Shown here: positions 1 through 64,000 of the stretch, piece by piece
Position numbering within the stretch: the first letter of the stretch is position 1
How the letters are laid out: the number at the start of each line of letters is the position of its first letter
Source of the DNA: Candidatus Polarisedimenticolia bacterium
GTDB lineage: Bacteria; Acidobacteriota; Polarisedimenticolia; Gp22-AA2
Direction of reading: 5' to 3'
Assembly: GCA_036001465.1 (NCBI GenBank)
Contig: DASYUH010000040.1
Location: forward strand, 11,466 to 75,465
DNA: 64,000 bases
Translations under genes and position numbers: made by a program
Notes under the pieces: model-generated
Told to the model about the DNA's origin: nothing
The model's input: only the letters and a program-made list of their open reading frames with translations
Database searches by the model: none

Positions 1-2562
1 GCCTCCGACTGCTTCATAGCGTCCTTCGCCTACCACCCCGACCTGGCGGGCAGCCGCATCGCCGACCAGTGGGATTTCTATCATGGCGACGACAACCCGT
101 GCGATGACAACGGCCACGGGACGCACACGGCCGGCACGATCGGCGGCGACGGCAGCTACAAGCGCGACTTCACGGGTGTGGCGCCCGACGCCACCCTTCT
201 CATCTACAAGGACTGCTGCGACAGCTTCAACCACGGGTTCGGAGAATTCGCCAGCCTCCTGGCCCGGGCCGCGGCGCACGATGCCCAGGTGGTGGCCAAC
301 TCCTGGGGCGGCTACAACGGCGTGTACATGGTGGACGCCTACTACGCCGACAGCGCCGTGCGCGGAACCTGGAACGGCAGCAACGGCCAGCCCCGACGCA
401 TGGTGCTCACCATCTCGTCGGGAAACGACAACGACCTGAGCGCCTCTCCCGGCACCGGCAAGAACGTCATCACCGTCGGCGCCACGAAGAACGGCAACTG
501 GCCGGCCGACGCCTTCGATTGCTTCAAGTCGCCGACCTGCGAGAACGGCTGCGATTGCGACTTCGGTCCCCTGTGCGGCGACAACTACCAGCCCGAGTCC
601 GACCGCATCTGCTTCAGCAACCACGGGCTGATCGACACCGACGGGGACGGACACACGCGCATCAAGCCCGATCTCGTGGCGCCTGGCACCAACACCATGT
701 CGGCGGCCCCTTTCTATCTGCTGCCCGGCGCCCCGCTGTACCAGCTGAAGTCGGGGACCAGCATGGCGCAGCCGGTGGTCGCGGGGACGGTGGCGCTCAT
801 GCTGCAGGCGTTTCCGGTGCTCTCCCAGTGGCCGGAGGCGCTCAAGGCGAAGCTGCTCGCGACCGCCGTCGATCTGGGGGACGTGACCCAGTACGGCCAC
901 GGCATGCTGGACTCGTTCCACGCCATCTACGATGCCGACGGGCTGACCACGCCCCTGTGGGTGGCGAACGCGACGCCGGGGACCGGCTCCGAGCTGAACT
1001 ACAACTTCGCCGTGCCGGCGGGCTTCAAGGAAGTGCGCGTCGATCTCACCTGGAGCGACCCGCCGTCCCTCTCGACCGAGGTCGTGGACGACCTCGATTT
1101 GCGGATCTACGACGGCGCGGGCACCCTGGTCGGCGCCTCGGTGTCGTTCGACGACACGGTCGAATCGGTGCGGCTGAACGGGGGCACACCCGGGACCTGG
1201 CGGGCCAGCGTGCGGGGCTACAACGTCCCCGATGGAAGCGCCCAGTTCGGCCTGGCAGGGGTCGTCGTGTCGCAGTTTCCCGGTGTCGTCACCGACGCCG
1301 CCAGCGTCCAGGCCTGCATCCGCCCGGGGGACCCGTTCGTCGTGAGTTCGACCCTGTCGGGGAGCGGGGCGCCGGGCGCGGCGGGAGAGATCATCCTCGA
1401 TTTGCCCGACAACTCTTCCCAGTTCTCCCTGGAAGATGCCACCATCCAGACCAACGACCCCGGCCGCCAGCACACGTACCTGGCGAGCGAGATGGCGCAC
1501 GATGCGCCGTCGAACCGTTACTCCATGACCGTGGGGCTGGTGAGCCCCTTCGTGCAGCGCGACGTGGCGTGGGGGCTGCGCGCCGCGTCGGGCCTCCTCG
1601 AGGGGACGTACCCGCTCCCCATGCAGGGGCAGGCCTTCGGCACCTTCCCGTACGTGACGTATCCGAGCGTCACCGTCGACACGGCCCCGCCGGGGGGCGT
1701 CGGCGCCCTGACGAGCGCGGACCACGTCGAGGGGTTCTGCTCGAACGACGAGTCCGTGACGATGCAGTGGAGCCCGGCAGGCGACGGCGCCGGCTGCGGC
1801 GTCACCGGCTACAGCGTGAGCTGGAGCGCGGTCGCGCCGGCGACCCCCGACACGACCCGCGACATCGGAGCGGTCACGGATTTCACCGCCTCGCTTGCGC
1901 AGGGGGCGTCGCGATACTACTTCAACATCCGGGCCGTCGACGGCATCGGCAACTGGTCGGGCACGACGCAGTCGTGGGGGCCGATCAAGATCGACACGAC
2001 CTCCCCCGGCTACGTGACGTCGCTCACGAGCCCGACCCATCCCGTGAACGCCTGCACCGATCAGGGGTCGGTCCAGCTCCAGTGGGCCGCGGCCCCCGAC
2101 GACAATTGCGGCGTCGCGGGGTACAGCATCTCCTGGAGCGCCGACGTCCCGGAGGTCCCCGACACCGTGCGCGACATCGGGGCGGTGCAGAGCGTCCAGA
2201 CCATCCTCATGCCTTCGAATGCCCGCCGCTACTTCAACATCAGGACCGTGGACAACGCCGGGAACTGGAGCGTGGGGTCGATTCCGTACGGCCCTCTCGT
2301 GGTCGATACGATTCCGGGCGCCATCGCGAACCTGATGCTCGCGCCGGCCGGGGGGGACCTGGCGTTCGCCTGGGACGCCCGGCCGGACGCCGATTTCTAC
2401 CGCGTCTATCGCGACACCAACCCGGCCTTCCTGACGGCGACCCAGATCGGCCGCGACCTCGCGACCAACAGCCTGCTGCAGCAAGACGGCCTGGCCGGCG
2501 CCGAGCCGATCGTCTACTACCGCGTCCTCGGGACGAACGTCTGCGGAGCCCCCGGGCCCTAG
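1..2562 (+). CDS. Secreted subtilisin-like serine peptidase (S8 family), 5'-partial, with two C-terminal tandem ~75 aa Fn3/PKD-like repeats
   Basis: Frame 1 is open from nt 1. It contains the catalytic His motif NGHGTHTAGTIGG and the catalytic Ser motif GTSMAQPVVAGTVALM. Two repeats (GYSVSWSA...RYYFNIRAVD and GYSISWSA...RYFNIRTVD) lie at about nt 1795-2010 and 2104-2320. Stop TAG at 2560-2562. Confidence 0.9.
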   Translation, partial: ASDCFIASFAYHPDLAGSRIADQWDFYHGDDNPCDDNGHGTHTAGTIGGDGSYKRDFTGVAPDATLLIYKDCCDSFNHGFGEFASLLARAAAHDAQVVANSWGGYNGVYMVDAYYADSAVRGTWNGSNGQPRRMVLTISSGNDNDLSASPGTGKNVITVGATKNGNWPADAFDCFKSPTCENGCDCDFGPLCGDNYQPESDRICFSNHGLIDTDGDGHTRIKPDLVAPGTNTMSAAPFYLLPGAPLYQLKSGTSMAQPVVAGTVALMLQAFPVLSQWPEALKAKLLATAVDLGDVTQYGHGMLDSFHAIYDADGLTTPLWVANATPGTGSELNYNFAVPAGFKEVRVDLTWSDPPSLSTEVVDDLDLRIYDGAGTLVGASVSFDDTVESVRLNGGTPGTWRASVRGYNVPDGSAQFGLAGVVVSQFPGVVTDAASVQACIRPGDPFVVSSTLSGSGAPGAAGEIILDLPDNSSQFSLEDATIQTNDPGRQHTYLASEMAHDAPSNRYSMTVGLVSPFVQRDVAWGLRAASGLLEGTYPLPMQGQAFGTFPYVTYPSVTVDTAPPGGVGALTSADHVEGFCSNDESVTMQWSPAGDGAGCGVTGYSVSWSAVAPATPDTTRDIGAVTDFTASLAQGASRYYFNIRAVDGIGNWSGTTQSWGPIKIDTTSPGYVTSLTSPTHPVNACTDQGSVQLQWAAAPDDNCGVAGYSISWSADVPEVPDTVRDIGAVQSVQTILMPSNARRYFNIRTVDNAGNWSVGSIPYGPLVVDTIPGAIANLMLAPAGGDLAFAWDARPDADFYRVYRDTNPAFLTATQIGRDLATNSLLQQDGLAGAEPIVYYRVLGTNVCGAPGP

Positions 2563-2599
2563 GCTCGTCGCCGTCCTTCATCACGACTATCATATTGAG

Positions 2600-3217
2600 A
2601 TGCTGCGACGAAGCCTGAAACGGGCCACTTCGGCCGCGATCCTCGTTCTTCTGGGGGCGGCCGCACCGGCGGCTCAGGTTGACGAGCCGCTCTATCCGGA
2701 TCTCCCGAACTTCCACAAGGTCGACGAGCATCTCCTTCGCGGCGGACAGCCGGGGGCCGGCGGTGTCGCCAGGCTCAAGGCCCTCGGAGTGCGCACCATC
2801 GTCAACCTGCGCCACGAGCCGGCGCGCGTGAAAGCCGAAATGGATGAAGCGGCGGCGGCCGGGCTCCGGTACTTCAGCGTTCCGATGTACGGTCTGGTCA
2901 GGCCGACCTCCGAACAGGTCGCCCGCGTCCTGGGCCTCATCGGCGACAAGGACAACTGGCCCGTCTTCATCCACTGCAAGGCGGGGGCGGACCGGACGGG
3001 GGTGATCGTCGCCTGCTATCGCGTCGCCCAAGCCGGATGGACGGCCGAGAAGGCGATCCGGGAGGCCCTCGACTACGGGATGATGAGGATCGAATTCGCG
3101 AAGCGATCGTTCGTCAGGGATTTCTACGCGAGCCTGCAGAGCGCCGGCGGGAGGATGGCGCATGACGGCTTGGCCCATCCCGTCCCAGCGATGCCCCATG
3201 CAGGTCCCGAGCGATGA
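2600..3217 (+). CDS. Secreted CX5R protein phosphatase, PFA-DSP/Siw14-like (tyrosine/dual-specificity phosphatase fold)
   Basis: N-terminal signal peptide (MLRRSLKRATSAAILVLLGAAAPAAQ). P-loop HCKAGADRTGV matches the HCxxGxxRTG signature of plant/fungal atypical DSPs. ATG start; stop overlaps the next start (ATGA). Confidence 0.75.
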   Translation: MLRRSLKRATSAAILVLLGAAAPAAQVDEPLYPDLPNFHKVDEHLLRGGQPGAGGVARLKALGVRTIVNLRHEPARVKAEMDEAAAAGLRYFSVPMYGLVRPTSEQVARVLGLIGDKDNWPVFIHCKAGADRTGVIVACYRVAQAGWTAEKAIREALDYGMMRIEFAKRSFVRDFYASLQSAGGRMAHDGLAHPVPAMPHAGPER

Positions 3218-4161
3218 GAACGTGCGGCGTCCTGCTCCTGATCACGGCCCTCGCCTTCGCACCCGCACTGGGCCACCCGACCCAGGCGTCTCTTCCTGCC
3301 GCCACGACCGCCGAATCGATGTCGTGCCTCTGGGTGAAGCCGGCCGATATCTCGTCGCGCAACCTGTTCTACGGCCCGGGCGGCGCGGGCCTCGTTCCGC
3401 GGCCGGATGTCGCCTACCGGTTCCAGGACCTGGATACGACCGGGCACTCGGGTGGATATGACGTCCAGGATCCGCAGGGGCGGACGTGGGACGTGAAGAT
3501 TGGCGACGAGGCGCAGTCCGAGACCGTGGTGTCGCGCATTCTGTGGGCGATAGGTTATCACCAGCCGGCCACCTACTACGTCCCGAGGTGGCGCATGATC
3601 GGCGGCCCCACGGCGAGGCCCGAGCCCGGGCGATTCCGGTTCGAATCCGACCACAAGAAGGACGGCGAATGGTCCTGGCAGGAGAATCCCTTCGTGGGCA
3701 GCGTGCCCTATCGGGGCCTGGTGATCGCGAACCTTCTGCTGAACAACTGGGATCTTGCGGCCGAGAACAACCGGATCTACAGAGTCAAGGATGCCTCCGG
3801 GCGCCGCGCGACGTGGTTCGTCGTGCAGGACCTGGGCGCGGCGCTCGGCAAGAGCCGCTGGCCTCTGGGCAGTCGCAACGTCATCGAGGACTTCGAGAGC
3901 CAGGATCTCGTCATGGATTTCGAGAACGGCCGCGTGACGTTCGATTTCCACTCCCGGCACAAGGAGCTGTTGAAGGAGATCACCGCGGCGGACGTCGTGT
4001 GGACCTGCCGTCTGATGGCCCGGCTCACGGACAGGCAGCTTCACGATGCGTTCCGGGCGGCGGGGTACACGCGGGACGTGCGGGAGCGATTCGTCCGCAA
4101 GATCAAGCAGAAGATCCGGCAGGGGCTCGCGCTCGAGACGCGTACCGGGGGGGCGGTGTGA
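3214..4161 (+). CDS. Secreted atypical protein-kinase-like protein, putative CotH-like
   Basis: Signal peptide present. Kinase-like motifs in order: Gly-rich GHSGGY; candidate beta3 Lys in TWDVKIG; candidate alphaC Glu in SETVVSRILWA; catalytic-loop-like LLLNNWDLAAENNRIY (NWDxxxxNN as recalled for CotH); DFG-like VVQDLG. The family call is an inference. ATGA overlap with the upstream phosphatase gene and GTGA overlap with the downstream gene. Confidence 0.55.
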   Translation: MRTCGVLLLITALAFAPALGHPTQASLPAATTAESMSCLWVKPADISSRNLFYGPGGAGLVPRPDVAYRFQDLDTTGHSGGYDVQDPQGRTWDVKIGDEAQSETVVSRILWAIGYHQPATYYVPRWRMIGGPTARPEPGRFRFESDHKKDGEWSWQENPFVGSVPYRGLVIANLLLNNWDLAAENNRIYRVKDASGRRATWFVVQDLGAALGKSRWPLGSRNVIEDFESQDLVMDFENGRVTFDFHSRHKELLKEITAADVVWTCRLMARLTDRQLHDAFRAAGYTRDVRERFVRKIKQKIRQGLALETRTGGAV

Positions 4162-4949
4162 GGCGCCTTCTTTCGGCTGCGCGCCTCCATCCGCTCCGGG
4201 TCGCGATCGGGATCGTCGGCGTCTTCGCCGTGGTCGCCGTCACGCACGTGTCTCGGGGCCAGGGCTCCTCCCCGGCCGAGGTGCACGAGCTGCGCGACCT
4301 GAACGTCACGGCGCAGGATCTTCTCGAAGAGCTGCAGGCCGCCGCCGTGCGCCTGCCGCTGGCGGCCGCCCTGGGAACGATGCTCGCGCTGCGCCCGAGA
4401 CGCCGCGGCACGCCCATCCGGGACGCGGCGGTCGTGCAGACCCAGATCGTCCTGGCCGCCGTCGGCGCCGTGATCATGCTGATCGTCGGAGCCAGCCTGG
4501 CGCGCGCCTTCGCCGTGGTGGGCGTGGCCAGCCTGATCCGCTACCGATCGAAGGTCAACAACCCCAAGGACGCCGTCGTGATGCTGTCGTCGCTTGCGGT
4601 GGGACTGGCGTCGGGCGTCGGTGTGATCGGACTGGCCGTCTTCTCGACCCTGTTCCTCGTCGCCATCTTGTGGGTGATCGAGGGCTTCGAGCCGCGGACG
4701 CGGGTCTTCGAGCTGTCGGTGAAGCTCGGGGACAGGACCGCGGAGCTGAGGCCGAGGATCGAGGCGGTGCTGCGCGGCTTCAAGGCCGCCTACGAGCTGC
4801 GCGCCGTATCGGCGGAGGAGGCGTCGTACCACGTGACCGCGCCGCACGAGATGCGCACCGATCGCGCCTCCCAGGCCTTGACGGCGCTGGTGCCGGACGA
4901 ACAGGGCGCCGTCGTATGGAACGAGAACCCGACGACGACGCAGAAGTAG
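4158..4949 (+). CDS. DUF4956-family membrane protein
   Basis: GTG start overlaps the previous stop. Multi-TM protein with a motif I recognise as DUF4956-like (IRYRSKVNNPKDAVVMLSSLAVGLASGVG). The upstream part of ORF 3486-4949 is rejected as an extension. Confidence 0.6.
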   Translation: MRRLLSAARLHPLRVAIGIVGVFAVVAVTHVSRGQGSSPAEVHELRDLNVTAQDLLEELQAAAVRLPLAAALGTMLALRPRRRGTPIRDAAVVQTQIVLAAVGAVIMLIVGASLARAFAVVGVASLIRYRSKVNNPKDAVVMLSSLAVGLASGVGVIGLAVFSTLFLVAILWVIEGFEPRTRVFELSVKLGDRTAELRPRIEAVLRGFKAAYELRAVSAEEASYHVTAPHEMRTDRASQALTALVPDEQGAVVWNENPTTTQK

Positions 4950-5010
4950 CGAGACCGTATAATGCGGGACGCCGCGACCGACAGAAGCGCCACGTGCATC
5001 GAGGTGAGAC

Positions 5011-5229
5011 ATGAGCAGAGTCAAAGTCATCGCGATCGTCTTGATTGTGGCCGGGGTCCTGGGGCTGGTCTACGACAGGTTCACCTATACCCAGGAGTCC
5101 CACGACCTCAAGATCGGCTCGCTCGAGGTGTCCGTCAAGGACAAGGAGACGGTCAACATCCCGATGTGGTGCAGCGTGGGGGCGATCGCGCTCGGCGCCC
5201 TCCTGTTGCTCGGCCGGATGAAGGCCTGA
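5011..5229 (+). CDS. Small two-TM membrane protein (DUF3185-like)
   Basis: 72 aa with two hydrophobic helices. SD-like GAGGTGA lies 9 nt upstream of the ATG. Confidence 0.45.
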   Translation: MSRVKVIAIVLIVAGVLGLVYDRFTYTQESHDLKIGSLEVSVKDKETVNIPMWCSVGAIALGALLLLGRMKA

Positions 5230-5259
5230 TGAACCGGGTGTGCCAGGCCAGGTCGAGGG

Positions 5260-5937
5260 TCACTTCCAGATGCACGCATCCAGGCCGTCACGCTGGACCT
5301 CCGTGATGCGATCGATGAGAGCGCGCGTGCGGCTCTCGACATAGGGTCCCGCGTCCACCACGCGCCAGTCCTCGGGATCGGGCAGCACCGCGGCCAGCCG
5401 GGCGGCCTCGGCCTCATCCAGCCGGGCCGCCGGCTTGTGGAAGTAATATTCGGCGGCCGCTTCGGCGCCGAATACCCTGGGCCCGAACTGCACCTCGTTG
5501 AGATAGATCTCGAGAATCCGCCGCTTGGACCACAGCGCCTCGATCATCACCGTGAGATAGGTCTCGAGCCCCTTGCGCAGCCAGTTGCGATGGGGGGTGA
5601 GGAACACGTTCTTCGCCGTCTGCTGGCTGATCGTGCTGCCGCCGCGCACGCGCCGCCCCCGGTCGTTCTGGCGTATCGCTTTTCCGATGGCCTGCCAATC
5701 GAACCCGTGATGCGTGCAGAACGTGTCGTCCTCGGCGCCGATGGTGGCGCGGACGAGCGCCGGGGATATGCCCTCGAGGGGCGTCCAGACTTTGTAGATC
5801 GTGCCCTTCCTCCACCACGTGGACACGGCGAGCGGCGTGGTCGGCGGCGGCAGGAAGCGGTAGACGAGCGTCAGGCACACCGGCAGCGCGACGAGCGGCA
5901 CGAACACGACGAGGACGATACGGCGCGCCCACGACAT
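5260..5937 (-). CDS. mtgA: Monofunctional biosynthetic peptidoglycan transglycosylase
   Basis: GT51 motifs (IGAEDDTFCTHHGFD, RGGSTISQQTAKNVFL, EIYLNEVQFG) and an N-terminal TM helix. Start chosen at MSWARR (5937), which has a GGAGG SD. An alternative ATG lies at 5988. Confidence 0.85.
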   Translation of the reverse strand: MSWARRIVLVVFVPLVALPVCLTLVYRFLPPPTTPLAVSTWWRKGTIYKVWTPLEGISPALVRATIGAEDDTFCTHHGFDWQAIGKAIRQNDRGRRVRGGSTISQQTAKNVFLTPHRNWLRKGLETYLTVMIEALWSKRRILEIYLNEVQFGPRVFGAEAAAEYYFHKPAARLDEAEAARLAAVLPDPEDWRVVDAGPYVESRTRALIDRITEVQRDGLDACIWK

Positions 5938-6260
5938 CCGCGCGCCTCCGTGGCCCGACCACAGCCGATGCAGAAGTCTCGTGCTCATCGCCGCTGCCGC
6001 GATCCTGGGCGGCACGAATCGGACAGTGACCGCACGCCCACCGCATTCTAGATGAAAGTGCCCGACGGAGAAGGGAGGGGCGCCAGGCGCAACCTCCGAG
6101 CGCGAAGAACACATAGTGGCGCCGAGAGTGTGGAGAAGAGAGGCGTTCACGGGCGGGAACTGTCCTGTCTTGGGAGTTCACCCGCGAACGGGGCAATGGC
6201 CCTACTCGGGTGCGGCTCCAGGTTCCGGTGTAAGCTCGATTCTGGCCCGCATCTTGATAG

Positions 6261-7421
6261 ATGCCGGTCATGGACCGCGCCGTCATCGTCGAGTTGGTGC
6301 GCCCGGAATCCTTCGTTCCTGCCTTCTGCCCGTGGCCGGAGTGCGCTGAGCACCGGCGACGTACCGGGACCTTTCGCTGTCTTCCCCACGGCTCCTACCG
6401 GCGGCGATGCGACGGTCGGGTCGTGCCCCGGTTCCGCTGCCTCAGCTGCGGTCGCACCTTCTCCCAGCAGAGCTTCGCGTTTTCCTATTACCTGAAGCGT
6501 CCGGAGCTGAGCCGGCCCATCGCCGCCGGCCTGGTGGCCGGCTCGGCGCATCGCCAGATCGCCCGCAGCCTCGGCTGCCACCACAGCACGGTCACCCGGC
6601 GCTCCCGCCGGTTGGGGCGCCATGCCCTGCTGCTGCACCAGACGGCACTTCAGGAGCTCGCCGTCGCCGAGCCGATCATCGTCGATGATTTCGACAGCTT
6701 CGCGGGGTCGCAGTATTTCCCCTGCACGCTGCCCACGGCCACTGGTTCGAACTCCTGGTTCCTCTATGGATTCGCCTTCGCCCGGGAGAGACGCCGGGGA
6801 ACCATGAGCCCCACGCAGAAGAAGCGCCGCACAAGTCTTGAGCGACTCTACGGCCGCCCCCCGCACGGCTCGGTCACGGCCGCGTTTTGCTCGCTGCTCC
6901 GGGCGCTTCCGCCAGCCCGGGGCCGGCTGCGCATCGTCGCCGACGACGACCCGGCGATAAGGCGTGCCGCGAGCGCACTCCCGCACCTGCATCTGAGCGC
7001 CTACCCAAACCCGGTGCGTGGCCCCAAGGGCAGCCGCCGCACTCTCGAGGCCCGCCAACGGGACCGGGCGATGTTCCCGAACGACCAGCTGCACCGCTTC
7101 CTGCGCCACAGCCAGGCCGCCCACCGGCGCGAGACCATCGCCTTCGGGCGCAGCTACAACGGCCTGGTCGACCGACTGGCCCTGTTCGTGGTGTGGCGCA
7201 ACCTGGTGCAGGCCCGCTCGGAGCGGCATCCAAGAGATGGCACCACCGCAATGCGGCTCCGGCTCACGACCCGGCCCTGGAGCTGGGGCCAGGTGCTGGC
7301 GGAGCGGCTCCACGTCGGCCGAATCCAGGCAGGTCACGAAGTGATGCGGCATTATCGCAGGGAGCTGGTCATCCCCTCCCTGCCGAACGAGCAGCGTCAC
7401 ACCCTGGTACGCGCCTTCTGA
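6261..7421 (+). CDS. IS1/IS1595-like transposase (N-terminal zinc ribbon + HTH, C-terminal catalytic region)
   Basis: Zinc ribbon CPWPEC...FRCLSCGRTFSQQS resembles the IS1 InsA / IS1595 Zn_Tnp motif. HTH at IARSLGCHHSTVTRRSRRLG. Acidic cluster IIVDDFDSF. Single copy in the window; inverted repeats not confidently identified. Confidence 0.5.
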   Translation: MPVMDRAVIVELVRPESFVPAFCPWPECAEHRRRTGTFRCLPHGSYRRRCDGRVVPRFRCLSCGRTFSQQSFAFSYYLKRPELSRPIAAGLVAGSAHRQIARSLGCHHSTVTRRSRRLGRHALLLHQTALQELAVAEPIIVDDFDSFAGSQYFPCTLPTATGSNSWFLYGFAFARERRRGTMSPTQKKRRTSLERLYGRPPHGSVTAAFCSLLRALPPARGRLRIVADDDPAIRRAASALPHLHLSAYPNPVRGPKGSRRTLEARQRDRAMFPNDQLHRFLRHSQAAHRRETIAFGRSYNGLVDRLALFVVWRNLVQARSERHPRDGTTAMRLRLTTRPWSWGQVLAERLHVGRIQAGHEVMRHYRRELVIPSLPNEQRHTLVRAF

Positions 7422-7492
7422 TGCGAAATCGCCTCTAGAGAACACACTCCACTCTTACTTGCTTCCACACTCTCAGCGCCACCATGCACCTC

Positions 7493-7945
7493 TCAGGGCC
7501 AGCGGCAGGCGCGCAACCCACGGCGGGAGCGATCGGCCACGATCGCCAGCAGGCGCCGGTCGAGGCCGAGGTGCGCCGCGATGCGCACCTCGAGGCCGGC
7601 GTGGCGTCTCCGCGCCGCGACCGCCGCTTTCGGCAGGTCGCGGCGGACGTGCCCTCCGAGGTACAGAAAGTAGGGGACGATCAGGATGCGGGTCGCCCCC
7701 CGGGCGACGCAGCGGTCGATGCCGGCCCTGATGTCGGGCGTCGCGGCCTCGAGGTACGCGATCTCGACGGCGCGGCCGGGGAACAGGGGGCGGAGCCCCC
7801 GGGCGAGGTCACGCAGCAGGCGATTGGCGGAGGCGACCCGGCTGCCGTGTCCGATGACGAGGAGCGCTGCACGCCGGACGCGCGGCCGGGCCGCACGCCG
7901 CGCATGCTGCGGGGCCGCCCGCCGCCCACTGGCCTTTCGTCTCAT
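7493..7945 (-). CDS. cbiX: Sirohydrochlorin chelatase, small CbiX-type
   Basis: LLVIGHGSR motif and ~150 aa size. ATGA overlap with ygfZ upstream. Confidence 0.7.
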   Translation of the reverse strand: MRRKASGRRAAPQHARRAARPRVRRAALLVIGHGSRVASANRLLRDLARGLRPLFPGRAVEIAYLEAATPDIRAGIDRCVARGATRILIVPYFLYLGGHVRRDLPKAAVAARRRHAGLEVRIAAHLGLDRRLLAIVADRSRRGLRACRWP

Positions 7946-8937
7946 CGCGCCGGACCCAGGACGCGCGCGCGCAGGCGTCTGCCGCCGTCGGTCACCTCGA
8001 CCACCTCCCGGCCGGCATCCTCGTCCCGCAGGTACGCAAGGGCCACCACGCGGTCCTCTCCCGGGACCACGGCCGCGCTGGTCAAGGAGCCGATCGTCTC
8101 CCCCCCCGACTCGATCGGCGATCCCGGCGCCGGCAGGCCGTCCCGGATCTCCAGTCGCACCAGGCAACGCGAGACCTTCTTGTAGGTGTTCAGGCGCGCG
8201 ATCACCTCCTGACCGACGTAGCACCCCTTGTTCAGCGAGATGGCGTCGTGGAGCCGCGCCTCCCAGGGGTTGTATTCCTCGGTCAGCTCGCGGCCGGCCA
8301 GGGGGAGGCCGGCTTCGATGCGGAGCGCCTCGATGCATTCGGGGCCCGCCACGAGGAGTCCGGGGGAATGGTCCAGGATCCCCTGCCGCAGCGCGGGGAG
8401 CGCGTCGGCCCCGGCGGTCAAGTGAAACCCGCCACCCCCAAGAGGGAACGTGCGCGCCAGGATCGCCGTGGATCCCGAGAACCCGACGGCTGTCGCATGG
8501 TGCACTGGCCGCTCCGCGGCCTCCGGCCCGAACAGGGCCGCGGCCCGCTCCGAGGCGCGGGCTCCGTAGAGCCCGAGGGTGCCGTGGGAGCGCTCCAGGT
8601 CCCGGACCTTCACGTCCTCGCGGAACGTGTAGCGATCGATGTAGGCGACGACGACGGCGCTCCGACCCGGACCGGTGAGGCAGAGAAGGCGATCGTCGAG
8701 GTGATGCAGGACGACCAGATCGACGAGACGTCCCTTGTTCGTGACGAAGGCGGTCGCGGTCCCCTGCCCCGGAGCGAGGCCGCGCACGTCGTTGGTGGTG
8801 AGGCGGTGCAGGAGATCGGCGGCGTCCTTCCCGGTAATTTCGAGGCGGCCCAGGTCCGTCCGATCGGCGAGGACGGCATCCGCGCGCGCCGCGCGGTACT
8901 CGGCGGCGGGATCTCCGGGCGTGCCCTCCATGGTCAT
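7942..8937 (-). CDS. ygfZ: Folate-binding Fe-S cluster repair protein YgfZ (GcvT-like aminomethyltransferase fold)
   Basis: KGCYVGQE signature and GcvT-like N-domain. ATG at 8937 overlaps the stop of the upstream gene. Confidence 0.75.
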   Translation of the reverse strand: MTMEGTPGDPAAEYRAARADAVLADRTDLGRLEITGKDAADLLHRLTTNDVRGLAPGQGTATAFVTNKGRLVDLVVLHHLDDRLLCLTGPGRSAVVVAYIDRYTFREDVKVRDLERSHGTLGLYGARASERAAALFGPEAAERPVHHATAVGFSGSTAILARTFPLGGGGFHLTAGADALPALRQGILDHSPGLLVAGPECIEALRIEAGLPLAGRELTEEYNPWEARLHDAISLNKGCYVGQEVIARLNTYKKVSRCLVRLEIRDGLPAPGSPIESGGETIGSLTSAAVVPGEDRVVALAYLRDEDAGREVVEVTDGGRRLRARVLGPAR

Positions 8938-9797
8938 GAGGGAAGGTCGGCGAACTCGGCGGCGGCGCGATGCGGGATGGCGCCGGCTCTGTGGCCCTGC
9001 AGCAGGAGCTCGTCGATGGCCCGCCGGCCGGCCGGTCCGTAGTCGAGCGTGAAGTCGTTGACGTACATGCCGACGAAGCGATCGGCAAGCGGCCGGCCGA
9101 TCCCCCGGCCGAAGTCGAGCGCGTAGGTCAGCGCCTCCCCCCGGTGGGCGAGGCCGAAGGCGATGCTGTCCCTGAAGAACGCGCCGATCTCGGCGATGGC
9201 CCGGGCCCCGAGGTCGCGACGGATGGCGTTTCCGCCCAGGGGCAGCGGCAGGCCGGTCCGCACCTTCCACCACGCCCCCAGATCCAGCACTTTGTGCAGC
9301 CCCGACTGCGCGTAGGTGAGCTGTCCTTCGTGGATTAGGAGCCCGGCTTCCACGTCGCCGCCCGACACCGCAGGCAGGATCCGATCGAACGGCATGACCT
9401 CCATGCGCACATCGCCCAGGGCAAGGCGGAGCGCCAGGGCGGCGGTGGTCAGCCGGCCGGGAACGGCGATCGTCATGCTCTTCAGGGCGTCCAGAGGCTC
9501 GGGCCCGCGGGTGACCAGGATCGGCCCGTAGCCGTCCCCCATGCTCGCTCCGCAGGGCAGGAGCAGGTAGCGGTCCGCCAGGTAGGCGTAGGCGTGAATC
9601 GAGACCGCGGTGACCTCGATGCTCCCCTCGAGCGCCAGGCGGTTGAGGCTCTCGATGTCCTTGAGGACCTGCTCGACCTCGTAGTCCCCCGTCGGGACCC
9701 TGCCCGAGGCCAGCCCGTAGTACATGAAGGCATCGTCCGGATCGGGACTGTGTCCGATCCGGACCGTGCGGCGTTTCGGCTCCGAAGGTGGCTGCAT
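8934..9797 (-). CDS. MqnA/MqnD-family protein (PF02621, periplasmic-binding-protein fold; futalosine-pathway-like)
   Basis: N-terminal VRIGHSPDPDDAFMYYGL, typical of the MqnA/MqnD family. 287 aa. Confidence 0.65.
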   Translation of the reverse strand: MQPPSEPKRRTVRIGHSPDPDDAFMYYGLASGRVPTGDYEVEQVLKDIESLNRLALEGSIEVTAVSIHAYAYLADRYLLLPCGASMGDGYGPILVTRGPEPLDALKSMTIAVPGRLTTAALALRLALGDVRMEVMPFDRILPAVSGGDVEAGLLIHEGQLTYAQSGLHKVLDLGAWWKVRTGLPLPLGGNAIRRDLGARAIAEIGAFFRDSIAFGLAHRGEALTYALDFGRGIGRPLADRFVGMYVNDFTLDYGPAGRRAIDELLLQGHRAGAIPHRAAAEFADLPS

Positions 9798-9806
9798 GCC
9801 TTCATC

Positions 9807-10979
9807 TTACATCGCGGGGGGCTTCATGCAACCCGTCCGCCTCGCCGCGGCGACCACCAGGCCGGCGGCCGCGAGCGCCACGAGCGCCGCTCCGGCAAAG
9901 AGGACGGACATGGACGTGTGATCGTAGAGCAGGCCGCTCGCGGACATCCCGAGGACGTTGCCGACGCCGTAGGCGGCCGATCCATAGATCGTCTGCCCGC
10001 TCGCCCGCCGCTCGTCGCCGAACAGCCGATAGGTGTGGGTCACGGCCGCCACGTGGAAGGCGGCGTACGTGGCGGCGTGAAGCGCCTGCGCCACGGCCAT
10101 CGCCAAGGGCGCGACGCTCGCGGCGCAAATCAGGAAGCGCACCGCCGCCAGCAGAGCCGCGGCCCCCATCACCGGAAGGGTCCCGCATCGGCCGAGGATG
10201 CGCGGCATCAGGAGCATGGCCACGATCTCGCAGGCCACCGCGAGACCCCAGAACGCGCCGATCGTCCGGGGGGCGTAGCCGGCGGCTTCGAGATGGATGC
10301 TGTAGAAGACGTAGTAGGGGCCGTGCGCCGCCTGCACCAGGACCGCGGCGAGGAGGAAGTACAGGACCGGCGGGCGCCGCAGGAGTCGCCAGAGTCCGAC
10401 CGCGCCGGCAGGCGGCGCGGCGCGCAGCCTCTCCGGCGGCAGAAGGAGGGCCGCCGGCACCTGGAGCGCGAGGAGCACGATGATCAGGTAGACCGCCGCG
10501 CGTTCCCCCAGGCGGCCGATGAGGGGGCCCGTCAGGAGCGCCGTGACGATGAAGGCGAGGGACCCCCAGGCCCGCATCCGCCCATAGGGCGAGCCACCCG
10601 TCTCCGCGATCTCCATCGCCGTGGCCTCGACCAGCGGGAGGGCGGGAGCGCGCACCGCCGAGAAGGCGGCGATCACCAGGACGGCCGCCGGGAACGTCCT
10701 GACCGCCGTCATCGACGCGAAGGCCGCCAGGGACAGGAGGCTCGACGCGATGACCAGCCCGCGTCTCCAACCCAGCCTGTCGGCCAGCATCCCGCCGGTG
10801 AGAGGGGCCAGGGCGATGCTCAGGGGCAGGAGCAGGGTCAGCATGCCGATTTGAGCGCCGGTGAATCCCAGGCCCTTGAGATACAGGTTGAAGTACGGCA
10901 GGTAGGCCCCAAGGACGGCGAAGCTGGCCAGGTAATAGAAGCCGAGGGTCAGGGGCGCGGGCAGGGGCATGCGGCTCAT
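9807..10979 (-). CDS. MFS transporter
   Basis: About 12 predicted TM helices. Start at MSRMPLPAPL (ATG 10979). Divergent from the gene at 11002. Confidence 0.75.
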   Translation of the reverse strand: MSRMPLPAPLTLGFYYLASFAVLGAYLPYFNLYLKGLGFTGAQIGMLTLLLPLSIALAPLTGGMLADRLGWRRGLVIASSLLSLAAFASMTAVRTFPAAVLVIAAFSAVRAPALPLVEATAMEIAETGGSPYGRMRAWGSLAFIVTALLTGPLIGRLGERAAVYLIIVLLALQVPAALLLPPERLRAAPPAGAVGLWRLLRRPPVLYFLLAAVLVQAAHGPYYVFYSIHLEAAGYAPRTIGAFWGLAVACEIVAMLLMPRILGRCGTLPVMGAAALLAAVRFLICAASVAPLAMAVAQALHAATYAAFHVAAVTHTYRLFGDERRASGQTIYGSAAYGVGNVLGMSASGLLYDHTSMSVLFAGAALVALAAAGLVVAAARRTGCMKPPAM

Positions 10980-11001
10980 ACTAAAATAGAAGCGGGTCAT
11001 C

Positions 11002-11847
11002 ATGGCGGATCCTAGAGAAAGTCGCAAAGCCTTCGCCGCACTCGTGGCGCTTCCGGACGACGCCATCGATTTGGGCCACGCCTCCCTGCTCATCGCGCGC
11101 GAGGAGTATCCGGACCTCGACGTGGGGCGGTACCTTTCCAGGCTGGACGGGATGGCCGCCGACATCGCCGGGCGTCTGAAGGAGGGGGATGGCCCGAGAA
11201 GCCGGGTCGCCCACTTGAACCGGCTGCTGTTCGAGGAGATGGGCTTCCAGGGAAACCGGGAGGAGTACTTCGACCCGCGCAATTCCTTCCTGAACGACGT
11301 CCTGGATCGCCGGATCGGAATTCCCATCACGCTGTCCACCATCTATCTCGAGGTCGGAAGGCGGATCGGCTGCCCGCTCGCCGGCGTCGCCTTCCCCGGG
11401 CACTTCCTGGTGCGCCTGGGAGGCGTGCAGGGGGCGCCGGACATCTTCATCGACCCGTTCAATCGCGGCCGGCTCCTGACCGAGGAGGACTGCCGCGCCC
11501 TGATCCTCGAAATGTACAAGGGGCAGCTGGAATACCGCCCGGAGTTCCTGAAACGGGCCATGAACCGTGAGATCCTCGAAAGGATGATCAACAACCTCAA
11601 GGGGATCTATCAGCAACGACGCGATTTCCACATGGCCCTGAAGATTCAGCAGCTCCTCCTGTGCATCGACCCGGACAGGCCCGATGCGATCCGGGACCGC
11701 GGCCTCATCCATTACCGTCTCGCCCTGATCGCGGAGGCGGTCGCGGATCTGGACCGGTACCTGAGACTCGCGCCCGGGGCCCCGGATGCGTCGCAGATCC
11801 GCACCCGGCTGGACGAGATGAAGCGCCTGGTCCCGCAGATGAACTGA
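11002..11847 (+). CDS. Transglutaminase-like/TPR protein (SirB1 N-terminal domain family)
   Basis: Transglutaminase-like core followed by a TPR-like C-terminus. 281 aa. Confidence 0.55.
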   Translation: MADPRESRKAFAALVALPDDAIDLGHASLLIAREEYPDLDVGRYLSRLDGMAADIAGRLKEGDGPRSRVAHLNRLLFEEMGFQGNREEYFDPRNSFLNDVLDRRIGIPITLSTIYLEVGRRIGCPLAGVAFPGHFLVRLGGVQGAPDIFIDPFNRGRLLTEEDCRALILEMYKGQLEYRPEFLKRAMNREILERMINNLKGIYQQRRDFHMALKIQQLLLCIDPDRPDAIRDRGLIHYRLALIAEAVADLDRYLRLAPGAPDASQIRTRLDEMKRLVPQMN

Positions 11848-11871
11848 TCCGGGCATTCGGCCGGGCCGCGC

Positions 11872-13953
11872 ATGGAGGAGTCGCTGGTGATCGCCGAGGT
11901 GGCCGGCCTGTTCGCCCCGGGCGGTCCCCTGGCCCGGGCGCTGCCATCGTTCGAACCGCGCCCGCAGCAGGCCCGGATGGCCCGCGACGTGTCTGCGGCG
12001 CTCGCCTCGGGCCGGCACCTCCTGATCGAAGCCGGCACCGGCATCGGCAAGTCGCTCGCGTACCTGGTCCCGGCCATCCTGTACGCCACGCGCGACCGAT
12101 CCCTTCCCCAGGCGGAGCGGCGCGTCGTCATCTCCACGCACACGCGCGCGCTGCAGGAACAGCTGGCGCGCAAGGACCTGCCGTTCCTGGAGCGCGCCCT
12201 GGAGCCCGCCGGCATCTCCTTTCGTCACGCCCTGCTCATGGGATCGGAGAACTACCTCTGCATCCAGCGCCTGAGCGAGTGGACGCTTTCCGGCGCCGAC
12301 CTGGTCGATGCGTCCTCCGCGGAAGTGCTCCAGGCCCTCGATCGGCATGCCCGGAGCGCACCCACCGGACTGCGCTCGGAGATCCCGTTCCCCGTGCCGG
12401 ACGCGATCTGGGAGCGGGTGCGCCGCGATCGCGAGATCTGCCAGGGCGCGCGCGGGCCGTTCTGGGAGTCGTGCCTGTACCGAAGGGACCTGGCCCGCTC
12501 GCGCGATGCCGACCTCCTGATCGTCAATCACGCCCTGTTCTTCCTCGATCTCAAGTCCGGAGGGCGGATCCTGCCGCCGCATTCGGTCGTCATCCTGGAC
12601 GAAGCGCACCGCGTCGAGGAGTCGGTCACGGCGCAGTTCGGGTACAGCGTCTCGGACCGTTCCGTGGGGGGCCTCCTGCAGGATCTCGGGGAGAGAAAGC
12701 GGGGGCGTCGGCCCCGGCGCGCCGGCCCGGGTCGCGGCCGTGGCGGGGGCGGCCTGTTCCCCGCCATCGTCCCGCGCCTCGAAGAGGCCGCCCGGGAGTT
12801 TTTCGCCGAAATGCGGCAGCTCGGACTGGCCGCGCAGCGCGACGCTCCGGGATCGGGCCCCGAGACGCCGGCGGGGTACGCTCCGATCGCCCGGGTGCGC
12901 GCTCCCGGGGCCGTGGCGGATCGGTTGCGCGCCCCGCTGTTCGAGCTGGAGGAGGCCCTGGAGGAGAGGGCGCGCGGCGCCGACCCGACGGAGGCGCTCG
13001 TCCTTGGCTCTCTCGGATCGCGCACGCGCGATCTGCGGGAGAGAGTCACGCAGTTCCTGGAGCAGCGGGTGCCGGACGCCGTCTACTGGGTGGAGTGCGC
13101 CCCGCGCCAGGAGGGCGCCACCCTGCGCGTCGCGCCGATCGAGGTGGCGCACGTCCTGCGGCCGCGCCTGTTCGAGGACGCCCGCCGGGTGGTGCTGACC
13201 TCGGCCACTCTGGCAGCCGGAGGATCGTTCACCCACCTCCGCCGCCGCCTCGGCATCGCGTCGGCCGCCGAGACCATCCTCGGCTCTCCGTACGACTTCG
13301 AGAGGCAGGCCCTCCTCTACCTGCCCGCGGCGGTGCCGGACCCCGGATCCGACCCGCACGGGTTCGCGGAGGGAGTCCTGCGCGAGTGCCGGCGGCTCCT
13401 CCTCGCGTCGGGCGGAGGGGCCTTCCTGCTCTTCACCTCCTACGCGCTTCTGAGGCGCGTGCACGCGGCGCTCCTGGAGGACCCGGATCTCAAGGGGCTC
13501 GAGCTCTTCCGCCACGAGCCCGGGCTGGCGTCCTCCGTCCTCGAGCGGTTCCGCCTCACGCGCCGGGGCGTCCTGCTCGGGACCATGACGTTCTGGCAGG
13601 GAGTCGACGTGCCGGGGGACGCCCTGCGCCTGGTCGTGATCACGCGGCTGCCGTTCGAGGTGCCGGGCCACCCGATGGCCGAGGCGCGCGCGGAAGCGAT
13701 CAGGACGCGGGGCGGGGATCCCTTCCTGGAAGACACGCTGCCGGAGGCGATCCTCACATTCAGGCAGGGGTTCGGGCGCCTCATCAGGAGCCACGACGAC
13801 CGCGGCCTAGTCGCCGTCCTCGATCCGCGGCTCCGGACCCGTCCCTATGGCCAGATGTTCCTCGAGTCCCTGCCCCCGTGCCGGCAGACCGGCTCGTTCG
13901 AGGAAGCCGAGCGCTTCCTGCACCGCGGTCCGGCCGGTCGATCGGTCAGTTGA
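11872..13953 (+). CDS. dinG: ATP-dependent DNA helicase, DinG/XPD family (Fe-S)
   Basis: Walker A AGTGIGKS, DEAH box (ILDEAHRVEE), and Cys residues between motifs I and II (YLCIQR, EICQG, ESCLY). Confidence 0.85.
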   Translation: MEESLVIAEVAGLFAPGGPLARALPSFEPRPQQARMARDVSAALASGRHLLIEAGTGIGKSLAYLVPAILYATRDRSLPQAERRVVISTHTRALQEQLARKDLPFLERALEPAGISFRHALLMGSENYLCIQRLSEWTLSGADLVDASSAEVLQALDRHARSAPTGLRSEIPFPVPDAIWERVRRDREICQGARGPFWESCLYRRDLARSRDADLLIVNHALFFLDLKSGGRILPPHSVVILDEAHRVEESVTAQFGYSVSDRSVGGLLQDLGERKRGRRPRRAGPGRGRGGGGLFPAIVPRLEEAAREFFAEMRQLGLAAQRDAPGSGPETPAGYAPIARVRAPGAVADRLRAPLFELEEALEERARGADPTEALVLGSLGSRTRDLRERVTQFLEQRVPDAVYWVECAPRQEGATLRVAPIEVAHVLRPRLFEDARRVVLTSATLAAGGSFTHLRRRLGIASAAETILGSPYDFERQALLYLPAAVPDPGSDPHGFAEGVLRECRRLLLASGGGAFLLFTSYALLRRVHAALLEDPDLKGLELFRHEPGLASSVLERFRLTRRGVLLGTMTFWQGVDVPGDALRLVVITRLPFEVPGHPMAEARAEAIRTRGGDPFLEDTLPEAILTFRQGFGRLIRSHDDRGLVAVLDPRLRTRPYGQMFLESLPPCRQTGSFEEAERFLHRGPAGRSVS

Positions 13954-15472
13954 TGCGGCGGGGGCGCCCCTGCCAGAAAGGCTCCCGGAGCGCCTTCTTG
14001 TCGATCTTCCCCGAGCCGGTGCGCGGCAGGGCGGCGAGGAGGTCGACCGCGCGCGGGCACTTGTAATGCGCCAGGCGGCCCCGGCAGAAGTCGACGAGGT
14101 CGCCGGCCCGCCCCGCATCCCCGCCCACGAGGACGACCGCGGCGCGCACCGATTCCCCCCAGGTCTCGTCGGGAACGCCGAACACGGCCGCTTCCCGCAC
14201 GTCCGGGTGCTCGTACAGGACGTTCTCGACCTCGGTGCTGTAGACGGTCTCACCGCCCGAGATGATCACGTCCTTGAGGCGATCGACGAGGTGGATCGAC
14301 CCGTGTCGATCGAGGGTGGCCAGATCGCCCGTGTGGAACCATCCCCCCTTGAAGGCCTCCCGGGTCGCCTCGCTGTCGCGCCAGTAGCCCGGCGTCACCG
14401 TCGCCCCGCGCGCGATCACCTCGCCGACGGTGGTGTCGTCGGCGGGCACGTCCGAGAAGGAGCTCGCGCCGTGGGGCTGGACGACGCGCAGGTCGACGCC
14501 CCGCGCCGCCCGCCCGGTCCTGGCCCTCAGGCGCATCGCGTCCGGCGGAGGCACGGCAGCCTGTCCGTCGCCCGGCAGGGAGAAGGTCAGGAAGGGCGAC
14601 GTCTCCGTCAAGCCGTACGTCTGGGCGTAGTCGCAGCCGAGGAGCGAAGTGACACGCGCCACGAGGCCGGGGTCGATCGGGGCGCCGCCGCTCAGGAGGA
14701 GGCGGAGGGAGCGCAACGGCCGACCGCGCGACTCCGCCTCGGCCAGAAGTCCGCGCAGCATGGTCGGCACGAGGTTCGTGATGGTCACGCCGTGCGCCTC
14801 GATGAGCTCGAAGGCGGCGCCCGCCTCGAAACGCGGCAGGAGGACGTGCGCGGCCCCGGCGGCCGTCGCCGTCCAGACCGCCCAGGCGTCGGCGAGGTGG
14901 AACATGGGGGCGGCGTGGAGCCAGGAATCGCTCGGGCCGAACCGGAGCTCTCGAAGCGTCATGTCGACGTGCGCGGCCAGGTTCCCGAGCGTCAGGACGA
15001 CCCCCTTCGGCCGGCCGGTCGTGCCGCTGGTGTAGTAGAGGTGGACCGCCTCCGGCGCCGCGGCCTCCGCGGCGCCAGGGCCGGCGGCGCCGGTCGGGCC
15101 GGCGACCCAGCCCTGCCCGGCCTGCGCGCCGCCCGCGAGCAGCGGCCCGCACAGGCCCGGATCGCCGATCAGGACGCGCGCGCCGCTGTGATCGAGGATG
15201 GCGCGCATCTCGCGCTCCGACAGCCGGAGATTCAGCGGCACCAGGACGAAGCGGCGCAGCAGGGCGGCGAAGTACGCGGCCAGGTACAGGTGGCAGTTCG
15301 GGAACAGGGCCGCGACGCGGTCCCCCGGGCGCGCGCCCAGGGACTCCAGGTGGCTCCCCGCGGCCAGGGCGAGATCCCTCAGGCCCGGGTAGTCGAAGTG
15401 CGAGCCGCCGCAGAAGACGGCCGCGGCTCTCCTCTTCCGGCAGGCGTCATCGAGCAGAGTGAGCGGGTCCAC
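13946..15472 (-). CDS. AMP-dependent synthetase/ligase (acyl-CoA synthetase)
   Basis: AMP-binding motif YTSGTTGRPKGV. GTG start at 15472. Confidence 0.85.
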   Translation of the reverse strand: MDPLTLLDDACRKRRAAAVFCGGSHFDYPGLRDLALAAGSHLESLGARPGDRVAALFPNCHLYLAAYFAALLRRFVLVPLNLRLSEREMRAILDHSGARVLIGDPGLCGPLLAGGAQAGQGWVAGPTGAAGPGAAEAAAPEAVHLYYTSGTTGRPKGVVLTLGNLAAHVDMTLRELRFGPSDSWLHAAPMFHLADAWAVWTATAAGAAHVLLPRFEAGAAFELIEAHGVTITNLVPTMLRGLLAEAESRGRPLRSLRLLLSGGAPIDPGLVARVTSLLGCDYAQTYGLTETSPFLTFSLPGDGQAAVPPPDAMRLRARTGRAARGVDLRVVQPHGASSFSDVPADDTTVGEVIARGATVTPGYWRDSEATREAFKGGWFHTGDLATLDRHGSIHLVDRLKDVIISGGETVYSTEVENVLYEHPDVREAAVFGVPDETWGESVRAAVVLVGGDAGRAGDLVDFCRGRLAHYKCPRAVDLLAALPRTGSGKIDKKALREPFWQGRPRRIN

Positions 15473-15491
15473 ACGGGGATCCTACAACGGC

Positions 15492-16138
15492 TCAGCCGCG
15501 GCGTTTCTTGTCGGGACTCCCGGGGTGATCCCGATCTTTCATGACTTCGTCGAGCTGCGGCTCGACGACCTTTTGATAGCAGTCGGGACAGATTCCGTGG
15601 CTGAACTGCACGTCGGAGTGCGCGCCCACGTACTGCTCCACCTGCTGCCAGTAGTTCTTGTCGTCCCGGATCTTCTTGCAGTAGGAGCAGATCGGGAGCA
15701 GCCCGCGCAGCTGGCGGACCCGGGCCAGGGCGTCCTCGAGCTCGACGACGCGGACCGCCAGCGCCGCCTGCAGATCGACGATGCGCACGCCGACCTGGAC
15801 CCGCGCGCGCAGCTCCTCGTGGTCGAACGGCTTGGTCACGTAATCGTCCGCGCCCGCCTGCAGGCCCGCGATGACGTCCTCCTTGCGGCCGCGGGCGGTC
15901 AGGAGAATGATGTGCAGCGGCTGCGGATCCGGCCTCTTCCGGGCGCGGCGGCAGATCTCCACGCCGTCGATCTCGGGCATCATCCAGTCGAGGATCGCGA
16001 GCCTCGGGGCTCCGGGCGCCGAGATGGCCGCCCAGGCTTCGCCTCCGGCGGTCGTCGTGACCACCTCGAAGCCCCACTTCACGAGCGTGGCCTCCAGCAC
16101 TCTGCGCGACACCGCGTCGTCTTCGGCGATCAGGATTT

Positions 16139-16142
<4 letters not shown>
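15492..16142 (-). CDS. Response regulator: REC domain + coiled coil + C-terminal four-Cys (CxxC...CxxC) domain
   Basis: REC residues D9/D10, D52 (ILDWMMP), T80 and K102. C-terminal LPICSYCKKIRDD...FSHGICPDCYQK. ATGA overlap with the kinase stop. Confidence 0.85.
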
Positions 16143-19791
<3,649 letters not shown>

Positions 19792-19792
<1 letters not shown>

Positions 19793-20349
19793 CACGGCGC
19801 CCCCTGAGCGCGCTTCCGGTCTCGGACCACCTTGCCCAACCTCAGGATCTTCGAGCTGATCGACAGCTTCGATCTCGAGGCCGCATCGACGTTCACTTCG
19901 AAGCGCACCATGTTCTGGTCCAGAAGAAGCCCCAGCACCCCTCCGTCCCTGACGAAACGCTCGGACTCGCTGACCGTGAGGACGTAGAGCCCCCGCAGCC
20001 GTCCGAGAATGTCCCGCAGGCGCGGCCCCTCCGACCGGCCCAGGAACAGCACGTGACACCCGGCCAGATCGTCGAGGGTCGTCGCCCGTCTGACGGTGAC
20101 GGGGTGGCCGTTCACTCTTTTCCCTTCGACCACCCGCTCGAGCGCGTCCGCGATCAACTCGTCCCCCAGGACCGCGAACACCATGGGTGCTTCGGGCGCC
20201 TCGAACGCCGACTCGGGCCAGTCGACGAACTTGGCGACGGTGTAGATGAAGCTGGCCTTGACGTCCTGCTCGAACAGGGGCGGAGGCTCAGGCTGGGCGG
20301 AGATGATCGAGAACGGAGCGCCGAGCAGGGAGACCCAGAGCAGGAACAC
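19792..20349 (-). CDS. DUF4154 / YfiR-like periplasmic protein
   Basis: Motifs SFIYTVAKFVDWPE and HVLFLG. Putative GTG start at 20349 gives a signal peptide VFLLWVSLLGAPFSIISA. The maximal ORF extends to 20565 but overlaps a non-coding repeat element, so the true start is uncertain. Confidence 0.6.
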
Positions 20350-20509
20350 GGCCGTGGCGGGCAGGCCGCTCCGGCCGCAATCCCCATGCGCCCTTCGGGT
20401 TCCGGCGGCGTGGGGCCGTCTGCTTCGTTGCCGCGCCTCGTCGATGCACAGGCATCGGACGTCGTCGCGGCGCCTCGCATCCCGTCCCACGGCGTCCGGA
20501 ACGCGACCC

Positions 20510-20543
20510 GGCCCAATACTCGGACAGGCTCCTAGCCGATGGC
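20510..20543 (+). repeat. Copy B of a ~30 nt dispersed element (CGCGRCCCGG...ATACTCGGACAGGCTCCTAG), followed 3 nt later by an ATG
   Basis: Near-identical to the copy at 49618-49651 (on the minus strand) and similar to the copy at 51181-51217. See findings. Confidence 0.6.
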
Positions 20544-20808
20544 GGCGCGCCACCCACGGACGCAAGGACTCTCCAGCGAGGCGGCGGGCCGTTCGGGTCC
20601 GGGTGAGCCAATCCGCCTCTCCTCCCGCGACTTACGGGTCCCGGACGATGGCGGCAAATATAGGGCTCCGGTACTCGGCCGGCAATGACGCGGCAGGGAG
20701 CCCGTCCGAGCAAATGGCCGGCTCCTGCGCTATACTCCGTCAAAAATCTGCCCACTCGCCCCCCACTGAAGAGGGCGAGGGGTTTGCCTGCCCTCCAGGA
20801 GGGACGGA

Positions 20809-21267
20809 ATGCCCAGGACGGAGTTTGTCACCAGGAACGCGCTTCGACTGACGCTCCAAGGCGCCCGACTGATGATGGCCGCGGCCGTCCGCAAGGCCCA
20901 GTCGATCAAGGTACCCATGGACATTGCGGTGGTGGACGACGCCGGTCACCTGCTGGTGTTCAATCGGATGGATGGGGCCAAGCTGAGCAGCATCGACATC
21001 GCCATCTCGAAGGCCTGGACGGCGGCCTGCGCCCGCCGCCCCACGCACGAGTATGCCGAGATCGCGGGGCCCGGACGGCCGGCGTTCGGCATCCACGTCA
21101 GCAACCATGGCCGCTTCATGATCGTGGGGGGCGGTCTTCCCGTGTACCTGGACGGTCAGATCGTCGGCGGCATCGGGTGCAGCAGCGGCACCATCCAGCA
21201 GGACCGCGAGGTCGCTGCGGCCGGCATCAACGTGCTGGCCTCCCGGACGCGAAGGCGGCGGCGCTAG
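20809..21267 (+). CDS. GlcG/HbpS-like (DUF336) heme-binding protein
   Basis: DUF336 hallmark ...IVGGGLPV...GGIGCSSG. SD GGAGGGA upstream. Confidence 0.75.
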   Translation: MPRTEFVTRNALRLTLQGARLMMAAAVRKAQSIKVPMDIAVVDDAGHLLVFNRMDGAKLSSIDIAISKAWTAACARRPTHEYAEIAGPGRPAFGIHVSNHGRFMIVGGGLPVYLDGQIVGGIGCSSGTIQQDREVAAAGINVLASRTRRRRR

Positions 21268-21299
21268 GTGCCTGTCCAGGTGTCCGGGCAGGCTCCTAG
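21264..21299. repeat. Imperfect 36 nt palindrome CTAGGTGCCTGTCC-aggt-GTCCGGGCAGGCTCCTAG between convergent genes
   Basis: The arms match the CTAGGAGCCTGTCC core of the dispersed element. Candidate bidirectional terminator or dimeric-protein binding site. Confidence 0.5.
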
Positions 21300-22093
21300 C
21301 CCTCCCACATTTCCCGGAACATCTCGATCGACCCGATGGCATAGCCGGCGTAGTGGTTGTTGAAGTAGCCGTAGACGGTCACGCCCCGATCGAGGATGCC
21401 GCGGATGGCGGGGATCCATCTCCCCAGGTCACGCCGCCGATCGACGATCAGGCGGTCCCAGCGCGTCGTCTTCGTCTCGATCCCCTTCCGGTCACCCAGC
21501 CAGCGGATGTAGGCAAAATCGGTCGTCAGGATGCCGTCCATGCGCATGAGCGCGTCCACGCCGAAGAACCACGGGTGGTCGATGAGCGCCAGCGCCACCC
21601 GGTGCTGTCGCAGGATGCCGATCAGGCGCCTGGTGACGAAGCTCTTGTTGCGCACCTCGACGGCATAGCGGCGTCCCGGAGGGAGGGACGGCAGGAACGT
21701 CTCGAGGCGATCGATGAACGGGTTCGGGTCCGGGAAATCGTCCTTGCGGTAGTAGCGGAATTGCAGCAGCAGGGGGCCGAGCCGGTCGCCGAGCCGGTCC
21801 ATGACGCGCAGGAATTCATCGCGCTCGGAGGCGCAGTCGAGCAGGAGCTTCTCGTGGGTGATGACCTGCGGGAACTTGGCCGCGAACAGGAAGCCGGGGG
21901 GCGTGCGATCCCGCCACGCGTCGACCATCCGCGCCGTCGGAATGCGGTAGAACGTGGCGTCCACCTCCACCGTGTCGGCGTGCTTCGCGTAATGCTCCAG
22001 GTAGCCGGAGGGCGGCGTGCCGGGCGGATAGAAGACCCCCTCCCAGGACGGGGCGCTCCAGCTCGAGGCGCCGATGCGCAGCCGCGCGTCCAT
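21296..22093 (-). CDS. DUF72 family protein (YecE-like)
   Basis: Start at MDARLRIGASSWS. DUF72-like motifs. Confidence 0.65.
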   Translation of the reverse strand: MDARLRIGASSWSAPSWEGVFYPPGTPPSGYLEHYAKHADTVEVDATFYRIPTARMVDAWRDRTPPGFLFAAKFPQVITHEKLLLDCASERDEFLRVMDRLGDRLGPLLLQFRYYRKDDFPDPNPFIDRLETFLPSLPPGRRYAVEVRNKSFVTRRLIGILRQHRVALALIDHPWFFGVDALMRMDGILTTDFAYIRWLGDRKGIETKTTRWDRLIVDRRRDLGRWIPAIRGILDRGVTVYGYFNNHYAGYAIGSIEMFREMWEG

Positions 22094-22116
22094 GGCGTCG
22101 CGATTCCCCTTCGCGA

Positions 22117-22560
22117 TCAGGCGCGGGCCGGAATCGTCCGTGCCTCGAACTCCTCGATGGCCGCCCGCAGCTCTGTATCGAGCGGCCGGGTCTTCCTGAG
22201 GGCATAGTCGTAGAGGGCCTGCACCGTCCGGCCCTCCGCCACCACCCGACCGGACGGCTCGTCCCTGAGCCGGTACTCGAAGGTGAACGAGGATCGTCCG
22301 AACGTCCCGACGCGGATGTCGCAGACCAGCGCGTCCTCGACCGTGGCCGGGCTCCTGAAATCGCATTCGGCCCGCGCCAGGATGTAATCCAGGGCCCGCC
22401 GGGAGCGGATCGCCGGAACGGCCCGCCAGTACGCGATGCGGGCGTTCTCGAAATACGTGAAGAACACCGCGTTGTTGACGTGTCCCATGCTGTCCATGTC
22501 GCGGAAGCGCACCTCGATCGGCACCGTCAGCGGGTACCCGTCCTCCGTCCGGGCGCTCAC
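22117..22560 (-). CDS. Acyl-CoA thioesterase (4HBT / YbgC-like hotdog fold)
   Basis: Motif FRDMDSMGHVNNAVFFTYFE. GTG start immediately after the SDR stop. Confidence 0.7.
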   Translation of the reverse strand: MSARTEDGYPLTVPIEVRFRDMDSMGHVNNAVFFTYFENARIAYWRAVPAIRSRRALDYILARAECDFRSPATVEDALVCDIRVGTFGRSSFTFEYRLRDEPSGRVVAEGRTVQALYDYALRKTRPLDTELRAAIEEFEARTIPARA

Positions 22561-23357
22561 CACATCGCCGCCCCGCCGTCGATGTTGATCGACTGGCCGG
22601 TGATGCCCGCGCCGGCGTCGGACGCCAGGAACAGGGCCAGGCGCGCGACTTCCGCCGGCGTGATGAAGCGGCCCAGCGGCACGCGCGACTCCGCCCGGCG
22701 GCGGAACTCTTCCGGAGGGACCCCCTCCCCGGCGGCGCCGTCCCTGATTCCCTGTGCCGCCATGTCGGTGTCGACCCAGCCGGGGCACAGGGCGTTGACC
22801 GTGATCTGCCGCGGGGCCAGCTCGAGCGCCAGGGCCCTGGTGAAGCCGATCACCCCGTGCTTGCTGGCGCAGTAGGCGGCGTAACCCGGCACACCGAACT
22901 TGCCCAGTACGGACGACAGGTTCAGGACGCGGCCGCCGCCTCCCGTCGGCATGTGGCGCACCGCCTCGCGCGTGCAATAGTAGAGTCCGGTCAGGTTGGT
23001 GGCGAGAATCTCCTGCCACTTCGCCTCGATCCGATCGTCCATCCCCGGCTCGTCCGCCGGGGCCAGCGGCGTGGTGCCCGACACGCCGGCGTTGTTGACC
23101 AGGATGTCGACGTGGTCCCAGACCTCGACGACGTTGCCGATCATCACCTCGACCTCGTCCTTGTCCTTGACGTCGCAGCGGAACGGCACGATGCGGTGGT
23201 CGCCCGTGTTCAGCTCCGCGGTCAGCGCCTGGAGGTTCTTCGTGTTGCGGGAGGCGATGGCGACGCGCGCCCCTTCCCGGTAGAACAGCTCCGCGATCGC
23301 CCGCCCGATACCGCGGCCGCCGCCGGTCACGACCGCGACCCGACCCTGAAGCACCAT
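22557..23357 (-). CDS. SDR family oxidoreductase (FabG-like)
   Basis: TGGGRGIGRAIA Rossmann motif, catalytic YxxxK (YCASK) and NNAG. Confidence 0.9.
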   Translation of the reverse strand: MVLQGRVAVVTGGGRGIGRAIAELFYREGARVAIASRNTKNLQALTAELNTGDHRIVPFRCDVKDKDEVEVMIGNVVEVWDHVDILVNNAGVSGTTPLAPADEPGMDDRIEAKWQEILATNLTGLYYCTREAVRHMPTGGGGRVLNLSSVLGKFGVPGYAAYCASKHGVIGFTRALALELAPRQITVNALCPGWVDTDMAAQGIRDGAAGEGVPPEEFRRRAESRVPLGRFITPAEVARLALFLASDAGAGITGQSINIDGGAAMW

Positions 23358-23375
23358 CCTGTCCTCCTTGGGAGC

Positions 23376-24164
23376 CTAGGCCGGCCGCATGGCCCGCCAG
23401 ATCAGGCTCCGGCGCTCGAATTTCAGGAGGCCGTCCTCCCGAAAGACCCGGAGCCCGCACCGTTCGTTTCCAACCGCCGCCTCCATCATCAGGCGTGCCC
23501 GGTCCCGTTTCTCCCGGGCCGGGAACGCACGGTCGATCCATTCCTCGAAATCGATCACGAACGCCAGGGGCGCCGACTCGAAACCGATGAGCCCCGCCCC
23601 GGCGGCCAGGTCCGCGAATTCCCCGAGGGTGAGCGTCCTGACGTGCGAGACGTCCCGCAGACGCTCGATGGTCTCGTAGTAGTCGCGCGCCTGCGGCTCG
23701 TCCGGGGCGCACATGTCCTCGACGATCGCCCGGCCCCCGGGGCGCAGCACGCGCGCGATCTCCCGGAGCACCGCCCGGGGATCGGTGAAATGGTGGCATG
23801 CGTTGCGGCAGACCGCCAGGTCGAAGGCGGACCCCGCGAAGGGCAGCCGCTCGACGTTGCCCTGCACGTAGCATCCCCCGCGCTGCACCGCCTCGCGGAT
23901 CATCTCCCGGGTCAGGTCGATGCCCGCGGCCAGGAGTCCGGCGCGCTCCAGGGCGCCGGTGACGATCCCCGGCCCGCACGCGACGTCGAGGGCCCGCTCC
24001 CCCGGCCGCGGCCCCACGAAGTCGACGAGCCGCGACAGCCGCAACGGGTCGGTCTGCAGCGGGCTCTTCGAGTAGGCCTGCGCCTGGCGCGCGAACGCGC
24101 TCTGCGCCGTGGACGGACCGATCGTCCGTGACTTTTCGTCGTCCACCTGTCCCTCCTCGAGCAT
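23376..24164 (-). CDS. Class I SAM-dependent methyltransferase
   Basis: Motif I LDVACGPGIV and motif post-I LLAAGIDL. Start at MLEEGQ (ATG 24164). Confidence 0.8.
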   Translation of the reverse strand: MLEEGQVDDEKSRTIGPSTAQSAFARQAQAYSKSPLQTDPLRLSRLVDFVGPRPGERALDVACGPGIVTGALERAGLLAAGIDLTREMIREAVQRGGCYVQGNVERLPFAGSAFDLAVCRNACHHFTDPRAVLREIARVLRPGGRAIVEDMCAPDEPQARDYYETIERLRDVSHVRTLTLGEFADLAAGAGLIGFESAPLAFVIDFEEWIDRAFPAREKRDRARLMMEAAVGNERCGLRVFREDGLLKFERRSLIWRAMRPA

Positions 24165-24225
24165 TCTAACCCCAGACCTCCGGGCGTCGCCGGCACGGCC
24201 TGGCATGCTATACTTTTTTCTTCCT

Positions 24226-24900
24226 ATGGACAGAACCTCGATGGGACGGCTTCTCGGCACGCTTCTGATCCTCCTCCCGACCGCCCTCGTCGCGGCGGGG
24301 GATCCGCCTGCTCCTCCACCCGCCACGAAGACCGGGGCGGGAGAGGGACCGGCCGCCGCCCCCGGGGCGGATGAAACACTGACGGTCGAGCTGCACTCCG
24401 GGATCCCCGGCATGGCGTTCATCGGCCAGTCGCTCGACGATCTCCTGAAGAAGTTTCCCGGCGCCGACGTCACGGCGTTCGCCGGGCAGGATGACGCGGT
24501 CACCGTGAAGGTGCCGGCCGTCGGGATCTCCTGTATCGCCGTCGGCGCTCCCGACAGCCTGAAGGTCGCGTCGGTGGGCTTCAACCTGGAAGGGGCGTAC
24601 GAGGGGATGAGCGAGGGACATTTCAGGACAGGCAAGGGGATCGGCAAGGGCTCGACGGTCAACGACCTGCTCGAGGCCTACGGTCCGCCCATCGATCTGA
24701 TGTCGGCCCGCCCTCGCGGCGTGGCGCCCCGGGCGGACGCGAACGTGGATCCGTCCGTGCCGCGCAAGTATCAGTACGTCAACGAGAGCGGCTCGGTCCG
24801 GACCTATTTCTCGGTGGAGAACTACCGCGTGACCCGGATCGTGGTCAACGAGCTCGCGCCGCTGGAACGGCACCTGCTCAAGGGGCGCCCGAAGAACTGA
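24226..24900 (+). CDS. Hypothetical secreted protein
   Basis: Signal peptide MGRLLGTLLILLPTALVAAG followed by a Pro/Ala-rich linker. No recognised domain. Confidence 0.45.
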   Translation: MDRTSMGRLLGTLLILLPTALVAAGDPPAPPPATKTGAGEGPAAAPGADETLTVELHSGIPGMAFIGQSLDDLLKKFPGADVTAFAGQDDAVTVKVPAVGISCIAVGAPDSLKVASVGFNLEGAYEGMSEGHFRTGKGIGKGSTVNDLLEAYGPPIDLMSARPRGVAPRADANVDPSVPRKYQYVNESGSVRTYFSVENYRVTRIVVNELAPLERHLLKGRPKN

Positions 24901-26149
24901 CGTCATCGGCCCCCGGCCCCGGTGCGTTCCTCCCCAGGCCCTTCCAGAGCCAGAGACCCGACCCGGCAGTCGCCAGGATGGCCGCCGAGACCAGGTAGGG
25001 GTACGTGGGGTGGGGGCCATACAGCGACCCCGCCACGATCGGCCCCAGGATGCGACCGGCGGAGTCGAACGAATCCATGATCCCGATGGCGGCCCCCCGG
25101 CCGCGCGTCGTCCGCTTGGTGATGAGCGAGGCGTTGGTCGGCCGCATGACCTGGTTGCCGACACCGCTGATCAGCAGCGCCGCCGTCAAGCTGATGCGCC
25201 CCGACGCCGCGACCACGAGCAGAAAGCCGAGCGCGTTGACCAGGAGCCCCGCCAGCATCACGTTCTCCTCCCCCATCGCCTGGATGAGGCGACCCAGCAG
25301 GACCCCCTGCACCAGGAAGACGGCGGTCCCCATGAACAGGAACATCGTTCCCATGTCGTGCGCGCCGTAGCCGAAGCGCGCCTGGATGAACAGCGGGAAG
25401 ATGGACTCCAGCGCCGCCATGGCGAAGGTGACGAAGAACGCAACGAGATAGAACGGCAGGAGCGGGCTCCCCAGGGCGCGCAGCGGCCACGACCGGCGCG
25501 CCGCGGACTCGATGGAAATCGGCGTTTCGGCGAGGGCCTGCAGCACGGTGGTCACGCCGTCCGCCTCGGGCGCCGGACCGGCCGGGGTCGCCCGCGTCCC
25601 CAGGCTCTCGCGCAGGAGCACGGCGGCCAGCAGGCAGGTCAGCAGATTGAGCGCCGCGGCCGCCAGAAACGGCACACCGTGCCCGAAGCGCGACAGGATG
25701 CCGCCGAGGGCCGGCCCGAAGATGAACCCGAGCCCCATGGCCGCGCCGAGATATCCCATCCCTCGGCCGCGGCTCTTGTCGTCGGTCACGTCGGCGACGT
25801 AGGCCATGGCGGAGGGGAGCGCCGCCGAGGACATGAGACCCGACAGGGCGCGCGCGGCGTACAGCATGGGAAGCGTCGAGGAGATCCCGTACAGCGCCAG
25901 GCCGGCCGCGTTCCCCAGCAGGCCGAGGAGCAGGACCGGCTTGCGGCCTGTGCGATCGGACAGGCGCCCCCAGAACGGCGCGCAGAGAAACTGCATCAGG
26001 GAGTAGAGCGTGAACAGCAGGCTGATCTGGAACGAGGACGCGCGGAGCGCCTGGGCCTGGTAGGCGATATTGGGGATGATGATCCCGACGCCCAGCATGA
26101 GGAGGAACAGCGTCAGGAAGAGGACCGCGAGCGCCCGCCCGTTCAGCAC
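24878..26149 (-). CDS. MFS transporter (drug-efflux / TetA-like)
   Basis: 12 TM helices. MFS motif in GRLSDRTGRKPVLLLG. Confidence 0.85.
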   Translation of the reverse strand: MLNGRALAVLFLTLFLLMLGVGIIIPNIAYQAQALRASSFQISLLFTLYSLMQFLCAPFWGRLSDRTGRKPVLLLGLLGNAAGLALYGISSTLPMLYAARALSGLMSSAALPSAMAYVADVTDDKSRGRGMGYLGAAMGLGFIFGPALGGILSRFGHGVPFLAAAALNLLTCLLAAVLLRESLGTRATPAGPAPEADGVTTVLQALAETPISIESAARRSWPLRALGSPLLPFYLVAFFVTFAMAALESIFPLFIQARFGYGAHDMGTMFLFMGTAVFLVQGVLLGRLIQAMGEENVMLAGLLVNALGFLLVVAASGRISLTAALLISGVGNQVMRPTNASLITKRTTRGRGAAIGIMDSFDSAGRILGPIVAGSLYGPHPTYPYLVSAAILATAGSGLWLWKGLGRNAPGPGADDVSSSGAP

Positions 26150-26294
26150 GTCGTCTCCGTTTCACGCTTGAGAGCAGCCGATGATAGGGAGCGAGGTCCC
26201 GCCTGTCAATCGCGCCAGGAGCGTGTCCGGGCATTCGGTTGGGCGGCGTTCCGGGGTTGCCGGAGCGGCGCGCGGGCGGTAGACTCCGGCCCTC

Positions 26295-27434
26295 ATGCGG
26301 AGCCAATCCAGCGACGACGTCATCGTGGTGGGCGGCGGGATCATCGGCCTGTCGATCGCGCGCGAGGCGGCCCGATCCCGGCTGCGCGTCCGGCTGTTCG
26401 AGAAGGGGGAGATCGGTCGTGAGGCCTCGGCGGCGGCGGCCGGTCTTCTGGGCCCGCAGATCGGACTCGCGGGGGGCGATCCGCTGCAGGCCCTCGGCCT
26501 CGCCAGCCGGGATCTCTATCCCGGGTTCGCGCGCTCCATCGCCGCCGAGAGCGGTCTCGATCCCTGCCTGCTCGAGCGGGGGACCGTGCTCCTGCCCAGA
26601 GACGCCGGCGAGATCGAGGCGATCGACCGCCAGGCCGCCTTTCAGCACTCGATCGGGCTCCCCGCGGAGCGAGTGAGCGGCGAGGCCTTGCGGCGACTCG
26701 AGCCCTCCCTCCATCCCGGCCTGACGGAGGGTCTCTACCTGCCGCGCGACTGGAGCGTGGACAACGTCCTCCTCGTGCAGGGACTCGGCCGGGCGGCCGC
26801 GCGCGCCGGGGCCCGCCTCGTGGAGAGGACCCGGATCGATCGGCTCCTGGTCGAGGGGGGCCGCGTCGCGGGGGTCGGGGCGGGGGGCGAGACGTTCCAT
26901 GCCGGCACGGTCGTGATCGCCGCGGGCGCCTGGACGCAGGAGATCGGCGGCGACGGCGTTCCTCCTCTGGCATCCCACCCGGTGCGCGGCCAGATCGTCT
27001 GCCTGGGGCCGTCGGCGGCACCGGCGCGTCCGCTGTATGCCACGGCCTGCTACCTGGTGCCCCGGCAAGACGGGCGGATCCTGGTCGGCAGCACGATGGA
27101 ACGCGTCGGTTTCGAGAGGCGGGTCACGGCGGCGGGCGTGACCACACTGACGGCGGCGGCGATCGCCCTGGTCCCGGCCCTCCGGGAGGCGCCGTTTCAC
27201 TCCGCCTGGGCCGGCCTGCGTCCGGCCTGCGAGGACGATCTCCCGGCCATCGGCCGCGGCGGCGCGCCGGGGCTGATTTACGCCTGCGGCCACCTGCGGA
27301 ACGGCATCCTGCTGGCCCCGATCACGGCGCTCGTCGTCGGCCGGATCCTGCGCGGTGAGGATCCCGGGTTCGACCTCGCCCGCTTCGATCCGCGTCGCTT
27401 CACGGCCGCGGTGGGAGGACAGGAGGCCGGCTGA
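26295..27434 (+). CDS. thiO: Glycine oxidase ThiO-like FAD-dependent oxidoreductase
   Basis: DVIVVGGGIIGLSIA FAD motif and DAO-family length. The ThiO call is by family resemblance. Confidence 0.7.
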   Translation: MRSQSSDDVIVVGGGIIGLSIAREAARSRLRVRLFEKGEIGREASAAAAGLLGPQIGLAGGDPLQALGLASRDLYPGFARSIAAESGLDPCLLERGTVLLPRDAGEIEAIDRQAAFQHSIGLPAERVSGEALRRLEPSLHPGLTEGLYLPRDWSVDNVLLVQGLGRAAARAGARLVERTRIDRLLVEGGRVAGVGAGGETFHAGTVVIAAGAWTQEIGGDGVPPLASHPVRGQIVCLGPSAAPARPLYATACYLVPRQDGRILVGSTMERVGFERRVTAAGVTTLTAAAIALVPALREAPFHSAWAGLRPACEDDLPAIGRGGAPGLIYACGHLRNGILLAPITALVVGRILRGEDPGFDLARFDPRRFTAAVGGQEAG

Positions 27435-27462
27435 AGGCCGGTGACGGGACGCGCTTCCGCGA

Positions 27463-28599
27463 TCAGCGGCTCTGGCCGACCCGGCTGGCCTTGAGGCGCC
27501 GTTCGTGCTCGGCGAGGAAGTCCTTCTTGAGCCGCTCCACCATCTCGGGGCGCCGGTCGTACAGCCGCTTCAGCTTGCGCGGCTTCACGCGCGACAGCAC
27601 GTAGGCCGTGAGGAGCGGCCCGGCAATCGTGCTGTCGGCGTAGACCACCACCGAATCGGTGAGCCGGTCGGGATCGATCTTCCCCCAGGAGACCGCCTCG
27701 GACGGCGTGGCGCCGGACAGCCCGCCCGTGTCGGCCCGTGCGTCGGTGACCTGGATGAAGTAGTCGTGGCCGCGATCGGTCAGGCCGAGGATCTCCTGGA
27801 TCTGCGGCTCGGTCTGCAGGACGAAATTCTTCGGCGACCCGCCCCCGAGCATCAGGATGCCGCTCTTGCCGTCCCCCTGCTTCGCGGCGTACACGATGCC
27901 GGCCGTCTCGTTCACGTCGAGCGACACGTCGATGCGCGGTCCGGTCCCCCGCATGGCGAGCTCCGCGATGTTCATCCCGATTGAGGAATCGCCCGGCGAC
28001 GAGACGTAGCACGGCACCCCCGCGCGGTACGCGACGGTGAGGACGCAGGTGTCCTCCACGCCCATCTCCTTCTCGCGCGCCGCCAGGTACTTGCCGAGCA
28101 GGTAATGCAGCTCGGCGGTGGACATGTCCCTGGCGAACGGCTTCTCCGCCATGATGGCGCGCAGGTAATTGTCGGTGTCGAGCAGGACGTTGTAGTCGAA
28201 CAGGATGTCGTAGATGCGGATGATCCCCTCGCGGCGCAGGAGCGTGTCGTCCACGTCGTGCGCGCCCCGGTGCAGCGACATCCCGAGCCCGTAGTGCGTG
28301 TCGTGGTAAAGGTTCGCGCCGGTCGAGACGATCCAATCGATGAAGCCGGCCTTGATCAGCGGAATGATGCAGGAACGGCCGACGCCGGCCGGGGTCAGCG
28401 CGCCGGACAGGCTCAGGCCGACGGTGACGTCCTCGTCCAGCATCCTCTCGCTGAAGAGGCGGCAGGCTTTCTGAAGGCGCCCGCCGTTGTAGGCCAGAAA
28501 GGTCTCGTCGATCAGGCGATCGACGGGCATGCCGCTGCGGATCGGATCCGGATAGATTCTCTGGCCCGAAAGAAAGGTTTTCTTGTGAGCCATCCCCAT
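27463..28599 (-). CDS. Deoxyhypusine synthase-like protein
   Basis: DHS family similarity throughout ([15 protein letters not shown]). Start at MGMAHKK. Confidence 0.75.
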
Positions 28600-28774
28600 C
28601 CTTGCTGTTCGGTGATCCAGAGCGAGAGAGCGGGTGTTGCGGAAGGATGATAGCACGCGCGAAAAGCGCCGCGCAATATCGGGAGGCGCGAGAGGGGCGT
28701 TTCCGCGCCGGGGCCGGCGGCGTTCCGCCGGCCGCGACTGGACGTCACCCGGAGCCGCGACGGCAGGGCTGCGA

Positions 28775-29098
28775 CTAACCCGAGAACGACGTGCCGCAGC
28801 CGCAGGTTGACTTGGCGTTCGGGTTGACGAAGGAGAACCCCGTGCCGCTGAGTCCGTCGCTGAAATCCAGGGTCGTCCCGTTGAGGAAGAGCGTGCTCTT
28901 GCTGTCCACGATGATGCGGACCCCCTTCTCTTCGTAGACCTTGTCCCCCTGCGCGGGGTCCTTCTCGAAGTTCAGCTTGTACGACATGCCGGAGCAGCCG
29001 CCTCCGACCACCGCGACCCTCAAACCGTGGCCGAGAAGCCCCTCCTTCTCCATGATCTTCCTGATCTGTTCCGCCGCCTTGTCCGTGACGTGAATCAT
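28775..29098 (-). CDS. iscA: Fe-S cluster insertion protein (HesB/IscA/ErpA family)
   Basis: 107 aa with the C-terminal CGCGTSF motif. Confidence 0.85.
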
Positions 29099-29129
29099 CG
29101 TTCCTCCGTGTCTCCCTTGAGTCCGTTCA

Positions 29130-30329
29130 TCATGCCGATCCCCGCGCCTCGCCGCGCGCCTCGACGTACATCGGCGAGATGGATCGCAGCCGGCGCACCG
29201 CGCCGTCCACGCGCTCCACGACCTCGTCCACCTCCTCCCGGGTGTTGAAGCGTCCGAGACCGAAGCGGATGGAGGTGACCGCCTGCTCGTCCGTGCGGCC
29301 CATGGCCCGCAAGACATGCGACGGCTCCTTCTTCGCCGAGGTGCAGGCCGACCCGGACGACACGGCGATGCCGTCCAGGGCGGTCATCAGCGACTCCCCC
29401 TCGACGTGGGCGAAGCTGAGGTTGAGATTGTTCGGAAGCCGGTCGACCGGGTGGCCGTTCAGCAGGACATCGTCGAGCCGCCCGACGATCCCCTGGTGCA
29501 GCCGATCGCGCAGCGTCCGGATGCGCCGCGACTCCTCCGGCATCTCGGCGAGCGCGATCTCGGCCGCCGTGCCGAAGCCGACGATGCCCGGGACGTTGAG
29601 CGTCCCGGAGCGCAGGCCGCGCTCGTGTCCGCCTCCGAGCAGGATCGGCTCCAGGACCACGCGCGGGTTCTTGCGGCGCACATAGAGCGCGCCGACCCCC
29701 TTGGGGCCGTACACCTTGTGCGCCGACAGCGACAGGAGGTCGACGCCGGCCGCCTGCACGTCCACGGGAACCTTGCCCGCCGCCTGGGCCGCATCGCTGT
29801 GGAGCAGCACGCCCCTCTCCTTGCAGATGCGGCCGATCTCCTCGAGAGGATGCAGTGTGCCGACCTCGTTGTTGGCGAGCATCAGGGAGACCAGCACGGT
29901 GCGATCGCCGATCGCCCGGCGCAGGTCGTCCGGGTCGACCCGGCCGTGCTCGTCGACCGGCAGGACCGTCACCCGCGCGCCGCGGGTCCTGAGCCTCTCG
30001 ATCGGATCGAGCACCGCGTTGTGCTCGGTGGCCCCCGTGACGACGTGGTCGCCCCTGGCGCGCAGCGCCTCGAAGACTCCGAAAATCGCCAGGTTGTTCG
30101 ACTCGGTGGCCCCCGAGGTGAAGACGATCTCCTTCGGGTCGGCGCCGATCAGGCGGGCCAGCCGGGTGCGCGCCCGCGTCACCGCCTCTTCCGCGCGCCA
30201 CCCGAAGACGTGCGTGCGCGACGCGGCATTGCCGAACTCGCGATCGAAGAACGGCAGCATCGCCTCGACGACCCGCGGATCGACGCGCGTCGTCGCGTGG
30301 TTGTCCATGTACACCGCCATCCACGTCAT
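29130..30329 (-). CDS. iscS: Cysteine desulfurase
   Basis: PLP Lys in SLSAHKVYGPKG and catalytic Cys in SSGSACTS. ATGA overlap with the iscR stop. Confidence 0.9.
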   Translation of the reverse strand: MTWMAVYMDNHATTRVDPRVVEAMLPFFDREFGNAASRTHVFGWRAEEAVTRARTRLARLIGADPKEIVFTSGATESNNLAIFGVFEALRARGDHVVTGATEHNAVLDPIERLRTRGARVTVLPVDEHGRVDPDDLRRAIGDRTVLVSLMLANNEVGTLHPLEEIGRICKERGVLLHSDAAQAAGKVPVDVQAAGVDLLSLSAHKVYGPKGVGALYVRRKNPRVVLEPILLGGGHERGLRSGTLNVPGIVGFGTAAEIALAEMPEESRRIRTLRDRLHQGIVGRLDDVLLNGHPVDRLPNNLNLSFAHVEGESLMTALDGIAVSSGSACTSAKKEPSHVLRAMGRTDEQAVTSIRFGLGRFNTREEVDEVVERVDGAVRRLRSISPMYVEARGEARGSA

Positions 30330-30745
30330 GTGCCGGACTCCTTGAGGGCGTCCAGGTCGCGGAGCGTCGTCCGACCCAGCACCTCGGCGATCTTCTTCTG
30401 CACCTCCAGGACCGGGCGGCCCCCGTCGCACCACCCTGCCCGGCGGCACTGCGCCGACGACTCGTGCGGGCAGCGGCTCCAGACCGGCCCCTCGATCGCC
30501 TCGATGATCTCCCGGATGGTGATGTCGGCCGGCGGCCGGGCGATCTGGTATCCCCCCTTGATGCCGTGATGCGAGGCGACCAGTCCCTTGCGCGCCAGTC
30601 TCTGGAGCAGCTTGGCCATCACGGCCGGCGGGACGCTGTAGCGTGCCGCGATCTCCCGCGCGCTCCGGTACGCTCCCGGCGGCGCCGCGCACAGGTGCTG
30701 AATCGCCAGGAATCCATAATCGGTGCGCCGGGACAGCTTGATCAA
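30326..30745 (-). CDS. iscR: Rrf2-family transcriptional regulator IscR
   Basis: Rrf2 HTH (MIKLSRRTDYGFLAI) and three Cys (SRCPHESSAQCRRAGWC). Confidence 0.85.
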   Translation of the reverse strand: MIKLSRRTDYGFLAIQHLCAAPPGAYRSAREIAARYSVPPAVMAKLLQRLARKGLVASHHGIKGGYQIARPPADITIREIIEAIEGPVWSRCPHESSAQCRRAGWCDGGRPVLEVQKKIAEVLGRTTLRDLDALKESGT

Positions 30746-30846
30746 GATCGCCTCTCAGCTGAGCCGCGCCCGCCCTTGGACGCGCTCAAGAATCGAGAAC
30801 ATATCCGACATGTATCGTCGTATATTACGTGGCGCTGAAAGGCCTG

Positions 30847-31104
30847 TCAAGCGCGGAGCGGCGGGGCGGGCGGGGCAGGCGCGTCGCGCTGAATCCTGCG
30901 GCTCTTGAGGTTCCGGAAGGCCGCATCCTGGTGGACAGGATAGGCCGCGCCCAGGTCAACCCAAAGCTTGAGGACTGTACCCTTGGCCGCGCCCGTCATT
31001 CGGCAGGTCGCCCGGATGGAGTTCCCTTCAATAGCGTCGCGACTACCTGAGCCCTCTTCTCTCTTGTCAGCTTGTTCATGCACTAAGCATGCTTGAGCTG
31101 TCAA
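30847..31104 (-). pseudogene. Possible remnant of a transposase/recombinase HTH (85-codon ORF) at the left edge of the low-GC islet
   Basis: NSIRATCRMTGAAKGTVLKLWVDLG resembles transposase N-terminal HTH segments. No catalytic domain follows. Speculative. Confidence 0.25.
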
Positions 31105-31138
31105 GGAAAGTCAAGCAGCATTTGTAGCGAAATATCAT

Positions 31139-31167
31139 TTGACTTCCTACTTTGTATTGAATAGTAT
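31139..31167 (+). promoter_or_regulatory. Sigma70-like promoter TTGACT-N17-TAGTAT upstream of the Fic gene
   Basis: TTGACT at 31139-31144, 17 nt spacer, TAGTAT at 31162-31167. AAGGGA SD lies 9 nt before the ATG at 31202. Sits in an AT-rich intergenic region. Confidence 0.55.
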
Positions 31168-31201
31168 CACTACGAAATATCTATTTAAGGGATATAACGC
31201 T

Positions 31202-32359
31202 ATGCTATTCAACACACCAAACCTAACCGCGAAAGACTTGGAAGTTGTTGCAAGAATTGATGATATCAAAAAACGCCTTGGCGTAGCAATTCGCGCTCCA
31301 AAGCGATGGATAGGTCTGCTGGCCAGGACCGCACTGGCAAAAGCCATCCAAGGGTCAAACAGCATCGAGGGTTACAACGTATCGATGGACGATGCCATCG
31401 CGGCGGTTGAGGGCGAAGAGCCTTTGGATGCAAAGACAGAGGAATGGCTTGCGGTGACTTCCTACCGCAGGGCTATGACCTACGTATTGCAACTCGCGTC
31501 AGACCCACACTTCGCCTATAGCAACGCAGTCATCAGAAGCCTGCACTTCATGATGCTTGAGTATGACCTTTCAAAACATCCCGGCGGCTGGCGGCCGGGG
31601 CCTATCTTCGTCAGGCGAGAAGCAACGGGAGAAATAGTCTATGAGGGACCACAGGCCGACGAAGTGCCAGCTCTCATGGAAGAGCTCGTCGAATCACTGC
31701 GAAAGGCAGACGCAGTGCCCGATCTGGTCACGGCGGCAATGGCTCACCTGAACCTAGTAATGATTCATCCTTTTTCAGATGGAAACGGAAGGATGGCACG
31801 CTGTCTACAGACGCTTGTTTTGGGTCGGCTTGGCGTTCTGGCCCCGGAGTTTTCTAGCATCGAAGAGTATCTAGGGAGAAACCGCGAGGCTTACTACCAA
31901 GTGCTGGCCTCCGTTGGCAGTCCAACATGGGCTCCTGACAGGGACGCGCATCCGTGGATTCGGTTTTGCATGAGCGCGCATTTCCTCCAGGCTTCACGAG
32001 TCCTTCGCAGAACAAAAGTCCTGGATCAGTTGTGGAGCGCTTTCGAAGAAGAGACGAAAAAGCACAAATTGCCAGACAGATGCATCTTGGCTCTTCTTGA
32101 TGCAACGTTCAGCGGTCGGGTTCGAAATCCAACCTATCGGAAAATGGCTGACATTTCCGATCAGGTAGCTGGCAAGGACCTTAGAGAATTAGTGCGTACT
32201 GGACTGCTAATCGCAGAGGGGGAGAAGCGAGGGCGCTCCTATGTAGTTTCAGATGCAGCCAAGAAGGCATCTGCACGTATCAAGATTCCAAAAATCATCG
32301 AAGACCCCTACGCTGAAGACACCGCATATCTGCCAGGGATCGCGCCAGAAGTCCTATGA
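31202..32359 (+). CDS. Fic-family protein (class II, N-terminal inhibitory motif), likely AMPylase
   Basis: Fic motif HPFSDGNGRMAR. N-terminal SxxxEG inhibitory motif (SNSIEG). Locally low GC. Confidence 0.85.
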   Translation: MLFNTPNLTAKDLEVVARIDDIKKRLGVAIRAPKRWIGLLARTALAKAIQGSNSIEGYNVSMDDAIAAVEGEEPLDAKTEEWLAVTSYRRAMTYVLQLASDPHFAYSNAVIRSLHFMMLEYDLSKHPGGWRPGPIFVRREATGEIVYEGPQADEVPALMEELVESLRKADAVPDLVTAAMAHLNLVMIHPFSDGNGRMARCLQTLVLGRLGVLAPEFSSIEEYLGRNREAYYQVLASVGSPTWAPDRDAHPWIRFCMSAHFLQASRVLRRTKVLDQLWSAFEEETKKHKLPDRCILALLDATFSGRVRNPTYRKMADISDQVAGKDLRELVRTGLLIAEGEKRGRSYVVSDAAKKASARIKIPKIIEDPYAEDTAYLPGIAPEVL

Positions 32360-32578
32360 CTTCCTAGACCATCGTGCCTTTGCCGCCACCCTGGCGATGG
32401 CCTTCCTCTTCTTGGCGCTAAGCCGCGCCGCCCTTGCCTTGCCGCCCTTGAGACCGCCAAGCCGTCCTAAAGCTACCGCCGCAGGGTTCTTTTCCCTGGG
32501 CGGGTCGGATGTGGCTTCCTGGACGATGGATGCGGCCAGCTGATTTGGGTCTGTCGGCTTTCTTGAGCGGTTAGGCAT
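32354..32578 (-). CDS. Small K/R-rich basic protein, putative nucleic-acid binding
   Basis: 74 aa ending GRLGGLKGGKARAARLSAKKRKAIARVAAKARW. Convergent with Fic, overlapping its stop by 6 nt. Function unknown. Confidence 0.35.
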   Translation of the reverse strand: MPNRSRKPTDPNQLAASIVQEATSDPPREKNPAAVALGRLGGLKGGKARAARLSAKKRKAIARVAAKARWSRKS

Positions 32579-32619
32579 GCCTCATGGTAGCATGAGTTCA
32601 ACCATCCAAGGGGGAATCA

Positions 32620-33039
32620 ATGAATCGGCACGGCGGCCTATGCGCGTTTGGACTATTCATGGCGATAGCATTCGGCAGCGTTCACGCGGCTGAAACCGAG
32701 CTAGAAAAACCGAAAGCGGTGAAGGACGGAGGGGTTTATGAGTTCTGCACACCCGATCCATCAAGACCGGCCGTTGGTCGGGACCTATACCAAGCGCTGT
32801 GCATCGCCTATCTGAGAGGATACGTCGACGGATTAGACATATCGTCAACGAAGATGGCGATGCTCACGTGTCTGCCGCCAGAAGGTGTGCGTGGCGACGT
32901 TCTCCAAGCGATAGTTGTCAAATGGCTCCTTCAGAATGAGTCTAGAGTTAAAGGGCAACTTACAACAGGCAAAATCGCAGTCATCGCAGCACTGTTAGAG
33001 GAATACGCCTGTCCTGACGCCACCAACAAGTCAAACTGA
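32620..33039 (+). CDS. Small secreted four-cysteine protein
   Basis: Signal peptide MNRHGGLCAFGLFMAIAFGSVHA. Four Cys. Low GC. Confidence 0.45.
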   Translation: MNRHGGLCAFGLFMAIAFGSVHAAETELEKPKAVKDGGVYEFCTPDPSRPAVGRDLYQALCIAYLRGYVDGLDISSTKMAMLTCLPPEGVRGDVLQAIVVKWLLQNESRVKGQLTTGKIAVIAALLEEYACPDATNKSN

Positions 33040-33942
33040 CCCACTACCGGGAGGAGCGGCGGCTTGCGTGTGCCGCTTCGCATGATAGGAGCTGCGCACG
33101 AGCGGCCCCGCCTCCACGTGGCGGAAGCCGTGCCGGAGAGCCTGGTCCCGCAGCTCGGCGAACTCGTCGGGGGGGTAGTAGCGGACGACGGGAAGATGGG
33201 AGAGCGTCGGCCGGAGATACTGGCCGAGAGTCAGGATCTCGACTCCGGCCTCGGCCAGCGCGGCGAACGTCTCCAGGAGCTCGTCGCGCTCCTCTCCGAG
33301 ACCGACCATGAGCCCGGTCTTCACCAACGGACGCGGCGCCTGATCTCTCCAGACGACCGCCTGGCGCAGGAGGCCCAGGGAACGCTCGAAGTGCGACCCC
33401 TGGCGCGCCTCCGGGTAGAGGCGGGGCACCGTCTCGATGTTGTGGCTGAAGGTGACCGGGCCCTCCGCCAGGATCGCGTCGAGCGGCCGCTCGACCCCGC
33501 GGAAGTCGGAGGTCAGGACCTCCACCTCGCATTCGGGGTTGCGGGATCTGACGGCGCGGATCACCGAAGCGACGTGCCCCGCGCCGCCGTCCGGCAGGTC
33601 GTCCCGGTCGACCATGGTGAGGACGGCGTGCTCCAGCTCCAGATGGCGCACCGCCTCGGCGACGTGCTCCGGCTCGTCCGGGTCGACGGCCCGGGGGCGC
33701 CCCGTGGCCACCGCGCAGAAACCGCAGCGCCGGGTGCAGGTGTCCCCGAGGATCATGAACGTGGCGGTCCGGTCGCCCCAGCATTCGTAGATGTTGGGGC
33801 AGCGGGCCTCCTGGCAGACGGTGTGGAGCTTCAGGCCCTGCACCATGCGGTGCAGGTCGCGGTAGTTCTCCCCGGTGTCGAGGCGAATCTTCAGCCAGGG
33901 GGGCTTCGGCCCCGGCAGCTCCGTCCGTGGCAGGCCGGACAT
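33031..33942 (-). CDS. lipA: Lipoyl synthase
   Basis: Radical-SAM CxxxCxxC (CTRRCGFC) plus N-terminal Cys cluster CQEARCPNIYEC. ATGA overlap with lipB. Confidence 0.95.
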   Translation of the reverse strand: MSGLPRTELPGPKPPWLKIRLDTGENYRDLHRMVQGLKLHTVCQEARCPNIYECWGDRTATFMILGDTCTRRCGFCAVATGRPRAVDPDEPEHVAEAVRHLELEHAVLTMVDRDDLPDGGAGHVASVIRAVRSRNPECEVEVLTSDFRGVERPLDAILAEGPVTFSHNIETVPRLYPEARQGSHFERSLGLLRQAVVWRDQAPRPLVKTGLMVGLGEERDELLETFAALAEAGVEILTLGQYLRPTLSHLPVVRYYPPDEFAELRDQALRHGFRHVEAGPLVRSSYHAKRHTQAAAPPGSGSV

Positions 33943-34640
33943 CAGGCCACCTCGGTGAGGGCCGGTTGCGCCGGGATCGCACCCGGCAGGGACGGAGGCT
34001 CCATCTCCCGGCCGAAGACCTCCCCGAACACCGGCACGATCGCCGCGGCGACCTCTTCGAGAGGGGTGGCGCGCCCGAGGAGGCGCTGCATCGAGGTGAC
34101 GGCGCCGCCGCGGAGACCGCACGGGACGATCAGGCCGAAGCGGGCGAGGTCGGTGTTCACGTTCAGGGCGAAGCCGTGCGTGGTCACCCAGCGCGACAGG
34201 TGCACGCCGATGCTGGCGATCTTGTCCGACCCGACCCAGACACCGGTGAGCCCGGGGACGCGGCCGGCCGTTACGCCGAAGGCCGCCAGCGCCCGGATCA
34301 GGACCTCCTCCAGATCGCGCAGGTAACGCGCCACGTCGCGCCGGTCCGGGCTCAGGTCGAGGATCGGATAGCCGACGAGCTGCCCCGGCCCGTGGTAGGT
34401 GACCTGCCCGCCGCGATTCGTCTCGCGCACCTCGACACCCAGGGACTCCAAGGTCGCCTGGTCGTGCAGGACGTCCACGCTCCGGGCGTTGCGGCCCAGG
34501 GTGATCACCGGCGGGTGCTCGAGGAGCAGGAGGCGCTCCACCCTGCCGCCGTCCTTCAGGAGGCGGGCGCAGCTCTCCTGGAGGGCCGCCGCCTCGGCGT
34601 ACCCGACACGTCCCTCGTACGAATGCCGGCAGAGGCGCAT
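33942..34640 (-). CDS. lipB: Octanoyltransferase
   Basis: LipB motifs (RGGQVTYHGPGQ, active-site Cys in VPCG). Confidence 0.9.
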   Translation of the reverse strand: MRLCRHSYEGRVGYAEAAALQESCARLLKDGGRVERLLLLEHPPVITLGRNARSVDVLHDQATLESLGVEVRETNRGGQVTYHGPGQLVGYPILDLSPDRRDVARYLRDLEEVLIRALAAFGVTAGRVPGLTGVWVGSDKIASIGVHLSRWVTTHGFALNVNTDLARFGLIVPCGLRGGAVTSMQRLLGRATPLEEVAAAIVPVFGEVFGREMEPPSLPGAIPAQPALTEVA

Positions 34641-36076
34641 CAGACGATCTCGGCGAACTTCCCCTGCTCCAGCGTCGCCTTGATGTGGGCCATGAACTGG
34701 TCCGCCACGGCGCCGTCGATCAGGCGGTGGTCGAACGACAGGGCCAGGAAGACCATCGGGCGGATGCCGATGGCGTCCTGCACCACGACGACGCGCTTCT
34801 CGATCACGCCCACGCCCAGGATCGCCACCTGCGGCTGGCTGATGATCGGCGTGCCGAAGAGGCTCCCGAAGATCCCGGGATTGGTGATGGTGAACGTGCC
34901 CCCCTGGACGTCGTCCGGGGCCAGCTTCTTGGTGCGGGCGCGCTCGGCGAGGTCGGCGACCACCTTGGCGATGCCGGACAGGCTCAGGTCGTCGGCGTGC
35001 TTGGCGACCGGCACGATCAGCCCCCAGTCGAGGGCCACCGCGATGCCGATGTTGATGTCCCTCTTGTAGACGACGTTGTCCCCCTCGATCGACGCGTTGA
35101 GCTCGGGAAACGCCTTGAGCGCCTCGACCGCCGCCCGCACCATGAACGGCGTCGGCGTCAGTTTCACTCCGTGGCGCTCCTGGAACGCCTGCCGATGCTC
35201 CTCGCGGAGGCGCATCACCCGGCTCATGTCCACCTCGAACACCGTGGTGACGTGGGCGGAGGTCCGGCGGCTGGCGATCATGTGCTCGGCGATCTTCTTG
35301 CGCATCGCGGTCATGGGCACGACCGACATCCGCTGGCCGGGCGCATAGACTGGTGCGGGGGCCGCGGAGCGCGGCGCGGCCGGGGCCGCCGTGGCGGGCG
35401 CGCCCGCGGGCATCGCCGCCGCGGAGGCGCCGCCCCCTTCGATCGCCGCCAGGATGTCCTTCTTGGTGACCCGGCCGGAAACTCCCGTTCCCGCAAGCCG
35501 CGCGATGTCGACGTGGTGCTCCTGGGCGATCTTGCGCACCACCGGAGACGAGCGCACGCGACGCAGGTCCTCCACGGTCGCCCCGGATCCGGTGAGACGC
35601 GATGCCCTTGGGATCTCGCCGCCGGCGGAGGCGCCCGCCGTCCAGGAACCCGAGGCGGCCGGACCCTCGGGGGCCGCCGGTTGCGGGGCGCGATCGCGTC
35701 CATCGGACGGGCCCCCGGGCGTGGCCGGCGGCTTCGCCGCGGCAGGCGGCGGCTGCTTGGCGGCGGGGGCCGCGGCCGGCGGGGTCTTGGCCCCCGCGGA
35801 CGGAGCGGCCGCCTTGCCCGCGCCGGCCGTCGCGCCGGCCTCGGTCTCGATCTGCGCCACCACGACGTTGATCGGAACGGTCTGCCCCTCCTGGACCTTG
35901 ATTTCCACCAGCGTCCCCGCGGCGGGAGACGGGATCTCGGCGTCCACCTTGTCGGTGGAGATCTCGAAGATCGGCTCGTCGCGCGCCACCTTGTCGCCGG
36001 GCTTCTTGAGCCAGCGGGTGAGGGTCCCCTCCGCGATGCTCTCCCCCATCTGAGGCATGATGACGTCTACCCGCAT
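34640..36076 (-). CDS. 2-oxoacid dehydrogenase E2 (dihydrolipoamide acyltransferase), single lipoyl domain
   Basis: Lipoyl-Lys in EISTDKVDAEIPS, E3-binding domain, catalytic DHRLIDGA. Confidence 0.9.
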   Translation of the reverse strand: MRVDVIMPQMGESIAEGTLTRWLKKPGDKVARDEPIFEISTDKVDAEIPSPAAGTLVEIKVQEGQTVPINVVVAQIETEAGATAGAGKAAAPSAGAKTPPAAAPAAKQPPPAAAKPPATPGGPSDGRDRAPQPAAPEGPAASGSWTAGASAGGEIPRASRLTGSGATVEDLRRVRSSPVVRKIAQEHHVDIARLAGTGVSGRVTKKDILAAIEGGGASAAAMPAGAPATAAPAAPRSAAPAPVYAPGQRMSVVPMTAMRKKIAEHMIASRRTSAHVTTVFEVDMSRVMRLREEHRQAFQERHGVKLTPTPFMVRAAVEALKAFPELNASIEGDNVVYKRDINIGIAVALDWGLIVPVAKHADDLSLSGIAKVVADLAERARTKKLAPDDVQGGTFTITNPGIFGSLFGTPIISQPQVAILGVGVIEKRVVVVQDAIGIRPMVFLALSFDHRLIDGAVADQFMAHIKATLEQGKFAEIV

Positions 36077-36091
36077 GGTCGGCTCCTTAGT

Positions 36092-37069
36092 TCAATAGGC
36101 CGCGAGCTGTCTCGCCGCCTTGAGGATCTTGTCCTTGTTTGGGAGGAAGAATTCCTCCAGCGGCGGACTGTAAGGGACGGGCGTATCCGGCGCGGTGACG
36201 CGCAGGACCGGCCCGTCGAGATACTCGAAGACCTCCTCGTTGATGATCGCGGCGATCTCCCCCGCGATGCCGCCCGTGCGCGTGTCCTCGTGCACCACCA
36301 GGACCTTCCCGGTCTTCTTCGCCGCATTCAGGATGGCGTCCTTGTCGAGCGGCAGGAGGGATCGCAGGTCGACCACCTCGGTCTCCACCCCCTCCTCGCG
36401 CGCCAGCACGTCCGCCGCCTCGAGCGCCTGATAGAGCATGGCGCCATAGGTCAGGATGGCCAGGTCCCGGCCCTCCCGCCGGACGGCGGCGACGCCGATC
36501 GGCACGACGTAGTCCTCCTTCGGGAGCTCCTCCTTGATCCGGCGGTAGAGGTATTTGTGCTCCAGGTAGATCACAGGGTCCTCGTCCCGGATGGCCGCCT
36601 TGATCAATCCCTTGGCGTCGTACGCCGTGGCCGGGGCGACCACCTTGAGCCCCGGGGTGTGCACGAAATACATTTCCGGGTTCTGCGAGTGGTAGGGTCC
36701 GCCGTGCACGCCGCCGCCGCTGGGGCCGCGGATGACCATCGGCACTCCCGCGCCCCAGCGATAGCGGTTCTTGGCGGCGAAGTTGGTGATCTGATCGAAG
36801 GCGCAGGAGATGAAATCGATGAACTGCATCTCGGCGATCGGCCGCATGCCCAGAAGCGCCGCGCCGATCGCCGCCCCGACGATCGCCGACTCGGAGATCG
36901 GCGTGTCGATGACCCGCGTCTCGCCGAACTTCTCGAGCATCCCTTCCGTCACCTTGAAGGCGCCGCCGTAGATCCCCACGTCCTCTCCCAGGATGAAGAC
37001 GCGCTGGTCGCTCTCCATCTCCTCCCAGATTCCCTGCCGGATCGCCTCCACGTACGTCGTCAGCGCCAC
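36092..37069 (-). CDS. 2-oxoacid dehydrogenase E1 beta subunit
   Basis: Transketolase-like pyrimidine-binding and C-terminal domains. 325 aa. Confidence 0.9.
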   Translation of the reverse strand: MALTTYVEAIRQGIWEEMESDQRVFILGEDVGIYGGAFKVTEGMLEKFGETRVIDTPISESAIVGAAIGAALLGMRPIAEMQFIDFISCAFDQITNFAAKNRYRWGAGVPMVIRGPSGGGVHGGPYHSQNPEMYFVHTPGLKVVAPATAYDAKGLIKAAIRDEDPVIYLEHKYLYRRIKEELPKEDYVVPIGVAAVRREGRDLAILTYGAMLYQALEAADVLAREEGVETEVVDLRSLLPLDKDAILNAAKKTGKVLVVHEDTRTGGIAGEIAAIINEEVFEYLDGPVLRVTAPDTPVPYSPPLEEFFLPNKDKILKAARQLAAY

Positions 37070-38208
37070 GCTTCGCTCTCCCCCTGCGGCCCGCCGCCCG
37101 CTCCCGGGCCGCCCTCATCATAAACCCCCTCCAGGCACTCCTCCGGCTCCGGATACGGCTGGCGCTCCGCCCAGGCCACCGCCTCGTCCAGCTCCGACTC
37201 GATGCGCGCCTCCATCTCGGCGAGGGCGGGCCGGTCGACGAGCCCGCGGCGCAGCAGGGCGGACTGGAGCCTCTCGATCGGGTCCTTGCGCCCCCACGCC
37301 TCGAACTCGGCCTTCGGGACGTAGCCGGCGTCGTCGTGGGCGGAATGACCGGTCATGCGGAACGTGACGAACTCCAGAAGGCTCGGTCCCTCGCCGCGAC
37401 GGGCGCGCCCGACCGCCCGGCCGACTCGACCGTACACGGCGAGCAGGTCGTTGCCGTCGGCCGTCTCGCCGGGAATCCCGTAGCCGACCGCACGGTCGGA
37501 GACGCGCCCGACCCGCATCTGGCGGGACACGTGCGTCGAGTAGGCATACTGGTTGTTGTTGCAGATGAAGACCACCGGGAGCCTCCGCACCGCGGCGAAG
37601 TTCAACCCCTCGTGCCAGTCCCCCCGGCTGGTGGCCCCCTCGCCGAAGAAGCAGAACGACACCTGGTCGGTGCCGCGCATCGCGAAGGTGAGCGCGCACC
37701 CGGCCGCGACCGGGATGCTGTCGCCGAGATGCGAGATGAACGCCACGATCCGGTGCCTCAGATCTCCCATGTGCATGTTCCCGTCGCGCCCGCGCGTCAA
37801 CCCGGTGCTCCGCCCCATGTACTGCGCCAGGATCCTCTCGGGCGGCACGCCCTGCATGAGGAAGACCGCCATGTCGCGGTGCGACGGGGAGACGATGTCG
37901 TCGCGATCCTCCCCCTCGCCCCGGCGGATGTGCACCGCCGCGCCGACCGAGATCGCCTCCTGGCCGCGCCCCACGTACACGCCGCCGACGATCTTTCCCT
38001 GCCGGTACAGCTTGCGCTCGATGCGGTACTCGAGCGCCCGGGTCAGCTTCATGGAATGGAGCATCCTGAGGAGCAGGGCGTCGTCCGGCGCCGGCATGTC
38101 CTCGTCCTCGAGGCGGGAGGCGGGAAGCGTCGTGCCCTCCACACGCGGCACGCCCCGTGGACGTCCCCTTCCCCCCCTTCCGGACCCGGCCGTCAGCTCG
38201 GCCCTCAT
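37060..38208 (-). CDS. 2-oxoacid dehydrogenase E1 alpha subunit (copy 1)
   Basis: TPP-binding GDGAT/NNxY region (FGEGATSRGDWHEGLNFAA...ICNNNQYA). ATGA overlap with the copy-2 stop. Confidence 0.85.
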   Translation of the reverse strand: MRAELTAGSGRGGRGRPRGVPRVEGTTLPASRLEDEDMPAPDDALLLRMLHSMKLTRALEYRIERKLYRQGKIVGGVYVGRGQEAISVGAAVHIRRGEGEDRDDIVSPSHRDMAVFLMQGVPPERILAQYMGRSTGLTRGRDGNMHMGDLRHRIVAFISHLGDSIPVAAGCALTFAMRGTDQVSFCFFGEGATSRGDWHEGLNFAAVRRLPVVFICNNNQYAYSTHVSRQMRVGRVSDRAVGYGIPGETADGNDLLAVYGRVGRAVGRARRGEGPSLLEFVTFRMTGHSAHDDAGYVPKAEFEAWGRKDPIERLQSALLRRGLVDRPALAEMEARIESELDEAVAWAERQPYPEPEECLEGVYDEGGPGAGGGPQGESEAWR

Positions 38209-39278
38209 GTCGCCTCGTGATAGACGTCGCGCAGCGTCTCCTCAGGAGGCGGGAACGGGCTCGCCAGCGCTTTCTGCGCCGCCTCCTCCAGCCCGGGCTC
38301 GAAGCCTTCGCGGACCGCGCGCAGGCTCGCGCTCGTGGCGTGCCCCTCGTCCACGAGGAACGCCTCGAAACGGTCGAGCGGATCATGCTTCTCCCAGGCC
38401 GCGATCAGGGCCTTGGGGACGTAGCGCATGTCGTCGTGCTCCGCGTGGCCGCGGCGCCGGAACGCCCGGCACTCCAGGAGAGTCGGGCCCTTCCCGCGGC
38501 GTCCCCGTTCGGCGGCGCGCCGTGTCGCGTCGTACACCGCCAGCACGTCGGTGCCGTCCACGGATTCCGAGGCGACGCCGTACGCCGGGCCCTTCTCCGC
38601 GAGGCTCTCGACCGCGTACTGCGCGGGCGTCGGGGTCGAGTAGGCGTAGCCGTTGTTCTCGACCACCAGGATCAGCGGCAGGCTCAGGACCGCCGCCAGG
38701 TTCAACCCCTCGTGAAAGTCGCCGGTGGACGTCCCGCCGTCGCCGATGTAGGTCAGCGCCACGCGCGACTCGCCGCGCATCCTGGCCGCCAGGGAGGCCC
38801 CCGTCATCACCGGGATGAGGGTCCCCAGGACGCTGATCGGCCCGATGATCGAGCGCTCCAGGTCGTCGAAATGCAGCGTGCCGTCCTTGCCCCCGGTTGG
38901 CGCGTCGTGCCGCGCCAGGAATTGCAGGAACAGGGTCAGGGGGGGCACGCCCCGTACCAGGAGCGAGCCGATGTTCCGGATCATCGGCGCCAAAAGGTCG
39001 TCGGGGAGGAGGGCGTACGCCGAACCGACCGAGATCGCCTCCTGCCCCAGGCTGCTGTAGAGGCCACCGACGATCTTCCCCTGCCGGTAGAGCGCCGACA
39101 GCTTGTCCTCCAGCATCCGGTTCAGGCGCATGAAGGCATGGAGCTCGAGGAGGCGAGCGCGCGACAGCCCGGGGTTCCGCATCGGCGCCCGGGACGGCGG
39201 AGCGAGGCGGGCGGCAAGACCCGGGCCGCGCCGGGACGCGGGCGGGCGTTTTCTGCCACTCTTGAGGACGGCGCTCAT
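38205..39278 (-). CDS. 2-oxoacid dehydrogenase E1 alpha subunit (copy 2, paralog)
   Basis: Same family (IGDGGTSTGDFHEGLNLAA...VENNGYA). Start at MSAVLKS has a GGGAGG SD. Confidence 0.8.
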   Translation of the reverse strand: MSAVLKSGRKRPPASRRGPGLAARLAPPSRAPMRNPGLSRARLLELHAFMRLNRMLEDKLSALYRQGKIVGGLYSSLGQEAISVGSAYALLPDDLLAPMIRNIGSLLVRGVPPLTLFLQFLARHDAPTGGKDGTLHFDDLERSIIGPISVLGTLIPVMTGASLAARMRGESRVALTYIGDGGTSTGDFHEGLNLAAVLSLPLILVVENNGYAYSTPTPAQYAVESLAEKGPAYGVASESVDGTDVLAVYDATRRAAERGRRGKGPTLLECRAFRRRGHAEHDDMRYVPKALIAAWEKHDPLDRFEAFLVDEGHATSASLRAVREGFEPGLEEAAQKALASPFPPPEETLRDVYHEAT

Positions 39279-39291
39279 CGGCCTCCCGGGA

Positions 39292-40701
39292 TCAGAGGTG
39301 GATGCCGCGGGCATGCAGGGCGAGGGCGGCCTCCCCCATCGCCTCGGACAGCGTCGGGTGGGCATGGATGGCGTGGAACAGGTCCTCCACAGTCGCCTCA
39401 AGGTGGAGCGCCAGTCCTCCTTCGCCGATGAGCTCCGTCGCCTTCGGGCCCACGATGTGGATTCCGAGCAGCTCGTCGTAGCGCTCCTCCCCCACCAGCT
39501 TGATGAACCCGTCCTGGGCCAGGACGATGCGTCCCTTGCCGAGCACCGGAAGCGGAAAGCGGCCGGTGCGCACCTTGTGGCCGCGCGCCCGCGCCGCCGC
39601 TTCGGTCAGACCGACGCTCGCGACCTCGGGCTCTGAGTAGGTGCAGTTCGGCACCCGGTCGTAGTTGATGGGCGCGGGGTTCTTGCCGGCGATCGCCTCG
39701 ACCGCCACCAACCCCTCGTGCGAGGCGACGTGGGCCAGCGCCGGCGTCGGCACCAGGTCCCCCACCGCGTACACGGACGGGTCCCCCGTGCGCATCTGGC
39801 CGTTCACCTTGACGAAGCCGCGATCGAGCTCCACCTTCGTCACCTCGAGACCCAGGTCGTCCGTCAGGGGGCGGCGGCCGACGGCCACCAGGAGCACGTC
39901 GGCCTTCAGGGTCTCCTTCCCCCCCTTCTCCGACTGCACCTGCACCTCGACCCCCCGATCGCCGACCTTGACGCTCTCGACCTTCGTGCCCACGCGGACA
40001 TCGATGCCGCGCCTCTTGAACGCCTTGTGCAGCTCGGCGGAGGAGTCCTCGTCCTCGATCGGCAGCACCCTCGGAAGCATCTCGACGAGCGTGACGGCGC
40101 TGCCGAAGCGCGCGTAGATCGAGGCGAACTCGACCCCGACCGCTCCGGCCCCCAGGATGAGCATCGCCTTCGGGACGAACTCCAGGGCCAGCGCCTCGGT
40201 GCTGGTGATGACACGCGTGCCGTCCGCCTTCACGCCGGGAATCATCTTGGGAACGGACCCGGTCGCCAGGATCACGTGCCTGGTGGCGAGGGTCTGCTTC
40301 GATCCGTCGCGGGCCGTCACCTCGACCTTCCCCGGCCCCTTCAGGCGCCCGTGTCCCTGGAAGACGGCGACGCCGTTCTTCTTCATGAGGAACTCGACGC
40401 CCTTCGCCTGGCGGCGGACCACGTCGGTCTTGTGCTTGTGCACCGCGGCGAGATCGAGCTTGACGTCCCCGGTCTTCACCCCGAAGCGCGCCGCCTCGCG
40501 GGCCAACTCGAGGACCTCGGCGCTGTAGAGCAGGGCCTTGGTCGGGATGCACCCGACGTGCAGACAGGTCCCGCCGAGGGCGGCCCCCTTCTCGACGAGG
40601 GCCGTCTTCAGGCCGAGCTGGGCGGCCCTGATCGCGGCGACGTAGCCGCCCGGCCCGCTGCCGATGATGGTGACGTCGAAGCTCGCCTGCGAATCGGCCA
40701 C
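39292..40701 (-). CDS. lpd: Dihydrolipoyl dehydrogenase (E3)
   Basis: FAD motif GSGPGGY, redox disulfide GGTCLHVGCIP, C-terminal HAHPTLSE. GTG start at 40701 with GGAGG 7 nt upstream. Confidence 0.9.
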   Translation of the reverse strand: MADSQASFDVTIIGSGPGGYVAAIRAAQLGLKTALVEKGAALGGTCLHVGCIPTKALLYSAEVLELAREAARFGVKTGDVKLDLAAVHKHKTDVVRRQAKGVEFLMKKNGVAVFQGHGRLKGPGKVEVTARDGSKQTLATRHVILATGSVPKMIPGVKADGTRVITSTEALALEFVPKAMLILGAGAVGVEFASIYARFGSAVTLVEMLPRVLPIEDEDSSAELHKAFKRRGIDVRVGTKVESVKVGDRGVEVQVQSEKGGKETLKADVLLVAVGRRPLTDDLGLEVTKVELDRGFVKVNGQMRTGDPSVYAVGDLVPTPALAHVASHEGLVAVEAIAGKNPAPINYDRVPNCTYSEPEVASVGLTEAAARARGHKVRTGRFPLPVLGKGRIVLAQDGFIKLVGEERYDELLGIHIVGPKATELIGEGGLALHLEATVEDLFHAIHAHPTLSEAMGEAALALHARGIHL

Positions 40702-40862
40702 CTGGAACCTCCCGTGGCGCTCCCCTGCGCCCCGCTGGAACGTGCGAACCGGCCCGGATCGACGGGCATGCCGATGGGGACAGGGCGGATTATAACCACA
40801 ACGAGGCACCGGCGGCCGGTGCGAGTGTTCGGAGACGCTCCCGGGCGTGACGCCGCGGGCGT

Positions 40863-42539
40863 TTGATCGGCCCGAGCGGACGCCGGTATAATCCCGTCGT
40901 GACCCTTCCGGAATCCCGATCCGCCCCGAGATCCGCATCCGGCGCCAGCGGTTCCCGCTTCCTGTCGCCGCCGCCCGAGGTGCGGATCACCAACGCCTTC
41001 GCCGGGGCGTTCGACAACGTCGTGGCGACCGCGCGGACGTGCTACTCCGGCTCGGGGATCGTGCGCGACGAGCAGATCCTGGGGGACCCGCTGGCTCCGC
41101 CCGAGGCGCGCGCGGAGCGCGCCCGGCGCCGCGATACGCTGGCGCGCGACCTGTACCAGGCCGGCCACCACACGACGCTCCAGCACGCCCATTTCCAGTT
41201 CGCCCTGAGCAACGTCAGCCGGCAGTTCCTCTGGTCGTTCCTGCACAGCCATCCGTTCTACAACTCCGAGCAGGTCAGCCAGCGGTACGTGACGGTCAAG
41301 CCCGGCCATTACGCGGTCCCCCCGCTCGCCGGCCGGGCGCTCCAGGTCTACGAGGAGACGGTGGCCCTGCAGCAGCAGGCCTATGAGGACCTCTGCCGTC
41401 TCCTGCAGGGTCCCGTGTCGTCCGCCTATTACGCACGCTACCCGGCGCGCCGGCACTATCCGAAGAAGTACGAGAAGGAGGTGCAGAAGAAGGCGCAGGA
41501 GGTGGCGCGCTACGTCCTGCCGATCGCCACGTTCGCCTACCTGTACCACACCATCAGCGGGCTGACTCTGCTGCGCTACTACCGCACCTGCCTGGTCCCG
41601 GACGCGCCCCTGGAGCAGCGCCTCGTCGTCGGCCGCATGGTGGAGGAGCTGCTCGAGCGCGAGCCGGCCTACGCCGCGATTCTGGAGCAGCCGATCCCGG
41701 AGGAGGAGACGGCGGAGCACCGGGCGATGCAGGAGCACGCGGCGCGCGACGACGAGGGCCGGAAGTCGTTCCTCGAAGGGTTCGACCGGCAGCTCGGCGA
41801 CCGCGTGTCGCTCCTGGTGGACTATCCGGCCCACAACGAGGAGACGCTCGCGCAGTCGGTCCGGGAGGTCCTCGGCGTCGCGCGCGGGCGGCTGGCGGAC
41901 GACGAGGCGATCGCCCTGGCTCTCGACCCGGCCCGCAACGGCTATCTGGGCGAGGCGCTGAATCTCACGACGCTGTCCAAGCTGTCGCGCGCCCTGGTGC
42001 ACTGCCATTACACATTCCGCAAGCGCCTGAGCCACACCGCCGACTCGCAGAACCAGCGGCACCGGATGACCCCGGCTTCGCGGCCGATCCTGAACGCGCA
42101 CCTCACGTCCGAGCCGGACTTCGTGACGCCGATCCTGGTCGGGCAGGACGGGCCGAGCCTGAAGCGCTACCGCGAGGCCATGGAGGCGAGCTGGGACGGG
42201 TTCTCCCGCCTCCGCGCGCTCGGCGTGAGCGACGAGTTCGCCGCGTACGTTCTCCCGAACGCCCTGGCCATCCGCTTCACCGAGTCGGCCGGCCTTCTCG
42301 ACCTGCACCACAAGCACGCCATGCGCCTGTGCTACAACGCCCAGGAGGAGATCTGGCGCGCCTCGCTGGACGAGGCGCTGCAGATCCGCGCGGTGAACCC
42401 GCGCATCGGCCGCTACCTGCTGCCGCCCTGCAACATCCGGCAGATGGCGGCATCGCGGCCCATCTGCCCCGAGGGCCGGCGCTACTGCGGCGAGCGCGTC
42501 TGGACCTACCGGCTCGAAGACTACCGTCGCGTCATCTGA
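40863..42539 (+). CDS. thyX: Tandem-fused double ThyX-like protein (two flavin-dependent thymidylate synthase-like domains)
   Basis: Half 1 aligns to the T. maritima ThyX core (HxTxxHxxFxF, FLHSHPFYNSEQVSQRY versus FRHRIASYNELSGRY, ARYVLP). Half 2 has an intact QRHR motif, an insertion, SLKRY, and AAYVLPNALAIRF...AQEEI. Confidence 0.65.
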   Translation: MIGPSGRRYNPVVTLPESRSAPRSASGASGSRFLSPPPEVRITNAFAGAFDNVVATARTCYSGSGIVRDEQILGDPLAPPEARAERARRRDTLARDLYQAGHHTTLQHAHFQFALSNVSRQFLWSFLHSHPFYNSEQVSQRYVTVKPGHYAVPPLAGRALQVYEETVALQQQAYEDLCRLLQGPVSSAYYARYPARRHYPKKYEKEVQKKAQEVARYVLPIATFAYLYHTISGLTLLRYYRTCLVPDAPLEQRLVVGRMVEELLEREPAYAAILEQPIPEEETAEHRAMQEHAARDDEGRKSFLEGFDRQLGDRVSLLVDYPAHNEETLAQSVREVLGVARGRLADDEAIALALDPARNGYLGEALNLTTLSKLSRALVHCHYTFRKRLSHTADSQNQRHRMTPASRPILNAHLTSEPDFVTPILVGQDGPSLKRYREAMEASWDGFSRLRALGVSDEFAAYVLPNALAIRFTESAGLLDLHHKHAMRLCYNAQEEIWRASLDEALQIRAVNPRIGRYLLPPCNIRQMAASRPICPEGRRYCGERVWTYRLEDYRRVI

Positions 42540-42556
42540 CGGCTGCCCGGGATCCC

Positions 42557-43186
42557 ATGAGCGACGAGCCCGAGGACGCGCCGGACCTGGAGATTCCGCC
42601 CGGCCGCGTGGGCGGCCCGTTCGACTTCGAGGCCCTGTTCGGGAACCGCCGCCCCGTCGAGATGGAGATCGGCATCGGCAAGGGCCGGTTCATGCTGGCG
42701 CAGGCCGAGGCCCGCCCGGAGGTGAACTTCCTCGGGGTCGAATGGTCGCTGAAGTACCTTCGGGTGGCCCGGGACAGGGCCCGGCGCCGGGGCCTCGGAA
42801 ACGTCCGCCTGTTCCGCGCCGATGCCCGCCACGTGCTGGCCGCCCTGGTGCCGGACGGCTCGCTCGCGCGGGTGCACGTCTATTGCCCCGATCCCTGGCC
42901 GAAGAAGCGGCACCGCAAGCGAAGGCTGTTCACCGAAGAGACCGCCGCGCACCTGGGCCGCGTGCTCGCGGGCGGCGGTTACCTGCATGTGTCGACCGAC
43001 GTCCTGGAGTATTTCGAGGAGATCACGACCGTCGTGCCGGCGCACTCGGGCCTCAGGAAGGCCGTCGATCCGCTGTTCCCGGACGACGGTACCGAGGGGC
43101 GGACGAACTACGAGGCCAAGTACGTGCAGGCGGGACGGACGATTCACCGCGCCGCCTACACGGCTCCGTTCAGGGGACCTCGATGA
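42557..43186 (+). CDS. trmB: tRNA (guanine46-N7)-methyltransferase
   Basis: TrmB motifs (EIGIGKGRF, FLGVE, YCPDPWPKKRHRKRRL). Confidence 0.85.
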   Translation: MSDEPEDAPDLEIPPGRVGGPFDFEALFGNRRPVEMEIGIGKGRFMLAQAEARPEVNFLGVEWSLKYLRVARDRARRRGLGNVRLFRADARHVLAALVPDGSLARVHVYCPDPWPKKRHRKRRLFTEETAAHLGRVLAGGGYLHVSTDVLEYFEEITTVVPAHSGLRKAVDPLFPDDGTEGRTNYEAKYVQAGRTIHRAAYTAPFRGPR

Positions 43187-43484
43187 TGATGTCTCCCGAC
43201 TCCACGCGGACGGGATAGCAGCGCACCTTCATTTCGGAGTCGATGGGGGACTCCCCCGTGCGGACGTCGAAGGTCCAGCCGTGCCATGGACAGGAGACGA
43301 TCGACTCCCCCTCCAGGTACCCCTCCCCCAGCGGTCCGCCCTGGTGGGGGCAGGTGTTGTCGATGGCGTGCAGCTCCCCCCCCACGTTGAAAATCGCCAC
43401 CACGTGCTCGTTGACCTGCACGACCTTGCTGCTGCCGGGCGGGATCTCCTCCGCGCGGCCGCAGCGCGCCTTGATCGGCATCAT
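43170..43484 (-). CDS. Rieske [2Fe-2S] domain protein (ferredoxin subunit-like)
   Basis: CPHQGGPL...CPWHGW Rieske boxes. Confidence 0.8.
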   Translation of the reverse strand: MMPIKARCGRAEEIPPGSSKVVQVNEHVVAIFNVGGELHAIDNTCPHQGGPLGEGYLEGESIVSCPWHGWTFDVRTGESPIDSEMKVRCYPVRVESGDIIIEVP

Positions 43485-43490
43485 CGTTCC

Positions 43491-43844
43491 TCAGCGAATC
43501 AGATCGTCCTCGATGTTGGTCTTGCCGTAGCGCGCCCCGCAGGCGGCGACGAAGCGGTGGGCCACCTGCGCCAGCGCCCGGCGCACTCCGGAGGTCTTCT
43601 CCGGGTCGGTCAGCGGCTCGAGCCGCACGGTGAGGCCGTCGTCCCGATGCGACAGCTGGATGAAGAATTTCTGCGTGTGGCCCGTCTCGACGACCACCAT
43701 CTCGATGAGGGCCGCGCGCGCCTCCCGCTCCCGGTAGAAGCGCTCCGCCTTGATGATCAGGCCGCCCTCCCGGTGGACGAACGGCTCGAAGCGGCGCTCG
43801 GCCACGTCGATGGTGATGTCTCCCTCCAGGACCACGTGCGGCAC
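43491..43844 (-). CDS. Hypothetical protein (117 aa)
   Basis: Unbiased composition, immediately upstream of the Rieske gene. No recognised domain. Confidence 0.4.
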   Translation of the reverse strand: MPHVVLEGDITIDVAERRFEPFVHREGGLIIKAERFYREREARAALIEMVVVETGHTQKFFIQLSHRDDGLTVRLEPLTDPEKTSGVRRALAQVAHRFVAACGARYGKTNIEDDLIR

Positions 43845-43871
43845 GCGTGCTTCCTAGGCCGGGCCGGTGGC

Positions 43872-44357
43872 TCAGGCGAGCTCGGTCCGGACGAACTCCA
43901 GGACTTCTTCGGCGTGCTCCCGCACCTTGACCTTGGGGTAGACGCGACGGATGGTGCCGGTGGCGTCGATGACGAACGTGGCCCGGTGGATGCCGAAGAA
44001 CTCGCGACCGAGAAAGCTCTTCTTGCCGAAGACGCCGTAGGCGGTGGCGACCTCGGCGCTCGGATCGCTCAACAGGAGGAAGGGCAGCCGGTGCTTGCTG
44101 GAGAAGGTCTGGTGCGAGTCCGGCGCGTCGCGGCTCACCCCGAGGATGACGGTGTCGTGCGCCTCGTAGTCCCCGTACGCGTCGCGGAAGGCGCAGGCTT
44201 CCATGGTGCATCCCGGGGTCGAGTCTTTCGGATAGAAGTAGAGCACGAGGTTCTTCTTGCCGATGAAATCCTTCAGGCCCACGGTCTTGCCCCCGGTCCC
44301 CACCAGATTGAAATCGGGAGCCTTCGAGCCCACCTGCGGTAACGCGTCCATCTCCAT
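43872..44357 (-). CDS. bcp: Thiol peroxidase Bcp (peroxiredoxin)
   Basis: Peroxidatic Cys in PKDSTPGCT. Confidence 0.85.
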   Translation of the reverse strand: MEMDALPQVGSKAPDFNLVGTGGKTVGLKDFIGKKNLVLYFYPKDSTPGCTMEACAFRDAYGDYEAHDTVILGVSRDAPDSHQTFSSKHRLPFLLLSDPSAEVATAYGVFGKKSFLGREFFGIHRATFVIDATGTIRRVYPKVKVREHAEEVLEFVRTELA

Positions 44358-44545
44358 GCCGCGCCTCCTGACGATTGCCGGGCCCCGTCCGTTTGACGCC
44401 CGGACCACGATGATCTCGAGTGGGTGCAATTCTATCACAGCGCCCGCGGGCCACGGAGTCTGTCCGGGTATTCGGCCGGCGCGCCCGCGAATGGCACCGG
44501 GCCCGCGCGTCGTTGTGGAGCGGGCCGGCGCTCTGTTAGCATGCG

Positions 44546-46033
44546 GTGATGAGAGCCCGAAGTCGCCGCCGGCGGGTGCGGCTCGAGCGCGATCCGCTCG
44601 GGAGCCTGGCCGTGCCGGCGGACGCCTACTACGGCATCCAGACCCGACGCGCGATGCTCAACTTCCCGATCAGCGGCCGCCGCCTTCCTCCCGTCTTCGT
44701 CCGCGCGTACGCCCACATCAAGCACGCGGCCGCGGGCGTAAACGTGTCGCTGGGGCTTCTGGATCGAAGGCGGGGTGCGGCGATCCGCCGGGCGGCGTCC
44801 GAGATTCTCGCCGGACGCCACCTGGACCAGATGGTGATCGATGTGTACCAGGCCGGTGCGGGAACGTCCCAGAACATGAACCTGAACGAGGTCCTCGCGA
44901 ACCGGGCGATCGAGATCCTCGGCGGAGATCGCGGGGACTATTCCGTGGTCCACCCGAACGATCACGTCAACCTGTCGCAGTCCACGAACGACACCTTCCC
45001 GTCCGCCTTGCGCATCAGCGTCCTCCTGGCCCTGCCCGGCCTTCTCCGCTCGCTGCGGGCGTGCGAGGCGGAGCTGCGGGCGCTGGAGCGCCGGTTCCAC
45101 GACACCGTGAAGACGGCGCGCACGCACCTGCAGGACGCGGTGCCGATCACGCTGGGCCGGGAATTCGGCGCCTTCGCCACGATGGTGGACCGCGCCGCCC
45201 GCCGCGTCCGGGAGGCCTCGGCACCTCTCTCCCGGCTGAATCTTGGCGGAACGGCGGCGGGGACCGGCCTGAACGCCCACCCGCGCTATGCGAGCCGCGT
45301 GGCCCGCGCGCTCTCCCGGCAGACCGGCCTTCGTCTTCTCCCGGCCGGGGACCCGGTGGAGACCGCGATGTCGACCGCCGATTTCGCGGCCTTCTCCGCG
45401 GCGCTGCGCGGGGCGGCGATCGACCTGGGAAAGATCGCCTCCGACCTGCGCCTGCTGGCGTCCGGCCCCGTCGCGGGACTGGCGGAAATCCGGCTGCCCG
45501 CCGTGCAGCCGGGATCCTCGATGATGCCGGGCAAGGTCAATCCGGTGATGTGCGAGATGCTGAACATGGTCTGCTTCCAGGTGATCGGCTGTGACGAGAC
45601 GGTCGCCTGGGCCGCCGCGGCCGGGCAGCTCGAGCTGAACGTCATGCTGCCGGTGATCGCCCACAATGTCCTCGAGTCGATCGCCCTCCTGGAGGCGGCG
45701 GTCGCGGCGGTCGCGCGGCGCGGACTTCGGGGGATCCGGGCCGACACCGCGCGCTGCCGTTTCTATTTCGAGAGGAGCCCGACCCTGGCGACGGCCCTGG
45801 CGCCCGTCCTGGGCTACGCGAAGGCGGCGGAGATGGCGAAGGAGTCCATCCGGACCGGGAAGACGATCGCGACCCTCGCGATCGAGAGCGGCCTGTTGAA
45901 GCGGGAGGCCATCCGCCGCGCCCTCGACCCGGATCGCCTGACGCGACCGGGCATTTTGAAGGCCGTGCGGCCGGCGCGTCTCAGGCGCCGCGGGCGCGAC
46001 GCTTCAGGCTCCGCGCGATCGCGTAGAGACTGA
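44546..46033 (+). CDS. Aspartate ammonia-lyase / class II fumarase family lyase
   Basis: GSSMMPGKVNP signature. Cannot separate AspA from FumC by eye. Confidence 0.85.
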   Translation: MMRARSRRRRVRLERDPLGSLAVPADAYYGIQTRRAMLNFPISGRRLPPVFVRAYAHIKHAAAGVNVSLGLLDRRRGAAIRRAASEILAGRHLDQMVIDVYQAGAGTSQNMNLNEVLANRAIEILGGDRGDYSVVHPNDHVNLSQSTNDTFPSALRISVLLALPGLLRSLRACEAELRALERRFHDTVKTARTHLQDAVPITLGREFGAFATMVDRAARRVREASAPLSRLNLGGTAAGTGLNAHPRYASRVARALSRQTGLRLLPAGDPVETAMSTADFAAFSAALRGAAIDLGKIASDLRLLASGPVAGLAEIRLPAVQPGSSMMPGKVNPVMCEMLNMVCFQVIGCDETVAWAAAAGQLELNVMLPVIAHNVLESIALLEAAVAAVARRGLRGIRADTARCRFYFERSPTLATALAPVLGYAKAAEMAKESIRTGKTIATLAIESGLLKREAIRRALDPDRLTRPGILKAVRPARLRRRGRDASGSARSRRD

Positions 46034-46226
46034 TGGCGGTCCACGCCCCTTCGAGCAGGATGAATCCGAACTGGGAGGCATCGACCGCCACGCCGAAGAG
46101 GATCGCCCCTCCCACGGCGTTGACGATGTGGTAGGCCAGCGACTCGCGCCCGAGGCGCCCCGCCTGGTGCGCGGCGTAGGCCGCCAGGATCAGAGCCGCC
46201 CCGAGAAGCGACGCCACCTGGATCAT
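45981..46226 (-). CDS. Possible small two-TM membrane protein
   Basis: Hydrophobic 80 aa ORF (MIQVASLLGAALILAAY...). Overlaps the lyase 3' end by ~50 nt, so uncertain. Confidence 0.3.
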   Translation of the reverse strand: MIQVASLLGAALILAAYAAHQAGRLGRESLAYHIVNAVGGAILFGVAVDASQFGFILLEGAWTAISLYAIARSLKRRARGA

Positions 46227-46257
46227 GGGCGCCTCTCCGCTGCCGCCCGGCCGCCCA

Positions 46258-47277
46258 TCAGGACGCGGCAGGCAGACTGCGCTCCACCTTGGCCTGCTCC
46301 TTGAGGCGATCGACGTAGGCGCGGATCCGCGCCTCGCGCCCGCGCGCCAGGAGCCGGGCGCGGATCGCATTCTTGGCGTCCTCGAACGGGATCGGGCCCT
46401 CCGGCCGCCTGGACGCGACCTTGATGATGTGCAGGCCGTAGCGCGACTCGATCACGTCGCTGACCATGCCGGGCTCCAGCGAGAACGCCACCTTCTCGAT
46501 GGCGGGGGGCCCCTTCCCCCTGATGAGGAGCCCCGCGTCGCCGCCCGCGGCGGCCTCGGCCCCCTCGGAATGCCTGCGCGCCAGCTGGGCGAAGTCCTCT
46601 CCGGCGCGGAGCTCCTTGAGGATCGCCTCGATCTTCTGGCGGGCGGCGGCCCGCTCCGCCTGCGAGGCCGAGGGGGTGACGCGCACCATGATCTGGCTCA
46701 GGCGCACGGCTTCGGGGCGCACCATCTCGGCCGGGTTCTGATCGTAATAGCGCCGGACCTCCTCGTCCGTCACTTCGAGCCCGGACAGGACCTCCCGGTC
46801 GACGAAGCGCGTCACGATCAGGGTCCTTCGGAGCTGCTCCTTGATCTCGGCCTCGGTGACCCCGGTCTCCTTCAGGACGTCCGCGAACTCCGAGGCGGAC
46901 GGGAAGCCGTCCCGCAGGGTCTTGAATTCCGCTTCGATCCGCTCCTCCGGGACCGCGGCATCGGCCTTGGACGCCTTCTGGTACAGAAGCTCGTTCTCGA
47001 TCAGCTGCTCCAGGACCTTCTCGCGCACCGACTGCAGCTCCTTGAGCCCGTCCCGTCCCGGCCGCCGGCCGCGGAACTGGAGCTGCACGGCCGCCTCGAA
47101 GTCGCGCCGCAGGATCGGCCGGCCATTGACCCTGGCGACGGAATCCGCGGGGGCCTCCCCCGCGCCCGGCGCCGCGAGCCCCGGGGCGCAGGCCAGGAGC
47201 AGCAGCCCGAGGAGGGCGGGGACGCGCACGGCCCGGGCGCTGCCGAAGAGCAGGGAACGACGGAGAGGGGAAGGCAT
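46258..47277 (-). CDS. SurA/PpiC-type peptidyl-prolyl cis-trans isomerase
   Basis: Signal peptide, SurA_N-like chaperone region, parvulin domain (GGDAGLLIRGK...YGLHIIKV). Confidence 0.75.
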   Translation of the reverse strand: MPSPLRRSLLFGSARAVRVPALLGLLLLACAPGLAAPGAGEAPADSVARVNGRPILRRDFEAAVQLQFRGRRPGRDGLKELQSVREKVLEQLIENELLYQKASKADAAVPEERIEAEFKTLRDGFPSASEFADVLKETGVTEAEIKEQLRRTLIVTRFVDREVLSGLEVTDEEVRRYYDQNPAEMVRPEAVRLSQIMVRVTPSASQAERAAARQKIEAILKELRAGEDFAQLARRHSEGAEAAAGGDAGLLIRGKGPPAIEKVAFSLEPGMVSDVIESRYGLHIIKVASRRPEGPIPFEDAKNAIRARLLARGREARIRAYVDRLKEQAKVERSLPAAS

Positions 47278-47281
47278 GGTG

Positions 47282-48364
47282 TCAGGTCCGGGCCGTGATC
47301 TCCTGCTCGTACTTCCTGTACGTGTTGACGCTGATGATCGCCGCGAGCTTTTCGGCCATGTCCTTGAACGCGAGGGCCGGGCCGGACTTCGGATCGTACA
47401 CGACGACGGGGCGGCCGTCATCGCCCCCCTGCCGCAGCCGGACGTCGAGCGGAATCTCTCCCAGGAACGCCGTCTCGAACTGCTCCGCCACCCGCTTGCC
47501 GCCGCCGTGGCTGAAGATCTCGACCCGCTCGCCGCAGTGCGGGCAGCCGAAGTAGGACATGTTCTCGACCACGCCGAGGATCGGCACGTTCACCTTCCGG
47601 AACATCGCCGCCGCCTTGCGCACGTCGAGGAGGGCCACGTCCTGCGGGGTCGTAACCAGCACCGCCCCGGTCAGGGGGATGATCTGGGACAGGGTGAGCT
47701 GGACGTCGCCGGTGCCGGGCGGCAGGTCGATGAAGAGATAGTCGAGCTTCCCCCACAGCACGTCCCCCAGGAACTGCTTCATGGCGCCGTGCAGCATGGG
47801 ACCGCGCCAGACGACCGGCTCGTCCTCCTTCAGGAAGAAGGCCATCGACATCATCTTGATGCCGTGGATCGGCACCGGCAGGAGCTTGCGGTCCTGCACC
47901 TCGGGCTTCAGCTTCAGGCCCAGCATCTGCGGATCGTTCGGCCCGTAGATGTCGGCGTCCATCAGCCCGACGGCGGCGCCGGCGCGCGCGAAGGCCAGCG
48001 CCAGGTTCACGCTCACCGTGGACTTGCCGACTCCCCCCTTCCCCGAGCCGATGGCGACCACGTTCGCCACCTCCGGGATCAGCCCCCCCTCGGTCTCGAT
48101 ACTCCGGCGTACCTTGGCCCCCATCTTGAGGTCGACGGAGGCGACTCCGGGAAGCCGCGACAGGGCGTCCCGGACGTCCTTCTCGATCTGGGCCTTCAGC
48201 GGACATCCGGGGGTCGTGAGGTTCACCGTCAGGGAGACCTTGTCCCCATCGACGAGGAGGTTCTCGATCATGCCGAGCGAGACGATGTCGACGTTCAGCT
48301 CGGGATCCTTCACCGTCCGGAGGGCGTCCAGGACGATGGCCGGCTCGTTGCGCGGCGCGCTCAC
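47282..48364 (-). CDS. apbC: Fe-S cluster carrier P-loop NTPase ApbC/Mrp (NUBPL/Ind1 homolog)
   Basis: N-terminal DUF59-like, Walker A GKGGVGKST, CPHC motif. Confidence 0.9.
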   Translation of the reverse strand: MSAPRNEPAIVLDALRTVKDPELNVDIVSLGMIENLLVDGDKVSLTVNLTTPGCPLKAQIEKDVRDALSRLPGVASVDLKMGAKVRRSIETEGGLIPEVANVVAIGSGKGGVGKSTVSVNLALAFARAGAAVGLMDADIYGPNDPQMLGLKLKPEVQDRKLLPVPIHGIKMMSMAFFLKEDEPVVWRGPMLHGAMKQFLGDVLWGKLDYLFIDLPPGTGDVQLTLSQIIPLTGAVLVTTPQDVALLDVRKAAAMFRKVNVPILGVVENMSYFGCPHCGERVEIFSHGGGKRVAEQFETAFLGEIPLDVRLRQGGDDGRPVVVYDPKSGPALAFKDMAEKLAAIISVNTYRKYEQEITART

Positions 48365-49617
48365 GATCGATCCTCCGCGTCCTCGGCGGCGGCGCCGCGC
48401 GGCGGCGGCAGCGGCGTCGCGGCCGCCGCTTCAAGGGTACCGGCCCAGGGGCGGGACAGCCCGGTGAGGTCGCGCGTCACCTCTCCCACGCCGAGGACGA
48501 GCACCTTGAAGCGATCTCCCATCCCGCCGGGCAGGACCAGGTCCTTGAGAGCCTCCCGTTCCTCGATCGCCTCGACCCGCCGTGCCACGGGGACAGGCAC
48601 CTGCCCGGGACCGCCGGCCGCGACGGCCGCCGGCACCGCCAGGAAATCGAGCGCTCCCAGCGCGAGAAGGAACCGCGATTGGGTCGTGAGGCCCAGGAGG
48701 CGCGCGCCGGCGGTCTCCGCCGCGCGCTTCACGGCGGTGAAATCGACGTGCGCGGTGAGATCCTGCTCTCCGGGCCTCAGGAGAAACTCCTCGTTGACTC
48801 GATGCCGGTGATACGCCAGGAGCGTGCCACGAGGGCGCGCCGGGACGTAGAGATCGCGGGCCTCGTATCCATAGTCCACGAGCACCATGTGGCCGCGCTG
48901 CAGCAGGCCGGCGGCCCAGGCCACCCAGCAGGGGGCGGCCAGGTTCAGGTCGACCTCCTGACCGTCCTCGAGAGTGATCTCCGAGTCGGCGAGGAATCGT
49001 CCCAACGCGTCGCTCGACAGCGGTCCCGTGATTTCCTCCAGCCGACCGTCCCGCGAGGCGACGTGGATCTCCCGCGGCCCGTCCGGCGTGCCCACGACGC
49101 GGTGCACCGGAAAAGCGTCCAGGACCTCGTTCGCGAACAGGCATCCGGCGAACTTGGCCCGCGCGTCGAGCTCCGGCTCGGTCAGCCACGAGACCGGGGC
49201 TGCACCGCGCCCTCCCAGTCGGGCGCGCTGGCGATCCCTGAGGGCGCGGCTCGGTTCGACCATCAGGTACCGAAGGGCCCGTAGAAACCCGTCGTGCCGC
49301 GCCGCTTCCTGCAGGAAATCCCAGGCGAAGTGCCCCTCACCGGGACCGAACTCGACGAACAGGTACGGGTCGGGGCGGCCGGTACGCCGCCACATCTCCT
49401 CGGCCTGGCGGGCGATCAGCGCCCCGAAGGCGCGATGCAGGCCGCTGCTCGTGAGATAGTCCCGCCCGCCGCCGCCCCCGAGACCCCGCGTGTAATATCC
49501 GTGGGTCGGGTGGTACAGGCACATCTCCATGAACCGGGCGAAGGGGATCGGCCCGCGGCCGGCGATCTCCGCGGCGATTTCAGCCTCGAGGCGGTCACGG
49601 GTGTCGGAGGCAGCCAT
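48361..49617 (-). CDS. MidA-family SAM-dependent methyltransferase (DUF185; NDUFAF7 homolog)
   Basis: MidA-like N-terminus (FMEMCLYHPTHGYYT) and methyltransferase fold. Confidence 0.7.
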   Translation of the reverse strand: MAASDTRDRLEAEIAAEIAGRGPIPFARFMEMCLYHPTHGYYTRGLGGGGGRDYLTSSGLHRAFGALIARQAEEMWRRTGRPDPYLFVEFGPGEGHFAWDFLQEAARHDGFLRALRYLMVEPSRALRDRQRARLGGRGAAPVSWLTEPELDARAKFAGCLFANEVLDAFPVHRVVGTPDGPREIHVASRDGRLEEITGPLSSDALGRFLADSEITLEDGQEVDLNLAAPCWVAWAAGLLQRGHMVLVDYGYEARDLYVPARPRGTLLAYHRHRVNEEFLLRPGEQDLTAHVDFTAVKRAAETAGARLLGLTTQSRFLLALGALDFLAVPAAVAAGGPGQVPVPVARRVEAIEEREALKDLVLPGGMGDRFKVLVLGVGEVTRDLTGLSRPWAGTLEAAAATPLPPPRGAAAEDAEDRS

Positions 49618-49651
49618 CGCCTAGGAGCCTGTCCGAGTATCGGTACGGGCC
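49618..49651 (-). repeat. Copy A of the ~30 nt dispersed element. On the minus strand it reads CGCGGCCCGTACCGATACTCGGACAGGCTCCTAG-gcg-ATG(midA)
   Basis: Overlaps the last 10 codons and stop of nuoB and ends 3 nt before the midA start codon. Confidence 0.6.
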
Positions 49652-50202
49652 GCGCGAGCGGCGGCCCCGGGGAGCGCCTTGCCCCGCCCGGAGCCCGCCT
49701 GCTCCTCCACCAGTCGCTGCACCTGCATGATCCCTTCGATCAGGGCCTCGGGGCGCGGCGGGCAGCCGGGAATGTAGACGTCCACGGGAATGATCTCGTC
49801 CACCCCCTGAACGACCGGGTAGGATCGGAACATCCCTCCCGATGAGGCGCACGCCCCCATCGCGATGACCCATTTCGGCTCGGGCATCTGGTCGTAGATC
49901 CGCTTCACCGCCGGCGCCATCTTCTTGGTGACGGTCCCCGCCACGATCATCATGTCGGCCTGTCGCGGCGAGAAGCGCAGCGCCTCCGCCCCGAAGCGCG
50001 CCACGTCGTAGCGCGGCGCCACCATCGCCATCAGCTCGATGGCGCAGCAGGCCAGCCCCATCGGCATCGGCCAGAGCGAGTTCTTGCGGCCCCAGGCGAC
50101 GTAATCGGCCAGCCGGGTCGTGAGCAGCCACTGGTCCAGGGCGCCCTCCTCGTGCCTCCCGGCGAGGGCGGCGGCCGCGTCGCGGTTCGGGGCGTCGCTC
50201 AA
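49621..50202 (-). CDS. nuoB: NADH-quinone oxidoreductase subunit B-like (NuoB / [NiFe]-hydrogenase small-subunit fold)
   Basis: [23 protein letters not shown]. No in-frame ATG; putative TTG start at 50202 overlaps the nuoI stop. Confidence 0.8.
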
Positions 50203-50762
50203 CGGACCGCGCTCCTCTCCCCGCCCGCGGTCCCGGTCGCGGCCTTCTCCGCTCCGCCAACGAGACGCGACCACTTCCGGATCGAATCCGGACGGATGCC
50301 GCCCATTTCGAGCAGCTTCTCCTTGGGGAAGATCATGTCCTCGCGGCTCAGGCCGACCGTCGAGTATTCCCGGGTCAGGAAAATCGCCTGCTCGGGGCAG
50401 ACCTCCTCGCAATACCCGCACATGATGCAGCGCAGCATGTTGATGTCGAACACCTTCGGTCCCTTCTCGACACCCGTCTCGATCTCCTGCGCCTCGATGT
50501 GGATGGCCTTGGGCGGGCAGACGTACTCGCACAGAAAGCACGCGACGCATTTCACGCGCTCGGCCTGGTCGCGCACCAGGGCCGGCAGGCCGCGGTAACG
50601 CTCGGGCATCGCCCATGTCTGCTCGGGGTACTGCATCGTCACCTTGCGCCGGAACAGGTGCCGGAAGGTGATCCACATCCCCTTGAGGATCGACGGAAGG
50701 TAGGTCAGCTCGAGAAGGGTCGGTCTGCCCGGGCGATTCACCGGCTTGCCGATCAATGGCAT
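50199..50762 (-). CDS. nuoI: NADH-quinone oxidoreductase subunit I-like (2x[4Fe-4S] ferredoxin)
   Basis: [12 protein letters not shown] and [12 protein letters not shown] plus NuoI-specific N-terminal region ([15 protein letters not shown]). Confidence 0.85.
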
Positions 50763-51163
50763 CGCACCGCCTCCCGCTCCGCCCGGGCCGCCTCCCGGTG
50801 GCGCCTCAGGGCCTCCCGGATCGCCTGCTCCGCCAGGACCGAGCACTGGATTTTCGATGCCGGCAGGCCTCCCAGCGCCTCGACCACATCGTGGTTGGTC
50901 AGGCGCGCGGCGTCCTCGACGCTGCGGCCCCGGAGGAGCGTCGTCGCCATGCTGCCCGAGGCGATCGCCGCGGTGCAACCGAAGCTCTTGAAGCGGGCCT
51001 CGACCACGATCTCCTTCTCGATCCGGAGGCTGATCCTGAGGACGTCGCCCGTCTCCGGGTCGCCGACCTGGGCCACCGCGGAGGTTCCATGGATCTCGCC
51101 GACATGACGCGGGTTCCGGGCGTGGTCCATGACCGTGTCGCTGTACCTGAGCGGTTCATCCAT
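50753..51163 (-). CDS. NifU/IscU-type Fe-S cluster assembly scaffold
   Basis: [32 protein letters not shown]. Confidence 0.85.
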
Positions 51164-51180
51164 CGGTTCGCCGGCGCCCC

Positions 51181-51217
51181 CTGGAAGCCTGTCCGAGCAT
51201 TCGACCGGGCCGCCCGC
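51181..51217 (-). repeat. Copy C (variant) of the dispersed element, 17 nt upstream of the NifU-like start
   Basis: Minus strand reads CGGGCGGCCCGGTCGAATGCTCGGACAGGCTTCCAG. Confidence 0.5.
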
Positions 51218-51275
51218 CCGTCATGGAACCGGTCGGCAGGCGGCCTCATCATCGTAGGGGGGACGGCGATCGCTG

Positions 51276-52151
51276 TCAAGGCAACGCCTGCGGCGCCTCC
51301 GCGGCGATCGCCTCGAGCGCCAGGCGGGCGGTGGCGCGGATCTCGTCCCCCTGCCCCGAATCAGCCGCGCGTTTCAGCGCGGCGCGGGCGGCATCGTCCT
51401 TGAGCAGGGCCAGCGCCCGGATGGCATTGAGGCGCGCCGAGGTGTCGACCGGCTCCCCCGCGCCGGACCCGCCCCCCTCGAGGATGCCGATCAGCACCGA
51501 CTCGCCCGAGCCGTCCCCCAGGCGGGCCAGGGACAGCGCCGCGTTCCAGCGCACGCTCAGGGTCGCGTCGCGCAGGGCCGACCTCAGGGCGTCCGCCCCT
51601 TCATGGTCCCCCAGCTCTCCCAGCGCGAAGACGGCCATGGTGCGGACGCCCTCGTCCCGGTCCCCCACCGCCGCCCGAAGATCCGGGAGGGACGACCGGT
51701 CGCCGACCTGCATCAGGCCCCAGGCGCAGAAGAGTCGCGTTGCGCCGTCCGGATCCTGCAGCCCCTCCTTGAGGGCCGGGCCCGCGCGCGCGTCGCCGGA
51801 CCGCCCGAGGGCCAGGGCCAGATAGCGGCGCAGCTTCGGGTCCTCGCCGGCCTCCCGGAAGGCCGCGGCCAGCTCCGGCGCCAGGGCCGCCCCCCCGTCG
51901 GCCGTTCCGGAGCGCACCGCGAGGGAGAGGTCGTATCCCGACTGCCAGCGCTTCGGATCGCCGGCCCACGGCAGGAGGAACCGCGACGGGCCCTTCAGGT
52001 GCTCGAGCGTCGCCCGCGGGTCGGGATGGCGGGTGCGCAGGACCTGGAGCCCGAAAAAGACGCTGACCAGGACCGCGACGAGACCGAGCGGCACGATGAA
52101 AAACTGCAGCACGACCTTCCAATCGCTCTTCTCGTCCCGGTCCGTCGTCAT
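51276..52151 (-). CDS. Membrane-anchored HEAT-repeat (PBS-lyase-like) protein
   Basis: N-terminal TM helix, then repeated LG/ALG...AxxAL HEAT-like units. Confidence 0.6.
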   Translation of the reverse strand: MTTDRDEKSDWKVVLQFFIVPLGLVAVLVSVFFGLQVLRTRHPDPRATLEHLKGPSRFLLPWAGDPKRWQSGYDLSLAVRSGTADGGAALAPELAAAFREAGEDPKLRRYLALALGRSGDARAGPALKEGLQDPDGATRLFCAWGLMQVGDRSSLPDLRAAVGDRDEGVRTMAVFALGELGDHEGADALRSALRDATLSVRWNAALSLARLGDGSGESVLIGILEGGGSGAGEPVDTSARLNAIRALALLKDDAARAALKRAADSGQGDEIRATARLALEAIAAEAPQALP

Positions 52152-52158
52152 GCGGTCC

Positions 52159-52620
52159 TCAGGCGGTCCGCGGGCGGCGGTCCACCGCCTCCTGGATGTG
52201 GATGTCGAAGGGGCCGTGCTCCGGGTTCCGGCGGAACCCCCGGTGGATCGTGCCGCAGCCGTAGCACAGGGTCGCGTCCCCGAGAGCGACATAGAGCGCG
52301 AGGTCGATGATCGTGGCGGCGAGCAGGCTCAATCCCCAGGTCGGGATGCTCAGGGCCGCGGCCACGATGAACACCCAGAGTCCCGTCTTCTTGTTGAAAT
52401 CCTTCTGCACGTACAGCCGGGCGAGCCCGCAGCGCACGCAGCGGGACAGGAGCCGCGTGTCGAGCCCCGCCCCGGTGGCGTCCAGGTCGTGCGCGCGCCC
52501 GCACCCGGGACAGGCGACCCGCGCCAACGGCGCATCCAGCGGATGGACGAGCTCCCGCTCGCAGCCGTCGCAGAGAAACGCCGCGCTCGGCGGCCGGGCG
52601 CCCCGCGCGTCCCGCTTCAC
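52159..52620 (-). CDS. Zinc-ribbon + two-TM membrane protein (hypothetical)
   Basis: CDGC...CPGC and CVRCG...CYGCG Cys pairs flanking two TM helices. GTGA overlap with the upstream gene. Confidence 0.45.
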   Translation of the reverse strand: MKRDARGARPPSAAFLCDGCERELVHPLDAPLARVACPGCGRAHDLDATGAGLDTRLLSRCVRCGLARLYVQKDFNKKTGLWVFIVAAALSIPTWGLSLLAATIIDLALYVALGDATLCYGCGTIHRGFRRNPEHGPFDIHIQEAVDRRPRTA

Positions 52621-53408
52621 ATCGGTCCCGCGCCGGCCACCGTCAGGTAGCGGGCCAGGAACTCGCCGTACATCACGAAGATCACGGCGATGTAGAGGAT
52701 CCCCGTCGCCGACTGCGTCGAGCGCATGCGCGCCGTCTCGTGCACCATGAAGGCGAACACCCCCGGCCCCAGAATCCCGAAGAGGATCCTCTGCCAGAAG
52801 AAGAATCCCCGATCGATCGCGGCGGCCCTCAGGTACGACCCCATCCCGAGCTCCGATTGCGCGCCGGCGCCGATCAGGCCGGCCGCGAAGAGCACCGCCC
52901 GCCCGAGAACCGCCGCGGCGAAGAAGCGGGCGAACACCACCAGGTGCGACACGTCCAGGCGGGTCCGGACCAGGTACCAGTGGCCCAGGAGCATCCCCAC
53001 GATCACCGAGCCGAGGAGGGCCGAGGCGCAGACCGCGTTGACTCCGAAGGCCCACGACGGTCCCGGGGCGCCCGCACCGGCGCGGCCGTCCGCCGCGACG
53101 GTCGCGAGCGCCACGGCCGCGGTCGTCACCAGGAGTCCCCGCGAGGAGCGGCCCCCGCGCAGCGCCAGCAGCGCCGCCACGTAGGCCATCACCAGGACCA
53201 TGGCGAGGAGGGCCAGGATCGACGCGGCGGACCACACCCCCTGCGAGGAGAACCGGTACGGGGCCGCGAGGCAGAGAAGAAGGAACGCCAGGCTGGCGTT
53301 CAGGATGAAGAAGAAGCGTCCGAGCTCGCCGAAGGGAGCGAGCGGGAGCGCCGCCAGGATGCCGGCGGCGGCGCAGGTGAACAGACCGATCGCGATCGCC
53401 GCCGCCAC
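52617..53408 (-). CDS. Polytopic integral membrane protein (hypothetical)
   Basis: About 8 TM helices. No recognised family. Confidence 0.5.
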   Translation of the reverse strand: MAAAIAIGLFTCAAAGILAALPLAPFGELGRFFFILNASLAFLLLCLAAPYRFSSQGVWSAASILALLAMVLVMAYVAALLALRGGRSSRGLLVTTAAVALATVAADGRAGAGAPGPSWAFGVNAVCASALLGSVIVGMLLGHWYLVRTRLDVSHLVVFARFFAAAVLGRAVLFAAGLIGAGAQSELGMGSYLRAAAIDRGFFFWQRILFGILGPGVFAFMVHETARMRSTQSATGILYIAVIFVMYGEFLARYLTVAGAGPM

Positions 53409-53465
53409 GTGCCCGCCCCTCCGGAGCGCGAAAGAATAGCACAGCCCAGGAAGCGCCCCGGAGAC

Positions 53466-54491
53466 TTACCCGCCGATCTGCCACATCTTTCGCGGGAGCC
53501 GTTCCTGGTAGTACTGGTGGAGGTCCAGGCACCCGCCCGCCTCCTTGCCGCGAACCGCCGTGCGGAGGGCGAGGGCGATCTCGGAGTCGGTGCCGCCTCC
53601 GCGCAGCAGGGCGGCAAGGTCGGTCTCGGTGCGGGAGAAGAGGCAGGTGCGAATCTTGCCGTCGGAGGTCAGCCGGATCCGGTCGCAGTCGCCGCAGAAC
53701 GGCTCGGTGACCGGGTTGATGAATCCGATGTCCCCTGCGCCTCCGGCGAGGCGGAACACGTTGGCCGGTGACGACGGGCGATCGCGGCCCACCGGCACGA
53801 GCGGGTGGATCGCCTCGACGCGACGCCGGACCTCGCTGCCCGGGACCAGACGTTCCGTTTCGAACGGCTCCCCTCCGCCCAGAGGCATCATCTCGATGAA
53901 ACGCACCTGGTAGGGACGGCGCCACGCCCAGTCGACGAAACGCGGAATCTGGTCGTCGTTGATCCCGCGCAGAAGAACGATGTTGATCTTGATCGGCACG
54001 GCGCGGAACCGCTCGAGCTCGACGAGCCCCTCGAGGACCATGTCGAGGCTGTTCCGCCGGCTGACCGCGGCGAACCCGGCCGGATCCAGGGAGTCGATGT
54101 GGACGTTGAACCGGCCGACCCCGGCCTGAAGGAGCGGTTCCGCCAGCTCCTTGAGCAGGAGGCCGTTGGTGGTGATCGCCAGGTCTTCGATTCCATCGAT
54201 CCCCGCGATCCGGCGCGCCAGGACCGGCAGGTCGCGGCGCATCAGCGGCTCCCCTCCGGTCAGCCGGATCTCGCGGACCCCGAGCGTGGCGAGGATGCGC
54301 GCCACGCGCTCGATCTCCTCGAAGGTCAGGATGCGGTCCTTCTCGAACCAGGCGATGGGTCCCGCGGGCATGCAGTAGAGGCAGCGCAGGTTGCAGCGAT
54401 CGGTCACGGAGATGCGCAGGCTGCGGACGACGCGCGCGAAACGGTCGACGAGCGGACCGCGCAGGTCGGGGCTGTCCACGGTGGCCGTCAT
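53466..54491 (-). CDS. moaA: GTP 3',8-cyclase (molybdenum cofactor biosynthesis protein A)
   Basis: Radical-SAM CNLRCLYC and C-terminal CGDCDRIRLTSDGKIRTC cluster. Confidence 0.9.
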   Translation of the reverse strand: MTATVDSPDLRGPLVDRFARVVRSLRISVTDRCNLRCLYCMPAGPIAWFEKDRILTFEEIERVARILATLGVREIRLTGGEPLMRRDLPVLARRIAGIDGIEDLAITTNGLLLKELAEPLLQAGVGRFNVHIDSLDPAGFAAVSRRNSLDMVLEGLVELERFRAVPIKINIVLLRGINDDQIPRFVDWAWRRPYQVRFIEMMPLGGGEPFETERLVPGSEVRRRVEAIHPLVPVGRDRPSSPANVFRLAGGAGDIGFINPVTEPFCGDCDRIRLTSDGKIRTCLFSRTETDLAALLRGGGTDSEIALALRTAVRGKEAGGCLDLHQYYQERLPRKMWQIGG

Positions 54492-54530
54492 GCCTGGATT
54501 ATAGCCGGATCCGTCCCGGGACGCCGTCGT

Positions 54531-54881
54531 TCATGCCGGCTCCCCGGACGGTTCCGGAGCCTCGCCTTCCGGCACTGCCGGCTCCTTCTTCTTGAAGAGC
54601 AGGCGCTCGACCACCCGTCCATGGACGAGATGATCGCGGACGATTTCCGCGACGTCCTGGGGGCCCACGCCGCTGTAGACGACGCCGTCCGGGTAGATGA
54701 TGACATTCGGACCGTAGCTGCACAGTCCGAAACAGAGACATGGCGTGTCCTTGACGGAGGCCGGCAGGGCCTGACGGACGAACTGCTTGCGGAACTCCTG
54801 CCGGATGCGCTCGGAGTGGCGCTCCCCCCCGCAGCGCGGTCCGGTGCAGATCAGGACGTGCAGCTTGAAGGGAAGGTTCAC
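54531..54881 (-). CDS. Thioredoxin-like [2Fe-2S] ferredoxin
   Basis: CTGPRCGG...CLCFGLCSYGP pattern. Confidence 0.7.
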   Translation of the reverse strand: MNLPFKLHVLICTGPRCGGERHSERIRQEFRKQFVRQALPASVKDTPCLCFGLCSYGPNVIIYPDGVVYSGVGPQDVAEIVRDHLVHGRVVERLLFKKKEPAVPEGEAPEPSGEPA

Positions 54882-54887
54882 ACGATC

Positions 54888-55352
54888 CTATTCCACTTCC
54901 AGAATCGCCTGCAGCTCCAGGCAGGCGTTCTGGGGCAGCTCGGAAACGCCCAGGCTGAGGCGGGTGTGCTTGCCGCGCTCGCCGAACACCTTCACGAACA
55001 CCTCCGAGGCTCCCTCGATGACGTCGAACGCATCGAGGAACCCCGGCGCCGCCGCGACGTGGCCGACGATCTGGACCACCCGCTTGATCCGATCCAGGTC
55101 CTCGACCGACTGCTTGGCGGTCGCGAGGACGCTCAGCCCTGCGAGGCGCGCGGCCTCTTTCCCCTGCTCGACCGTGACCTCGCGTCCGATCTTCCCGGGA
55201 TACTTGAGGCGGCCGTTCTCCTTCGGGAGCTTGCCCGAGATGAACAGCAGATTGCCGGACCTGACACTCTGGACATAGTTCCCGAGAGGCTTGCCGACCT
55301 CCGGGAGGCGGTACCCGAGCGCTTCGAGGCTCTTTTCGACTTCTCCAGGCAT
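54888..55352 (-). CDS. ridA: RidA/YjgF family reactive-intermediate deaminase
   Basis: YjgF-family motifs. Start at MPGEVEKS. Confidence 0.75.
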   Translation of the reverse strand: MPGEVEKSLEALGYRLPEVGKPLGNYVQSVRSGNLLFISGKLPKENGRLKYPGKIGREVTVEQGKEAARLAGLSVLATAKQSVEDLDRIKRVVQIVGHVAAAPGFLDAFDVIEGASEVFVKVFGERGKHTRLSLGVSELPQNACLELQAILEVE

Positions 55353-55555
55353 CCGAGACCCCTCCTGCCGGCGAGTTGGACGTCGCGCGCTCCCACCGGC
55401 GCCCGCGACCAATCGTGCTGCCGCTCATTATTAGCCTTGCGGGGTGCGCTGTCCAGAGATTTCGCGCGACGACGCCCGCGGGAAATTTCCTTTTGACTTG
55501 GCCGCGCGGCGTGCGCTAACATCCGTTGATGCAGCAGTCCACGCCCAAGGCGGCA

Positions 55556-57920
<2,365 letters not shown>

Positions 57921-57945
57921 CCCCGGTCCGGCGCGGACGCGGCGG

Positions 57946-58761
57946 GTGGCGATCGCTCCCGATCTGGCGATCGGCGGCGGCGCTCCTCTGGCCTTCATCG
58001 CCGGCCCCTGCGTGATCGAGAGCGAGCGGCACGTTCTCGCGATGGCCCGCGCCCTCGCCGGGGCCGCCGCCGAGGCCGGTGTCCCGTTCATCTTCAAGTC
58101 GTCCTTCGACAAGGCGAACCGCAGCTCGGCGGAGTCCTTCCGCGGCCCGGGCCTGCGGGAGGGACTGCGCATCTTGATGCGGGTCAAGTCGGAGGTGGCC
58201 GTGCCCGTGCTGTCGGACATTCACGAGCCTGGACAGGCCGAGGCGGCCGCCGAGGTCCTCGACATCCTGCAGATTCCGGCGTTTCTCTGCCGCCAAACTG
58301 ATCTGTTGACCGCCGCCGGACGGACGGGCCGGCCGGTGAACATCAAGAAGGGGCAGTTCCTCTCCCCGTGGGAGATGCAGAACGCCGTCGACAAGGTGCG
58401 ATCGGCGGGGAACGAGCGGGTCCTGGTCACAGAACGAGGCTCGTCGTTCGGCTACCAGAACCTGGTCGTCGATTTCCGGTCGCTCGCGGTGATGAAGGAG
58501 ATCGGCTGCCCCGTCATCATGGACGCCACGCATTCCGTCCAGCACCCTGGTGGCCTGGGGGACCGGAGCGGCGGCGACGCGCGGTTCATCCCCTTCCTGG
58601 CCCGGGCCGCGGCCGCCGTGGGGATCGACGCCCTGTTCTGCGAGGTGCACGACGACCCTGGTGCGGCGAAGAGCGACGGGCCCAATTCGCTTCCCCTCGA
58701 CGCGGTCGTTCCGCTCCTGCGCCAGGTCATCGCGATCGACGCCGTGGTGCGGAGCGCCTGA
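57946..58761 (+). CDS. kdsA: 2-dehydro-3-deoxyphosphooctonate aldolase
   Basis: [26 protein letters not shown] at 57946 avoids overlap with pyrG; the maximal ORF starts at 57886. Confidence 0.9.
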
Positions 58762-59717
58762 TGCCGCACGAGATCGCCCGCCGGGTGCTCGAGCTGGAGG
58801 CGCGCGCCATCCTGAACCTGGTTCCGCGGCTGGGCGAGTCGTTCGGCCGCGCGGTGGATCTTCTGCACGCCTGCAAGGGTCGGGTGGTGGTGACGGGAAT
58901 GGGCAAGTCGGGCCTGATCGGAACCAAGATCGCCGCGACCTTCAGCAGCACGGGAACGCCGTCCCTGTTCCTGCATCCGGCCGAGGCGGTGCACGGGGAC
59001 ATCGGCATGGTGGTCCCTGGAGACGTCGTCCTGGCGATATCCCAGAGCGGCGAGACCGCGGAGCTCCTGCGCCTCCTTGAGCTGATCAAGCGCCTGGACG
59101 TGGGCCTGATCTCGCTCACCGGCGATCCGGAGTCCACCCTGGCCCGCCACTCGCGCGTCGTTCTGGACGTCCGGATCGACGAGGAGGCTTCGCCCCTCGG
59201 CCTGGTGCCCACGGCCAGCACCACCGCCGCCCTGGCGCTGGGCGACGCGCTCGCGATGGCGCTCCTCGAGAAGCGCGGCTTCACCCTGGACGAGTTCGCC
59301 CGCTACCACCCGGGCGGCCGGATCGGCAAGAAGGTCGTGACCGTCGCCCACCTCATGCACAAGGGGACCGAGGCCCCGCTGGTCCGGGTCGGCTCCCCGA
59401 TGCGCGACGCCATCCGGACAATGAGCGACCGAAAGCTCGGAATGACCTGCGTCGTGCGGGAGGACGGCACGCTTGCGGGGGTGATCACGGACGGGGACCT
59501 GAGGCGCCACCTCGGGCAGGGGGACAACCTCCTGGCGACGACGGTGGACAGGGTGATGACCAGCGACCCGGCCACCATCCCGGCGCAGGAGCTCGCCGCC
59601 GCCGCGCTCCGCGTCATGGAGACCCGGAAGATCACCTCCCTGGTCGTGGTAGACGACGCACGGCGCGTCCTGGGTGTCCTGCACATCCACGACCTCTGGC
59701 GCACCCAGTTGTTCTAG
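58761..59717 (+). CDS. kdsD: Arabinose-5-phosphate isomerase (SIS + CBS)
   Basis: SIS domain (VVVTGMGKSG) and tandem CBS domains. TGATG overlap with kdsA. Confidence 0.9.
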   Translation: MPHEIARRVLELEARAILNLVPRLGESFGRAVDLLHACKGRVVVTGMGKSGLIGTKIAATFSSTGTPSLFLHPAEAVHGDIGMVVPGDVVLAISQSGETAELLRLLELIKRLDVGLISLTGDPESTLARHSRVVLDVRIDEEASPLGLVPTASTTAALALGDALAMALLEKRGFTLDEFARYHPGGRIGKKVVTVAHLMHKGTEAPLVRVGSPMRDAIRTMSDRKLGMTCVVREDGTLAGVITDGDLRRHLGQGDNLLATTVDRVMTSDPATIPAQELAAAALRVMETRKITSLVVVDDARRVLGVLHIHDLWRTQLF

Positions 59718-59735
59718 GAGCCTGCTCCTAGACGT
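59718..59735. repeat. Perfect palindrome CTAGGAGC-CT-GCTCCTAG related to the dispersed element, 15 nt upstream of the kdsC ATG
   Basis: Arms are identical to the element core. Followed by a GGAGG SD and the ATG at 59751. Confidence 0.5.
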
Positions 59736-59750
59736 CCCCGGAGGAACCTG

Positions 59751-60338
59751 ATGAAGTGCCGACTGCCTCTCGGCCCGCGGGCGCGCAAGGTGGCCATCAT
59801 CCTGATGGACGTCGACGGCGTGCTCACCGACGGGGGCCTCTCGTTCATCGAGGGAGGCTCCGAAGCCAAGACCTACGACGTCAAGGATGGAGTCGGGCTC
59901 TGGATCGCGAGGCGCGCGGGCCTGCGGACCGGGATCATCTCCGGAAGGGGCGGCGCCTCGGTGGTGCGGCGCGCCGAGGAGCTGCGCCTGGACGAAATCC
60001 ACCTCAAGGTCACCGACAAGCTGCAGGCCTACCAGCGCATTCTGAAGAGGCAGAAGCTGTCGGACGAGGAGGCCTGCTACCTGGGAGACGACCTCACCGA
60101 CCTGGCGGTCCTGGGGCGCGCCGGCATGCCGGTCGCCGTGGCCGACGCGCACTCCGACGTGATCCGGCGCGTTCCCTTCGTCACGCGCGCTCCCGGGGGC
60201 CGCGGCGCGGTGCGCGAAGTCGTCGACGCGATCCTCAAGGCGCAGGGACGATGGCGGGAAGTCCTTGGCTGGTTCGATCCTTCGCTGCGCGGCGGAAGGC
60301 GCCCGCGGCGCGACACCCCGCTCGAGGTGCGACGATGA
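59751..60338 (+). CDS. kdsC: Kdo-8-phosphate phosphatase (HAD superfamily)
   Basis: HAD motif I ILMDVDGVLTDG and KdsC-like length. Confidence 0.85.
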   Translation: MKCRLPLGPRARKVAIILMDVDGVLTDGGLSFIEGGSEAKTYDVKDGVGLWIARRAGLRTGIISGRGGASVVRRAEELRLDEIHLKVTDKLQAYQRILKRQKLSDEEACYLGDDLTDLAVLGRAGMPVAVADAHSDVIRRVPFVTRAPGGRGAVREVVDAILKAQGRWREVLGWFDPSLRGGRRPRRDTPLEVRR

Positions 60339-60688
60339 ACATCCTGGTCTACCTGATCGTGTTCTTCTTCTTCATCGTGCTGTTCGTGGTGGGCGTGTAC
60401 AACGGCGCCGACGTGACCGTCAACCTGGTGTTCTGGCAGGTCGGACCCGTCCCCATGGGGGCCGTGGTGGCGGCTGCCGCCATCTTCGGCGTGGCGTTCG
60501 CCTGCACCATCGGGGTCATCGACGGCATCAAGATCCGGATCACCAACCGTCTGCTTCGCAAGCAGATGAGGCGCCTCGAGGAGGAGGCCGACTCGCTGCG
60601 CCTGCGGCTGGCCCGGCGCGAGGGCGCCGACAGCAGTCCGTCCGCCGCCGAAGGCCCGACCGCCTCCTGGGCCGAACCCCGGGCCTAG
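60335..60688 (+). CDS. lapA: LapA-family (DUF1049) inner-membrane LPS assembly protein
   Basis: Two TM helices followed by a coiled-coil/charged C-terminus. ATGA overlap with kdsC. Confidence 0.6.
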   Translation: MNILVYLIVFFFFIVLFVVGVYNGADVTVNLVFWQVGPVPMGAVVAAAAIFGVAFACTIGVIDGIKIRITNRLLRKQMRRLEEEADSLRLRLARREGADSSPSAAEGPTASWAEPRA

Positions 60689-60736
60689 GAATTCCACACC
60701 GGGCCGGGTCGTTCCGGGCCTTGCCGCGTGTCTCGC

Positions 60737-61480
60737 CTATTTCTTCTTGACGAAACCGTCCGAGCCGCCGCCGGAAGGCCCCGCGGGGGGCCCTTCGAGG
60801 GGAGGGACCGGATTGTCCATCAGCTTGGCAGCGCTGTCGAGCAGGAACCCCGTCTCGAACCGCTTCGTCACCGGCCCGCGCGGGGTGCGGAAGGTGATCA
60901 CGGCCGTCGTCCCATCCAGCGTGATGGCGGGCGTCCGGCTGTCGACCCCCTCGTCGCTGACGCGGAGCGGCGGCGTCCAGACGCCGCTCATCAGGGTGCT
61001 GAAGTAGACCGTCGCGGTCTGCTCGGCGCGCGCCCAGACGAGGTAGGGCGTCCCGAAGCCGTCGAACGCGAGCGCCGGCGTGATATCGCCCCAGATCAAC
61101 GGCATTCCGGCAACGATCGGACGCGGGTCCGTCCATCTCTTCCCGCTCGCGTCCCAGGTCGAGTACACCAGTTGCGTGAGGTTGCCGAAGTTCTTCGGCC
61201 ACACCACCCACGGGAGGCCGGTCACCGGCGAGAGCTGGATGACCGGGGGCAGGTCGCCCAGATTGTCCCCCAGCGGGTTGAGCACGGTATTGGGGAACAG
61301 GCGCGGACGCATCTGTCCCCAGACGACGTAGGTCCGGCCGTGCGCGCCGGTCAGGTAGACGACGCGCTTGAAGTCACCGTGCCCATTGAACTGCACGCTC
61401 ACCTCAGCGAGCGCCAGGGAAGGGACGATCACCAGGGCGGCCACGAGGACCAGCGGGCGAATGACGTGCGGCCTGTTCAT
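60737..61480 (-). CDS. Hypothetical secreted protein
   Basis: Signal peptide MNRPHVIRPLVLVAALVIVPSLALA. Trp/Gly-rich repeats suggest a beta-rich fold. Confidence 0.45.
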   Translation of the reverse strand: MNRPHVIRPLVLVAALVIVPSLALAEVSVQFNGHGDFKRVVYLTGAHGRTYVVWGQMRPRLFPNTVLNPLGDNLGDLPPVIQLSPVTGLPWVVWPKNFGNLTQLVYSTWDASGKRWTDPRPIVAGMPLIWGDITPALAFDGFGTPYLVWARAEQTATVYFSTLMSGVWTPPLRVSDEGVDSRTPAITLDGTTAVITFRTPRGPVTKRFETGFLLDSAAKLMDNPVPPLEGPPAGPSGGGSDGFVKKK

Positions 61481-61484
61481 GGTG

Positions 61485-62663
61485 TCACCTGCCCTTTCCC
61501 TGTTCGATGAACTGATCGAACTTTTCCACTTCAAGGAAGTGCCGGTCCAGCTGCGACCGCAGGAACTTCAAGCGACCGAAGTAGACCTTCTCCTGGACCT
61601 GGTTTCCGGAGATCCTCGCCATCTCCCACAGGTGATAGGCGGTCTGGAAGAGGATGTCGACGAACCTCTCCTCTCCCCCGTGGGCCATGAGCTCGGCTTC
61701 CTCGAAGAAGTCGCGGGCCTTCACCATGTCCTGCCTGGCGTAGTGGATCTGGCCCAGGTACAGAAGGGCGTAGGTGGAGCAGCGGCGGAAACCCTCCTTG
61801 CCGGCCACCTGCAGCGCCTCCCGGAGCTCGCGCACGCCCCGGTCCACCTTGCCGAGCATGGCCTGACAAAAGCCGATGTTGATCCGGATGAGGGTCAGGT
61901 CGTACTTGCCCGCCGTGCTCTCGAGGAGGGCCCGCGCACCTCGGAAGCCCTCGAGCGCCTTGTCGAACTCGCCATCCAGGAAGTGCAGGCGCCCGATGCG
62001 GTGGAGCGCGTACCCTTCGTACTCGACGTTGGCCGATTCACGCGCCAGAGCCAGGGCCTTTTCCGACTCGAGGAGGGCCAGGTACCGGTCCCCCTTGTCT
62101 TCGTGCGCGTCCGCCAGGGCCCCGAGAACGGCCACCTGCGTGGTCGGCGAGATGTCCCGATGGCGCCTGAGGATGAGGCGGAGCTCCGTTTCGGCCAGGC
62201 TGATCTTGCCCATCCGAAGGAGCGTCCTCGCCAGATTGAAGCGGGCCCGGGCCAGGGTCTCCTGGTCGACGGCCCCTTCGGCCCCGTCCTCGAGCCGTGC
62301 CAGGGCGGTCTCGTAAATGGCATAGGCGCGCGCGTAGTTCCCCTGGTCCCACTCGCGGCCGGCCTCCGTCTTGATGTCCTCGTAGGTCGCCGGCTCGGCG
62401 GGCTCGTAGGCATCGACCCGCTCAAGATCCAGAACGTCCGAGAAGTTCTGGATCGGCACGTTGAAGATGTTGGCGAGCAGGCAGAGCTTGTCGAAGGAGG
62501 GATAGCATTTGCCGCGCTCGTAGCGGGACAGCTGGGAGTTGTCGATCTCGCCGCCACCTGTCTTCGCCTTGTCCTCGACCCGGCGGAGGGAGAGCCCGTA
62601 ACCGACCCGCAGCCGGCGCAGATAATTCCCCAGCCGGGTGCTTCCTCGCAGCTCCTGTTCCAT
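61485..62663 (-). CDS. HTH-XRE (Cro/C1-type) + TPR-repeat transcriptional regulator
   Basis: N-terminal HTH (LGNYLRRLRVGYGLSLRRVE...LSRYERG) and C-terminal TPR-like repeats. ATG at 62663. Confidence 0.7.
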   Translation of the reverse strand: MEQELRGSTRLGNYLRRLRVGYGLSLRRVEDKAKTGGGEIDNSQLSRYERGKCYPSFDKLCLLANIFNVPIQNFSDVLDLERVDAYEPAEPATYEDIKTEAGREWDQGNYARAYAIYETALARLEDGAEGAVDQETLARARFNLARTLLRMGKISLAETELRLILRRHRDISPTTQVAVLGALADAHEDKGDRYLALLESEKALALARESANVEYEGYALHRIGRLHFLDGEFDKALEGFRGARALLESTAGKYDLTLIRINIGFCQAMLGKVDRGVRELREALQVAGKEGFRRCSTYALLYLGQIHYARQDMVKARDFFEEAELMAHGGEERFVDILFQTAYHLWEMARISGNQVQEKVYFGRLKFLRSQLDRHFLEVEKFDQFIEQGKGR

Positions 62664-62918
62664 CTCCGGAATCTCCCTCAACCTACCCCGGCGCTGAGCG
62701 CGGCCCGAAAGGTACGGGGAACCGCCGGTTGCTGCAATGGTGGCCTGACATAAATGACCTGTCAAGAAACTTTTGTAATTCCGTTGCGGTCAGACTGCAG
62801 CATGGAATAACCCATGTCCCTGCAATACATAAAGGCAGTGTACCGCGAAACCCCCCGCCGGGCAACTGCTTGACAAAGTTTCGTCCCTCCCCTACCTTGC
62901 CGGGATGATAGGGGCCTG

Positions 62919-64000: not shown

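Follow-up and report, generated by a model that had tools for sequence, protein, structure and literature searches.

The motif of about 30 nt that recurs in this stretch of DNA is, with a probability that we put at about 0.93, the terminal inverted repeat of ISMno38-like insertion sequences of the IS1182 family and of the MITEs derived from them. Its ends occur elsewhere as inverted pairs with CTA and TAG flanks, the longer pairs enclose a transposase of this family, the ends are shared with ISMno38, copies are present or absent at the same sites in relatives, and there is no link to gene starts. The analysed stretch of 64,000 nt, hereafter the window, has a GC content of 69% and is part of a JGI metagenome contig of 227 kb (Ga0376076_0000083), of which the analysis covered ~80 kb. 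The copies in it are ordinary mobile-element relics of a MITE family that belongs to the ISMno38-like branch of IS1182, whose target is CTAG. They amount to non-autonomous debris, namely one left-truncated MITE, one palindrome made of two termini, one mini-element and five solo terminal repeats.

Copies of the motif in the window

The initial annotation described three copies of the motif directly 5' of start codons. All three are present, with a similarity far beyond chance, although two of the positions needed adjustment. Copy 1 lies at 20502-20535 on the plus strand, 8 nt away from the 20510-20543 given for it, and copy 2 at 49654-49621 on the minus strand, 3 nt away from 49651-49618. Copy 3 was confirmed at about 51216-51181 on the minus strand, as was the spacing of 3, 3 and 17 nt between copies 1, 2 and 3 and the following ATGs (20539, 49617 and 51163). 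We called real genes from third-position GC and Pfam matches. The 49-codon ORF at 20539, which had been listed among the downstream ORFs and genes, has no coding signal in its third-position GC. The copies had also been said to overlap coding sequence; copies 1 and 2 do end in an in-frame TAG, and only in nuoB is that frame the frame of a real gene.

The motif set is larger than these three copies: the window contains eight, some of them fragments, and a ninth lies 6.8 kb to its left (5888-5846 of L008; L numbers denote the individual loci). When up to three mismatches are allowed, the 17-nt core CTCGGACAGGCTCCTAG matches the window seven times against 0.27 expected, a count reached in 0 of 100 shuffles of the window. 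A profile made from the copies gave six full-length matches in the window, with E-values from 1e-9 to 2e-6, and also picked up half of a copy at 11871-11848 and, as a weak match, the inverted pair at 21264-21299. The outer end reads ...AATACTCGGACAGGCTC followed by CTAG, or GGAGCCTGTCCGAGTATT when read inward. In the acidobacterial MITE subfamily the terminal repeat extends to about 31-33 nt (GGAGCCTGTCCGGGTATTCGGCCGGGCCGCGCG), and this is the element of about 30 nt that had been reported.

Copy 1 is the end of a truncated MITE at 20365-20532 (plus strand), which corresponds to the right-hand ~170 nt of an acidobacterial MITE of ~275 nt. The terminal repeat occupies 20502-20532 and is flanked by TAG at 20533-20535; side-by-side comparison with full MITEs showed that the element has lost ~100 nt on its left side together with the terminal repeat there. 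The best blastn match, at 2897-2730 of L117 from the MAG labelled "Acidobacteria bacterium CR_Sed_300A_bin.1", has 88% identity over 169 nt, and about ten other MITE copies in acidobacterial MAGs match at 77-85% over 150-170 nt. Each of four independent short-read assemblies of this organism starts at precisely the same base, 31 nt in from the end of copy 1. They break at 20505 because this end is a repeat, where assemblers stop. For the other window copies, blastn matches to MITEs cover only 24-45 nt, which is the terminal repeat itself.

The truncated MITE lies next to the YfiR-like gene, which runs on the minus strand from 19792 to about 20350/20380. The MITE boundary at 20365 is 16 nt upstream of a candidate start for this gene, GTG at 20349 (minus strand), which is the only in-frame start outside the MITE; the next one, GTG at 20490, falls within it (region 20349-20565, minus strand). 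A start at 20349 gives a protein beginning MFLLWVSLLGAPFSIISA..., a signal peptide without a charged N-region. The original 5' end of the gene may have been lost or replaced. Immediately downstream of the YfiR-like gene is a gene for a large hybrid histidine kinase (16139-20059, minus strand), in which we recognized by eye HAMP, GAF, PAS, HisKA/HATPase, two receiver and Hpt domains. The YfiR-type periplasmic protein is thus paired here with a sensor kinase and not with a YfiN-type cyclase.

Copy 2 is a solo terminal repeat (49621-49654, minus strand, including the flanking TAG at 49623-49621) at the junction of two minus-strand genes, nuoB, which ends at 49621, and midA (48361-49617). It supplies the last ~11 codons and the stop of nuoB, so that the tail that comes from element and flank reads ...ARTDTRTGS before the TAG stop, and the midA ATG lies 3 nt beyond. 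Copy 3, also a solo terminal repeat (51181-51216, minus strand), is located in the 5'UTR of nifU (50753-51163, minus strand), downstream of a sigma-70-like promoter at 51279-51251. It has two mismatches in the 17-nt core and lacks the TAG flank. The genes around these two copies, nifU, an ORF for a nuoI-like 2x[4Fe-4S] ferredoxin, nuoB and midA, stand together on one strand (49621-51163, minus), apparently separate from a full nuo operon, and the nifU, nuoB, midA arrangement is common to the relatives L132, L134 and L149.

Two degenerate solo terminal repeats, both on the minus strand, lie in divergent spacers. That at 26214-26252 is between an MFS transporter gene (24878-26149, minus strand) and an FAD-oxidoreductase gene, and a promoter-like site, TTGACA-17-TATCAT, starts 5 nt past its end. 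The other, at 44451-44489, separates the gene for an AhpC-family peroxiredoxin (43872-44438, minus strand) from that for a lyase of the class II fumarase/aspartase family. The fifth solo terminal repeat is a fragment of the inner part only (11848-11871, minus strand; GCGCGGCCCGGCCGAATGCCCGGA; nhmmer E = 0.0023) that matches the MITE end of L117 at 96% over 24 nt (blastn). It fills the entire 24-nt spacer between two plus-strand genes and is antisense to both.

The mini-element at 20697-20725 (minus strand) has 29 nt, of the form GGAGCC-N17-GGCTCC, within a motif match that spans 20731-20693. Of one end it retains the outermost 6 nt, and the other terminal repeat survives in diverged form; the element folds weakly (-22 kcal/mol, z -1.4). 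Its outer end is 150-160 bp from the outer end of the truncated MITE, and the two face each other. The same kind of architecture was seen in L108, L123, L012 and L074. The remaining copy, at 21264-21299, is a 30-nt palindrome (21267-21296) in which two termini stand back to back with CTA...TAG flanks. These flanks are the TAG stops of two convergent genes, the HbpS-like gene (20809-21267, plus strand; stop at 21265-21267) and a DUF72 gene (minus strand; stop at 21298-21296), and the predicted hairpin is strong (-34.3 kcal/mol, z -3.7). Complete mini-elements of 49-55 bp are known in L099, L107, L086 and L023.

Solo terminal repeats are therefore the commonest form in the window (5/8), and we found no complete MITE with both ends there; both termini occur together only at 21264-21299 (30 nt) and perhaps at 20697-20725 (29 nt). 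At several window copies the CTAG flank is absent, with CAG, TGG, GTGG or CTG instead. The window copies are best described as relics of MITEs or of their terminal repeats. Relative to the genes, four copies are in divergent spacers and the inverted pair at 21264-21299 is between convergent genes. Spacers between same-strand genes hold copies 2 and 3 in the sense orientation and the copies at 11848-11871 and in L008 in the antisense orientation.

Paired ends and families in other genomes

We scanned one representative genome per species with the pattern ATRCYCGGACAGGCTCCT. The scan found at least 131 element ends in at least 120 DNA stretches from many phyla, to be read against the roughly 70 chance matches that we estimate for this pattern in 596 Gb; some of the matches in other genomes must therefore be fortuitous. 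Acidobacteriota predominate among the matches listed, which also come from Alpha- and Gammaproteobacteria, Planctomycetota, Nitrospira, Elusimicrobia, Dehalococcoidia, Latescibacterota, Armatimonadota and Eisenbacteria. Among these matches, the sequence past ...GGCTCC-TAG differs from hit to hit, and the sequence before the motif falls into families. An unrelated outer flank together with family-wise inner sequence identifies the motif as the terminus of a transposable element. Three matches in Pseudomonas/Halopseudomonas (L028, L079 and L125) have a common upstream flank, cttgcttgataacggccATGCTCGGACAGGCTCCTct, are alike on both sides and have no TAG. They appear to be a single conserved site in the chromosome, with a fortuitous match to the pattern, and not element ends.

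A search upstream of the ends for the reverse complement gave at least about 50 inverted pairings, about 40 of them 49-425 bp long and nine 1376-1584 bp long. A pairing of 1131 bp in L120 was discarded as a spurious cross-pairing of two neighbouring MITEs. Among the matches listed, the paired elements are flanked cta[...]tag in nearly all cases, and TAG directly follows 87 of 128 ends. Upstream sequence of 450 nt or more is available for 98 of the listed ends; 48 of these are paired at MITE distance, 10 are paired at insertion-sequence distance and 38 have no partner. Solo ends are common in other genomes too.

The MITE family of ~273-275 bp has members in L087, L089, L113, L114, L117 and L121. 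In one acidobacterial MAG, a full insertion sequence (L110) and MITEs of ~273 bp (L087, L089 and L114) occur together and have the same 20 nt at their ends. Within the ~275-nt MITE there is an AGGAGGA-N4-6-ATG (L117 2733-3006; L144 ~2480-2758), from which, in L117 and L144, an ORF of ~66 codons reads across the terminal repeat as far as the flanking TAG (...NTRTGS*). Since the corresponding frame in L087 stops after 5 codons, this ORF has probably arisen by chance in GC-rich sequence. At 774-1094 of L101, two MITEs of ~160 bp face each other head to head, separated by 1 nt.

An IS1182-family transposase in the full-length elements

Nine elements of 1376-1584 bp have inverted ends of the GGAGCCTGTCCGAGTAT type among the matches listed. 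IS1182-family elements are 1.3-1.95 kb long. The long elements encode a single transposase that scores 281-392 bits with NF033551, the NCBIfam model for IS1182 (cut-off 270); the individual scores, all from related loci, are 337 bits in L011, 376 in L046, 392 in L110 and 281 in L076. The transposases of full-length copies also carry the Pfam domains DUF772 and DDE_Tnp_1. One Bryobacterales MAG has three identical copies of 1575 bp and one near-identical copy of 1584 bp. Through annotated plasmids we found the same ends in ISMno38, on plasmid pMNOD02 of Methylobacterium nodulans ORS 2060, which begins cta-GGAGCCCGTCCGAGTAA and finishes TTACTCGGACGGGCTCC-tag.

A tblastn search with the 439-aa transposase of L046 found no IS1182 transposase in the window and ~16 kb of flanking sequence, and this region has no complete MITE either. 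The window copies are thus assigned to this group by their sequence identity to elements of other genomes.

Occupied and empty sites in relatives

We collected relatives with MidA as the query and compared the orthologous sites. The nuoB-midA junction is without the motif in L131, L133, L134 and L149 (74-86% MidA identity), where nuoB ends in ...GCGG-TAA/TGA 1-3 nt before the ATG. A short form of the motif is present at this junction in L132 (85% MidA identity), with TGA. L130 and L144 (86-90% MidA identity) have an entire 275-nt MITE there, with its right end directly against the midA ATG (GGCTCCTAGgATG). Compared with the empty sites, the window has only about 21-30 nt of extra sequence between nuoB and midA, and we infer that the short form is best explained as what is left of a full MITE at this position. 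In L144 (2240-2760), the full MITE by midA is preceded by an unrelated antisense gene and not by nuoB, which suggests that the MITE marks the breakpoint of a rearrangement.

The nifU promoter, TTGACA-N17-TACGAT, is conserved in L132, L134 and L149, and the motif in the 5'UTR is present in the window only. At both nuoB-midA and the nifU 5'UTR, orthologous sites thus differ by the presence or absence of the element, and empty sites are among them.

Regulatory, RNA-level and REP-like interpretations

The initial annotation offered three candidate functions, an alternative-sigma promoter or operator, an element of translation initiation or the 5'UTR, and a miniature REP-like repeat. Control of the downstream genes from a host site, by an alternative sigma factor or by a global regulator such as an Rrf2/IscR-like factor, would agree with the nearby nifU, nuoB, radical SAM and AhpC genes, with the position of six of the eight copies upstream of a same-strand gene and of four in divergent spacers, and with the two copies that end 5-8 nt before a sigma-70-like -35 hexamer. 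ATACTCGGAC also loosely resembles an IscR type-1 half-site. The motif itself is non-palindromic and contains no -35/-10 pair. The sigma-70-like promoter-like sites are all outside it, upstream of one copy and downstream of two, which is inconsistent for a control site, and two copies are antisense in spacers between same-strand genes. Neither position nor orientation is fixed, and the motif is absent from the orthologous nifU 5'UTR and nuoB-midA sites in close relatives that keep the genes and the promoter. The identical 20-mer ends transposase-bearing elements in unrelated phyla. Nor are the ends enriched near ORF starts, as had been proposed. For 121 ends elsewhere (among the matches listed), an ORF of at least 120 codons starts no more than 40 nt downstream of the element end in 26.4% of cases against 23.7% at random, and in other genomes the distances from end to ORF start are scattered among the matches listed. 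We consider a regulatory site very improbable.

The motif was also compared by eye with the consensuses for sigma-54 (GG-N10-GC), ECF (GAAC...CGT) and IscR type-1 sites, and none fits. The two sigma-70-like matches beside relics, both on the minus strand, are TTGCCG-17-TATATT at 20657-20685 and TTGACA-17-TATCAT at 26181-26209, 5-8 nt past the outer ends of the relics. They may be a coincidence, or the elements may tend to land by promoters.

A role at the RNA level, whether in the 5'UTR, in translation initiation or coupling, or as a small structured RNA, would account for the three copies that end 3-17 nt before an ATG and for copy 3, which is within a predicted 5'UTR. It would not account for the ORF after copy 1, which is non-coding, for the variable orientation relative to transcription or for the copies missing in close relatives. 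No Rfam family reached threshold in the whole 64-kb window, and single copies fold like shuffles (z +1.1 to -1.4) and have no common structure, so we give this proposal next to no credence. A conserved hairpin in single copies (CCGA...TCGG or GGAGCC...GGCTCC) was considered and rejected; it is not kept across copies, and its folding is no better than that of shuffles.

The third candidate came nearest, since the motif is indeed a dispersed repeat of mobile-element origin; it is not REP-like, being the terminal inverted repeat of IS1182 elements with a DDE transposase. REP units are imperfect palindromes with a conserved GTAG-type head and are associated with a Y1 (RAYT) transposase. REP elements spread by such an IS200-like transposase would likewise be short, GC-rich, dispersed and intergenic, and one pair of copies in the window does form a hairpin between convergent genes. 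Single units here are neither palindromic nor able to form stable hairpins. Among the matches listed, the DNA between inverted partners 49-1584 bp apart has no gene or encodes an IS1182 DDE transposase, and in no case a Y1 transposase. A CTAG that is duplicated at or flanks the insertions is the habit of elements with terminal inverted repeats and target duplications, and not that of REPs. With no palindromic unit, and no Y1 transposase among the matches listed, a REP origin is hardly credible.

Proposed origin of the copies and implications

The IS1182-related interpretation suggests how the copies could have come to their present positions. The DDE transposase would bind the element ends, cut at the outermost bases and insert the element at the palindrome CTAG, leaving CTA on one side and TAG on the other; a 4-bp duplication of CTAG and a duplication of TA within CTAG look the same in the sequence. 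MITEs, which have no transposase of their own, would be moved in trans by full-length copies, and the solo repeats would be the residue of full MITEs after internal or one-sided deletion.

CTAG contains TAG on either strand. Any gene that reads into an element inserted at or close to a gene end therefore acquires a TAG stop. Insertion at a CTAG near the end of nuoB explains its ~11 element-derived codons and the TAG 3 nt before midA, and the same property of CTAG explains why both convergent stops at 21264-21299 are in the flanks of the palindrome. The closeness of the motif to ATGs follows from insertion into short spacers, after which the next genes simply follow. The position of the motif by start codons is incidental and not a function.

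The value of the finding is mainly in annotation, and a false regulatory lead is removed. A mobile-element origin can be assigned to the last ~11 codons and stop of nuoB, to the sequence directly 5' of the YfiR-like gene and to both stops at 21265-21298. The analysis also documents an unnamed MITE family of uncultured Acidobacteriota and ties it to the ISMno38-like branch of IS1182, the branch that targets CTAG. A nearly identical 20-nt end recurs in many phyla, which is of use to catalogues of insertion sequences and MITEs; the biology is unsurprising.

It is conceivable, and in our judgment unlikely, that some of the solo repeats, or the habit of targeting CTAG itself, have been put to use by the host. 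Insertion at CTAG would rebuild TAG on both strands, which could let the element settle at gene ends and in very short spacers with the genes intact. It would thereby rewrite C-terminal tails (about 11 residues added to NuoB), replace spacers (the 24 nt at 11848-11871) and add a strong hairpin between convergent genes. If so, a subset of relics would be kept as terminator-like hairpins, as spacers at operon junctions or as binding sites for transposase-derived factors. A near-invariant 20-nt end across about ten phyla would also suggest that one subgroup of IS1182 has spread horizontally with unusual frequency.

Comparison with known systems

The closest known element is ISMno38, which has 1468 bp and a single transposase gene annotated as IS1182-like. 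Its terminal repeat GGAGCCCGTCCGAGTAA agrees with GGAGCCTGTCCGAGTAT at 15 of 17 positions, and it has the same CTA...TAG flanks. The window differs in having neither a transposase nor a complete element and in belonging to a host of another phylum, and the repeat of the acidobacterial subfamily is longer (about 31-33 nt), with a GGGCCGCG subterminal block. A literature search that included the end sequence GGAGCCTGTCCGAG returned no paper on this MITE family or its end in the portions of the sources that were accessible.

Two described members of the IS1182 family also have short targets. ISPse1 from Paracoccus has 1653 bp, 16-bp inverted repeats and a 4-bp direct repeat (PMC3281130), and ISPsy36 from Pseudomonas syringae pv. 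actinidiae targets the 4-bp palindrome GGCC (PMC8027508). By analogy, the CTAG target fits the habit seen in these two elements; the likeness is drawn from descriptions of size and target, and the target tetranucleotide differs.

With REP/RAYT systems the motif shares the appearance of short, dispersed, GC-rich intergenic repeats that sometimes form hairpins as inverted pairs, and it differs from them in its non-palindromic single units, its DDE transposase and its CTAG-flanked ends. The broader parallel is with bacterial MITEs that derive from DDE insertion sequences, such as the IS630-derived Nezha and the neisserial Correia elements. Like these, the elements described here are short (49-425 bp) and non-autonomous, have ends identical to those of a co-resident full insertion sequence, use a fixed short target and occur in multiple copies per genome, mostly between genes. 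What sets them apart from other bacterial MITEs is the parent family, IS1182, and the target, CTAG.

What the first reader, a model, noticed from the sequence alone, without database searches (positions are those of the whole stretch)
30746..33040. Low-GC 2.3 kb islet with a class II Fic protein, inserted between iscR and lipA
Base composition drops visibly from about 30750 to 33040 (AT-rich intergenic DNA and codons) in an otherwise ~70 % GC window. The islet encodes four things. First, a possible transposase-HTH remnant (30847-31104, minus strand). Second, a Fic protein with an intact HPFSDGNGRMAR motif and an N-terminal inhibitory SxxxEG motif (SNSIEG), driven by a near-consensus TTGACT-17-TAGTAT promoter. 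Third, a convergent K/R-rich 74 aa protein overlapping the Fic stop. Fourth, a small secreted four-Cys protein whose 3' end overlaps lipA by 9 nt. This looks like a horizontally acquired cassette, possibly a toxin or effector (AMPylase) with accessory proteins. No integrase or tRNA is present.
Basis: partly seen in the sequence, partly recalled or inferred. Interest (0 to 1): 0.6.

Follow-up and report, generated by a model that had tools for sequence, protein, structure and literature searches.

The report
Decayed IS1-type transposon carrying defence genes
The low-GC islet is the crippled remains of a small IS1-family transposon that carried in a SoFic-type Fic enzyme (a candidate anti-phage toxin) and a Rap1a-like immunity protein, and it belongs to a widespread, apparently undescribed group of mini-transposons that carry defence genes between bacteria.

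Summary
Window 30881-33048 has GC 0.54 against 0.695 ± 0.017 elsewhere, and GC3 0.54-0.68 against 0.90-0.93 in host genes. In 12 related Acidobacteriota MAGs, lipA and the Rrf2 (iscR-like) gene are directly adjacent, so the islet is a lineage-specific insertion.

The vehicle is now identified. The right edge (33030-33048) is a terminal inverted repeat, GGTAGTGGGTCAGTTTGA. The left edge lies inside a frameshifted, 3'-truncated IS1-family transposase gene (31079-30881). The "K/R-rich 74-aa protein" (p74) is not a Fic accessory. It is the hallmark backbone gene of this transposon family, whose layout is IR–p74–[cargo]–transposase–IR. I found 33 IR-bounded relatives of 1.3-4.7 kb. Of 28 checked, 17 have perfect 8-bp target duplications. 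Two cultured examples sit on Mesorhizobium and Acidiphilium plasmids.

Cargo in the relatives is mostly toxin-antitoxin or anti-phage modules (RosmerTA, PD-λ-2, PD-λ-5, methylase/restriction genes, ParE, Panacea). In this window the cargo is a class II Fic and a Rap1a/Tai4a-like periplasmic protein. The Fic has intact catalytic and inhibitory motifs and matches PADLOC SoFic at 2e-50.

The element is immobilised because its second IR and most of the transposase are gone.

The parts
33030..33048 (-). Left terminal inverted repeat (IRL) of the IS1-family element, GGTAGTGGGTCAGTTTGAC read on the minus strand. It forms the right-hand junction with host DNA. It supplies the last codons and the stop of lipA, and it contains the stop codon of the Rap1a-like gene.
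   Evidence: It is the only match in the window, with 0 expected in 100 shuffles. The same 19-mer occurs as inverted pairs around p74 in 33 related loci. Homology to the closest relative L014 ends at this position.
32620..33039 (+). Cargo in slot 1 (between IRL and p74): a 139-aa Rap1a/Tai4a-like protein. It has an N-terminal signal-peptide-like segment (…AFGSVHA|AE) and four Cys in the mature part. No effector gene is next to it, so it is an orphan immunity-type gene.
   Evidence: Pfam PF18602 Rap1a scores 30.7 bits against a cut-off of 27.7. NCBI names the identical protein 'Rap1a/Tai family immunity protein'. The sibling element L069 has a 53-aa membrane ORF in this slot instead.
32354..32578 (-). 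p74: the conserved small basic protein that marks the backbone of this transposon family. Its conserved core is KNPAAVALGRLGGLKGGKARA..LS...R..IA..AA..RW. Its function is inferred only, possibly an InsA-like regulator or end-binding protein.
   Evidence: It has more than 8000 homologues at 65-86% identity with no Pfam family. Of 55 unique loci, 45 have the IR upstream and 30 have a full-length IS1-like transposase downstream on the same strand. It is present in the cargo-free element L100. The AlphaFold model has pLDDT 66 with four helices and no PDB fold match.
31202..32359 (+). Cargo in slot 2 (between p74 and the transposase): a 385-aa class II Fic protein of the SoFic type. The inhibitory motif is S52-N-S-I-E56-G57 and the catalytic motif is H189-PFSDGNGRMA-R200. 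A C-terminal domain is also covered by the SoFic model.
   Evidence: Pfam Fic 5e-15. PADLOC SoFic 2.4e-50 over residues 14-351. The closest solved structures are 4RGL, 8UQU and SoFic 3EQX/3ZCN. Both motifs are invariant in 15 homologues. It is below the NCBIfam SoFic equivalog cut-off.
31139..31167 (+). Sigma-70-like promoter TTGACT-17-TAGTAT for Fic. It lies in the 122-nt AT-rich divergent spacer (GC 0.36) between the Fic and transposase start codons.
   Evidence: Consensus scan, 9 of 12 positions matched. The promoter region is conserved with the 80%-identical Fic locus L009, with homology over window 31125-32365.
30881..31079 (-). Pseudogene of the IS1-family transposase. The start codon is at 31079 (MNKLTREKRAQVVATLL…). 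There is a frameshift near codon 17, then the HTH region (EGNSIRATCRMTGAAKGTVLKL…RRIQ). It is cut off after about codon 67. About 200 codons and the second inverted repeat are missing.
   Evidence: tblastn with an intact 275-aa transposase aligns its residues 17-66 to 31032-30883 at 66% identity. There are 731 homologues; full-length ones hit Pfam DDE_Tnp_IS1 and the NCBIfam IS1 family model.
30822..30850 (-). Host promoter of the Rrf2-nifS-iscA operon (TTGACA-17-TAATAT), followed by a conserved palindrome at 30806-30820. This is ancestral DNA just outside the left junction and is not part of the islet.
   Evidence: Promoter scan, 10 of 12 positions matched. It is conserved in L014-L021.
33031..33942 (-). 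Host lipA (lipoyl synthase). The insertion hit its extreme 3' end, so the last residues (…PPG-SGSV*) are encoded by the inverted repeat.
   Evidence: Pfam LIAS_N and Radical_SAM. Comparison of the C-terminus with L014 and L015.
30326..30745 (-). Host Rrf2-family regulator (iscR-like), the other flank of the insertion.
   Evidence: Pfam Rrf2 2.4e-29. It lies 80-125 nt from lipA in 12 relatives.

Best explanation
The islet is a degenerate copy of an IS1-family transporter IS, that is, an insertion sequence that carries passenger genes.

**Structure of intact relatives.** Intact relatives are laid out as IR (GGTAGTG(G/T)(G/C)TCAGTTTGAA) – p74 – [cargo] – about 275-aa IS1-like DDE transposase – IR. 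They make 8-bp target duplications.

**What happened here.**
1. One such element came from a donor of mid GC content.
2. It inserted into the last codons of lipA in one Polarisedimenticolia lineage. In relatives, lipA sits next to the Rrf2/nifS operon.
3. It brought two passengers on the strand opposite to p74 and the transposase. One is a SoFic-type class II Fic with its own promoter, in the p74–transposase slot. The other is a Rap1a/Tai4a-like periplasmic protein, in the IR–p74 slot.
4. The element then lost the 3' two-thirds of the transposase gene and the second IR, and the remaining transposase stub is frameshifted. It is now fixed in place.

**Inferred, not shown.**
- The Fic is an auto-inhibited AMP-transferase. 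Like SoFic, it would block translation by modifying EF-Tu when activated, for example on phage infection. That would make it a one-gene abortive-infection module.
- The Rap1a-like protein would neutralise an incoming Tae4/Ssp1-type cell-wall amidase in the periplasm.
- p74 would be a backbone regulator of the transposon, in the position that insA holds in IS1. It would not be a Fic antitoxin.
For: **Insertion.** E2-lipB-lipA-Rrf2-nifS-iscA synteny with an 80-125-nt lipA–Rrf2 gap holds in 12 relatives whose LipA is 68-90% identical. None carries islet genes or the IR. Composition differs sharply from the host.

**Element ends.**
- The IR sits at 33030-33048, exactly where homology to L014 stops.
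- The left junction lies inside the transposase gene.

**Family.**
- Of 55 unique p74 loci, 45 have the IR upstream, 33 have both IRs, and 30 have an intact transposase.
- Of 28 complete elements, 17 have perfect 8-bp direct repeats outside the IRs. These include 4-4.7-kb cargo-bearing elements and transposase-less ones.
- The transposase's best family match is IS1: NCBIfam 55-70 bits, and Pfam DDE_Tnp_IS1 at 30 bits, above the gathering score of 24.1.
- Homologues on plasmids are annotated 'IS1 family transposase'.
- Complete copies with IRs and target duplications occur in Mesorhizobium loti CP050295.1 and Acidiphilium multivorum NZ_CP041717.1.

**Same architecture in the window.**
- The cargo is convergent with p74 and abuts its stop codon.
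- The divergent spacer to the transposase ATG is 122 nt, against 109-163 nt in intact copies.

**Mobility of this Fic+p74 unit.** The sibling L069/L128/L129 is 91% identical at nucleotide level over window 32167-32602. It sits in different host DNA and has different slot-1 cargo.

**Cargo theme.** RosmerTA (RmrA up to 1e-151, RmrT 1e-53), PD-Lambda-2_B, PD-Lambda-5 A+B, methylase-restriction fusion, Panacea and ParE.

**Fic.** PADLOC SoFic 2.4e-50 and conserved motifs. For SoFic biology, EcSofic is toxic and protects against T5 (PMC12249575), and SoFic AMPylates EF-Tu switch I (bioRxiv 10.64898/2026.07.09.737422).
Against: - Only one IR and no target-site duplication are present in the window. 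Transposition at this site is therefore inferred from relatives, not shown directly.
- Host DNA resumes at the exact nucleotide after the insertion point. That requires either a coincidentally placed deletion or an aberrant insertion.
- The transposases fall below the NCBIfam IS1 cut-off (55-70 bits against 100), so they are a divergent branch.
- The Fic is far below the SoFic equivalog cut-off (64.9 bits against 550). No Fic relative was found in other p74 elements apart from the sibling.
- Anti-phage activity, the AMPylation target, the Rap1a-like function and the role of p74 are all untested.
- The Rap1a assignment rests on one Pfam hit just above threshold. The structure model was unusable (pLDDT 42).
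- The cargo census is small: 56 ORFs from loci found through a viral-contig collection, which may bias the content.
Confidence: 0.85

Rival explanations
1. A Fic toxin–antitoxin cassette. On this view the 74-aa basic protein downstream of Fic is its antitoxin, as the 47-aa AS1 is for E. coli Sofic, and the whole islet is one functional module.
For: The p74 gene sits immediately downstream of Fic and overlaps it tail-to-tail. A small downstream protein neutralises EcSofic toxicity (PMC12249575).
Against: - p74 homologues occur with unrelated cargo (RosmerTA, PD-λ-5, methylases) and in a cargo-free element.
- 0 of 15 independent Fic-homologue loci (57-80% identity) carry p74.
- p74 lacks an (S/T)xxxE(G/N) motif; it has SIVQEA instead.
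- The Fic carries its own inhibitory helix motif.
- p74 is convergent with Fic, not co-transcribed with it.
Confidence: 0.07
2. A secreted Fic effector with its immunity protein. On this view Fic is delivered to other cells by a type III, IV or VI secretion system, and the small secreted Cys protein protects the producer.
For: Several Fic proteins are effectors: weak NCBIfam hits to XopAC and VopS cover the catalytic core only. The neighbouring protein belongs to a T6SS immunity family.
Against: - The full-length architecture matches cytoplasmic SoFic-type proteins, not effectors.
- Fic has no signal or delivery domain and no secretion genes in the islet.
- Rap1a-type proteins neutralise periplasmic amidases, not Fic enzymes (PMC3852654).
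- The sibling element has the same Fic without the Rap1a-like gene.
Confidence: 0.03
3. Remnant of a prophage, integrative island or other non-IS element, with the transposase fragment being a secondary passenger.
For: p74 homologues are frequent in contigs classed as viral: 58 loci in IMG/VR. There is a weak PHROG hit.
Against: - There is no integrase, tRNA or phage structural gene.
- The islet ends exactly at the IS-type inverted repeat.
- Relatives are compact 1.3-4.7-kb units with 8-bp duplications.
- The transposase is almost absent from cultured phage genomes, with 1 distant hit.
Confidence: 0.04

Closest known systems
IS1 family insertion sequences and 'transporter IS' (tIS), meaning IS derivatives that carry passenger genes
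   Same: - DDE transposase whose best family match is IS1.
- Ends of the form GGnnnTG. That this is the IS1 signature is my recollection of the ISfinder family description, not something tested here.
- 8-bp target duplications.
- A small gene next to the left end, in the position of insA.
- Passenger genes inside the inverted repeats. The tIS concept is described in PMC9330008 and PMC7986276.
   Different: - The transposase is a single ORF with its own N-terminal HTH. It has no insA/insB frameshift fusion and scores below NCBI's IS1 cut-off.
- There is a highly conserved 70-80-aa basic protein (p74) with no Pfam family.
- There are three cargo slots, and the cargo is mostly toxin-antitoxin or anti-phage modules.
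- The window copy is truncated and has a single end.
- I could not query ISfinder, so the family may already have a name there.
SoFic (Shewanella oneidensis Fic; the PADLOC/DefenseFinder 'SoFic' single-gene anti-phage system; E. coli Sofic–AS1)
   Same: - Class II Fic with an N-terminal inhibitory (S/T)xxxE(G/N) helix motif and the canonical HPFx(D/E)GNGRxxR motif.
- About 370-390 aa with a C-terminal domain.
- Full-length match to the PADLOC SoFic model.
- Located on a mobile element among defence-type cargo.
   Different: - Pairwise E-values to the SoFic structures are only about 1e-15, and it is far below the equivalog cut-off.
- No AS1-like partner was identified.
- Activity, target and phage protection are untested.
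- The host is an uncultured acidobacterium.
Rap1a / Tai4a type VI immunity proteins (Serratia marcescens Rap1a; orphan copies in Cronobacter)
   Same: - Small secreted protein, predicted to be helical and containing Cys, that passes the Pfam Rap1a threshold.
- It occurs without a cognate effector, like the reported orphan immunity genes (PMC3852654).
   Different: - It is very divergent: no PDB sequence match and no homologue outside its own cluster in the word-indexed search.
- It is carried as transposon cargo.
- No T6SS context was examined beyond the islet.
IS1595-family transporter IS
   Same: A Fic homologue (60% identity) in a Gemmatimonadales MAG (L010) sits inside a 3.4-kb lower-GC segment. 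That segment has an IS1595-family transposase, 17-nt inverted repeats and flanking direct repeats. The same Fic family therefore rides on a second IS type.
   Different: The transposase is different (Zn-ribbon plus DDE_Tnp_IS1595), the repeats are different, and there is no p74.

Membership tests
Fic/Fido, class II (SoFic type) | Catalytic motif HxFx(D/E)GNGRxxR | tested here: met
   HPFSDGNGRMAR at residues 189-200. H189, P190, G194-R197 and R200 are invariant in 15 homologues.
Fic/Fido, class II (SoFic type) | Inhibitory motif (S/T)xxxE(G/N) in the same chain, N-terminal to the Fic core | tested here: met
   SNSIEG at residues 52-57. It aligns with IQASLAIEN of 4RGL. S52, N53, I55, E56 and G57 are invariant.
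Fic/Fido, class II (SoFic type) | Full-length similarity to the SoFic defence family | tested here: met
   PADLOC PDLC03963 SoFic, 2.4e-50, residues 14-351 against model positions 24-353 of 361.
Fic/Fido, class II (SoFic type) | Orthology to S. oneidensis SoFic (NCBIfam equivalog NF046030, cut-off 550 bits) | tested here: not met
   64.9 bits. It has the same architecture but is not an equivalog.
Fic/Fido, class II (SoFic type) | AMPylation activity, toxicity on loss of the inhibitory Glu, and phage protection | not testable with these tools
   Requires experiments.
IS1-family transporter IS | IS1-type DDE transposase | tested here: inconclusive
   The window keeps only about 66 N-terminal codons. 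Intact relatives score Pfam DDE_Tnp_IS1 at 30 bits, above the gathering score of 24.1. Their NCBIfam IS1 score is 55-70 bits, below the cut-off of 100. RefSeq homologues are named 'IS1 family transposase'.
IS1-family transporter IS | Terminal inverted repeats at both ends | tested here: not met
   The window has one IR only, at 33030-33048. Relatives have both in 33 of 55 loci. The window copy is therefore a truncated derivative, not an intact member.
IS1-family transporter IS | Target-site duplication of 8-9 bp | tested here: not met
   There is no second copy of CTCCTCCC in the window. The feature is met in 17 of 28 complete relatives and in both plasmid copies.
IS1-family transporter IS | Passenger genes located inside the element ends | tested here: met
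   Fic and the Rap1a-like gene lie between the IR and the transposase stub. The same slots are filled with other genes in relatives.
Rap1a/Tai4a T6SS immunity proteins | Match to Pfam PF18602 above the gathering score | tested here: met
   30.7 bits against 27.7, covering model positions 6-90 of 90. NCBI names it 'Rap1a/Tai family immunity protein'.
Rap1a/Tai4a T6SS immunity proteins | Periplasmic location, five-helix fold and a disulfide | tested here: inconclusive
   A signal-peptide-like N-terminus and four Cys in the mature part can be read from the sequence. The single-sequence model has pLDDT 42 and is unusable. There is no PDB sequence match.
Rap1a/Tai4a T6SS immunity proteins | Adjacent cognate Tae4/Ssp1 effector | tested here: not met
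   The 2.2-kb islet has no further ORF with a family hit, so this would be an orphan immunity gene.
Fic toxin plus small-protein antitoxin (class I VbhT–VbhA; Sofic–AS1) | Small partner carrying the inhibitory (S/T)xxxE(G/N) motif, or conserved co-occurrence with the Fic | tested here: not met
   p74 has SIVQEA with no G/N after the Glu. 0 of 15 independent Fic loci have p74. p74 is found with unrelated cargo or with none.

The most novel reading that the evidence does not exclude
The window copy is one decayed member of a very abundant, cross-phylum family of IS1-derived mini-transposons. More than 8000 p74 homologues exist, with hosts in Acidobacteriota, NC10, Nitrospirota, Thermodesulfovibrionia and Alphaproteobacteria. 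Each element has a conserved small basic protein and defined cargo slots, and the family acts as an autonomous shuttle for single anti-phage or toxin-antitoxin modules. Cargo 3' ends abut the p74 stop codon within 0-10 nt in almost every element, which hints at a specific cargo-capture or exchange site rather than random accretion. This would make them the smallest self-mobile defence carriers known. I found no description of the family in the literature I could search.
Probability: 0.35. Interest if true: 0.7.

Novelty: new variant of a known kind. Interest (0 to 1): 0.55.

Why it matters
For this genome, the result explains an odd low-GC patch next to core Fe-S and lipoate genes. It is a dead transposon that left behind two candidate protective genes, one against phage and one against a rival's cell-wall toxin.

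More broadly, it points to a compact type of vehicle, 1.3-4.7 kb with proven target duplications, that moves single defence or toxin-antitoxin systems across phyla. The vehicle can be recognised by a 19-bp repeat and a 75-aa marker protein. That gives a simple handle for mining new defence genes: whatever sits between p74 and the transposase. It also provides cultured test cases on Mesorhizobium and Acidiphilium plasmids for studying how IS elements capture cargo.

Tried and rejected
- **Flanking repeats within the window.** Only chance-level short repeats turned up. The IR was recognised only after comparison with related loci.
- **Family searches on the 85-aa ORF.** Pfam, NCBIfam, PADLOC and PHROGs gave nothing, even at E ≤ 10. 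The exhaustive representative search solved it.
- **p74 function.**
  - There was no PDB sequence match.
  - The model was of moderate quality with no fold match.
  - There was no tblastn hit on plasmids, although a diverged homologue annotated 'histone H1' is present in the Mesorhizobium element.
- **Rap1a-like protein.**
  - The single-sequence structure was unusable.
  - It has no relatives in viral contigs.
  - It has none beyond its own cluster.
- **Fic in viral contigs.** None found.
- **The lipA–Rrf2 gap as a defence hotspot.** Rejected. The other inserts there (L024, L025) are secreted Cys-rich repeat proteins at native GC.
- **Literature.** There were no hits for ISMhu11, for IS1-family passenger genes with defence, or for 'IS1 family transposase' plus anti-phage.
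- **Whole-element inverted repeats found by generic search in four loci.** This missed the true IRs. A targeted flank-against-flank alignment found them.

Full report
**1. Observation**

The composition drop is real and large.
- The 1-kb bins 31001-33000 have GC 0.52-0.54. All other bins of the window lie between 0.64 and 0.74.
- With refined borders (30873-33048) the GC is 0.539. The 288 equally long windows elsewhere average 0.695 ± 0.017, with a minimum of 0.641.
- Third-position GC is 0.54 (Fic), 0.55 (139-aa ORF) and 0.68 (74-aa ORF). The flanking genes nifS, Rrf2, lipA, lipB and E2 have 0.90-0.93.
- All four ORFs are present at the stated coordinates.
- The Fic has HPFSDGNGRMAR (residues 189-200) and SNSIEG (residues 52-57).
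- The TTGACT-17-TAGTAT site is at 31139-31167.
- No tRNA gene is present.

**2. Acquired, not ancestral**

The source is a 227-kb JGI metagenome contig. Seven further contigs from other samples carry the identical arrangement. NCBI's name for the identical 139-aa protein places the organism in Candidatus Polarisedimenticolia, Acidobacteriota.

A LipA-based scan of one genome per species returned 17 relatives with LipA 68-90% identical. In 12 of them the gene order is E2-lipB-lipA-Rrf2-nifS-iscA-deoxyhypusine-synthase-like, with only 80-125 nt between lipA and Rrf2. None encodes Fic, the 74-aa protein, the 139-aa protein or the 85-aa ORF.

Nucleotide alignment with the closest relative (L014, about 90% identity) shows homology running up to window position about 33048 on the lipA side. 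It resumes at about 30880 on the Rrf2 side. It holds the conserved Rrf2 promoter TTGACA-17-TAATAT (30850-30822) and a conserved palindrome.

**3. The vehicle**

The 85-aa minus-strand ORF had no hit in four HMM libraries. An exhaustive search gave 731 homologues. Its residues 24-74 match the N-terminal HTH of proteins up to about 280 aa long. Full-length members hit Pfam DDE_Tnp_IS1, and their best NCBIfam model is the IS1 family transposase.

In the window the gene starts at 31079 (MNKLTREKRAQVVATLL…). It is frameshifted near codon 17 and breaks off after …RRIQ at about 30881, where intact proteins continue CDEIW….

**4. The 74-aa protein (p74) belongs to the transposon, not to Fic**

p74 has more than 8000 homologues at 65-86% identity. 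They are 70-90 aa long, have no Pfam family and come from many phyla. It has a strikingly conserved core, KNPAAVALGRLGGLKGGKARA..LS...R..IA..AA..RW. There are 58 loci in IMG/VR.

tblastn on the p74 loci showed the following.
- 38 of 68 also carry the transposase HTH, 1-3 kb downstream of p74 on the same strand. This is the same relative arrangement as in the window.
- With an intact 275-aa transposase as query, 30 of 55 unique loci have a full-length copy downstream.

Aligning the flank upstream of p74 against the reverse complement of the flank downstream of the transposase revealed a conserved terminal inverted repeat, GGTAGTG(G/T)(G/C)TCAGTTTGAA.
- It is present upstream of p74 in 45 of 55 unique loci.
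- It occurs as an inverted pair in 33 of 55.
- Complete elements measure 1282-4669 bp. The smallest autonomous one (L100, 1365 bp) is just IR-p74-transposase-IR.
- 17 of 28 complete elements are flanked by perfect 8-bp direct repeats immediately outside the IRs. These include 4.1-4.7-kb cargo-bearing copies and transposase-less derivatives.

These are therefore units that transposed whole.

Two copies sit on plasmids of cultured bacteria, with perfect IRs and 8-bp duplications.
- In Mesorhizobium loti 582 (CP050295.1) the p74 homologue is annotated 'histone H1' and the transposase 'IS1 family transposase'.
- The second copy is in Acidiphilium multivorum JZ-6 (NZ_CP041717.1).

**5. The window's right junction is that inverted repeat**

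The reverse complement of 33030-33048 is GGTAGTGGGTCAGTTTGAC. It is the only match in the 64 kb, with none in 100 shuffles. It begins exactly where homology to the empty site in L014 ends. It supplies the last codons of lipA (…SGSV*) and contains the stop codon of the 139-aa ORF.

The islet therefore reads, on the minus strand:

IR – [139-aa gene, opposite strand] – p74 – [Fic, opposite strand] – transposase stub.

The layout matches intact relatives.
- Cargo between p74 and the transposase is usually on the opposite strand. Its 3' end lies within 0-10 nt of the p74 stop; here the overlap is 6 nt.
- The divergent spacer to the transposase ATG is 109-163 nt in relatives and 122 nt here.
- The IR lies 45-92 nt from p74 in 34 of 45 loci. 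It is further away, with extra cargo in between, in 11 of 45. Here the distance is 451 nt and holds the 139-aa gene.

No second IR and no second copy of the expected target duplication (CTCCTCCC) exist in the window. Host DNA resumes at the very nucleotide after the insertion point. I cannot say whether this came from a deletion that ended at the IS boundary or from an aberrant insertion. Either way, the copy is immobile.

**6. This particular Fic+p74 unit has moved**

Contigs L069/L128/L129 are 91% identical at nucleotide level to window 32167-32602. Their Fic C-terminus is 97% identical and their p74 is 86% identical. They have a degenerate IR (GCTGGTGGGTCAGTTTGGA), a 53-aa membrane ORF in place of the 139-aa gene, and different flanking host DNA. 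The 139-aa gene is therefore an exchangeable slot-1 passenger, with the swap boundary at window 32602/32603.

An 80%-identical Fic (L009) shares only window 31125-32365, that is, promoter plus gene. It has no p74 or transposase. This probably delimits the Fic cargo module.

**7. The cargo**

*Fic.*
- Pfam Fic 5e-15.
- PADLOC SoFic 2.4e-50, nearly end to end.
- The closest solved structures are 4RGL, 8UQU and SoFic 3EQX/3ZCN, and the inhibitory motif aligns with them.
- Both motifs are invariant in 15 homologues of 56-80% identity.
- It is not an equivalog of S. oneidensis SoFic: 64.9 bits against 550.
- Homologues at about 60% identity are spread over Rokubacteria, Gemmatimonadota, Thermoanaerobaculia, Acidobacteriota and Betaproteobacteria. 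Others at about 42-45% identity are on Streptomyces plasmids.

Published work provides the functional model. E. coli Sofic is toxic, is described as protecting against T5, and is counteracted by a 47-aa downstream protein, AS1 (PMC12249575). [quoted passage not shown] That the window's Fic works the same way is inference.

*The 139-aa protein.*
- It passes the Pfam Rap1a threshold, 30.7 bits against 27.7, and NCBI names it a Rap1a/Tai family immunity protein.
- It has a signal-peptide-like N-terminus and four Cys in the mature part.
- Rap1a (Tai4a) proteins are periplasmic, disulfide-containing helical dimers that neutralise Ssp1/Tae4 amidases. Orphan copies are known (PMC3852654).
- The structure model was too poor to test the fold.

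**8. Cargo in the relatives**

Of 56 non-backbone ORFs of at least 100 aa from 28 elements, hits were as follows.
- RosmerTA antitoxin RmrA (HTH plus M78 peptidase): 6-7 ORFs, best 1e-151.
- PD-Lambda-2_B: 4 ORFs.
- RmrT: 2 ORFs.
- PD-Lambda-5 A+B in L083: 1e-123 and 3e-110.
- An N6/N4 methylase fused to an Mrr-like nuclease in L122.
- A D12 methylase, two Panacea-domain proteins, ParE, P63C and an AAA ATPase.

RosmerTA systems are experimentally shown anti-phage TA systems (PMC10440598). A SoFic-type gene fits this cargo theme. The sample is small and came mostly from a viral-contig collection, so the proportions are only indicative.

**9. Rivals**

- *TA pair (Fic plus p74).* The distribution data argue against it. 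None of 15 independent Fic loci has p74. p74 occurs with other cargo or with none. p74 also lacks the inhibitory motif.
- *Secreted effector plus immunity.* This does not fit the cytoplasmic SoFic architecture. The Rap1a-like gene is also absent from the sibling element.
- *Prophage or island remnant.* This does not fit the IS-type end, the compact relatives with target duplications, or the lack of integrase, tRNA or phage genes.

**10. Novelty and limits**

Passenger-carrying IS (tIS) are a known category (PMC9330008, PMC7986276). IS1, SoFic and Rap1a are all known. What I could not find described is this IS1-like group: its conserved p74 gene, its defined cargo slots, and its load of defence and toxin-antitoxin genes.

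I could not query ISfinder. From memory, its IS1 family table lists a subgroup with lengths up to about 4.6 kb, so the group may already be catalogued there.

The window copy itself is a dead remnant. Its interest lies in what it points to.

Noticed in passing
L010 5822-9195 (Gemmatimonadales MAG DASWGV010000129.1): A 60%-identical Fic homologue lies with a 67-aa K/R-rich ORF, a 137-aa ORF and an IS1595-family transposase. They sit inside 17-nt inverted repeats, in a lower-GC segment flanked by a 13-nt direct repeat (TTGCATTTCGGAC). The same Fic family therefore rides on a second, different IS type.
   Followed up: partly
window 30880/30881 (left junction) and 33048/33049 (right junction): Host DNA resumes at exactly the nucleotide that follows the insertion point in the empty site of L014. 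There is no second inverted repeat and no 8-bp target duplication. Either a deletion happened to end at the IS boundary, or the insertion was aberrant or one-ended.
   Followed up: partly
L024 6100-10700 and L025 6900-8190: In two more distant relatives the lipA–Rrf2 gap holds one or two genes for secreted, Cys-rich repeat proteins (351-1053 aa) at native GC. Other DNA has therefore also entered this intergenic site.
   Followed up: partly
window 30806-30820 and the same position in L014-L021: A conserved palindrome (CGACGATACATGTCG) lies directly downstream of the -10 box of the Rrf2 promoter. It is probably the Rrf2 operator, although the terminator scan listed it as terminator-like.
   Followed up: no
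L118 4439-6383, L126 3122-4729, L124 4913-6194: These elements have both inverted repeats, p74 and cargo but no transposase. Two of them have 8-bp target duplications, so they are non-autonomous derivatives that were apparently mobilised in trans. They keep p74.
   Followed up: partly
nearly all complete elements, e.g. L075 5231/5237, L087, L088, L104, L106; window 32354-32359: The 3' end of the cargo abuts the p74 stop codon within 0-10 nt, with no conserved DNA beyond the stop. This is either extreme compaction or a defined cargo-capture junction.
   Followed up: partly
L130 2075-2284 (Mesorhizobium loti CP050295.1, QND69618.1): The p74 homologue in a cultured strain is annotated 'histone H1'. 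This is a composition-driven misnomer that hides the family in databases.
   Followed up: yes
L131 4883-5721 (Acidiphilium multivorum NZ_CP041717.1): A RES-domain toxin and Xre-antitoxin pair sits immediately outside the right inverted repeat of the element.
   Followed up: no
P0242 (3052 aa, from the representative search): One protein contains 11 matched copies of the IS1-like HTH segment. This is an odd repeat protein or an assembly or gene-calling artefact.
   Followed up: no
L049 3113-3337 and 4001-4225: Two 74-aa p74-like genes lie 660 nt apart on opposite strands, next to a 5'-truncated transposase. This suggests nested or tandem decayed elements.
   Followed up: no
window 31139-33039, + strand: Fic and the Rap1a-like gene are on the same strand. 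They are 260 nt apart, with no predicted terminator between them, so the Fic promoter may drive both genes while transcribing antisense through p74.
   Followed up: no

Follow-up and report, generated by a model that had tools for sequence, protein, structure and literature searches.

A tandem ThyX protein from a Candidatus Polarisedimenticolia genome with equivalents of the active-site residues divided between two domains

The thyX gene described here is located at 40899..42539 on the + strand of the 64-kb window (the whole stretch of DNA analysed; G + C content approximately 70%). It encodes a single chain with two ThyX folds, which arose by an ancient internal duplication. The equivalents of the active-site residues of canonical ThyX are divided between these two domains, and the protein is probably a duplicated-type, flavin-dependent dTMP synthase with a housekeeping role, which would act as a two-site pseudo-tetramer. 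The fused architecture is already known, annotated and widespread, and the gene in the window is a routine member of its family. All features of the gene described below are on the + strand.

The uninterrupted open reading frame runs from 40863 to 42539 (+) and has 558 aa when counted from a TTG at 40863, the codon taken as the start in the sequence-only reading. We rejected this start. An identical protein in NCBI (P0001, 100% identity), labelled "FAD-dependent thymidylate synthase" and derived from a Candidatus Polarisedimenticolia (Acidobacteriota) MAG, begins at the GTG at 40899 and has 546 aa. In addition, a consensus scan predicted a sigma-70-like promoter (TTGATC, 18 nt, TATAAT) at 40863..40892 (+), which matches the consensus at 10 of 12 positions; one such site was found, against 0.1 expected in shuffled sequences. 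Because the TTG at 40863 coincides with the -35 box of this promoter, the GTG at 40899 is preferred, and it is probably the real start, giving a protein of 546 aa. Conservation across the fused-ThyX family begins only at 'RFLSPPPEV', at ORF residue 32. The -10 box ends 6 nt 5' of the GTG, and a transcript from the predicted promoter may therefore be leaderless or nearly so. Residue numbers are those of the 558-aa ORF, unless indicated otherwise; subtraction of 12 gives the numbering of the 546-aa protein.

Against the Pfam Thy1 profile (PF02511) the whole protein scored 158.6 bits, in two stretches. The presence of two ThyX domains, proposed on the basis of the letters and their translation, was confirmed when each half was aligned to the profile separately, as both halves, and not only one of them, scored above the cut-off of 24.8. 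Residues 1–300 alone reached 100.4 bits (profile positions 8–190 of 191) and residues 301–558 alone reached 63.7 bits (profile positions 47–186). The N-terminal Thy1 domain comprises ORF residues 48–268 (41004..41666) and is assigned a putative 'substrate-recognition' role; the C-terminal Thy1 domain comprises approximately residues 316–516 (41808..42410) and is assigned a putative 'RHR/flavin-side' role. They are connected by a linker of approximately 42 aa (41682..41807).

Family profiles of the N and C halves, each based on 24 diverse sequences, were compared to the PDB. The N-half profile matched M. tuberculosis ThyX (E = 1e-18) and the C-half profile matched the ThyX structures 3ge9/3fnn (E = 1.3e-13). 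Direct BLASTP of the N half against the C half gave no similarity; profile-profile comparison of the two (hhalign) gave an alignment of 185 columns with 80% probability (E = 1.3e-5) that begins with the first strand of both folds. AlphaFold2, given 91 homologues, modelled the monomer as a compact structure (mean pLDDT 79.6, pTM 0.83) in which one succession of strands and helices occurs twice, the two copies being joined by a two-helix linker (helices 272–280 and 285–299 in the 546-aa numbering). Matches of this model in the PDB were ThyX chains only, all of 246 residues or fewer, and there was no solved structure of the fused form among them. By its ThyX fold the protein belongs to the PF02511 superfamily. 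Taken together, the Pfam, profile and model evidence therefore identifies two ThyX folds that descend from an old internal duplication.

In an exhaustive search of 1.84 billion cluster representatives, at least 320 of the clusters (50% identity) reached E ≤ 1e-30. Of the best 150 clusters listed, most align full-length in a single stretch of approximately 500–560 aa, down to approximately 33% identity, and nearly all of the best 120 NCBI homologues listed have a length of 519–573 aa. At least 576 loci in GTDB species genomes carry the fused form, in Acidobacteriota, Verrucomicrobiota, Planctomycetota, Ignavibacteriota, Kryptonia, Chlorobi (Prosthecochloris), Nitrospirota, Gemmatimonadota, Myxococcota, Chloroflexota and others; the most divergent branches consist of Patescibacteria/CPR and DPANN archaeal MAGs. 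Eighty related loci from many phyla, including Chloroflexota, showed collinear full-length homology, as is characteristic of a two-domain subfamily. The size of the family supports purifying selection and a housekeeping role.

These numbers also bear on a trivial explanation of the double length. Sequencing errors can fuse tandem paralogues, and for this reason a frameshift-fused gene pair, a misassembly or a pseudogene was considered. Nothing was found in favour of such an artefact. It is ruled out, to the point where we attach practically no weight to it, by the collinear full-length homologues of approximately 500–560 aa, known from at least 320 clusters and from 576 or more species genomes, long-read complete chromosomes among them; moreover, the linker and the C-terminal tail are conserved and the AlphaFold2 model is compact.

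The fused form has been noticed before. Valas & Bourne (2009) mention a "duplicated ThyX ... not characterized" and report that Chloroflexi other than Dehalococcoides have the duplicated ThyX only (PMC3224940). We found no structural or biochemical study of the fused form in the searchable literature.

To map the active-site residues, the T. maritima (Tm) ThyX sequence was checked against PDB 1KQ4, its numbering was confirmed by the mutants H53D, R90A, E144R and R174K, and it was aligned to the family alignment of each half. Conservation was counted over 69 family members with 30–60% identity to the query, and the pattern of residue loss proved to be invariant across them.

In the N domain, the motif GHHTTLQH (41163..41186) contains H102, the equivalent of Tm H53, which is His in 69/69 members; its C-domain equivalent is Leu. 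The RHR site of this domain is degenerate (L127-H128-S129-H130-P131, 41241..41255). Tm R78 is replaced by Leu and Tm R80 by Ser (Ser/Ala in the family), H128 is found at the position of Tm H79, and Arg is not among the five commonest residues listed for these columns in the 69 members. The N half reads SFLHSHPFYNSEQVSQRY at ORF residues 125–142, without Arg at the RHR positions and with S139, R141 and Y142 kept; in its motif stretch, FLHSHPFYNSEQVSQRY, S-Q-R-Y is retained and the RHR arginines are gone. The description of the first half as having a degenerate RHR and a preserved YNSEQ..SQRY was thus accurate. The putative substrate-recognition peptide YNSEQVSQRY (41259..41288) contains Q137, S139, R141 and Y142, the equivalents of Tm E86, S88, R90 and Y91. 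S139 and R141 are present in 69/69 members and Q137 and Y142 in 64/69 (Gln is likewise found at the position of Q137 in M. tuberculosis). In the C domain the E86 position is hydrophobic and the other three are variable. Further downstream, the stretch EVARYVLP (41499..41522) contains E213 (Tm E144, 69/69), which is partly kept in the C domain, and R216 (Tm R147, 69/69), at the position of the dUMP phosphate clamp, where the C half has Ala/Tyr.

The C domain contains an intact RHR motif together with the equivalent of Tm Q75 (Q396-N-Q-R399-H400-R401, 42048..42065). Q396, R399 and R401, corresponding to Tm Q75, R78 and R80, are present in 69/69 members and H400, corresponding to Tm H79, in 66/69; the Q75 position is variable in the N domain. 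The intact QRHR of the second half (Q398-R399-H400-R401) and its C-terminal helices (...AAYVLPNA... and ...NAQEEIW...) were recognised correctly from the translation. The stretch MRLCYNAQEEIW (42321..42356) contains R488, the equivalent of Tm R174 (uracil contact; 69/69), and C490 (69/69). In the N domain the R174 position is variable, with Cys in the window protein.

One element of the sequence-only reading did not survive this comparison. It had placed an insertion of ~30 aa, followed by SLKRY, after the QRHR of the second half. In the C half of 51/69 members, 21 residues separate RHR from the next invariant Pro, which is also the spacing found in M. tuberculosis ThyX. Only 4/69 members have the Ser of SLKRY and 7/69 its Arg, and the pentapeptide lies in the following helix. 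On the basis of this spacing and non-conservation, SLKRY was rejected as a displaced S-x-R-Y motif and, judging from the family alignment, the C half has lost the S-x-R-Y element.

The RHRx7S motif is complete in neither domain. The C domain alone has RHR and the N domain alone has the Ser/Arg (S139 and R141), so that the ThyX motif is complete only across domains. The window protein carries every family-invariant residue, including the complementary loss pattern and four cysteines described below; both of these criteria were derived in the present analysis and are unpublished. There are two blemishes on the split. The equivalent of Tm R74 is invariant in the N domain (R120, 69/69) and lost in the C domain (Ser), and Tm H79 is retained in both domains. 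The equivalents of Tm N163 and R165, FAD contacts in the T. maritima structure, are conserved in neither half, so that flavin binding may differ from that of textbook ThyX.

The active site of ThyX lies where three monomers of a 222 tetramer meet (PMC3498832; PMC5954106). The canonical homotetramer has four FAD and four sites, in which the dUMP pocket consists of R74/Q75/R78/R174 of one monomer and the E86/S88/R90/R147 of a neighbour (Tm numbering; PMC5003785). In the PolB/ThyX co-crystal, Phe79, Arg82 and His83 of one monomer hold the phosphate, Arg86 and Arg193 (listed without primes) contact the ribose O3' and the pyrimidine O2, and the neighbouring monomer provides Glu94', Ser96', Ala97', Arg98' and Arg166' (PMC5003785). 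The offsets between PolB and Tm numbering are consistent (+8 and +19), and the first set equals Tm R74, Q75, R78 and R174 and the second set Tm E86, S88, R90 and R147.

The residues of the fused protein divide along these two neighbour-monomer roles, and for this reason the C domain is predicted to take the first role and the N domain the second. Apart from the R74 position, the sole exception, the predicted split follows the canonical monomer roles exactly and is invariant in the family, in agreement with the earlier suggestion of two complementary, partly degenerate domains. The C domain would supply Q396, R399-H400-R401 and R488, and the N domain would supply Q137, S139, R141, Y142, E213 and R216, plus H102 as the H53 equivalent. 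Given these complementary sets, a homodimer of fused chains is the most likely working unit. It would be a pseudo-tetramer with true 2-fold, not 222, symmetry, and may thus represent the asymmetric pseudo-tetramer that had been put forward from the sequence. With this partition at most two of the four pockets could be complete. Each dimer is predicted to contain two complete composite sites, each formed by one C domain and one N domain, to which the second N domain would probably contribute H102. The two remaining sites would be vestigial, with six key residues missing at once, and the predicted FAD stoichiometry is one per chain. The dTMP synthase activity, the dimeric state, the site-forming N/C pairs (within or between chains) and the FAD stoichiometry are inferred.

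It could be argued that all four pockets work, or that the 'RHR-side' pocket of the N domain is regulatory or nucleotide-binding, with non-canonical residues in place of the arginines, since the N domain has an invariant R120 (Tm R74, M. tuberculosis R87), an invariant His128 and a near-invariant R238. However, the reciprocal pocket lacks the equivalents of R78, R80, R174, S88, R90 and R147 together, and there is no conserved basic replacement at the lost positions, where the columns are hydrophobic or variable. We consider additional functional pockets unlikely and favour the two-site dimer.

The protein scored 82.6 bits against TIGR02170 (thyX equivalog), below the cut-off of 87.9, and this could indicate a ThyX-derived flavoenzyme with a changed substrate or reaction (a UMP or dCMP C5-methylase like PolB, or another), the true thymidylate synthase being encoded elsewhere. 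The lack of conservation, in both halves, of some canonical FAD-contact positions would fit such an enzyme, and the part of the genome inspected was 64 kb. A precedent is PolB, which has the ThyX fold and takes other substrates (PMC5003785). Nevertheless, all named dUMP-contacting residues of ThyX/PolB are collectively present and invariant in the 69 members, so that the essential residues are not missing from both halves. In the COG table ThyX is present in 6/6 Acidobacteria and ThyA in 0/6, and for several ThyA-less phyla, Chloroflexi among them (PMC3224940), no ThyX other than the fused form has been reported. The suggested check for thyA or a canonical thyX revealed neither thyA nor a second thyX in the 64-kb window (using an approximate E. 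coli ThyA query sequence), nor within 6 kb of the gene in the 80 related loci. The fused ThyX is also retained in CPR and DPANN MAGs, and CPR and DPANN genomes are very small.

The gene neighbourhood likewise argues against a changed substrate, as there is no biosynthetic-cluster context. Divergently upstream is a 2-oxoacid dehydrogenase cluster with lpdA at its end. Directly downstream, on the same strand, is a gene for a TrmB-type tRNA methyltransferase, and beyond trmB are genes for a Rieske ferredoxin, a peroxiredoxin (bcp) and a fumarase/aspartase-family lyase. These neighbours are housekeeping genes and they are not conserved: the synteny (lpdA upstream; trmB/Rieske/bcp downstream) was found only in the closest relatives (L001-L003) among the 80 related loci, and no conserved neighbourhood or redox partner gene was found across phyla in these 80 loci. 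In view of these data a changed reaction seems improbable. Soil Acidobacteriota, Chloroflexota, Planctomycetota, Verrucomicrobiota, CPR and DPANN, groups which are very large and mostly uncultured, appear to use the fused form as their thymidylate synthase.

Past the Thy1 profile match, the protein continues in a family-specific tail of approximately 45 aa (...LLPPC523...PIC535PEG.RYC542GERVW..., 42411..42536), which has no counterpart in canonical ThyX and contains three invariant cysteines. C523 and C542 are conserved in 69/69 members and C535 in 68/69. The fourth, C490 (69/69), follows the uracil-binding Arg488 by two positions in MRLCYNAQEEIW. The four are spaced C-x32-C-x11-C-x6-C and include no CxxC pair. 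The AlphaFold2 model of the tail has low confidence (pLDDT 57–64), and the tail gave no match in Pfam or the PDB. From their conservation, the four cysteines may form a metal site, and the conservative reading is a structural zinc site that would staple the tail onto the active-site helix. It is doubtful that they bind a redox-active iron-sulfur cluster instead of structural zinc. If they did, the cluster would provide the protein with a way in for electrons or with a switch that senses redox state or oxygen, neither of which canonical NADPH-dependent ThyX has. Combined with an obligate two-site pseudo-tetramer, this would make the fused ThyX a mechanistically distinct class of thymidylate synthase that serves entire phyla, among them Acidobacteriota, Chloroflexota, PVC, CPR and DPANN.

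ThyX is a target for antibacterials and serves as a textbook example of an active site to which several subunits contribute. The fused family offers a natural test of the three-subunit model of this site, as fused complementary domains would independently confirm, by evolution, which subunit gives which residue. As a scaffold, the fused protein would also lend itself to asymmetric mutagenesis, since a single site could be changed while its symmetry mates stay intact. The window gene itself is a correctly annotated housekeeping gene and, as such, an ordinary finding.

Several known systems can be compared with the fused protein. PolB, the UMP/dUMP C5-methylase of Streptomyces cacaoi (4P5A/4P5B), has the ThyX fold and the same pocket residues as the fused protein but differs from it in being a single-domain homotetramer, in its preference for UMP and in the location of its gene, within an antibiotic gene cluster. 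The 'duplicated ThyX' of Chloroflexi and 'a few other species' has an architecture identical to that of the window protein; it was described in one sentence as an uncharacterised form, without residue analysis, cysteines or a distribution past 'a few species' (PMC3224940). Full-length relatives with 57% identity are present in the Chloroflexota/Anaerolineae loci L076 and L080.

The ThyX of Chlamydia trachomatis (CT632) presumably has approximately 529 aa, which is the size of the fused family. It was reportedly characterised biochemically by Griffin et al. in 2005, in J Biol Chem. Chlamydial ThyX has been described as too divergent for ThyX trees (PMC6171736), and the other PVC phyla carry the fused form. 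C. trachomatis ThyX may belong to the fused family. No Chlamydia names were found among the clusters examined (30 divergent representatives and a search from the most divergent one), which carried CPR and DPANN names. Membership of CT632 would mean that one enzyme of the family has already been characterised, and would lower the novelty of the family further.

A further standard of comparison is canonical ThyX/FDTS (T. maritima TM0449, M. tuberculosis Rv2754c, PBCV-1 A674R; PF02511), whose fold is common to both halves. The overall dUMP-contact set (H53, Q75, R78-H79-R80, E86/Q, S88, R90, Y91, E144, R147 and R174) is alike, as is the predicted chemistry (FAD, CH2H4folate, NADPH). In contrast to canonical ThyX, the fused protein has two folds per chain, neither with a complete RHRx7S, and it has an additional linker of approximately 42 aa and a C-terminal tail of approximately 45 aa. 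Also unlike canonical ThyX, it has four invariant cysteines, three in the tail and the fourth (C490) in the C domain. The predicted unit of the fused form is a dimer, whereas that of canonical ThyX is a tetramer.

Four cysteines, C490, C523, C535 and C542 in the numbering of the 558-aa ORF (window 42330-42488), were invariant or nearly so in the alignment of the fused ThyX family, being conserved in 69/69, 69/69, 68/69 and 69/69 members, respectively. These residues are peculiar to this family. One of the four adjoins the uracil-binding arginine and the other three are in the C-terminal tail. This cysteine-bearing tail gave no match in searches of Pfam and PDB, and its AF2 confidence was low. 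The four cysteines are candidate ligands of a Zn or Fe-S site.

A sigma-70-like promoter (TTGATC-18-TATAAT) was found 5' of the thyX start, within window 40863-40899. The nominal TTG start of the ORF is the -35 box of this promoter. The promoter stops 6 nt short of the GTG codon (40899) that serves as the start in the NCBI record, and so the thyX mRNA may be leaderless or nearly leaderless.

Downstream of lpdA and upstream of an E2 gene, two neighbouring paralogues encoding a 2-oxoacid dehydrogenase E1 component (E1_dh) are present on the minus strand (window 37060-39401), overlapping by 4 nt. The ORF at 36087-37121 had no Pfam match in the one frame tested, so an E1 beta subunit may be encoded in the adjoining frame.

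The G + C content of window 30800-33050 (0.60-0.62) was lower than that of the background (approximately 0.70). This stretch is flanked on one side by an IscS-like cysteine desulfurase gene, which is preceded upstream by a small ORF (30326-30745) resembling an Rrf2/IscR-type regulator, and on the other side by a LipA-like gene. It contains a 406-aa ORF at 31139-32359, in which the Fic-type motif HPFSDGNGRMAR occurs, as well as small ORFs, and may be an acquired islet of small size. Across the whole window, neither tRNA genes nor Rfam matches were found. In the composition profile, local AT-skew spikes were seen at 10001-12000 (+0.15), 24001-26000 (+0.13) and 52001-54000 (+0.21).

Among the 80 related loci carrying fused thyX, an ORF of more than 1100 aa was repeatedly present upstream of the gene (approximately 16-24 loci, including L024, L027 and L049); on visual inspection, the N-terminus of one such ORF resembles Mfd. 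The family itself spans domains (proteins P0172, P0193, P0231, P0252, P0263 and their neighbours), with Nanoarchaeota, Aenigmarchaeota and one 'Thaumarchaeota' MAG among the named sources. A separate clade, whose members are extended at the N-terminus by approximately 40 aa, is characteristic of Patescibacteria/CPR. This distribution over both domains, together with the CPR-type clade, implies either wide horizontal spread or great age of the fused ThyX family.

Follow-up and report, generated by a model that had tools for sequence, protein, structure and literature searches.

The stretch of DNA analyzed here (the window, 64,000 nucleotides in length) carries on its minus strand, from position 51163 to 46258, a run of six genes whose neighbors overlap or lie no more than 4 nt apart (Table 1). 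The window derives from a Candidatus Polarisedimenticolia (Acidobacteriota) MAG. In the direction of the minus strand, the genes encode a NifU-like protein, NuoI, NuoB, MidA (Methyltransf_28), Mrp/ApbC, and a SurA-like PPIase. The successive junctions are a 10-nt overlap, a 4-nt overlap (TTGA) that contains both the nuoI stop and the TTG start of nuoB, a 3-nt gap, another 4-nt overlap, and a 4-nt gap. All six genes lie essentially where the initial annotation had placed them, with the order and tight coupling it described, and the same six gene calls were obtained on identical metagenome contigs. The cluster is more than a chance arrangement, since it was found in identical form on nine independent contigs and its NuoB-MidA junction is kept even in lineages with a MidA identity of only 39-44%.

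A gap of 31 nt separates the PPIase gene from that of a small membrane protein of the CBU_0592 family, which is a passenger. This is the last gene of the co-directional array, and a convergent fumarase-class gene overlaps its 3' end. At the other end, a promoter-like site precedes the start codon of the NifU-like gene by about 88 nt and matches 10 of 12 consensus positions; five sites were found in the region by this consensus scan, versus 0.2 expected from shuffles.

Table 1. Features at and around the gene cluster
Feature	Coordinates	Strand	Basis or remark
Small soluble Rieske-type [2Fe-2S] ferredoxin, 104 aa	43170..43484	-	Pfam Rieske, 69 bits
CBU_0592-family small membrane protein, 81 aa	45981..46226	-	NF047864, 46 bits (cut-off 25); gene call on L001
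SurA/PrsA-like parvulin PPIase, 339 aa	46258..47277	-	Rotamase and SurA_N domains
Mrp/ApbC/NUBPL-type Fe-S carrier ATPase, 360 aa	47282..48364	-	PF10609, 340 bits; PF01883, 84 bits
MidA/NDUFAF7-family SAM-dependent methyltransferase, 418 aa	48361..49617	-	PF02636, 204 bits
NuoB (PSST/Nqo6 type), 193 aa, TTG start	49621..50202	-	NF005012, 241 bits (cut-off 116)
NuoI (TYKY type), 187 aa	50199..50762	-	TIGR01971, 129 bits (cut-off 113)
IscU/NifU-like protein, 136 aa	50753..51163	-	Pfam NifU_N, 130.8 bits
Promoter-like site, TTGACA-17-TACGAT	51251..51279	-	Consensus match only
Membrane-protein trio upstream of NifU-like gene	51276..53408	-	System membership uncertain
TM-anchored HEAT-repeat protein	52151-51276	-	
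Double-zinc-ribbon 2-TM protein	52620-52159	-	
Mem263, 8-TM, NrfD/PsrC/ActC-like fold	53408-52617	-	Predicted-structure fold match
Co-directional upstream block	53466..55352	-	Pfam labels on identical contig L001
moaA	54491-53466	-	
Thioredoxin-like [2Fe-2S] ferredoxin	54881-54531	-	
yjgF/RidA-like	55352-54888	-	
Promoter-like site of upstream block	55455-55427		Consensus scan

Identity and isolation of NuoB and NuoI

In complex I, NuoB carries cluster N2 and NuoI carries clusters N6a and N6b. As judged from profile and structure-database scores, the two window proteins are true complex-I-type proteins rather than hydrogenase-type. Both pass curated NCBIfam models, NuoB also scoring 233 against the cut-off of 142.7 for TIGR01957, and both share 50-75% identity with ordinary complex I subunits. 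The N2 ligands of NuoB are present, including the tandem CC motif, and NuoI has two CxxCxxCxxxCP motifs. An Ehr or other hydrogenase-related complex had been offered initially as an option, and Ehr, Mbh, and group-4 hydrogenase-related complexes do include NuoB-like and NuoI-like subunits. However, the best PDB match of NuoB is Thermus Nqo6 (231 bits), and the scores to MbhJ (116), MbsJ, and HycG (99) are less than half of those to complex I NuoB. Membership in such a complex is further opposed by the tandem CC motif, by the scores of NuoI far under the HycF and HyfH models, and by the lack of adjacent NuoD-, NuoC-, NuoH-, or NuoL-like genes. This assignment is therefore exceedingly improbable, being effectively refuted by the profile scores, the PDB scores, and the absence of adjacent partner genes.

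The local isolation of the pair was borne out, as neither Pfam scans (about 40 further ORFs) nor tblastn searches with NuoA, C, D, E, F, G, H, J, K, and L references revealed another nuo gene in the 64-kb window. Split nuo operons are common, and many Verrucomicrobiota loci carry NuoB-NuoC alone. The initial annotation held that a complete second nuo operon with its own nuoB and nuoI, together with proof that the window copies are unexpressed, would count against its reading, and such an operon was found in part at the class level: a Polarisedimenticolia MAG (L175) has NuoB'-NuoC-NuoD, and NuoB' orthologs in MAGs of related Acidobacteriota (L176, L177) belong to 11-gene nuo operons that are complete and include a separate NuoI'. 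Thus, the window genes are orphans locally but probably are not the only B and I copies in the genome.

Comparison operons of the 14-gene and 11-gene types were recovered (L024, L092, L176). The window NuoI shares 50% identity with its counterpart in a 14-gene operon (L092) versus 31% with NuoI' of an 11-gene operon (L176), and the window NuoB grouped with NuoB' in none of 100 bootstraps. Monophyly of the MidA-linked NuoB proteins received a bootstrap support of only 33%. In one alternative, the working complex I has 11 subunits (NuoA-B'-C-D-H-I'-J-N), and the orphan pair replaces B' and I' under some conditions, such as with another electron donor or quinone, with MidA, ApbC, and the NifU-like protein maturing the swapped-in set. 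The NuoB' operons described above agree with this arrangement, as does a divergent locus (L015) where both NuoB paralogs stand side by side around a single NuoI, and no 14-type partner genes were seen in the window. However, that absence applies only to a small readable part of the genome, and the window NuoI resembles the NuoI of NuoEFG-containing operons, which suggests a NuoG partner. Furthermore, NuoB is 80-92% identical across lineages where MidA is only 54-71% identical, which fits the expectation for an essential, constitutive core subunit. An exchange of isoforms is rather unlikely on this evidence.

Linkage of midA and the putative maturation genes

The window MidA has the SAM motif VEFGPGEG, matches PDB entries 4f3n (2e-38), 1zkd (2e-29), and the Dictyostelium NDUFAF7 homolog 5ztz (1e-13), and is matched exactly by protein P0121 from a Candidatus Polarisedimenticolia MAG. 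The conserved core of the cluster is NuoB-MidA, mostly with a 4-nt overlap, and this core is kept in divergent Acidobacteriota while the flanks differ. NuoI and the NifU-like gene usually are joined to it, and ApbC is joined in a close subclade only. The full NifU-NuoI-NuoB-MidA-ApbC-PPIase layout is found in L007, L013, L014, L095, and L097, and the other layouts are NifU-MTase-NuoI-NuoB-MidA-ETFQO (L011), DUF2203-NuoB-MidA-TPR (L009), NuoB'-NuoI-NuoB-MidA-Rieske (L015), and NuoB-MidA (L132).

A survey of 80 MidA loci from metagenomes revealed midA beside nuo genes in no fewer than five further arrangements, independent of the NuoB-MidA core. These include MidA followed by NuoA-B-C-D-E-F-G (L110, L140) or by NuoA-B-C-D-H-I (L151, L154, L159), NuoA-B-C followed by MidA (L130, L158), and NuoD followed by MidA (L162). 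The largest sampled group of MidA loci (GC 0.55-0.60, one conserved synteny type) has midA without a nuo neighbor. The target Arg (HRGxEK) is found in every NuoD whose operon adjoins midA, and Thr occupies this position only in L081 and L092, whose operons have no adjacent MidA. The target Arg is also present in NuoD of the 11-subunit-type complex. The coupling of NuoB with MidA, usually together with NuoI, is the firm part of the reading, and the conserved translational coupling and these other layouts lend support to the idea that MidA is functionally linked to the NuoB/NuoI module. Because adjacency of midA and nuo genes is recurrent, the earlier description of such a cassette as rarely seen was overstated.

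The remaining genes present a more mixed picture. The NifU-like protein belongs to the NifU_N family, as the proposal of a U-type scaffold would have it, but by its sequence it is not a standard scaffold. Its scores fall under the NCBIfam cut-offs for NifU_clost (142.7 vs 187.9) and IscU (111.8 vs 192.4), and alignments to 4eb5_C and orthologs reveal PETGD where IscU has PACGD, such that the first Cys ligand is missing; Gln rather than His precedes the third Cys. At the first Cys position, all cluster-linked orthologs have Thr, as in the window, or His, which most of them carry. The Mrp/ApbC protein combines a DUF59-type domain at its N terminus with a GKGGVGKS P-loop and a CPHC motif, and scores just under the NCBIfam ApbC cut-off (327 vs 348 bits). 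It may be the general Mrp of the cell rather than one dedicated to complex I. The PPIase scores under all NCBIfam equivalog cut-offs, and its N-terminal sequence and hydropathy indicate a lipoprotein-type signal (LLLLAC). It is therefore probably periplasmic, and probably a co-transcribed passenger outside cytoplasmic Fe-S maturation.

An unlikely alternative is that only NuoB-MidA, with or without NuoI, is functionally linked and that the NifU-like gene, ApbC, PPIase, and the rest are housekeeping genes in an inherited order rather than a dedicated cassette. The restriction of ApbC to a close subclade, the absence of the NifU-like gene from the cluster in L009 and L015, the apparent export of the PPIase, and the synteny across the clade of all 13 genes in the co-directional block (yjgF, moaA, and the kds genes among them) all agree with mere synteny. 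However, in six lineages the NifU-like gene and nuoI share 1-10 nt, and the encoded protein is a distinct paralog lacking the first Cys, with canonical IscU genes elsewhere (at position 2018 in L015 and in the isc operon of L011). ApbC likewise overlaps midA by 4 nt, and its mitochondrial homolog NUBPL/Ind1 is complex-I specific. Roles for the NifU-like protein and ApbC are thus plausible but lineage-restricted. The notion of a dedicated maturation cassette is supported for MidA and the NuoB/NuoI pair, and is weakened for ApbC by this restriction and for the PPIase by its signal.

The wider neighborhood

Upstream of the NifU-like gene lies a trio of genes for membrane proteins, including Mem263. 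No Pfam or NCBIfam match was found for Mem263, but its AF2 model (pLDDT 94.6) resembles the quinone-interacting subunits ActC (Foldseek match 8k9e_C, TMq 0.71), ActF, and PsrC, although the match is remote (12-13% identity, E ~1e-4). Mem263 accompanies the cluster in the window, L011, L014, L095, and L015. The Rieske gene recurs near NuoB-MidA in most lineages examined, at varying positions. By tblastn, it lies right after MidA in L015, right before NuoI in L009, and nearby in L007, L011, L013, L014, L095, and L096, and the L097 and L132 contigs are too short to show it. Farther upstream, the yjgF/RidA-ferredoxin-moaA genes form a conserved synteny block that probably is outside the function of the cluster.

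NuoI and NuoB might conceivably act outside complex I, forming with Mem263 and the Rieske protein a novel quinone-reactive Fe-S complex. The fold of Mem263, its occurrence solely beside the NuoB-MidA cluster among all loci compared (even in the divergent L011 and L015), and the recurrence of the Rieske gene point in this direction. The proposal is nevertheless very unlikely, in light of the remoteness of the fold match, the persistence of NuoB-MidA without Mem263 in L007, L013, L097, and L009, the identity of NuoB and NuoI to ordinary complex I subunits, and the fact that a quinone site normally requires NuoD and NuoH in addition to NuoB.

A proposed dispersed complex I and its relation to known systems

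The best explanation, which is judged somewhat probable, is that the cluster encodes NuoB and NuoI of a 14-subunit-type complex I whose genes are dispersed, and that the two are expressed together with their own maturation factors from an operon conserved in Polarisedimenticolia and related Acidobacteriota. The two genes would have been separated from the remaining nuo genes, which would sit elsewhere in the genome, and would share transcription and translational coupling with the genes for proteins that serve in maturing this part of the enzyme. By analogy with mitochondrial homologs, the Mrp/ApbC-type ATPase might bring [4Fe-4S] clusters to apo-NuoB and apo-NuoI, perhaps assisted by the unusual IscU-like protein. 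MidA might symmetrically dimethylate the conserved Arg of the NuoD HRGxE motif, next to N2, and thereby let NuoD and NuoB associate, a step that NDUFAF7 enables for NDUFS2 and NDUFS7.

The curated cut-offs passed by NuoB and NuoI, the strong Pfam matches of MidA and Mrp, the tight junctions, and the promoter-like site are consistent with a dispersed complex I, as are the closer relation of NuoI to the 14-gene type and the failure of NuoB ever to group with NuoB'. Against it, 14-type nuoA, C, D, E-H, and J-N were not found within the window, and MidA could equally serve the NuoB' complex since the NuoD of that complex also has the Arg. The missing Cys of the NifU-like protein, the absence of ApbC from the cluster in L009, L011, L015, and L132, the large MidA group without nuo neighbors, and the low bootstrap value for the MidA-linked NuoB proteins count in the same direction. 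The union of a complex I Fe-S pair with relatives of mitochondrial maturation factors offers gene-order evidence for a bacterial role of those factors.

Compared with canonical nuo operons (14-gene nuoA-N and 11-gene nuoABCDHIJKLMN), the window encodes a NuoB and a NuoI of ordinary sequence, but only these two genes occur together, in the order I-B, embedded among maturation genes and with A, C, D, and H all missing from the vicinity. In mitochondria, NDUFAF7 acts on Arg85 of NDUFS2 during assembly of the complex I Q module. The window MidA belongs to the same family (PF02636), with a putative partnership at the NuoD/NuoB interface around N2 and the target Arg kept in acidobacterial NuoD, but its gene shows translational coupling to nuoB, the host bacterium is not one of the Proteobacteria, and its sequence-level similarity to the Dictyostelium homolog is confined to the N-terminal half. 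NDUFAF7 is required at an early assembly step (PMC3829151), and the dimethyl-Arg has been found in complex I of Paracoccus (Carroll 2013, as cited in PMC8042128). In the literature, MidA is viewed as being of (alpha)proteobacterial origin, with its function in prokaryotes so far inferred only in silico (PMC9006661, PMC12455994).

Like NUBPL/Ind1 and bacterial Mrp/ApbC, the window ApbC has the PF10609 "NUBPL iron-transfer P-loop NTPase" domain, CxxC, and a deviant Walker A. Points of difference are its bacterial DUF59 N-terminal domain, a score just below the ApbC equivalog cut-off, and a cluster linkage limited to the close subclade. The NifU-like protein is of the same fold family as the IscU/NifU scaffolds and keeps their second and third Cys as well as the CGD-motif Asp, but the first of three invariant Cys and the His before the third are replaced, and all equivalog cut-offs are missed. 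Finally, the Rhodobacter capsulatus nuo cluster contains extra URFs, including a SAM-dependent methyltransferase (urf7), with a proposed assembly role (PMC9036352). That cluster resembles the window in placing a methyltransferase gene within a bacterial complex I gene cluster, but it belongs to another phylum and has another layout.

A NuoI-NuoB pair within a six-gene cluster

The window, whose G+C content is approximately 70%, carries on its minus strand six tightly packed genes for a NifU-like protein, NuoI, NuoB, a MidA-family methyltransferase, an Mrp/ApbC ATPase and a SurA-like PPIase. This arrangement had been proposed in the initial annotation, and it stands now that identities and junctions have been read from the sequence and from identical contigs. 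The genes for the NifU-like protein and NuoI overlap by 10 nt, those for NuoI and NuoB by 4 nt (TTGA), and those for MidA and ApbC by 4 nt, while gaps of 3 nt and 4 nt separate NuoB from MidA and ApbC from the PPIase. An identical NifU-like gene with the same neighbors is present on nine independent contigs, and thus the cluster is not an assembly artifact.

The six genes occupy the distal portion of an array of 13 co-directional genes. Upstream of them, in order, are minus-strand genes for a yjgF-like protein, a thioredoxin-like [2Fe-2S] ferredoxin, MoaA, the 8-TM protein Mem263, a zinc-ribbon 2-TM protein and a TM-anchored HEAT protein. A gene for an 81-aa CBU_0592-family membrane protein begins 31 nt past the PPIase gene, and a convergent fumarase-class gene ends the array. 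The sequence TTGACA-17-TACGAT, promoter-like by consensus match only, lies ~88 nt upstream of the NifU-like start codon. An Rfam search of the window returned nothing.

Coordinates of features in the window and at comparison loci (L-numbers)
Sequence	Feature	Position	Strand	Length	Basis or remark
Window	NifU_N protein	51163-50753	-	136 aa	Pfam, NCBIfam, gene calls on identical metagenome contigs
Window	NuoI	50762-50199	-	187 aa	Pfam, NCBIfam, contig gene calls
Window	NuoB	50202-49621	-	193 aa	TTG start; Pfam, NCBIfam, contig gene calls
Window	Methyltransf_28/MidA protein	49617-48361	-	418 aa	Pfam, NCBIfam, contig gene calls
Window	Mrp/ApbC ATPase	48364-47282	-	360 aa	Pfam, NCBIfam, contig gene calls
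Window	SurA-like parvulin PPIase	47277-46258	-	339 aa	Pfam, NCBIfam, contig gene calls
Window	Promoter-like sequence	51279-51251
Window	Mem263, 8-TM	52617-53408	-		Motifs LGHWYL and STQSATGILY invariant in family
Window	Double-zinc-ribbon 2-TM protein	52620-52159	-		Flanks Mem263
Window	TM-anchored HEAT protein	52151-51276	-		Beside Mem263 and zinc-ribbon genes
Window	117-aa conserved protein	43491-43844	-	117 aa	No family match
Window	Rieske-type ferredoxin	43170-43484		~104 aa	Soluble
L009	Rieske-type ferredoxin	19801-20112		~104 aa	Soluble
L015	Rieske-type ferredoxin	11837-12214		~104 aa	Soluble
Window	iscR/iscS region	29130-30745	-
Window	iscR-like Rrf2 gene	30745-30326	-
Window	Low-G+C stretch	30800-33050			G+C ~0.60 vs ~0.70 elsewhere in window
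Window	ORF with Fic motif	31139-32359	+	406 aa	Inside low-G+C stretch
Window	Small ORF	32354-32578	-		In low-G+C stretch
Window	Small ORF	32620-33039	+		In low-G+C stretch; signal peptide
L015	Two NuoB paralogs flanking NuoI	8959-10543
L011	Class-I SAM methyltransferase	8832-9512		226 aa	Also in L012
L082	Hydrophilic-arm nuo genes	9941-14558			Acidobacteriota chromosome OY970399.1

Pfam scans of the remaining window ORFs revealed no other nuo gene, and tblastn queries with NuoA, C, D, E, F, G, H, J, K and L from canonical operons had no match in the 64 kb. Furthermore, NuoD, NuoH and NuoA are encoded neither in the window nor within 10 kb of the pair in relatives. Locally, therefore, the NuoI-NuoB pair is an orphan, as had been suspected.

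Such a pair might belong either to complex I or, as was also suggested, to an Ehr or energy-converting hydrogenase-related complex. NuoB scores 241 bits against the curated model NF005012 (cut-off 116) and 233 bits against TIGR01957 (cut-off 142.7), and its match to Thermus Nqo6 (231 bits) far exceeds those to MbhJ (116 bits) and HycG (99 bits). When aligned to Nqo6, its translation retains the four Cys ligands of cluster N2, including the tandem CC and PGCPP. NuoI passes TIGR01971 (129 bits against a cut-off of 113) and carries both CxxCxxCxxxCP (4Fe-4S) motifs. Because both proteins pass the complex I family tests, and with no other nuo gene in the window, the hydrogenase reading was dropped; judging from sequence, NuoI and NuoB belong to the classical type of complex I with 14 subunits. 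All close NuoB homologs that are named to organism come from Acidobacteriota or Polarisedimenticolia.

Linkage of midA to nuo genes

The adjacency of NuoB and MidA is maintained down to 39-44% MidA identity with differing flanks, and a 4-nt nuoB/midA overlap recurs in L007, L009 and L011. Since this adjacency is kept in all of these loci while the surroundings change, NuoB-MidA constitutes the invariant core. NuoI and the NifU-like protein are usually joined to it, and ApbC is joined only in a close subclade. In L011 and L012, an additional methyltransferase gene is inserted between the NifU-like gene and nuoI. NDUFAF5 is the arginine hydroxylase of NuoB/NDUFS7, and a search for kinship of the extra methyltransferase of L011 with NDUFAF5 gave generic class-I methyltransferase matches only.

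Gene orders at loci of relatives and at other loci where midA lies near nuo genes
Locus	Gene order
L007, L013, L014, L095, L097	Six-gene order as in window; some loci end at contig edges
L011/L012	NifU-like, class-I methyltransferase, NuoI, NuoB, MidA, then ETF-QO
L009/L010	DUF2203, NuoB, MidA, TPR protein; NuoI 10 kb off, behind Rieske gene
L015 (Acidobacteriota MAG)	NuoB', NuoI, NuoB, MidA, Rieske
L132	NuoB, MidA
L110, L140	MidA directly upstream of NuoA-B-C-D-E-F-G
L151, L154, L159	MidA ~0.5 kb upstream of NuoA-B-C-D-H-I
L130, L158	NuoA-B-C, then MidA
L162	NuoD, then MidA
L129	MidA 4 kb from NuoA-D

When metagenomes were scanned with aligned, divergent MidA sequences, 80 MidA loci were recovered, and their neighbors were mapped by tblastn. 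Approximately 14 of the 80 have nuo neighbors; by rough estimate, the chance that a given gene would adjoin a nuo gene is less than 1%. These counts are not frequencies, because most of the non-linked loci share one synteny type: the largest MidA group (GC 0.55-0.60), which has no nuo neighbor, is of a single type and probably represents one lineage. The Arg of the HRGxEK motif is kept in every NuoD of the MidA-adjacent operons. Among the NuoD proteins compared, Thr replaces this Arg only in those of L081 and L092, and midA is adjacent to neither operon.

NuoB' and a probable separate complex I

The initial annotation placed the pair apart from any full complex I operon. This holds for the window, but at the level of the class the picture is different, as NuoB'-NuoC-NuoD genes are present, and 11-gene operons of other Acidobacteriota carry their own B' and I' paralogs. 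Orthologs of the NuoB' encoded at L015 include the database protein P0322 from a Polarisedimenticolia MAG (80% identical), whose 2.5-kb contig (L175) encodes NuoB'-NuoC-NuoD, and the orthologs of other Acidobacteriota MAGs (L176 and L177) are encoded in complete 11-gene operons, nuoA-B'-C-D-H-I'-J-K-L-M-N, without nuoEFG. The target Arg is present in NuoD of both L175 and L176. Given NuoB'-C-D in the class and the 11-gene operons in the phylum, Polarisedimenticolia very probably have, as a separate enzyme, an 11-subunit complex I that includes B and I subunits of its own. According to one survey, all of the marine Acidobacteriota MAGs that it recovered, including its Polarisedimenticola MAG, encode Nuo complexes (PMC8528874).

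Identity between window NuoB and NuoB' is 57-62%; window NuoI shares 31% of its residues with NuoI' and 50% with the NuoI of a 14-gene operon. In neighbor-joining (NJ) trees, NuoB' forms a clade of its own (100%) and joins the MidA-linked NuoB proteins in 0 of 100 bootstraps; the monophyly of the MidA-linked proteins themselves is weak (33%). At L015, where NuoB' and a MidA-linked NuoB flank a single NuoI, a recent tandem duplication might have produced the two paralogs, but they were grouped in 0 of 100 bootstraps and this origin was rejected.

Split nuo operons are common. The matches listed from a NuoB search of genome contigs are mostly Verrucomicrobiota canonical or NuoB-NuoC loci, with no Polarisedimenticolia genome among them. 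At least dozens of the Verrucomicrobiota loci listed (in the range L016-L093) have NuoB-NuoC only, and nuo operons are thus widely fragmented in that phylum. Most of the listed Verrucomicrobiota NuoB loci lack NuoD, NuoE or any later subunit within 10 kb. A further locus, L082, is unusual in being confined to the hydrophilic arm: it encodes NuoB, a NuoCD fusion, NuoI and a NuoG-like protein, with the membrane subunits not adjacent.

Putative maturation proteins, surroundings and known systems

MidA matches PF02636 (Methyltransf_28) with 204 bits, and its SAM-binding GxGxG motif, VEFGPGEG, is invariant in the MidA alignment (A1). It matches the bacterial COG1565 structures 4f3n (2e-38) and 1zkd (2e-29), and the Dictyostelium NDUFAF7 homolog 5ztz (1e-13) over residues 20-133 only, in the N-terminal half. 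The Mrp/ApbC protein has an NUBPL-type domain (PF10609, 340 bits), a DUF59-type N-terminus, the deviant Walker A loop GKGGVGKS and a CxxC motif (CPHC), and scores just under the cut-off of the NCBIfam ApbC equivalog (327.1 bits against 348). Because the PPIase begins with a lipoprotein-type signal (LLLLAC), it most likely leaves the cytoplasm and has no part in Fe-S processes there.

The NifU-like protein had been regarded as a U-type scaffold, a view that its sequence does not bear out. Although it has the Pfam NifU_N domain, it falls short of both NifU_clost (142.7 against a cut-off of 187.9) and IscU (111.8 against 192.4). Alignment to solved IscU/NifU proteins places Thr (PETGD) at the first Cys ligand, and Gln replaces the His before the third Cys. 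All seven cluster-linked orthologs have T or H at the first-Cys position, whereas the unlinked NifU of L015 has a normal PACGD; by these features, the protein is not a standard scaffold. The nuoI-coupled orthologs without the first Cys are those of the window and of L007, L011, L013, L014, L095 and L097.

The Cys-less gene is the sole NifU_N gene of the window. An iscR-iscS pair without iscU is found ~20 kb from the cluster, and consists of the iscR-like gene and a gene for an IscS-type cysteine desulfurase (544 bits); neither iscU nor iscA follows, and a deoxyhypusine-synthase-like gene is next. Between iscR/iscS and lipA/lipB, the low-G+C stretch, with its Fic-motif ORF (HPFSDGNGRMARC) and two small ORFs, looks like an inserted island.

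Two features of the surroundings are leads rather than findings. ActC and ActF are quinone-interacting subunits of alternative complex III, and the confident AlphaFold model of Mem263 (pLDDT 94.6, pTM 0.92) appears to resemble NrfD-type quinone subunits: its best matches are ActC (TMq 0.71, E 2e-4) and ActF, with cytochrome bd subunits and PsrC (E 0.06) also matching. Mem263 has no Pfam (46 family members scanned), NCBIfam or PDB sequence match, and its family comprises ~1,183 clusters at 50% identity. Among all loci compared it occurs only beside this cluster, and it is missing in L007, L013, L097 and L009. The second lead is the Rieske ferredoxin: in most of the lineages examined, its gene lies close to those for NuoB and MidA, though at shifting positions (directly past MidA in L015, directly ahead of NuoI in L009). 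In Polarisedimenticolia loci, the gene for the 117-aa protein always lies between those for a Bcp/AhpC-type peroxiredoxin and this ferredoxin.

A maturation scheme can be drawn around the gene identities, the translational coupling, and the conserved NuoB-MidA and recurrent midA-nuo linkage, all of which are observed directly. The factor that delivers Fe-S clusters to complex I is NUBPL/Ind1. In mitochondria, Arg85 of NDUFS2, next to N2, is dimethylated by NDUFAF7 early in assembly (PMC3829151; PMC9006661), and the same dimethyl-Arg is present in Paracoccus complex I (Carroll 2013, as cited in PMC8042128). By analogy with these systems, MidA would symmetrically dimethylate the NuoD Arg (HRGxE) and thereby allow NuoB to dock, and the three [4Fe-4S] clusters that NuoB and NuoI carry would be loaded by the Mrp protein. 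The Cys-less IscU-like protein, coupled to NuoI, may be a carrier or chaperone instead of a de novo scaffold. Gene order couples MidA with nuoB rather than nuoD, and would fit equally well if MidA acted on an intermediate that contains NuoB. A bolder and rather improbable proposal is that NuoI-NuoB, more than a fragment displaced from a standard operon, is an exchangeable Fe-S cartridge, matured separately with the Cys-less IscU-like protein, MidA, Mrp, and possibly the NrfD-like and Rieske proteins. Such a cartridge would either refit the 11-subunit complex or make up a new module that reacts with quinone.

The coupled nuoB-midA genes of Acidobacteriota and the recurrent midA-nuo adjacency provide independent gene-order evidence on complex I maturation. 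This evidence suggests that Arg methylation near N2 is an ancient bacterial maturation step, tied to NuoB joining the complex, and that it extends beyond Proteobacteria. Two candidate players emerge as well, the NuoI-coupled IscU-like protein without its first Cys ligand and the NrfD-like membrane protein family. For heterologous reconstitution of Q-module maturation, the cluster supplies a compact set of genes.

All parts of the cluster are members of known families. A role for MidA and Mrp homologs in complex I is established in mitochondria and has been proposed for alphaproteobacteria, and the nuo cluster of Rhodobacter capsulatus likewise contains a SAM-dependent methyltransferase gene (PMC9036352). 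The assembly factors of mitochondrial complex I have been studied extensively, whereas the role of the bacterial homologs is given in the literature as an in silico inference, with MidA treated as (alpha)proteobacterial in origin (PMC12455994; PMC9006661). What is new compared to these systems is the arrangement itself, in which NuoI and NuoB only are joined to maturation genes, along with its presence beyond Proteobacteria, the wide range of the midA-nuo linkage, and the Cys-less IscU-like partner.
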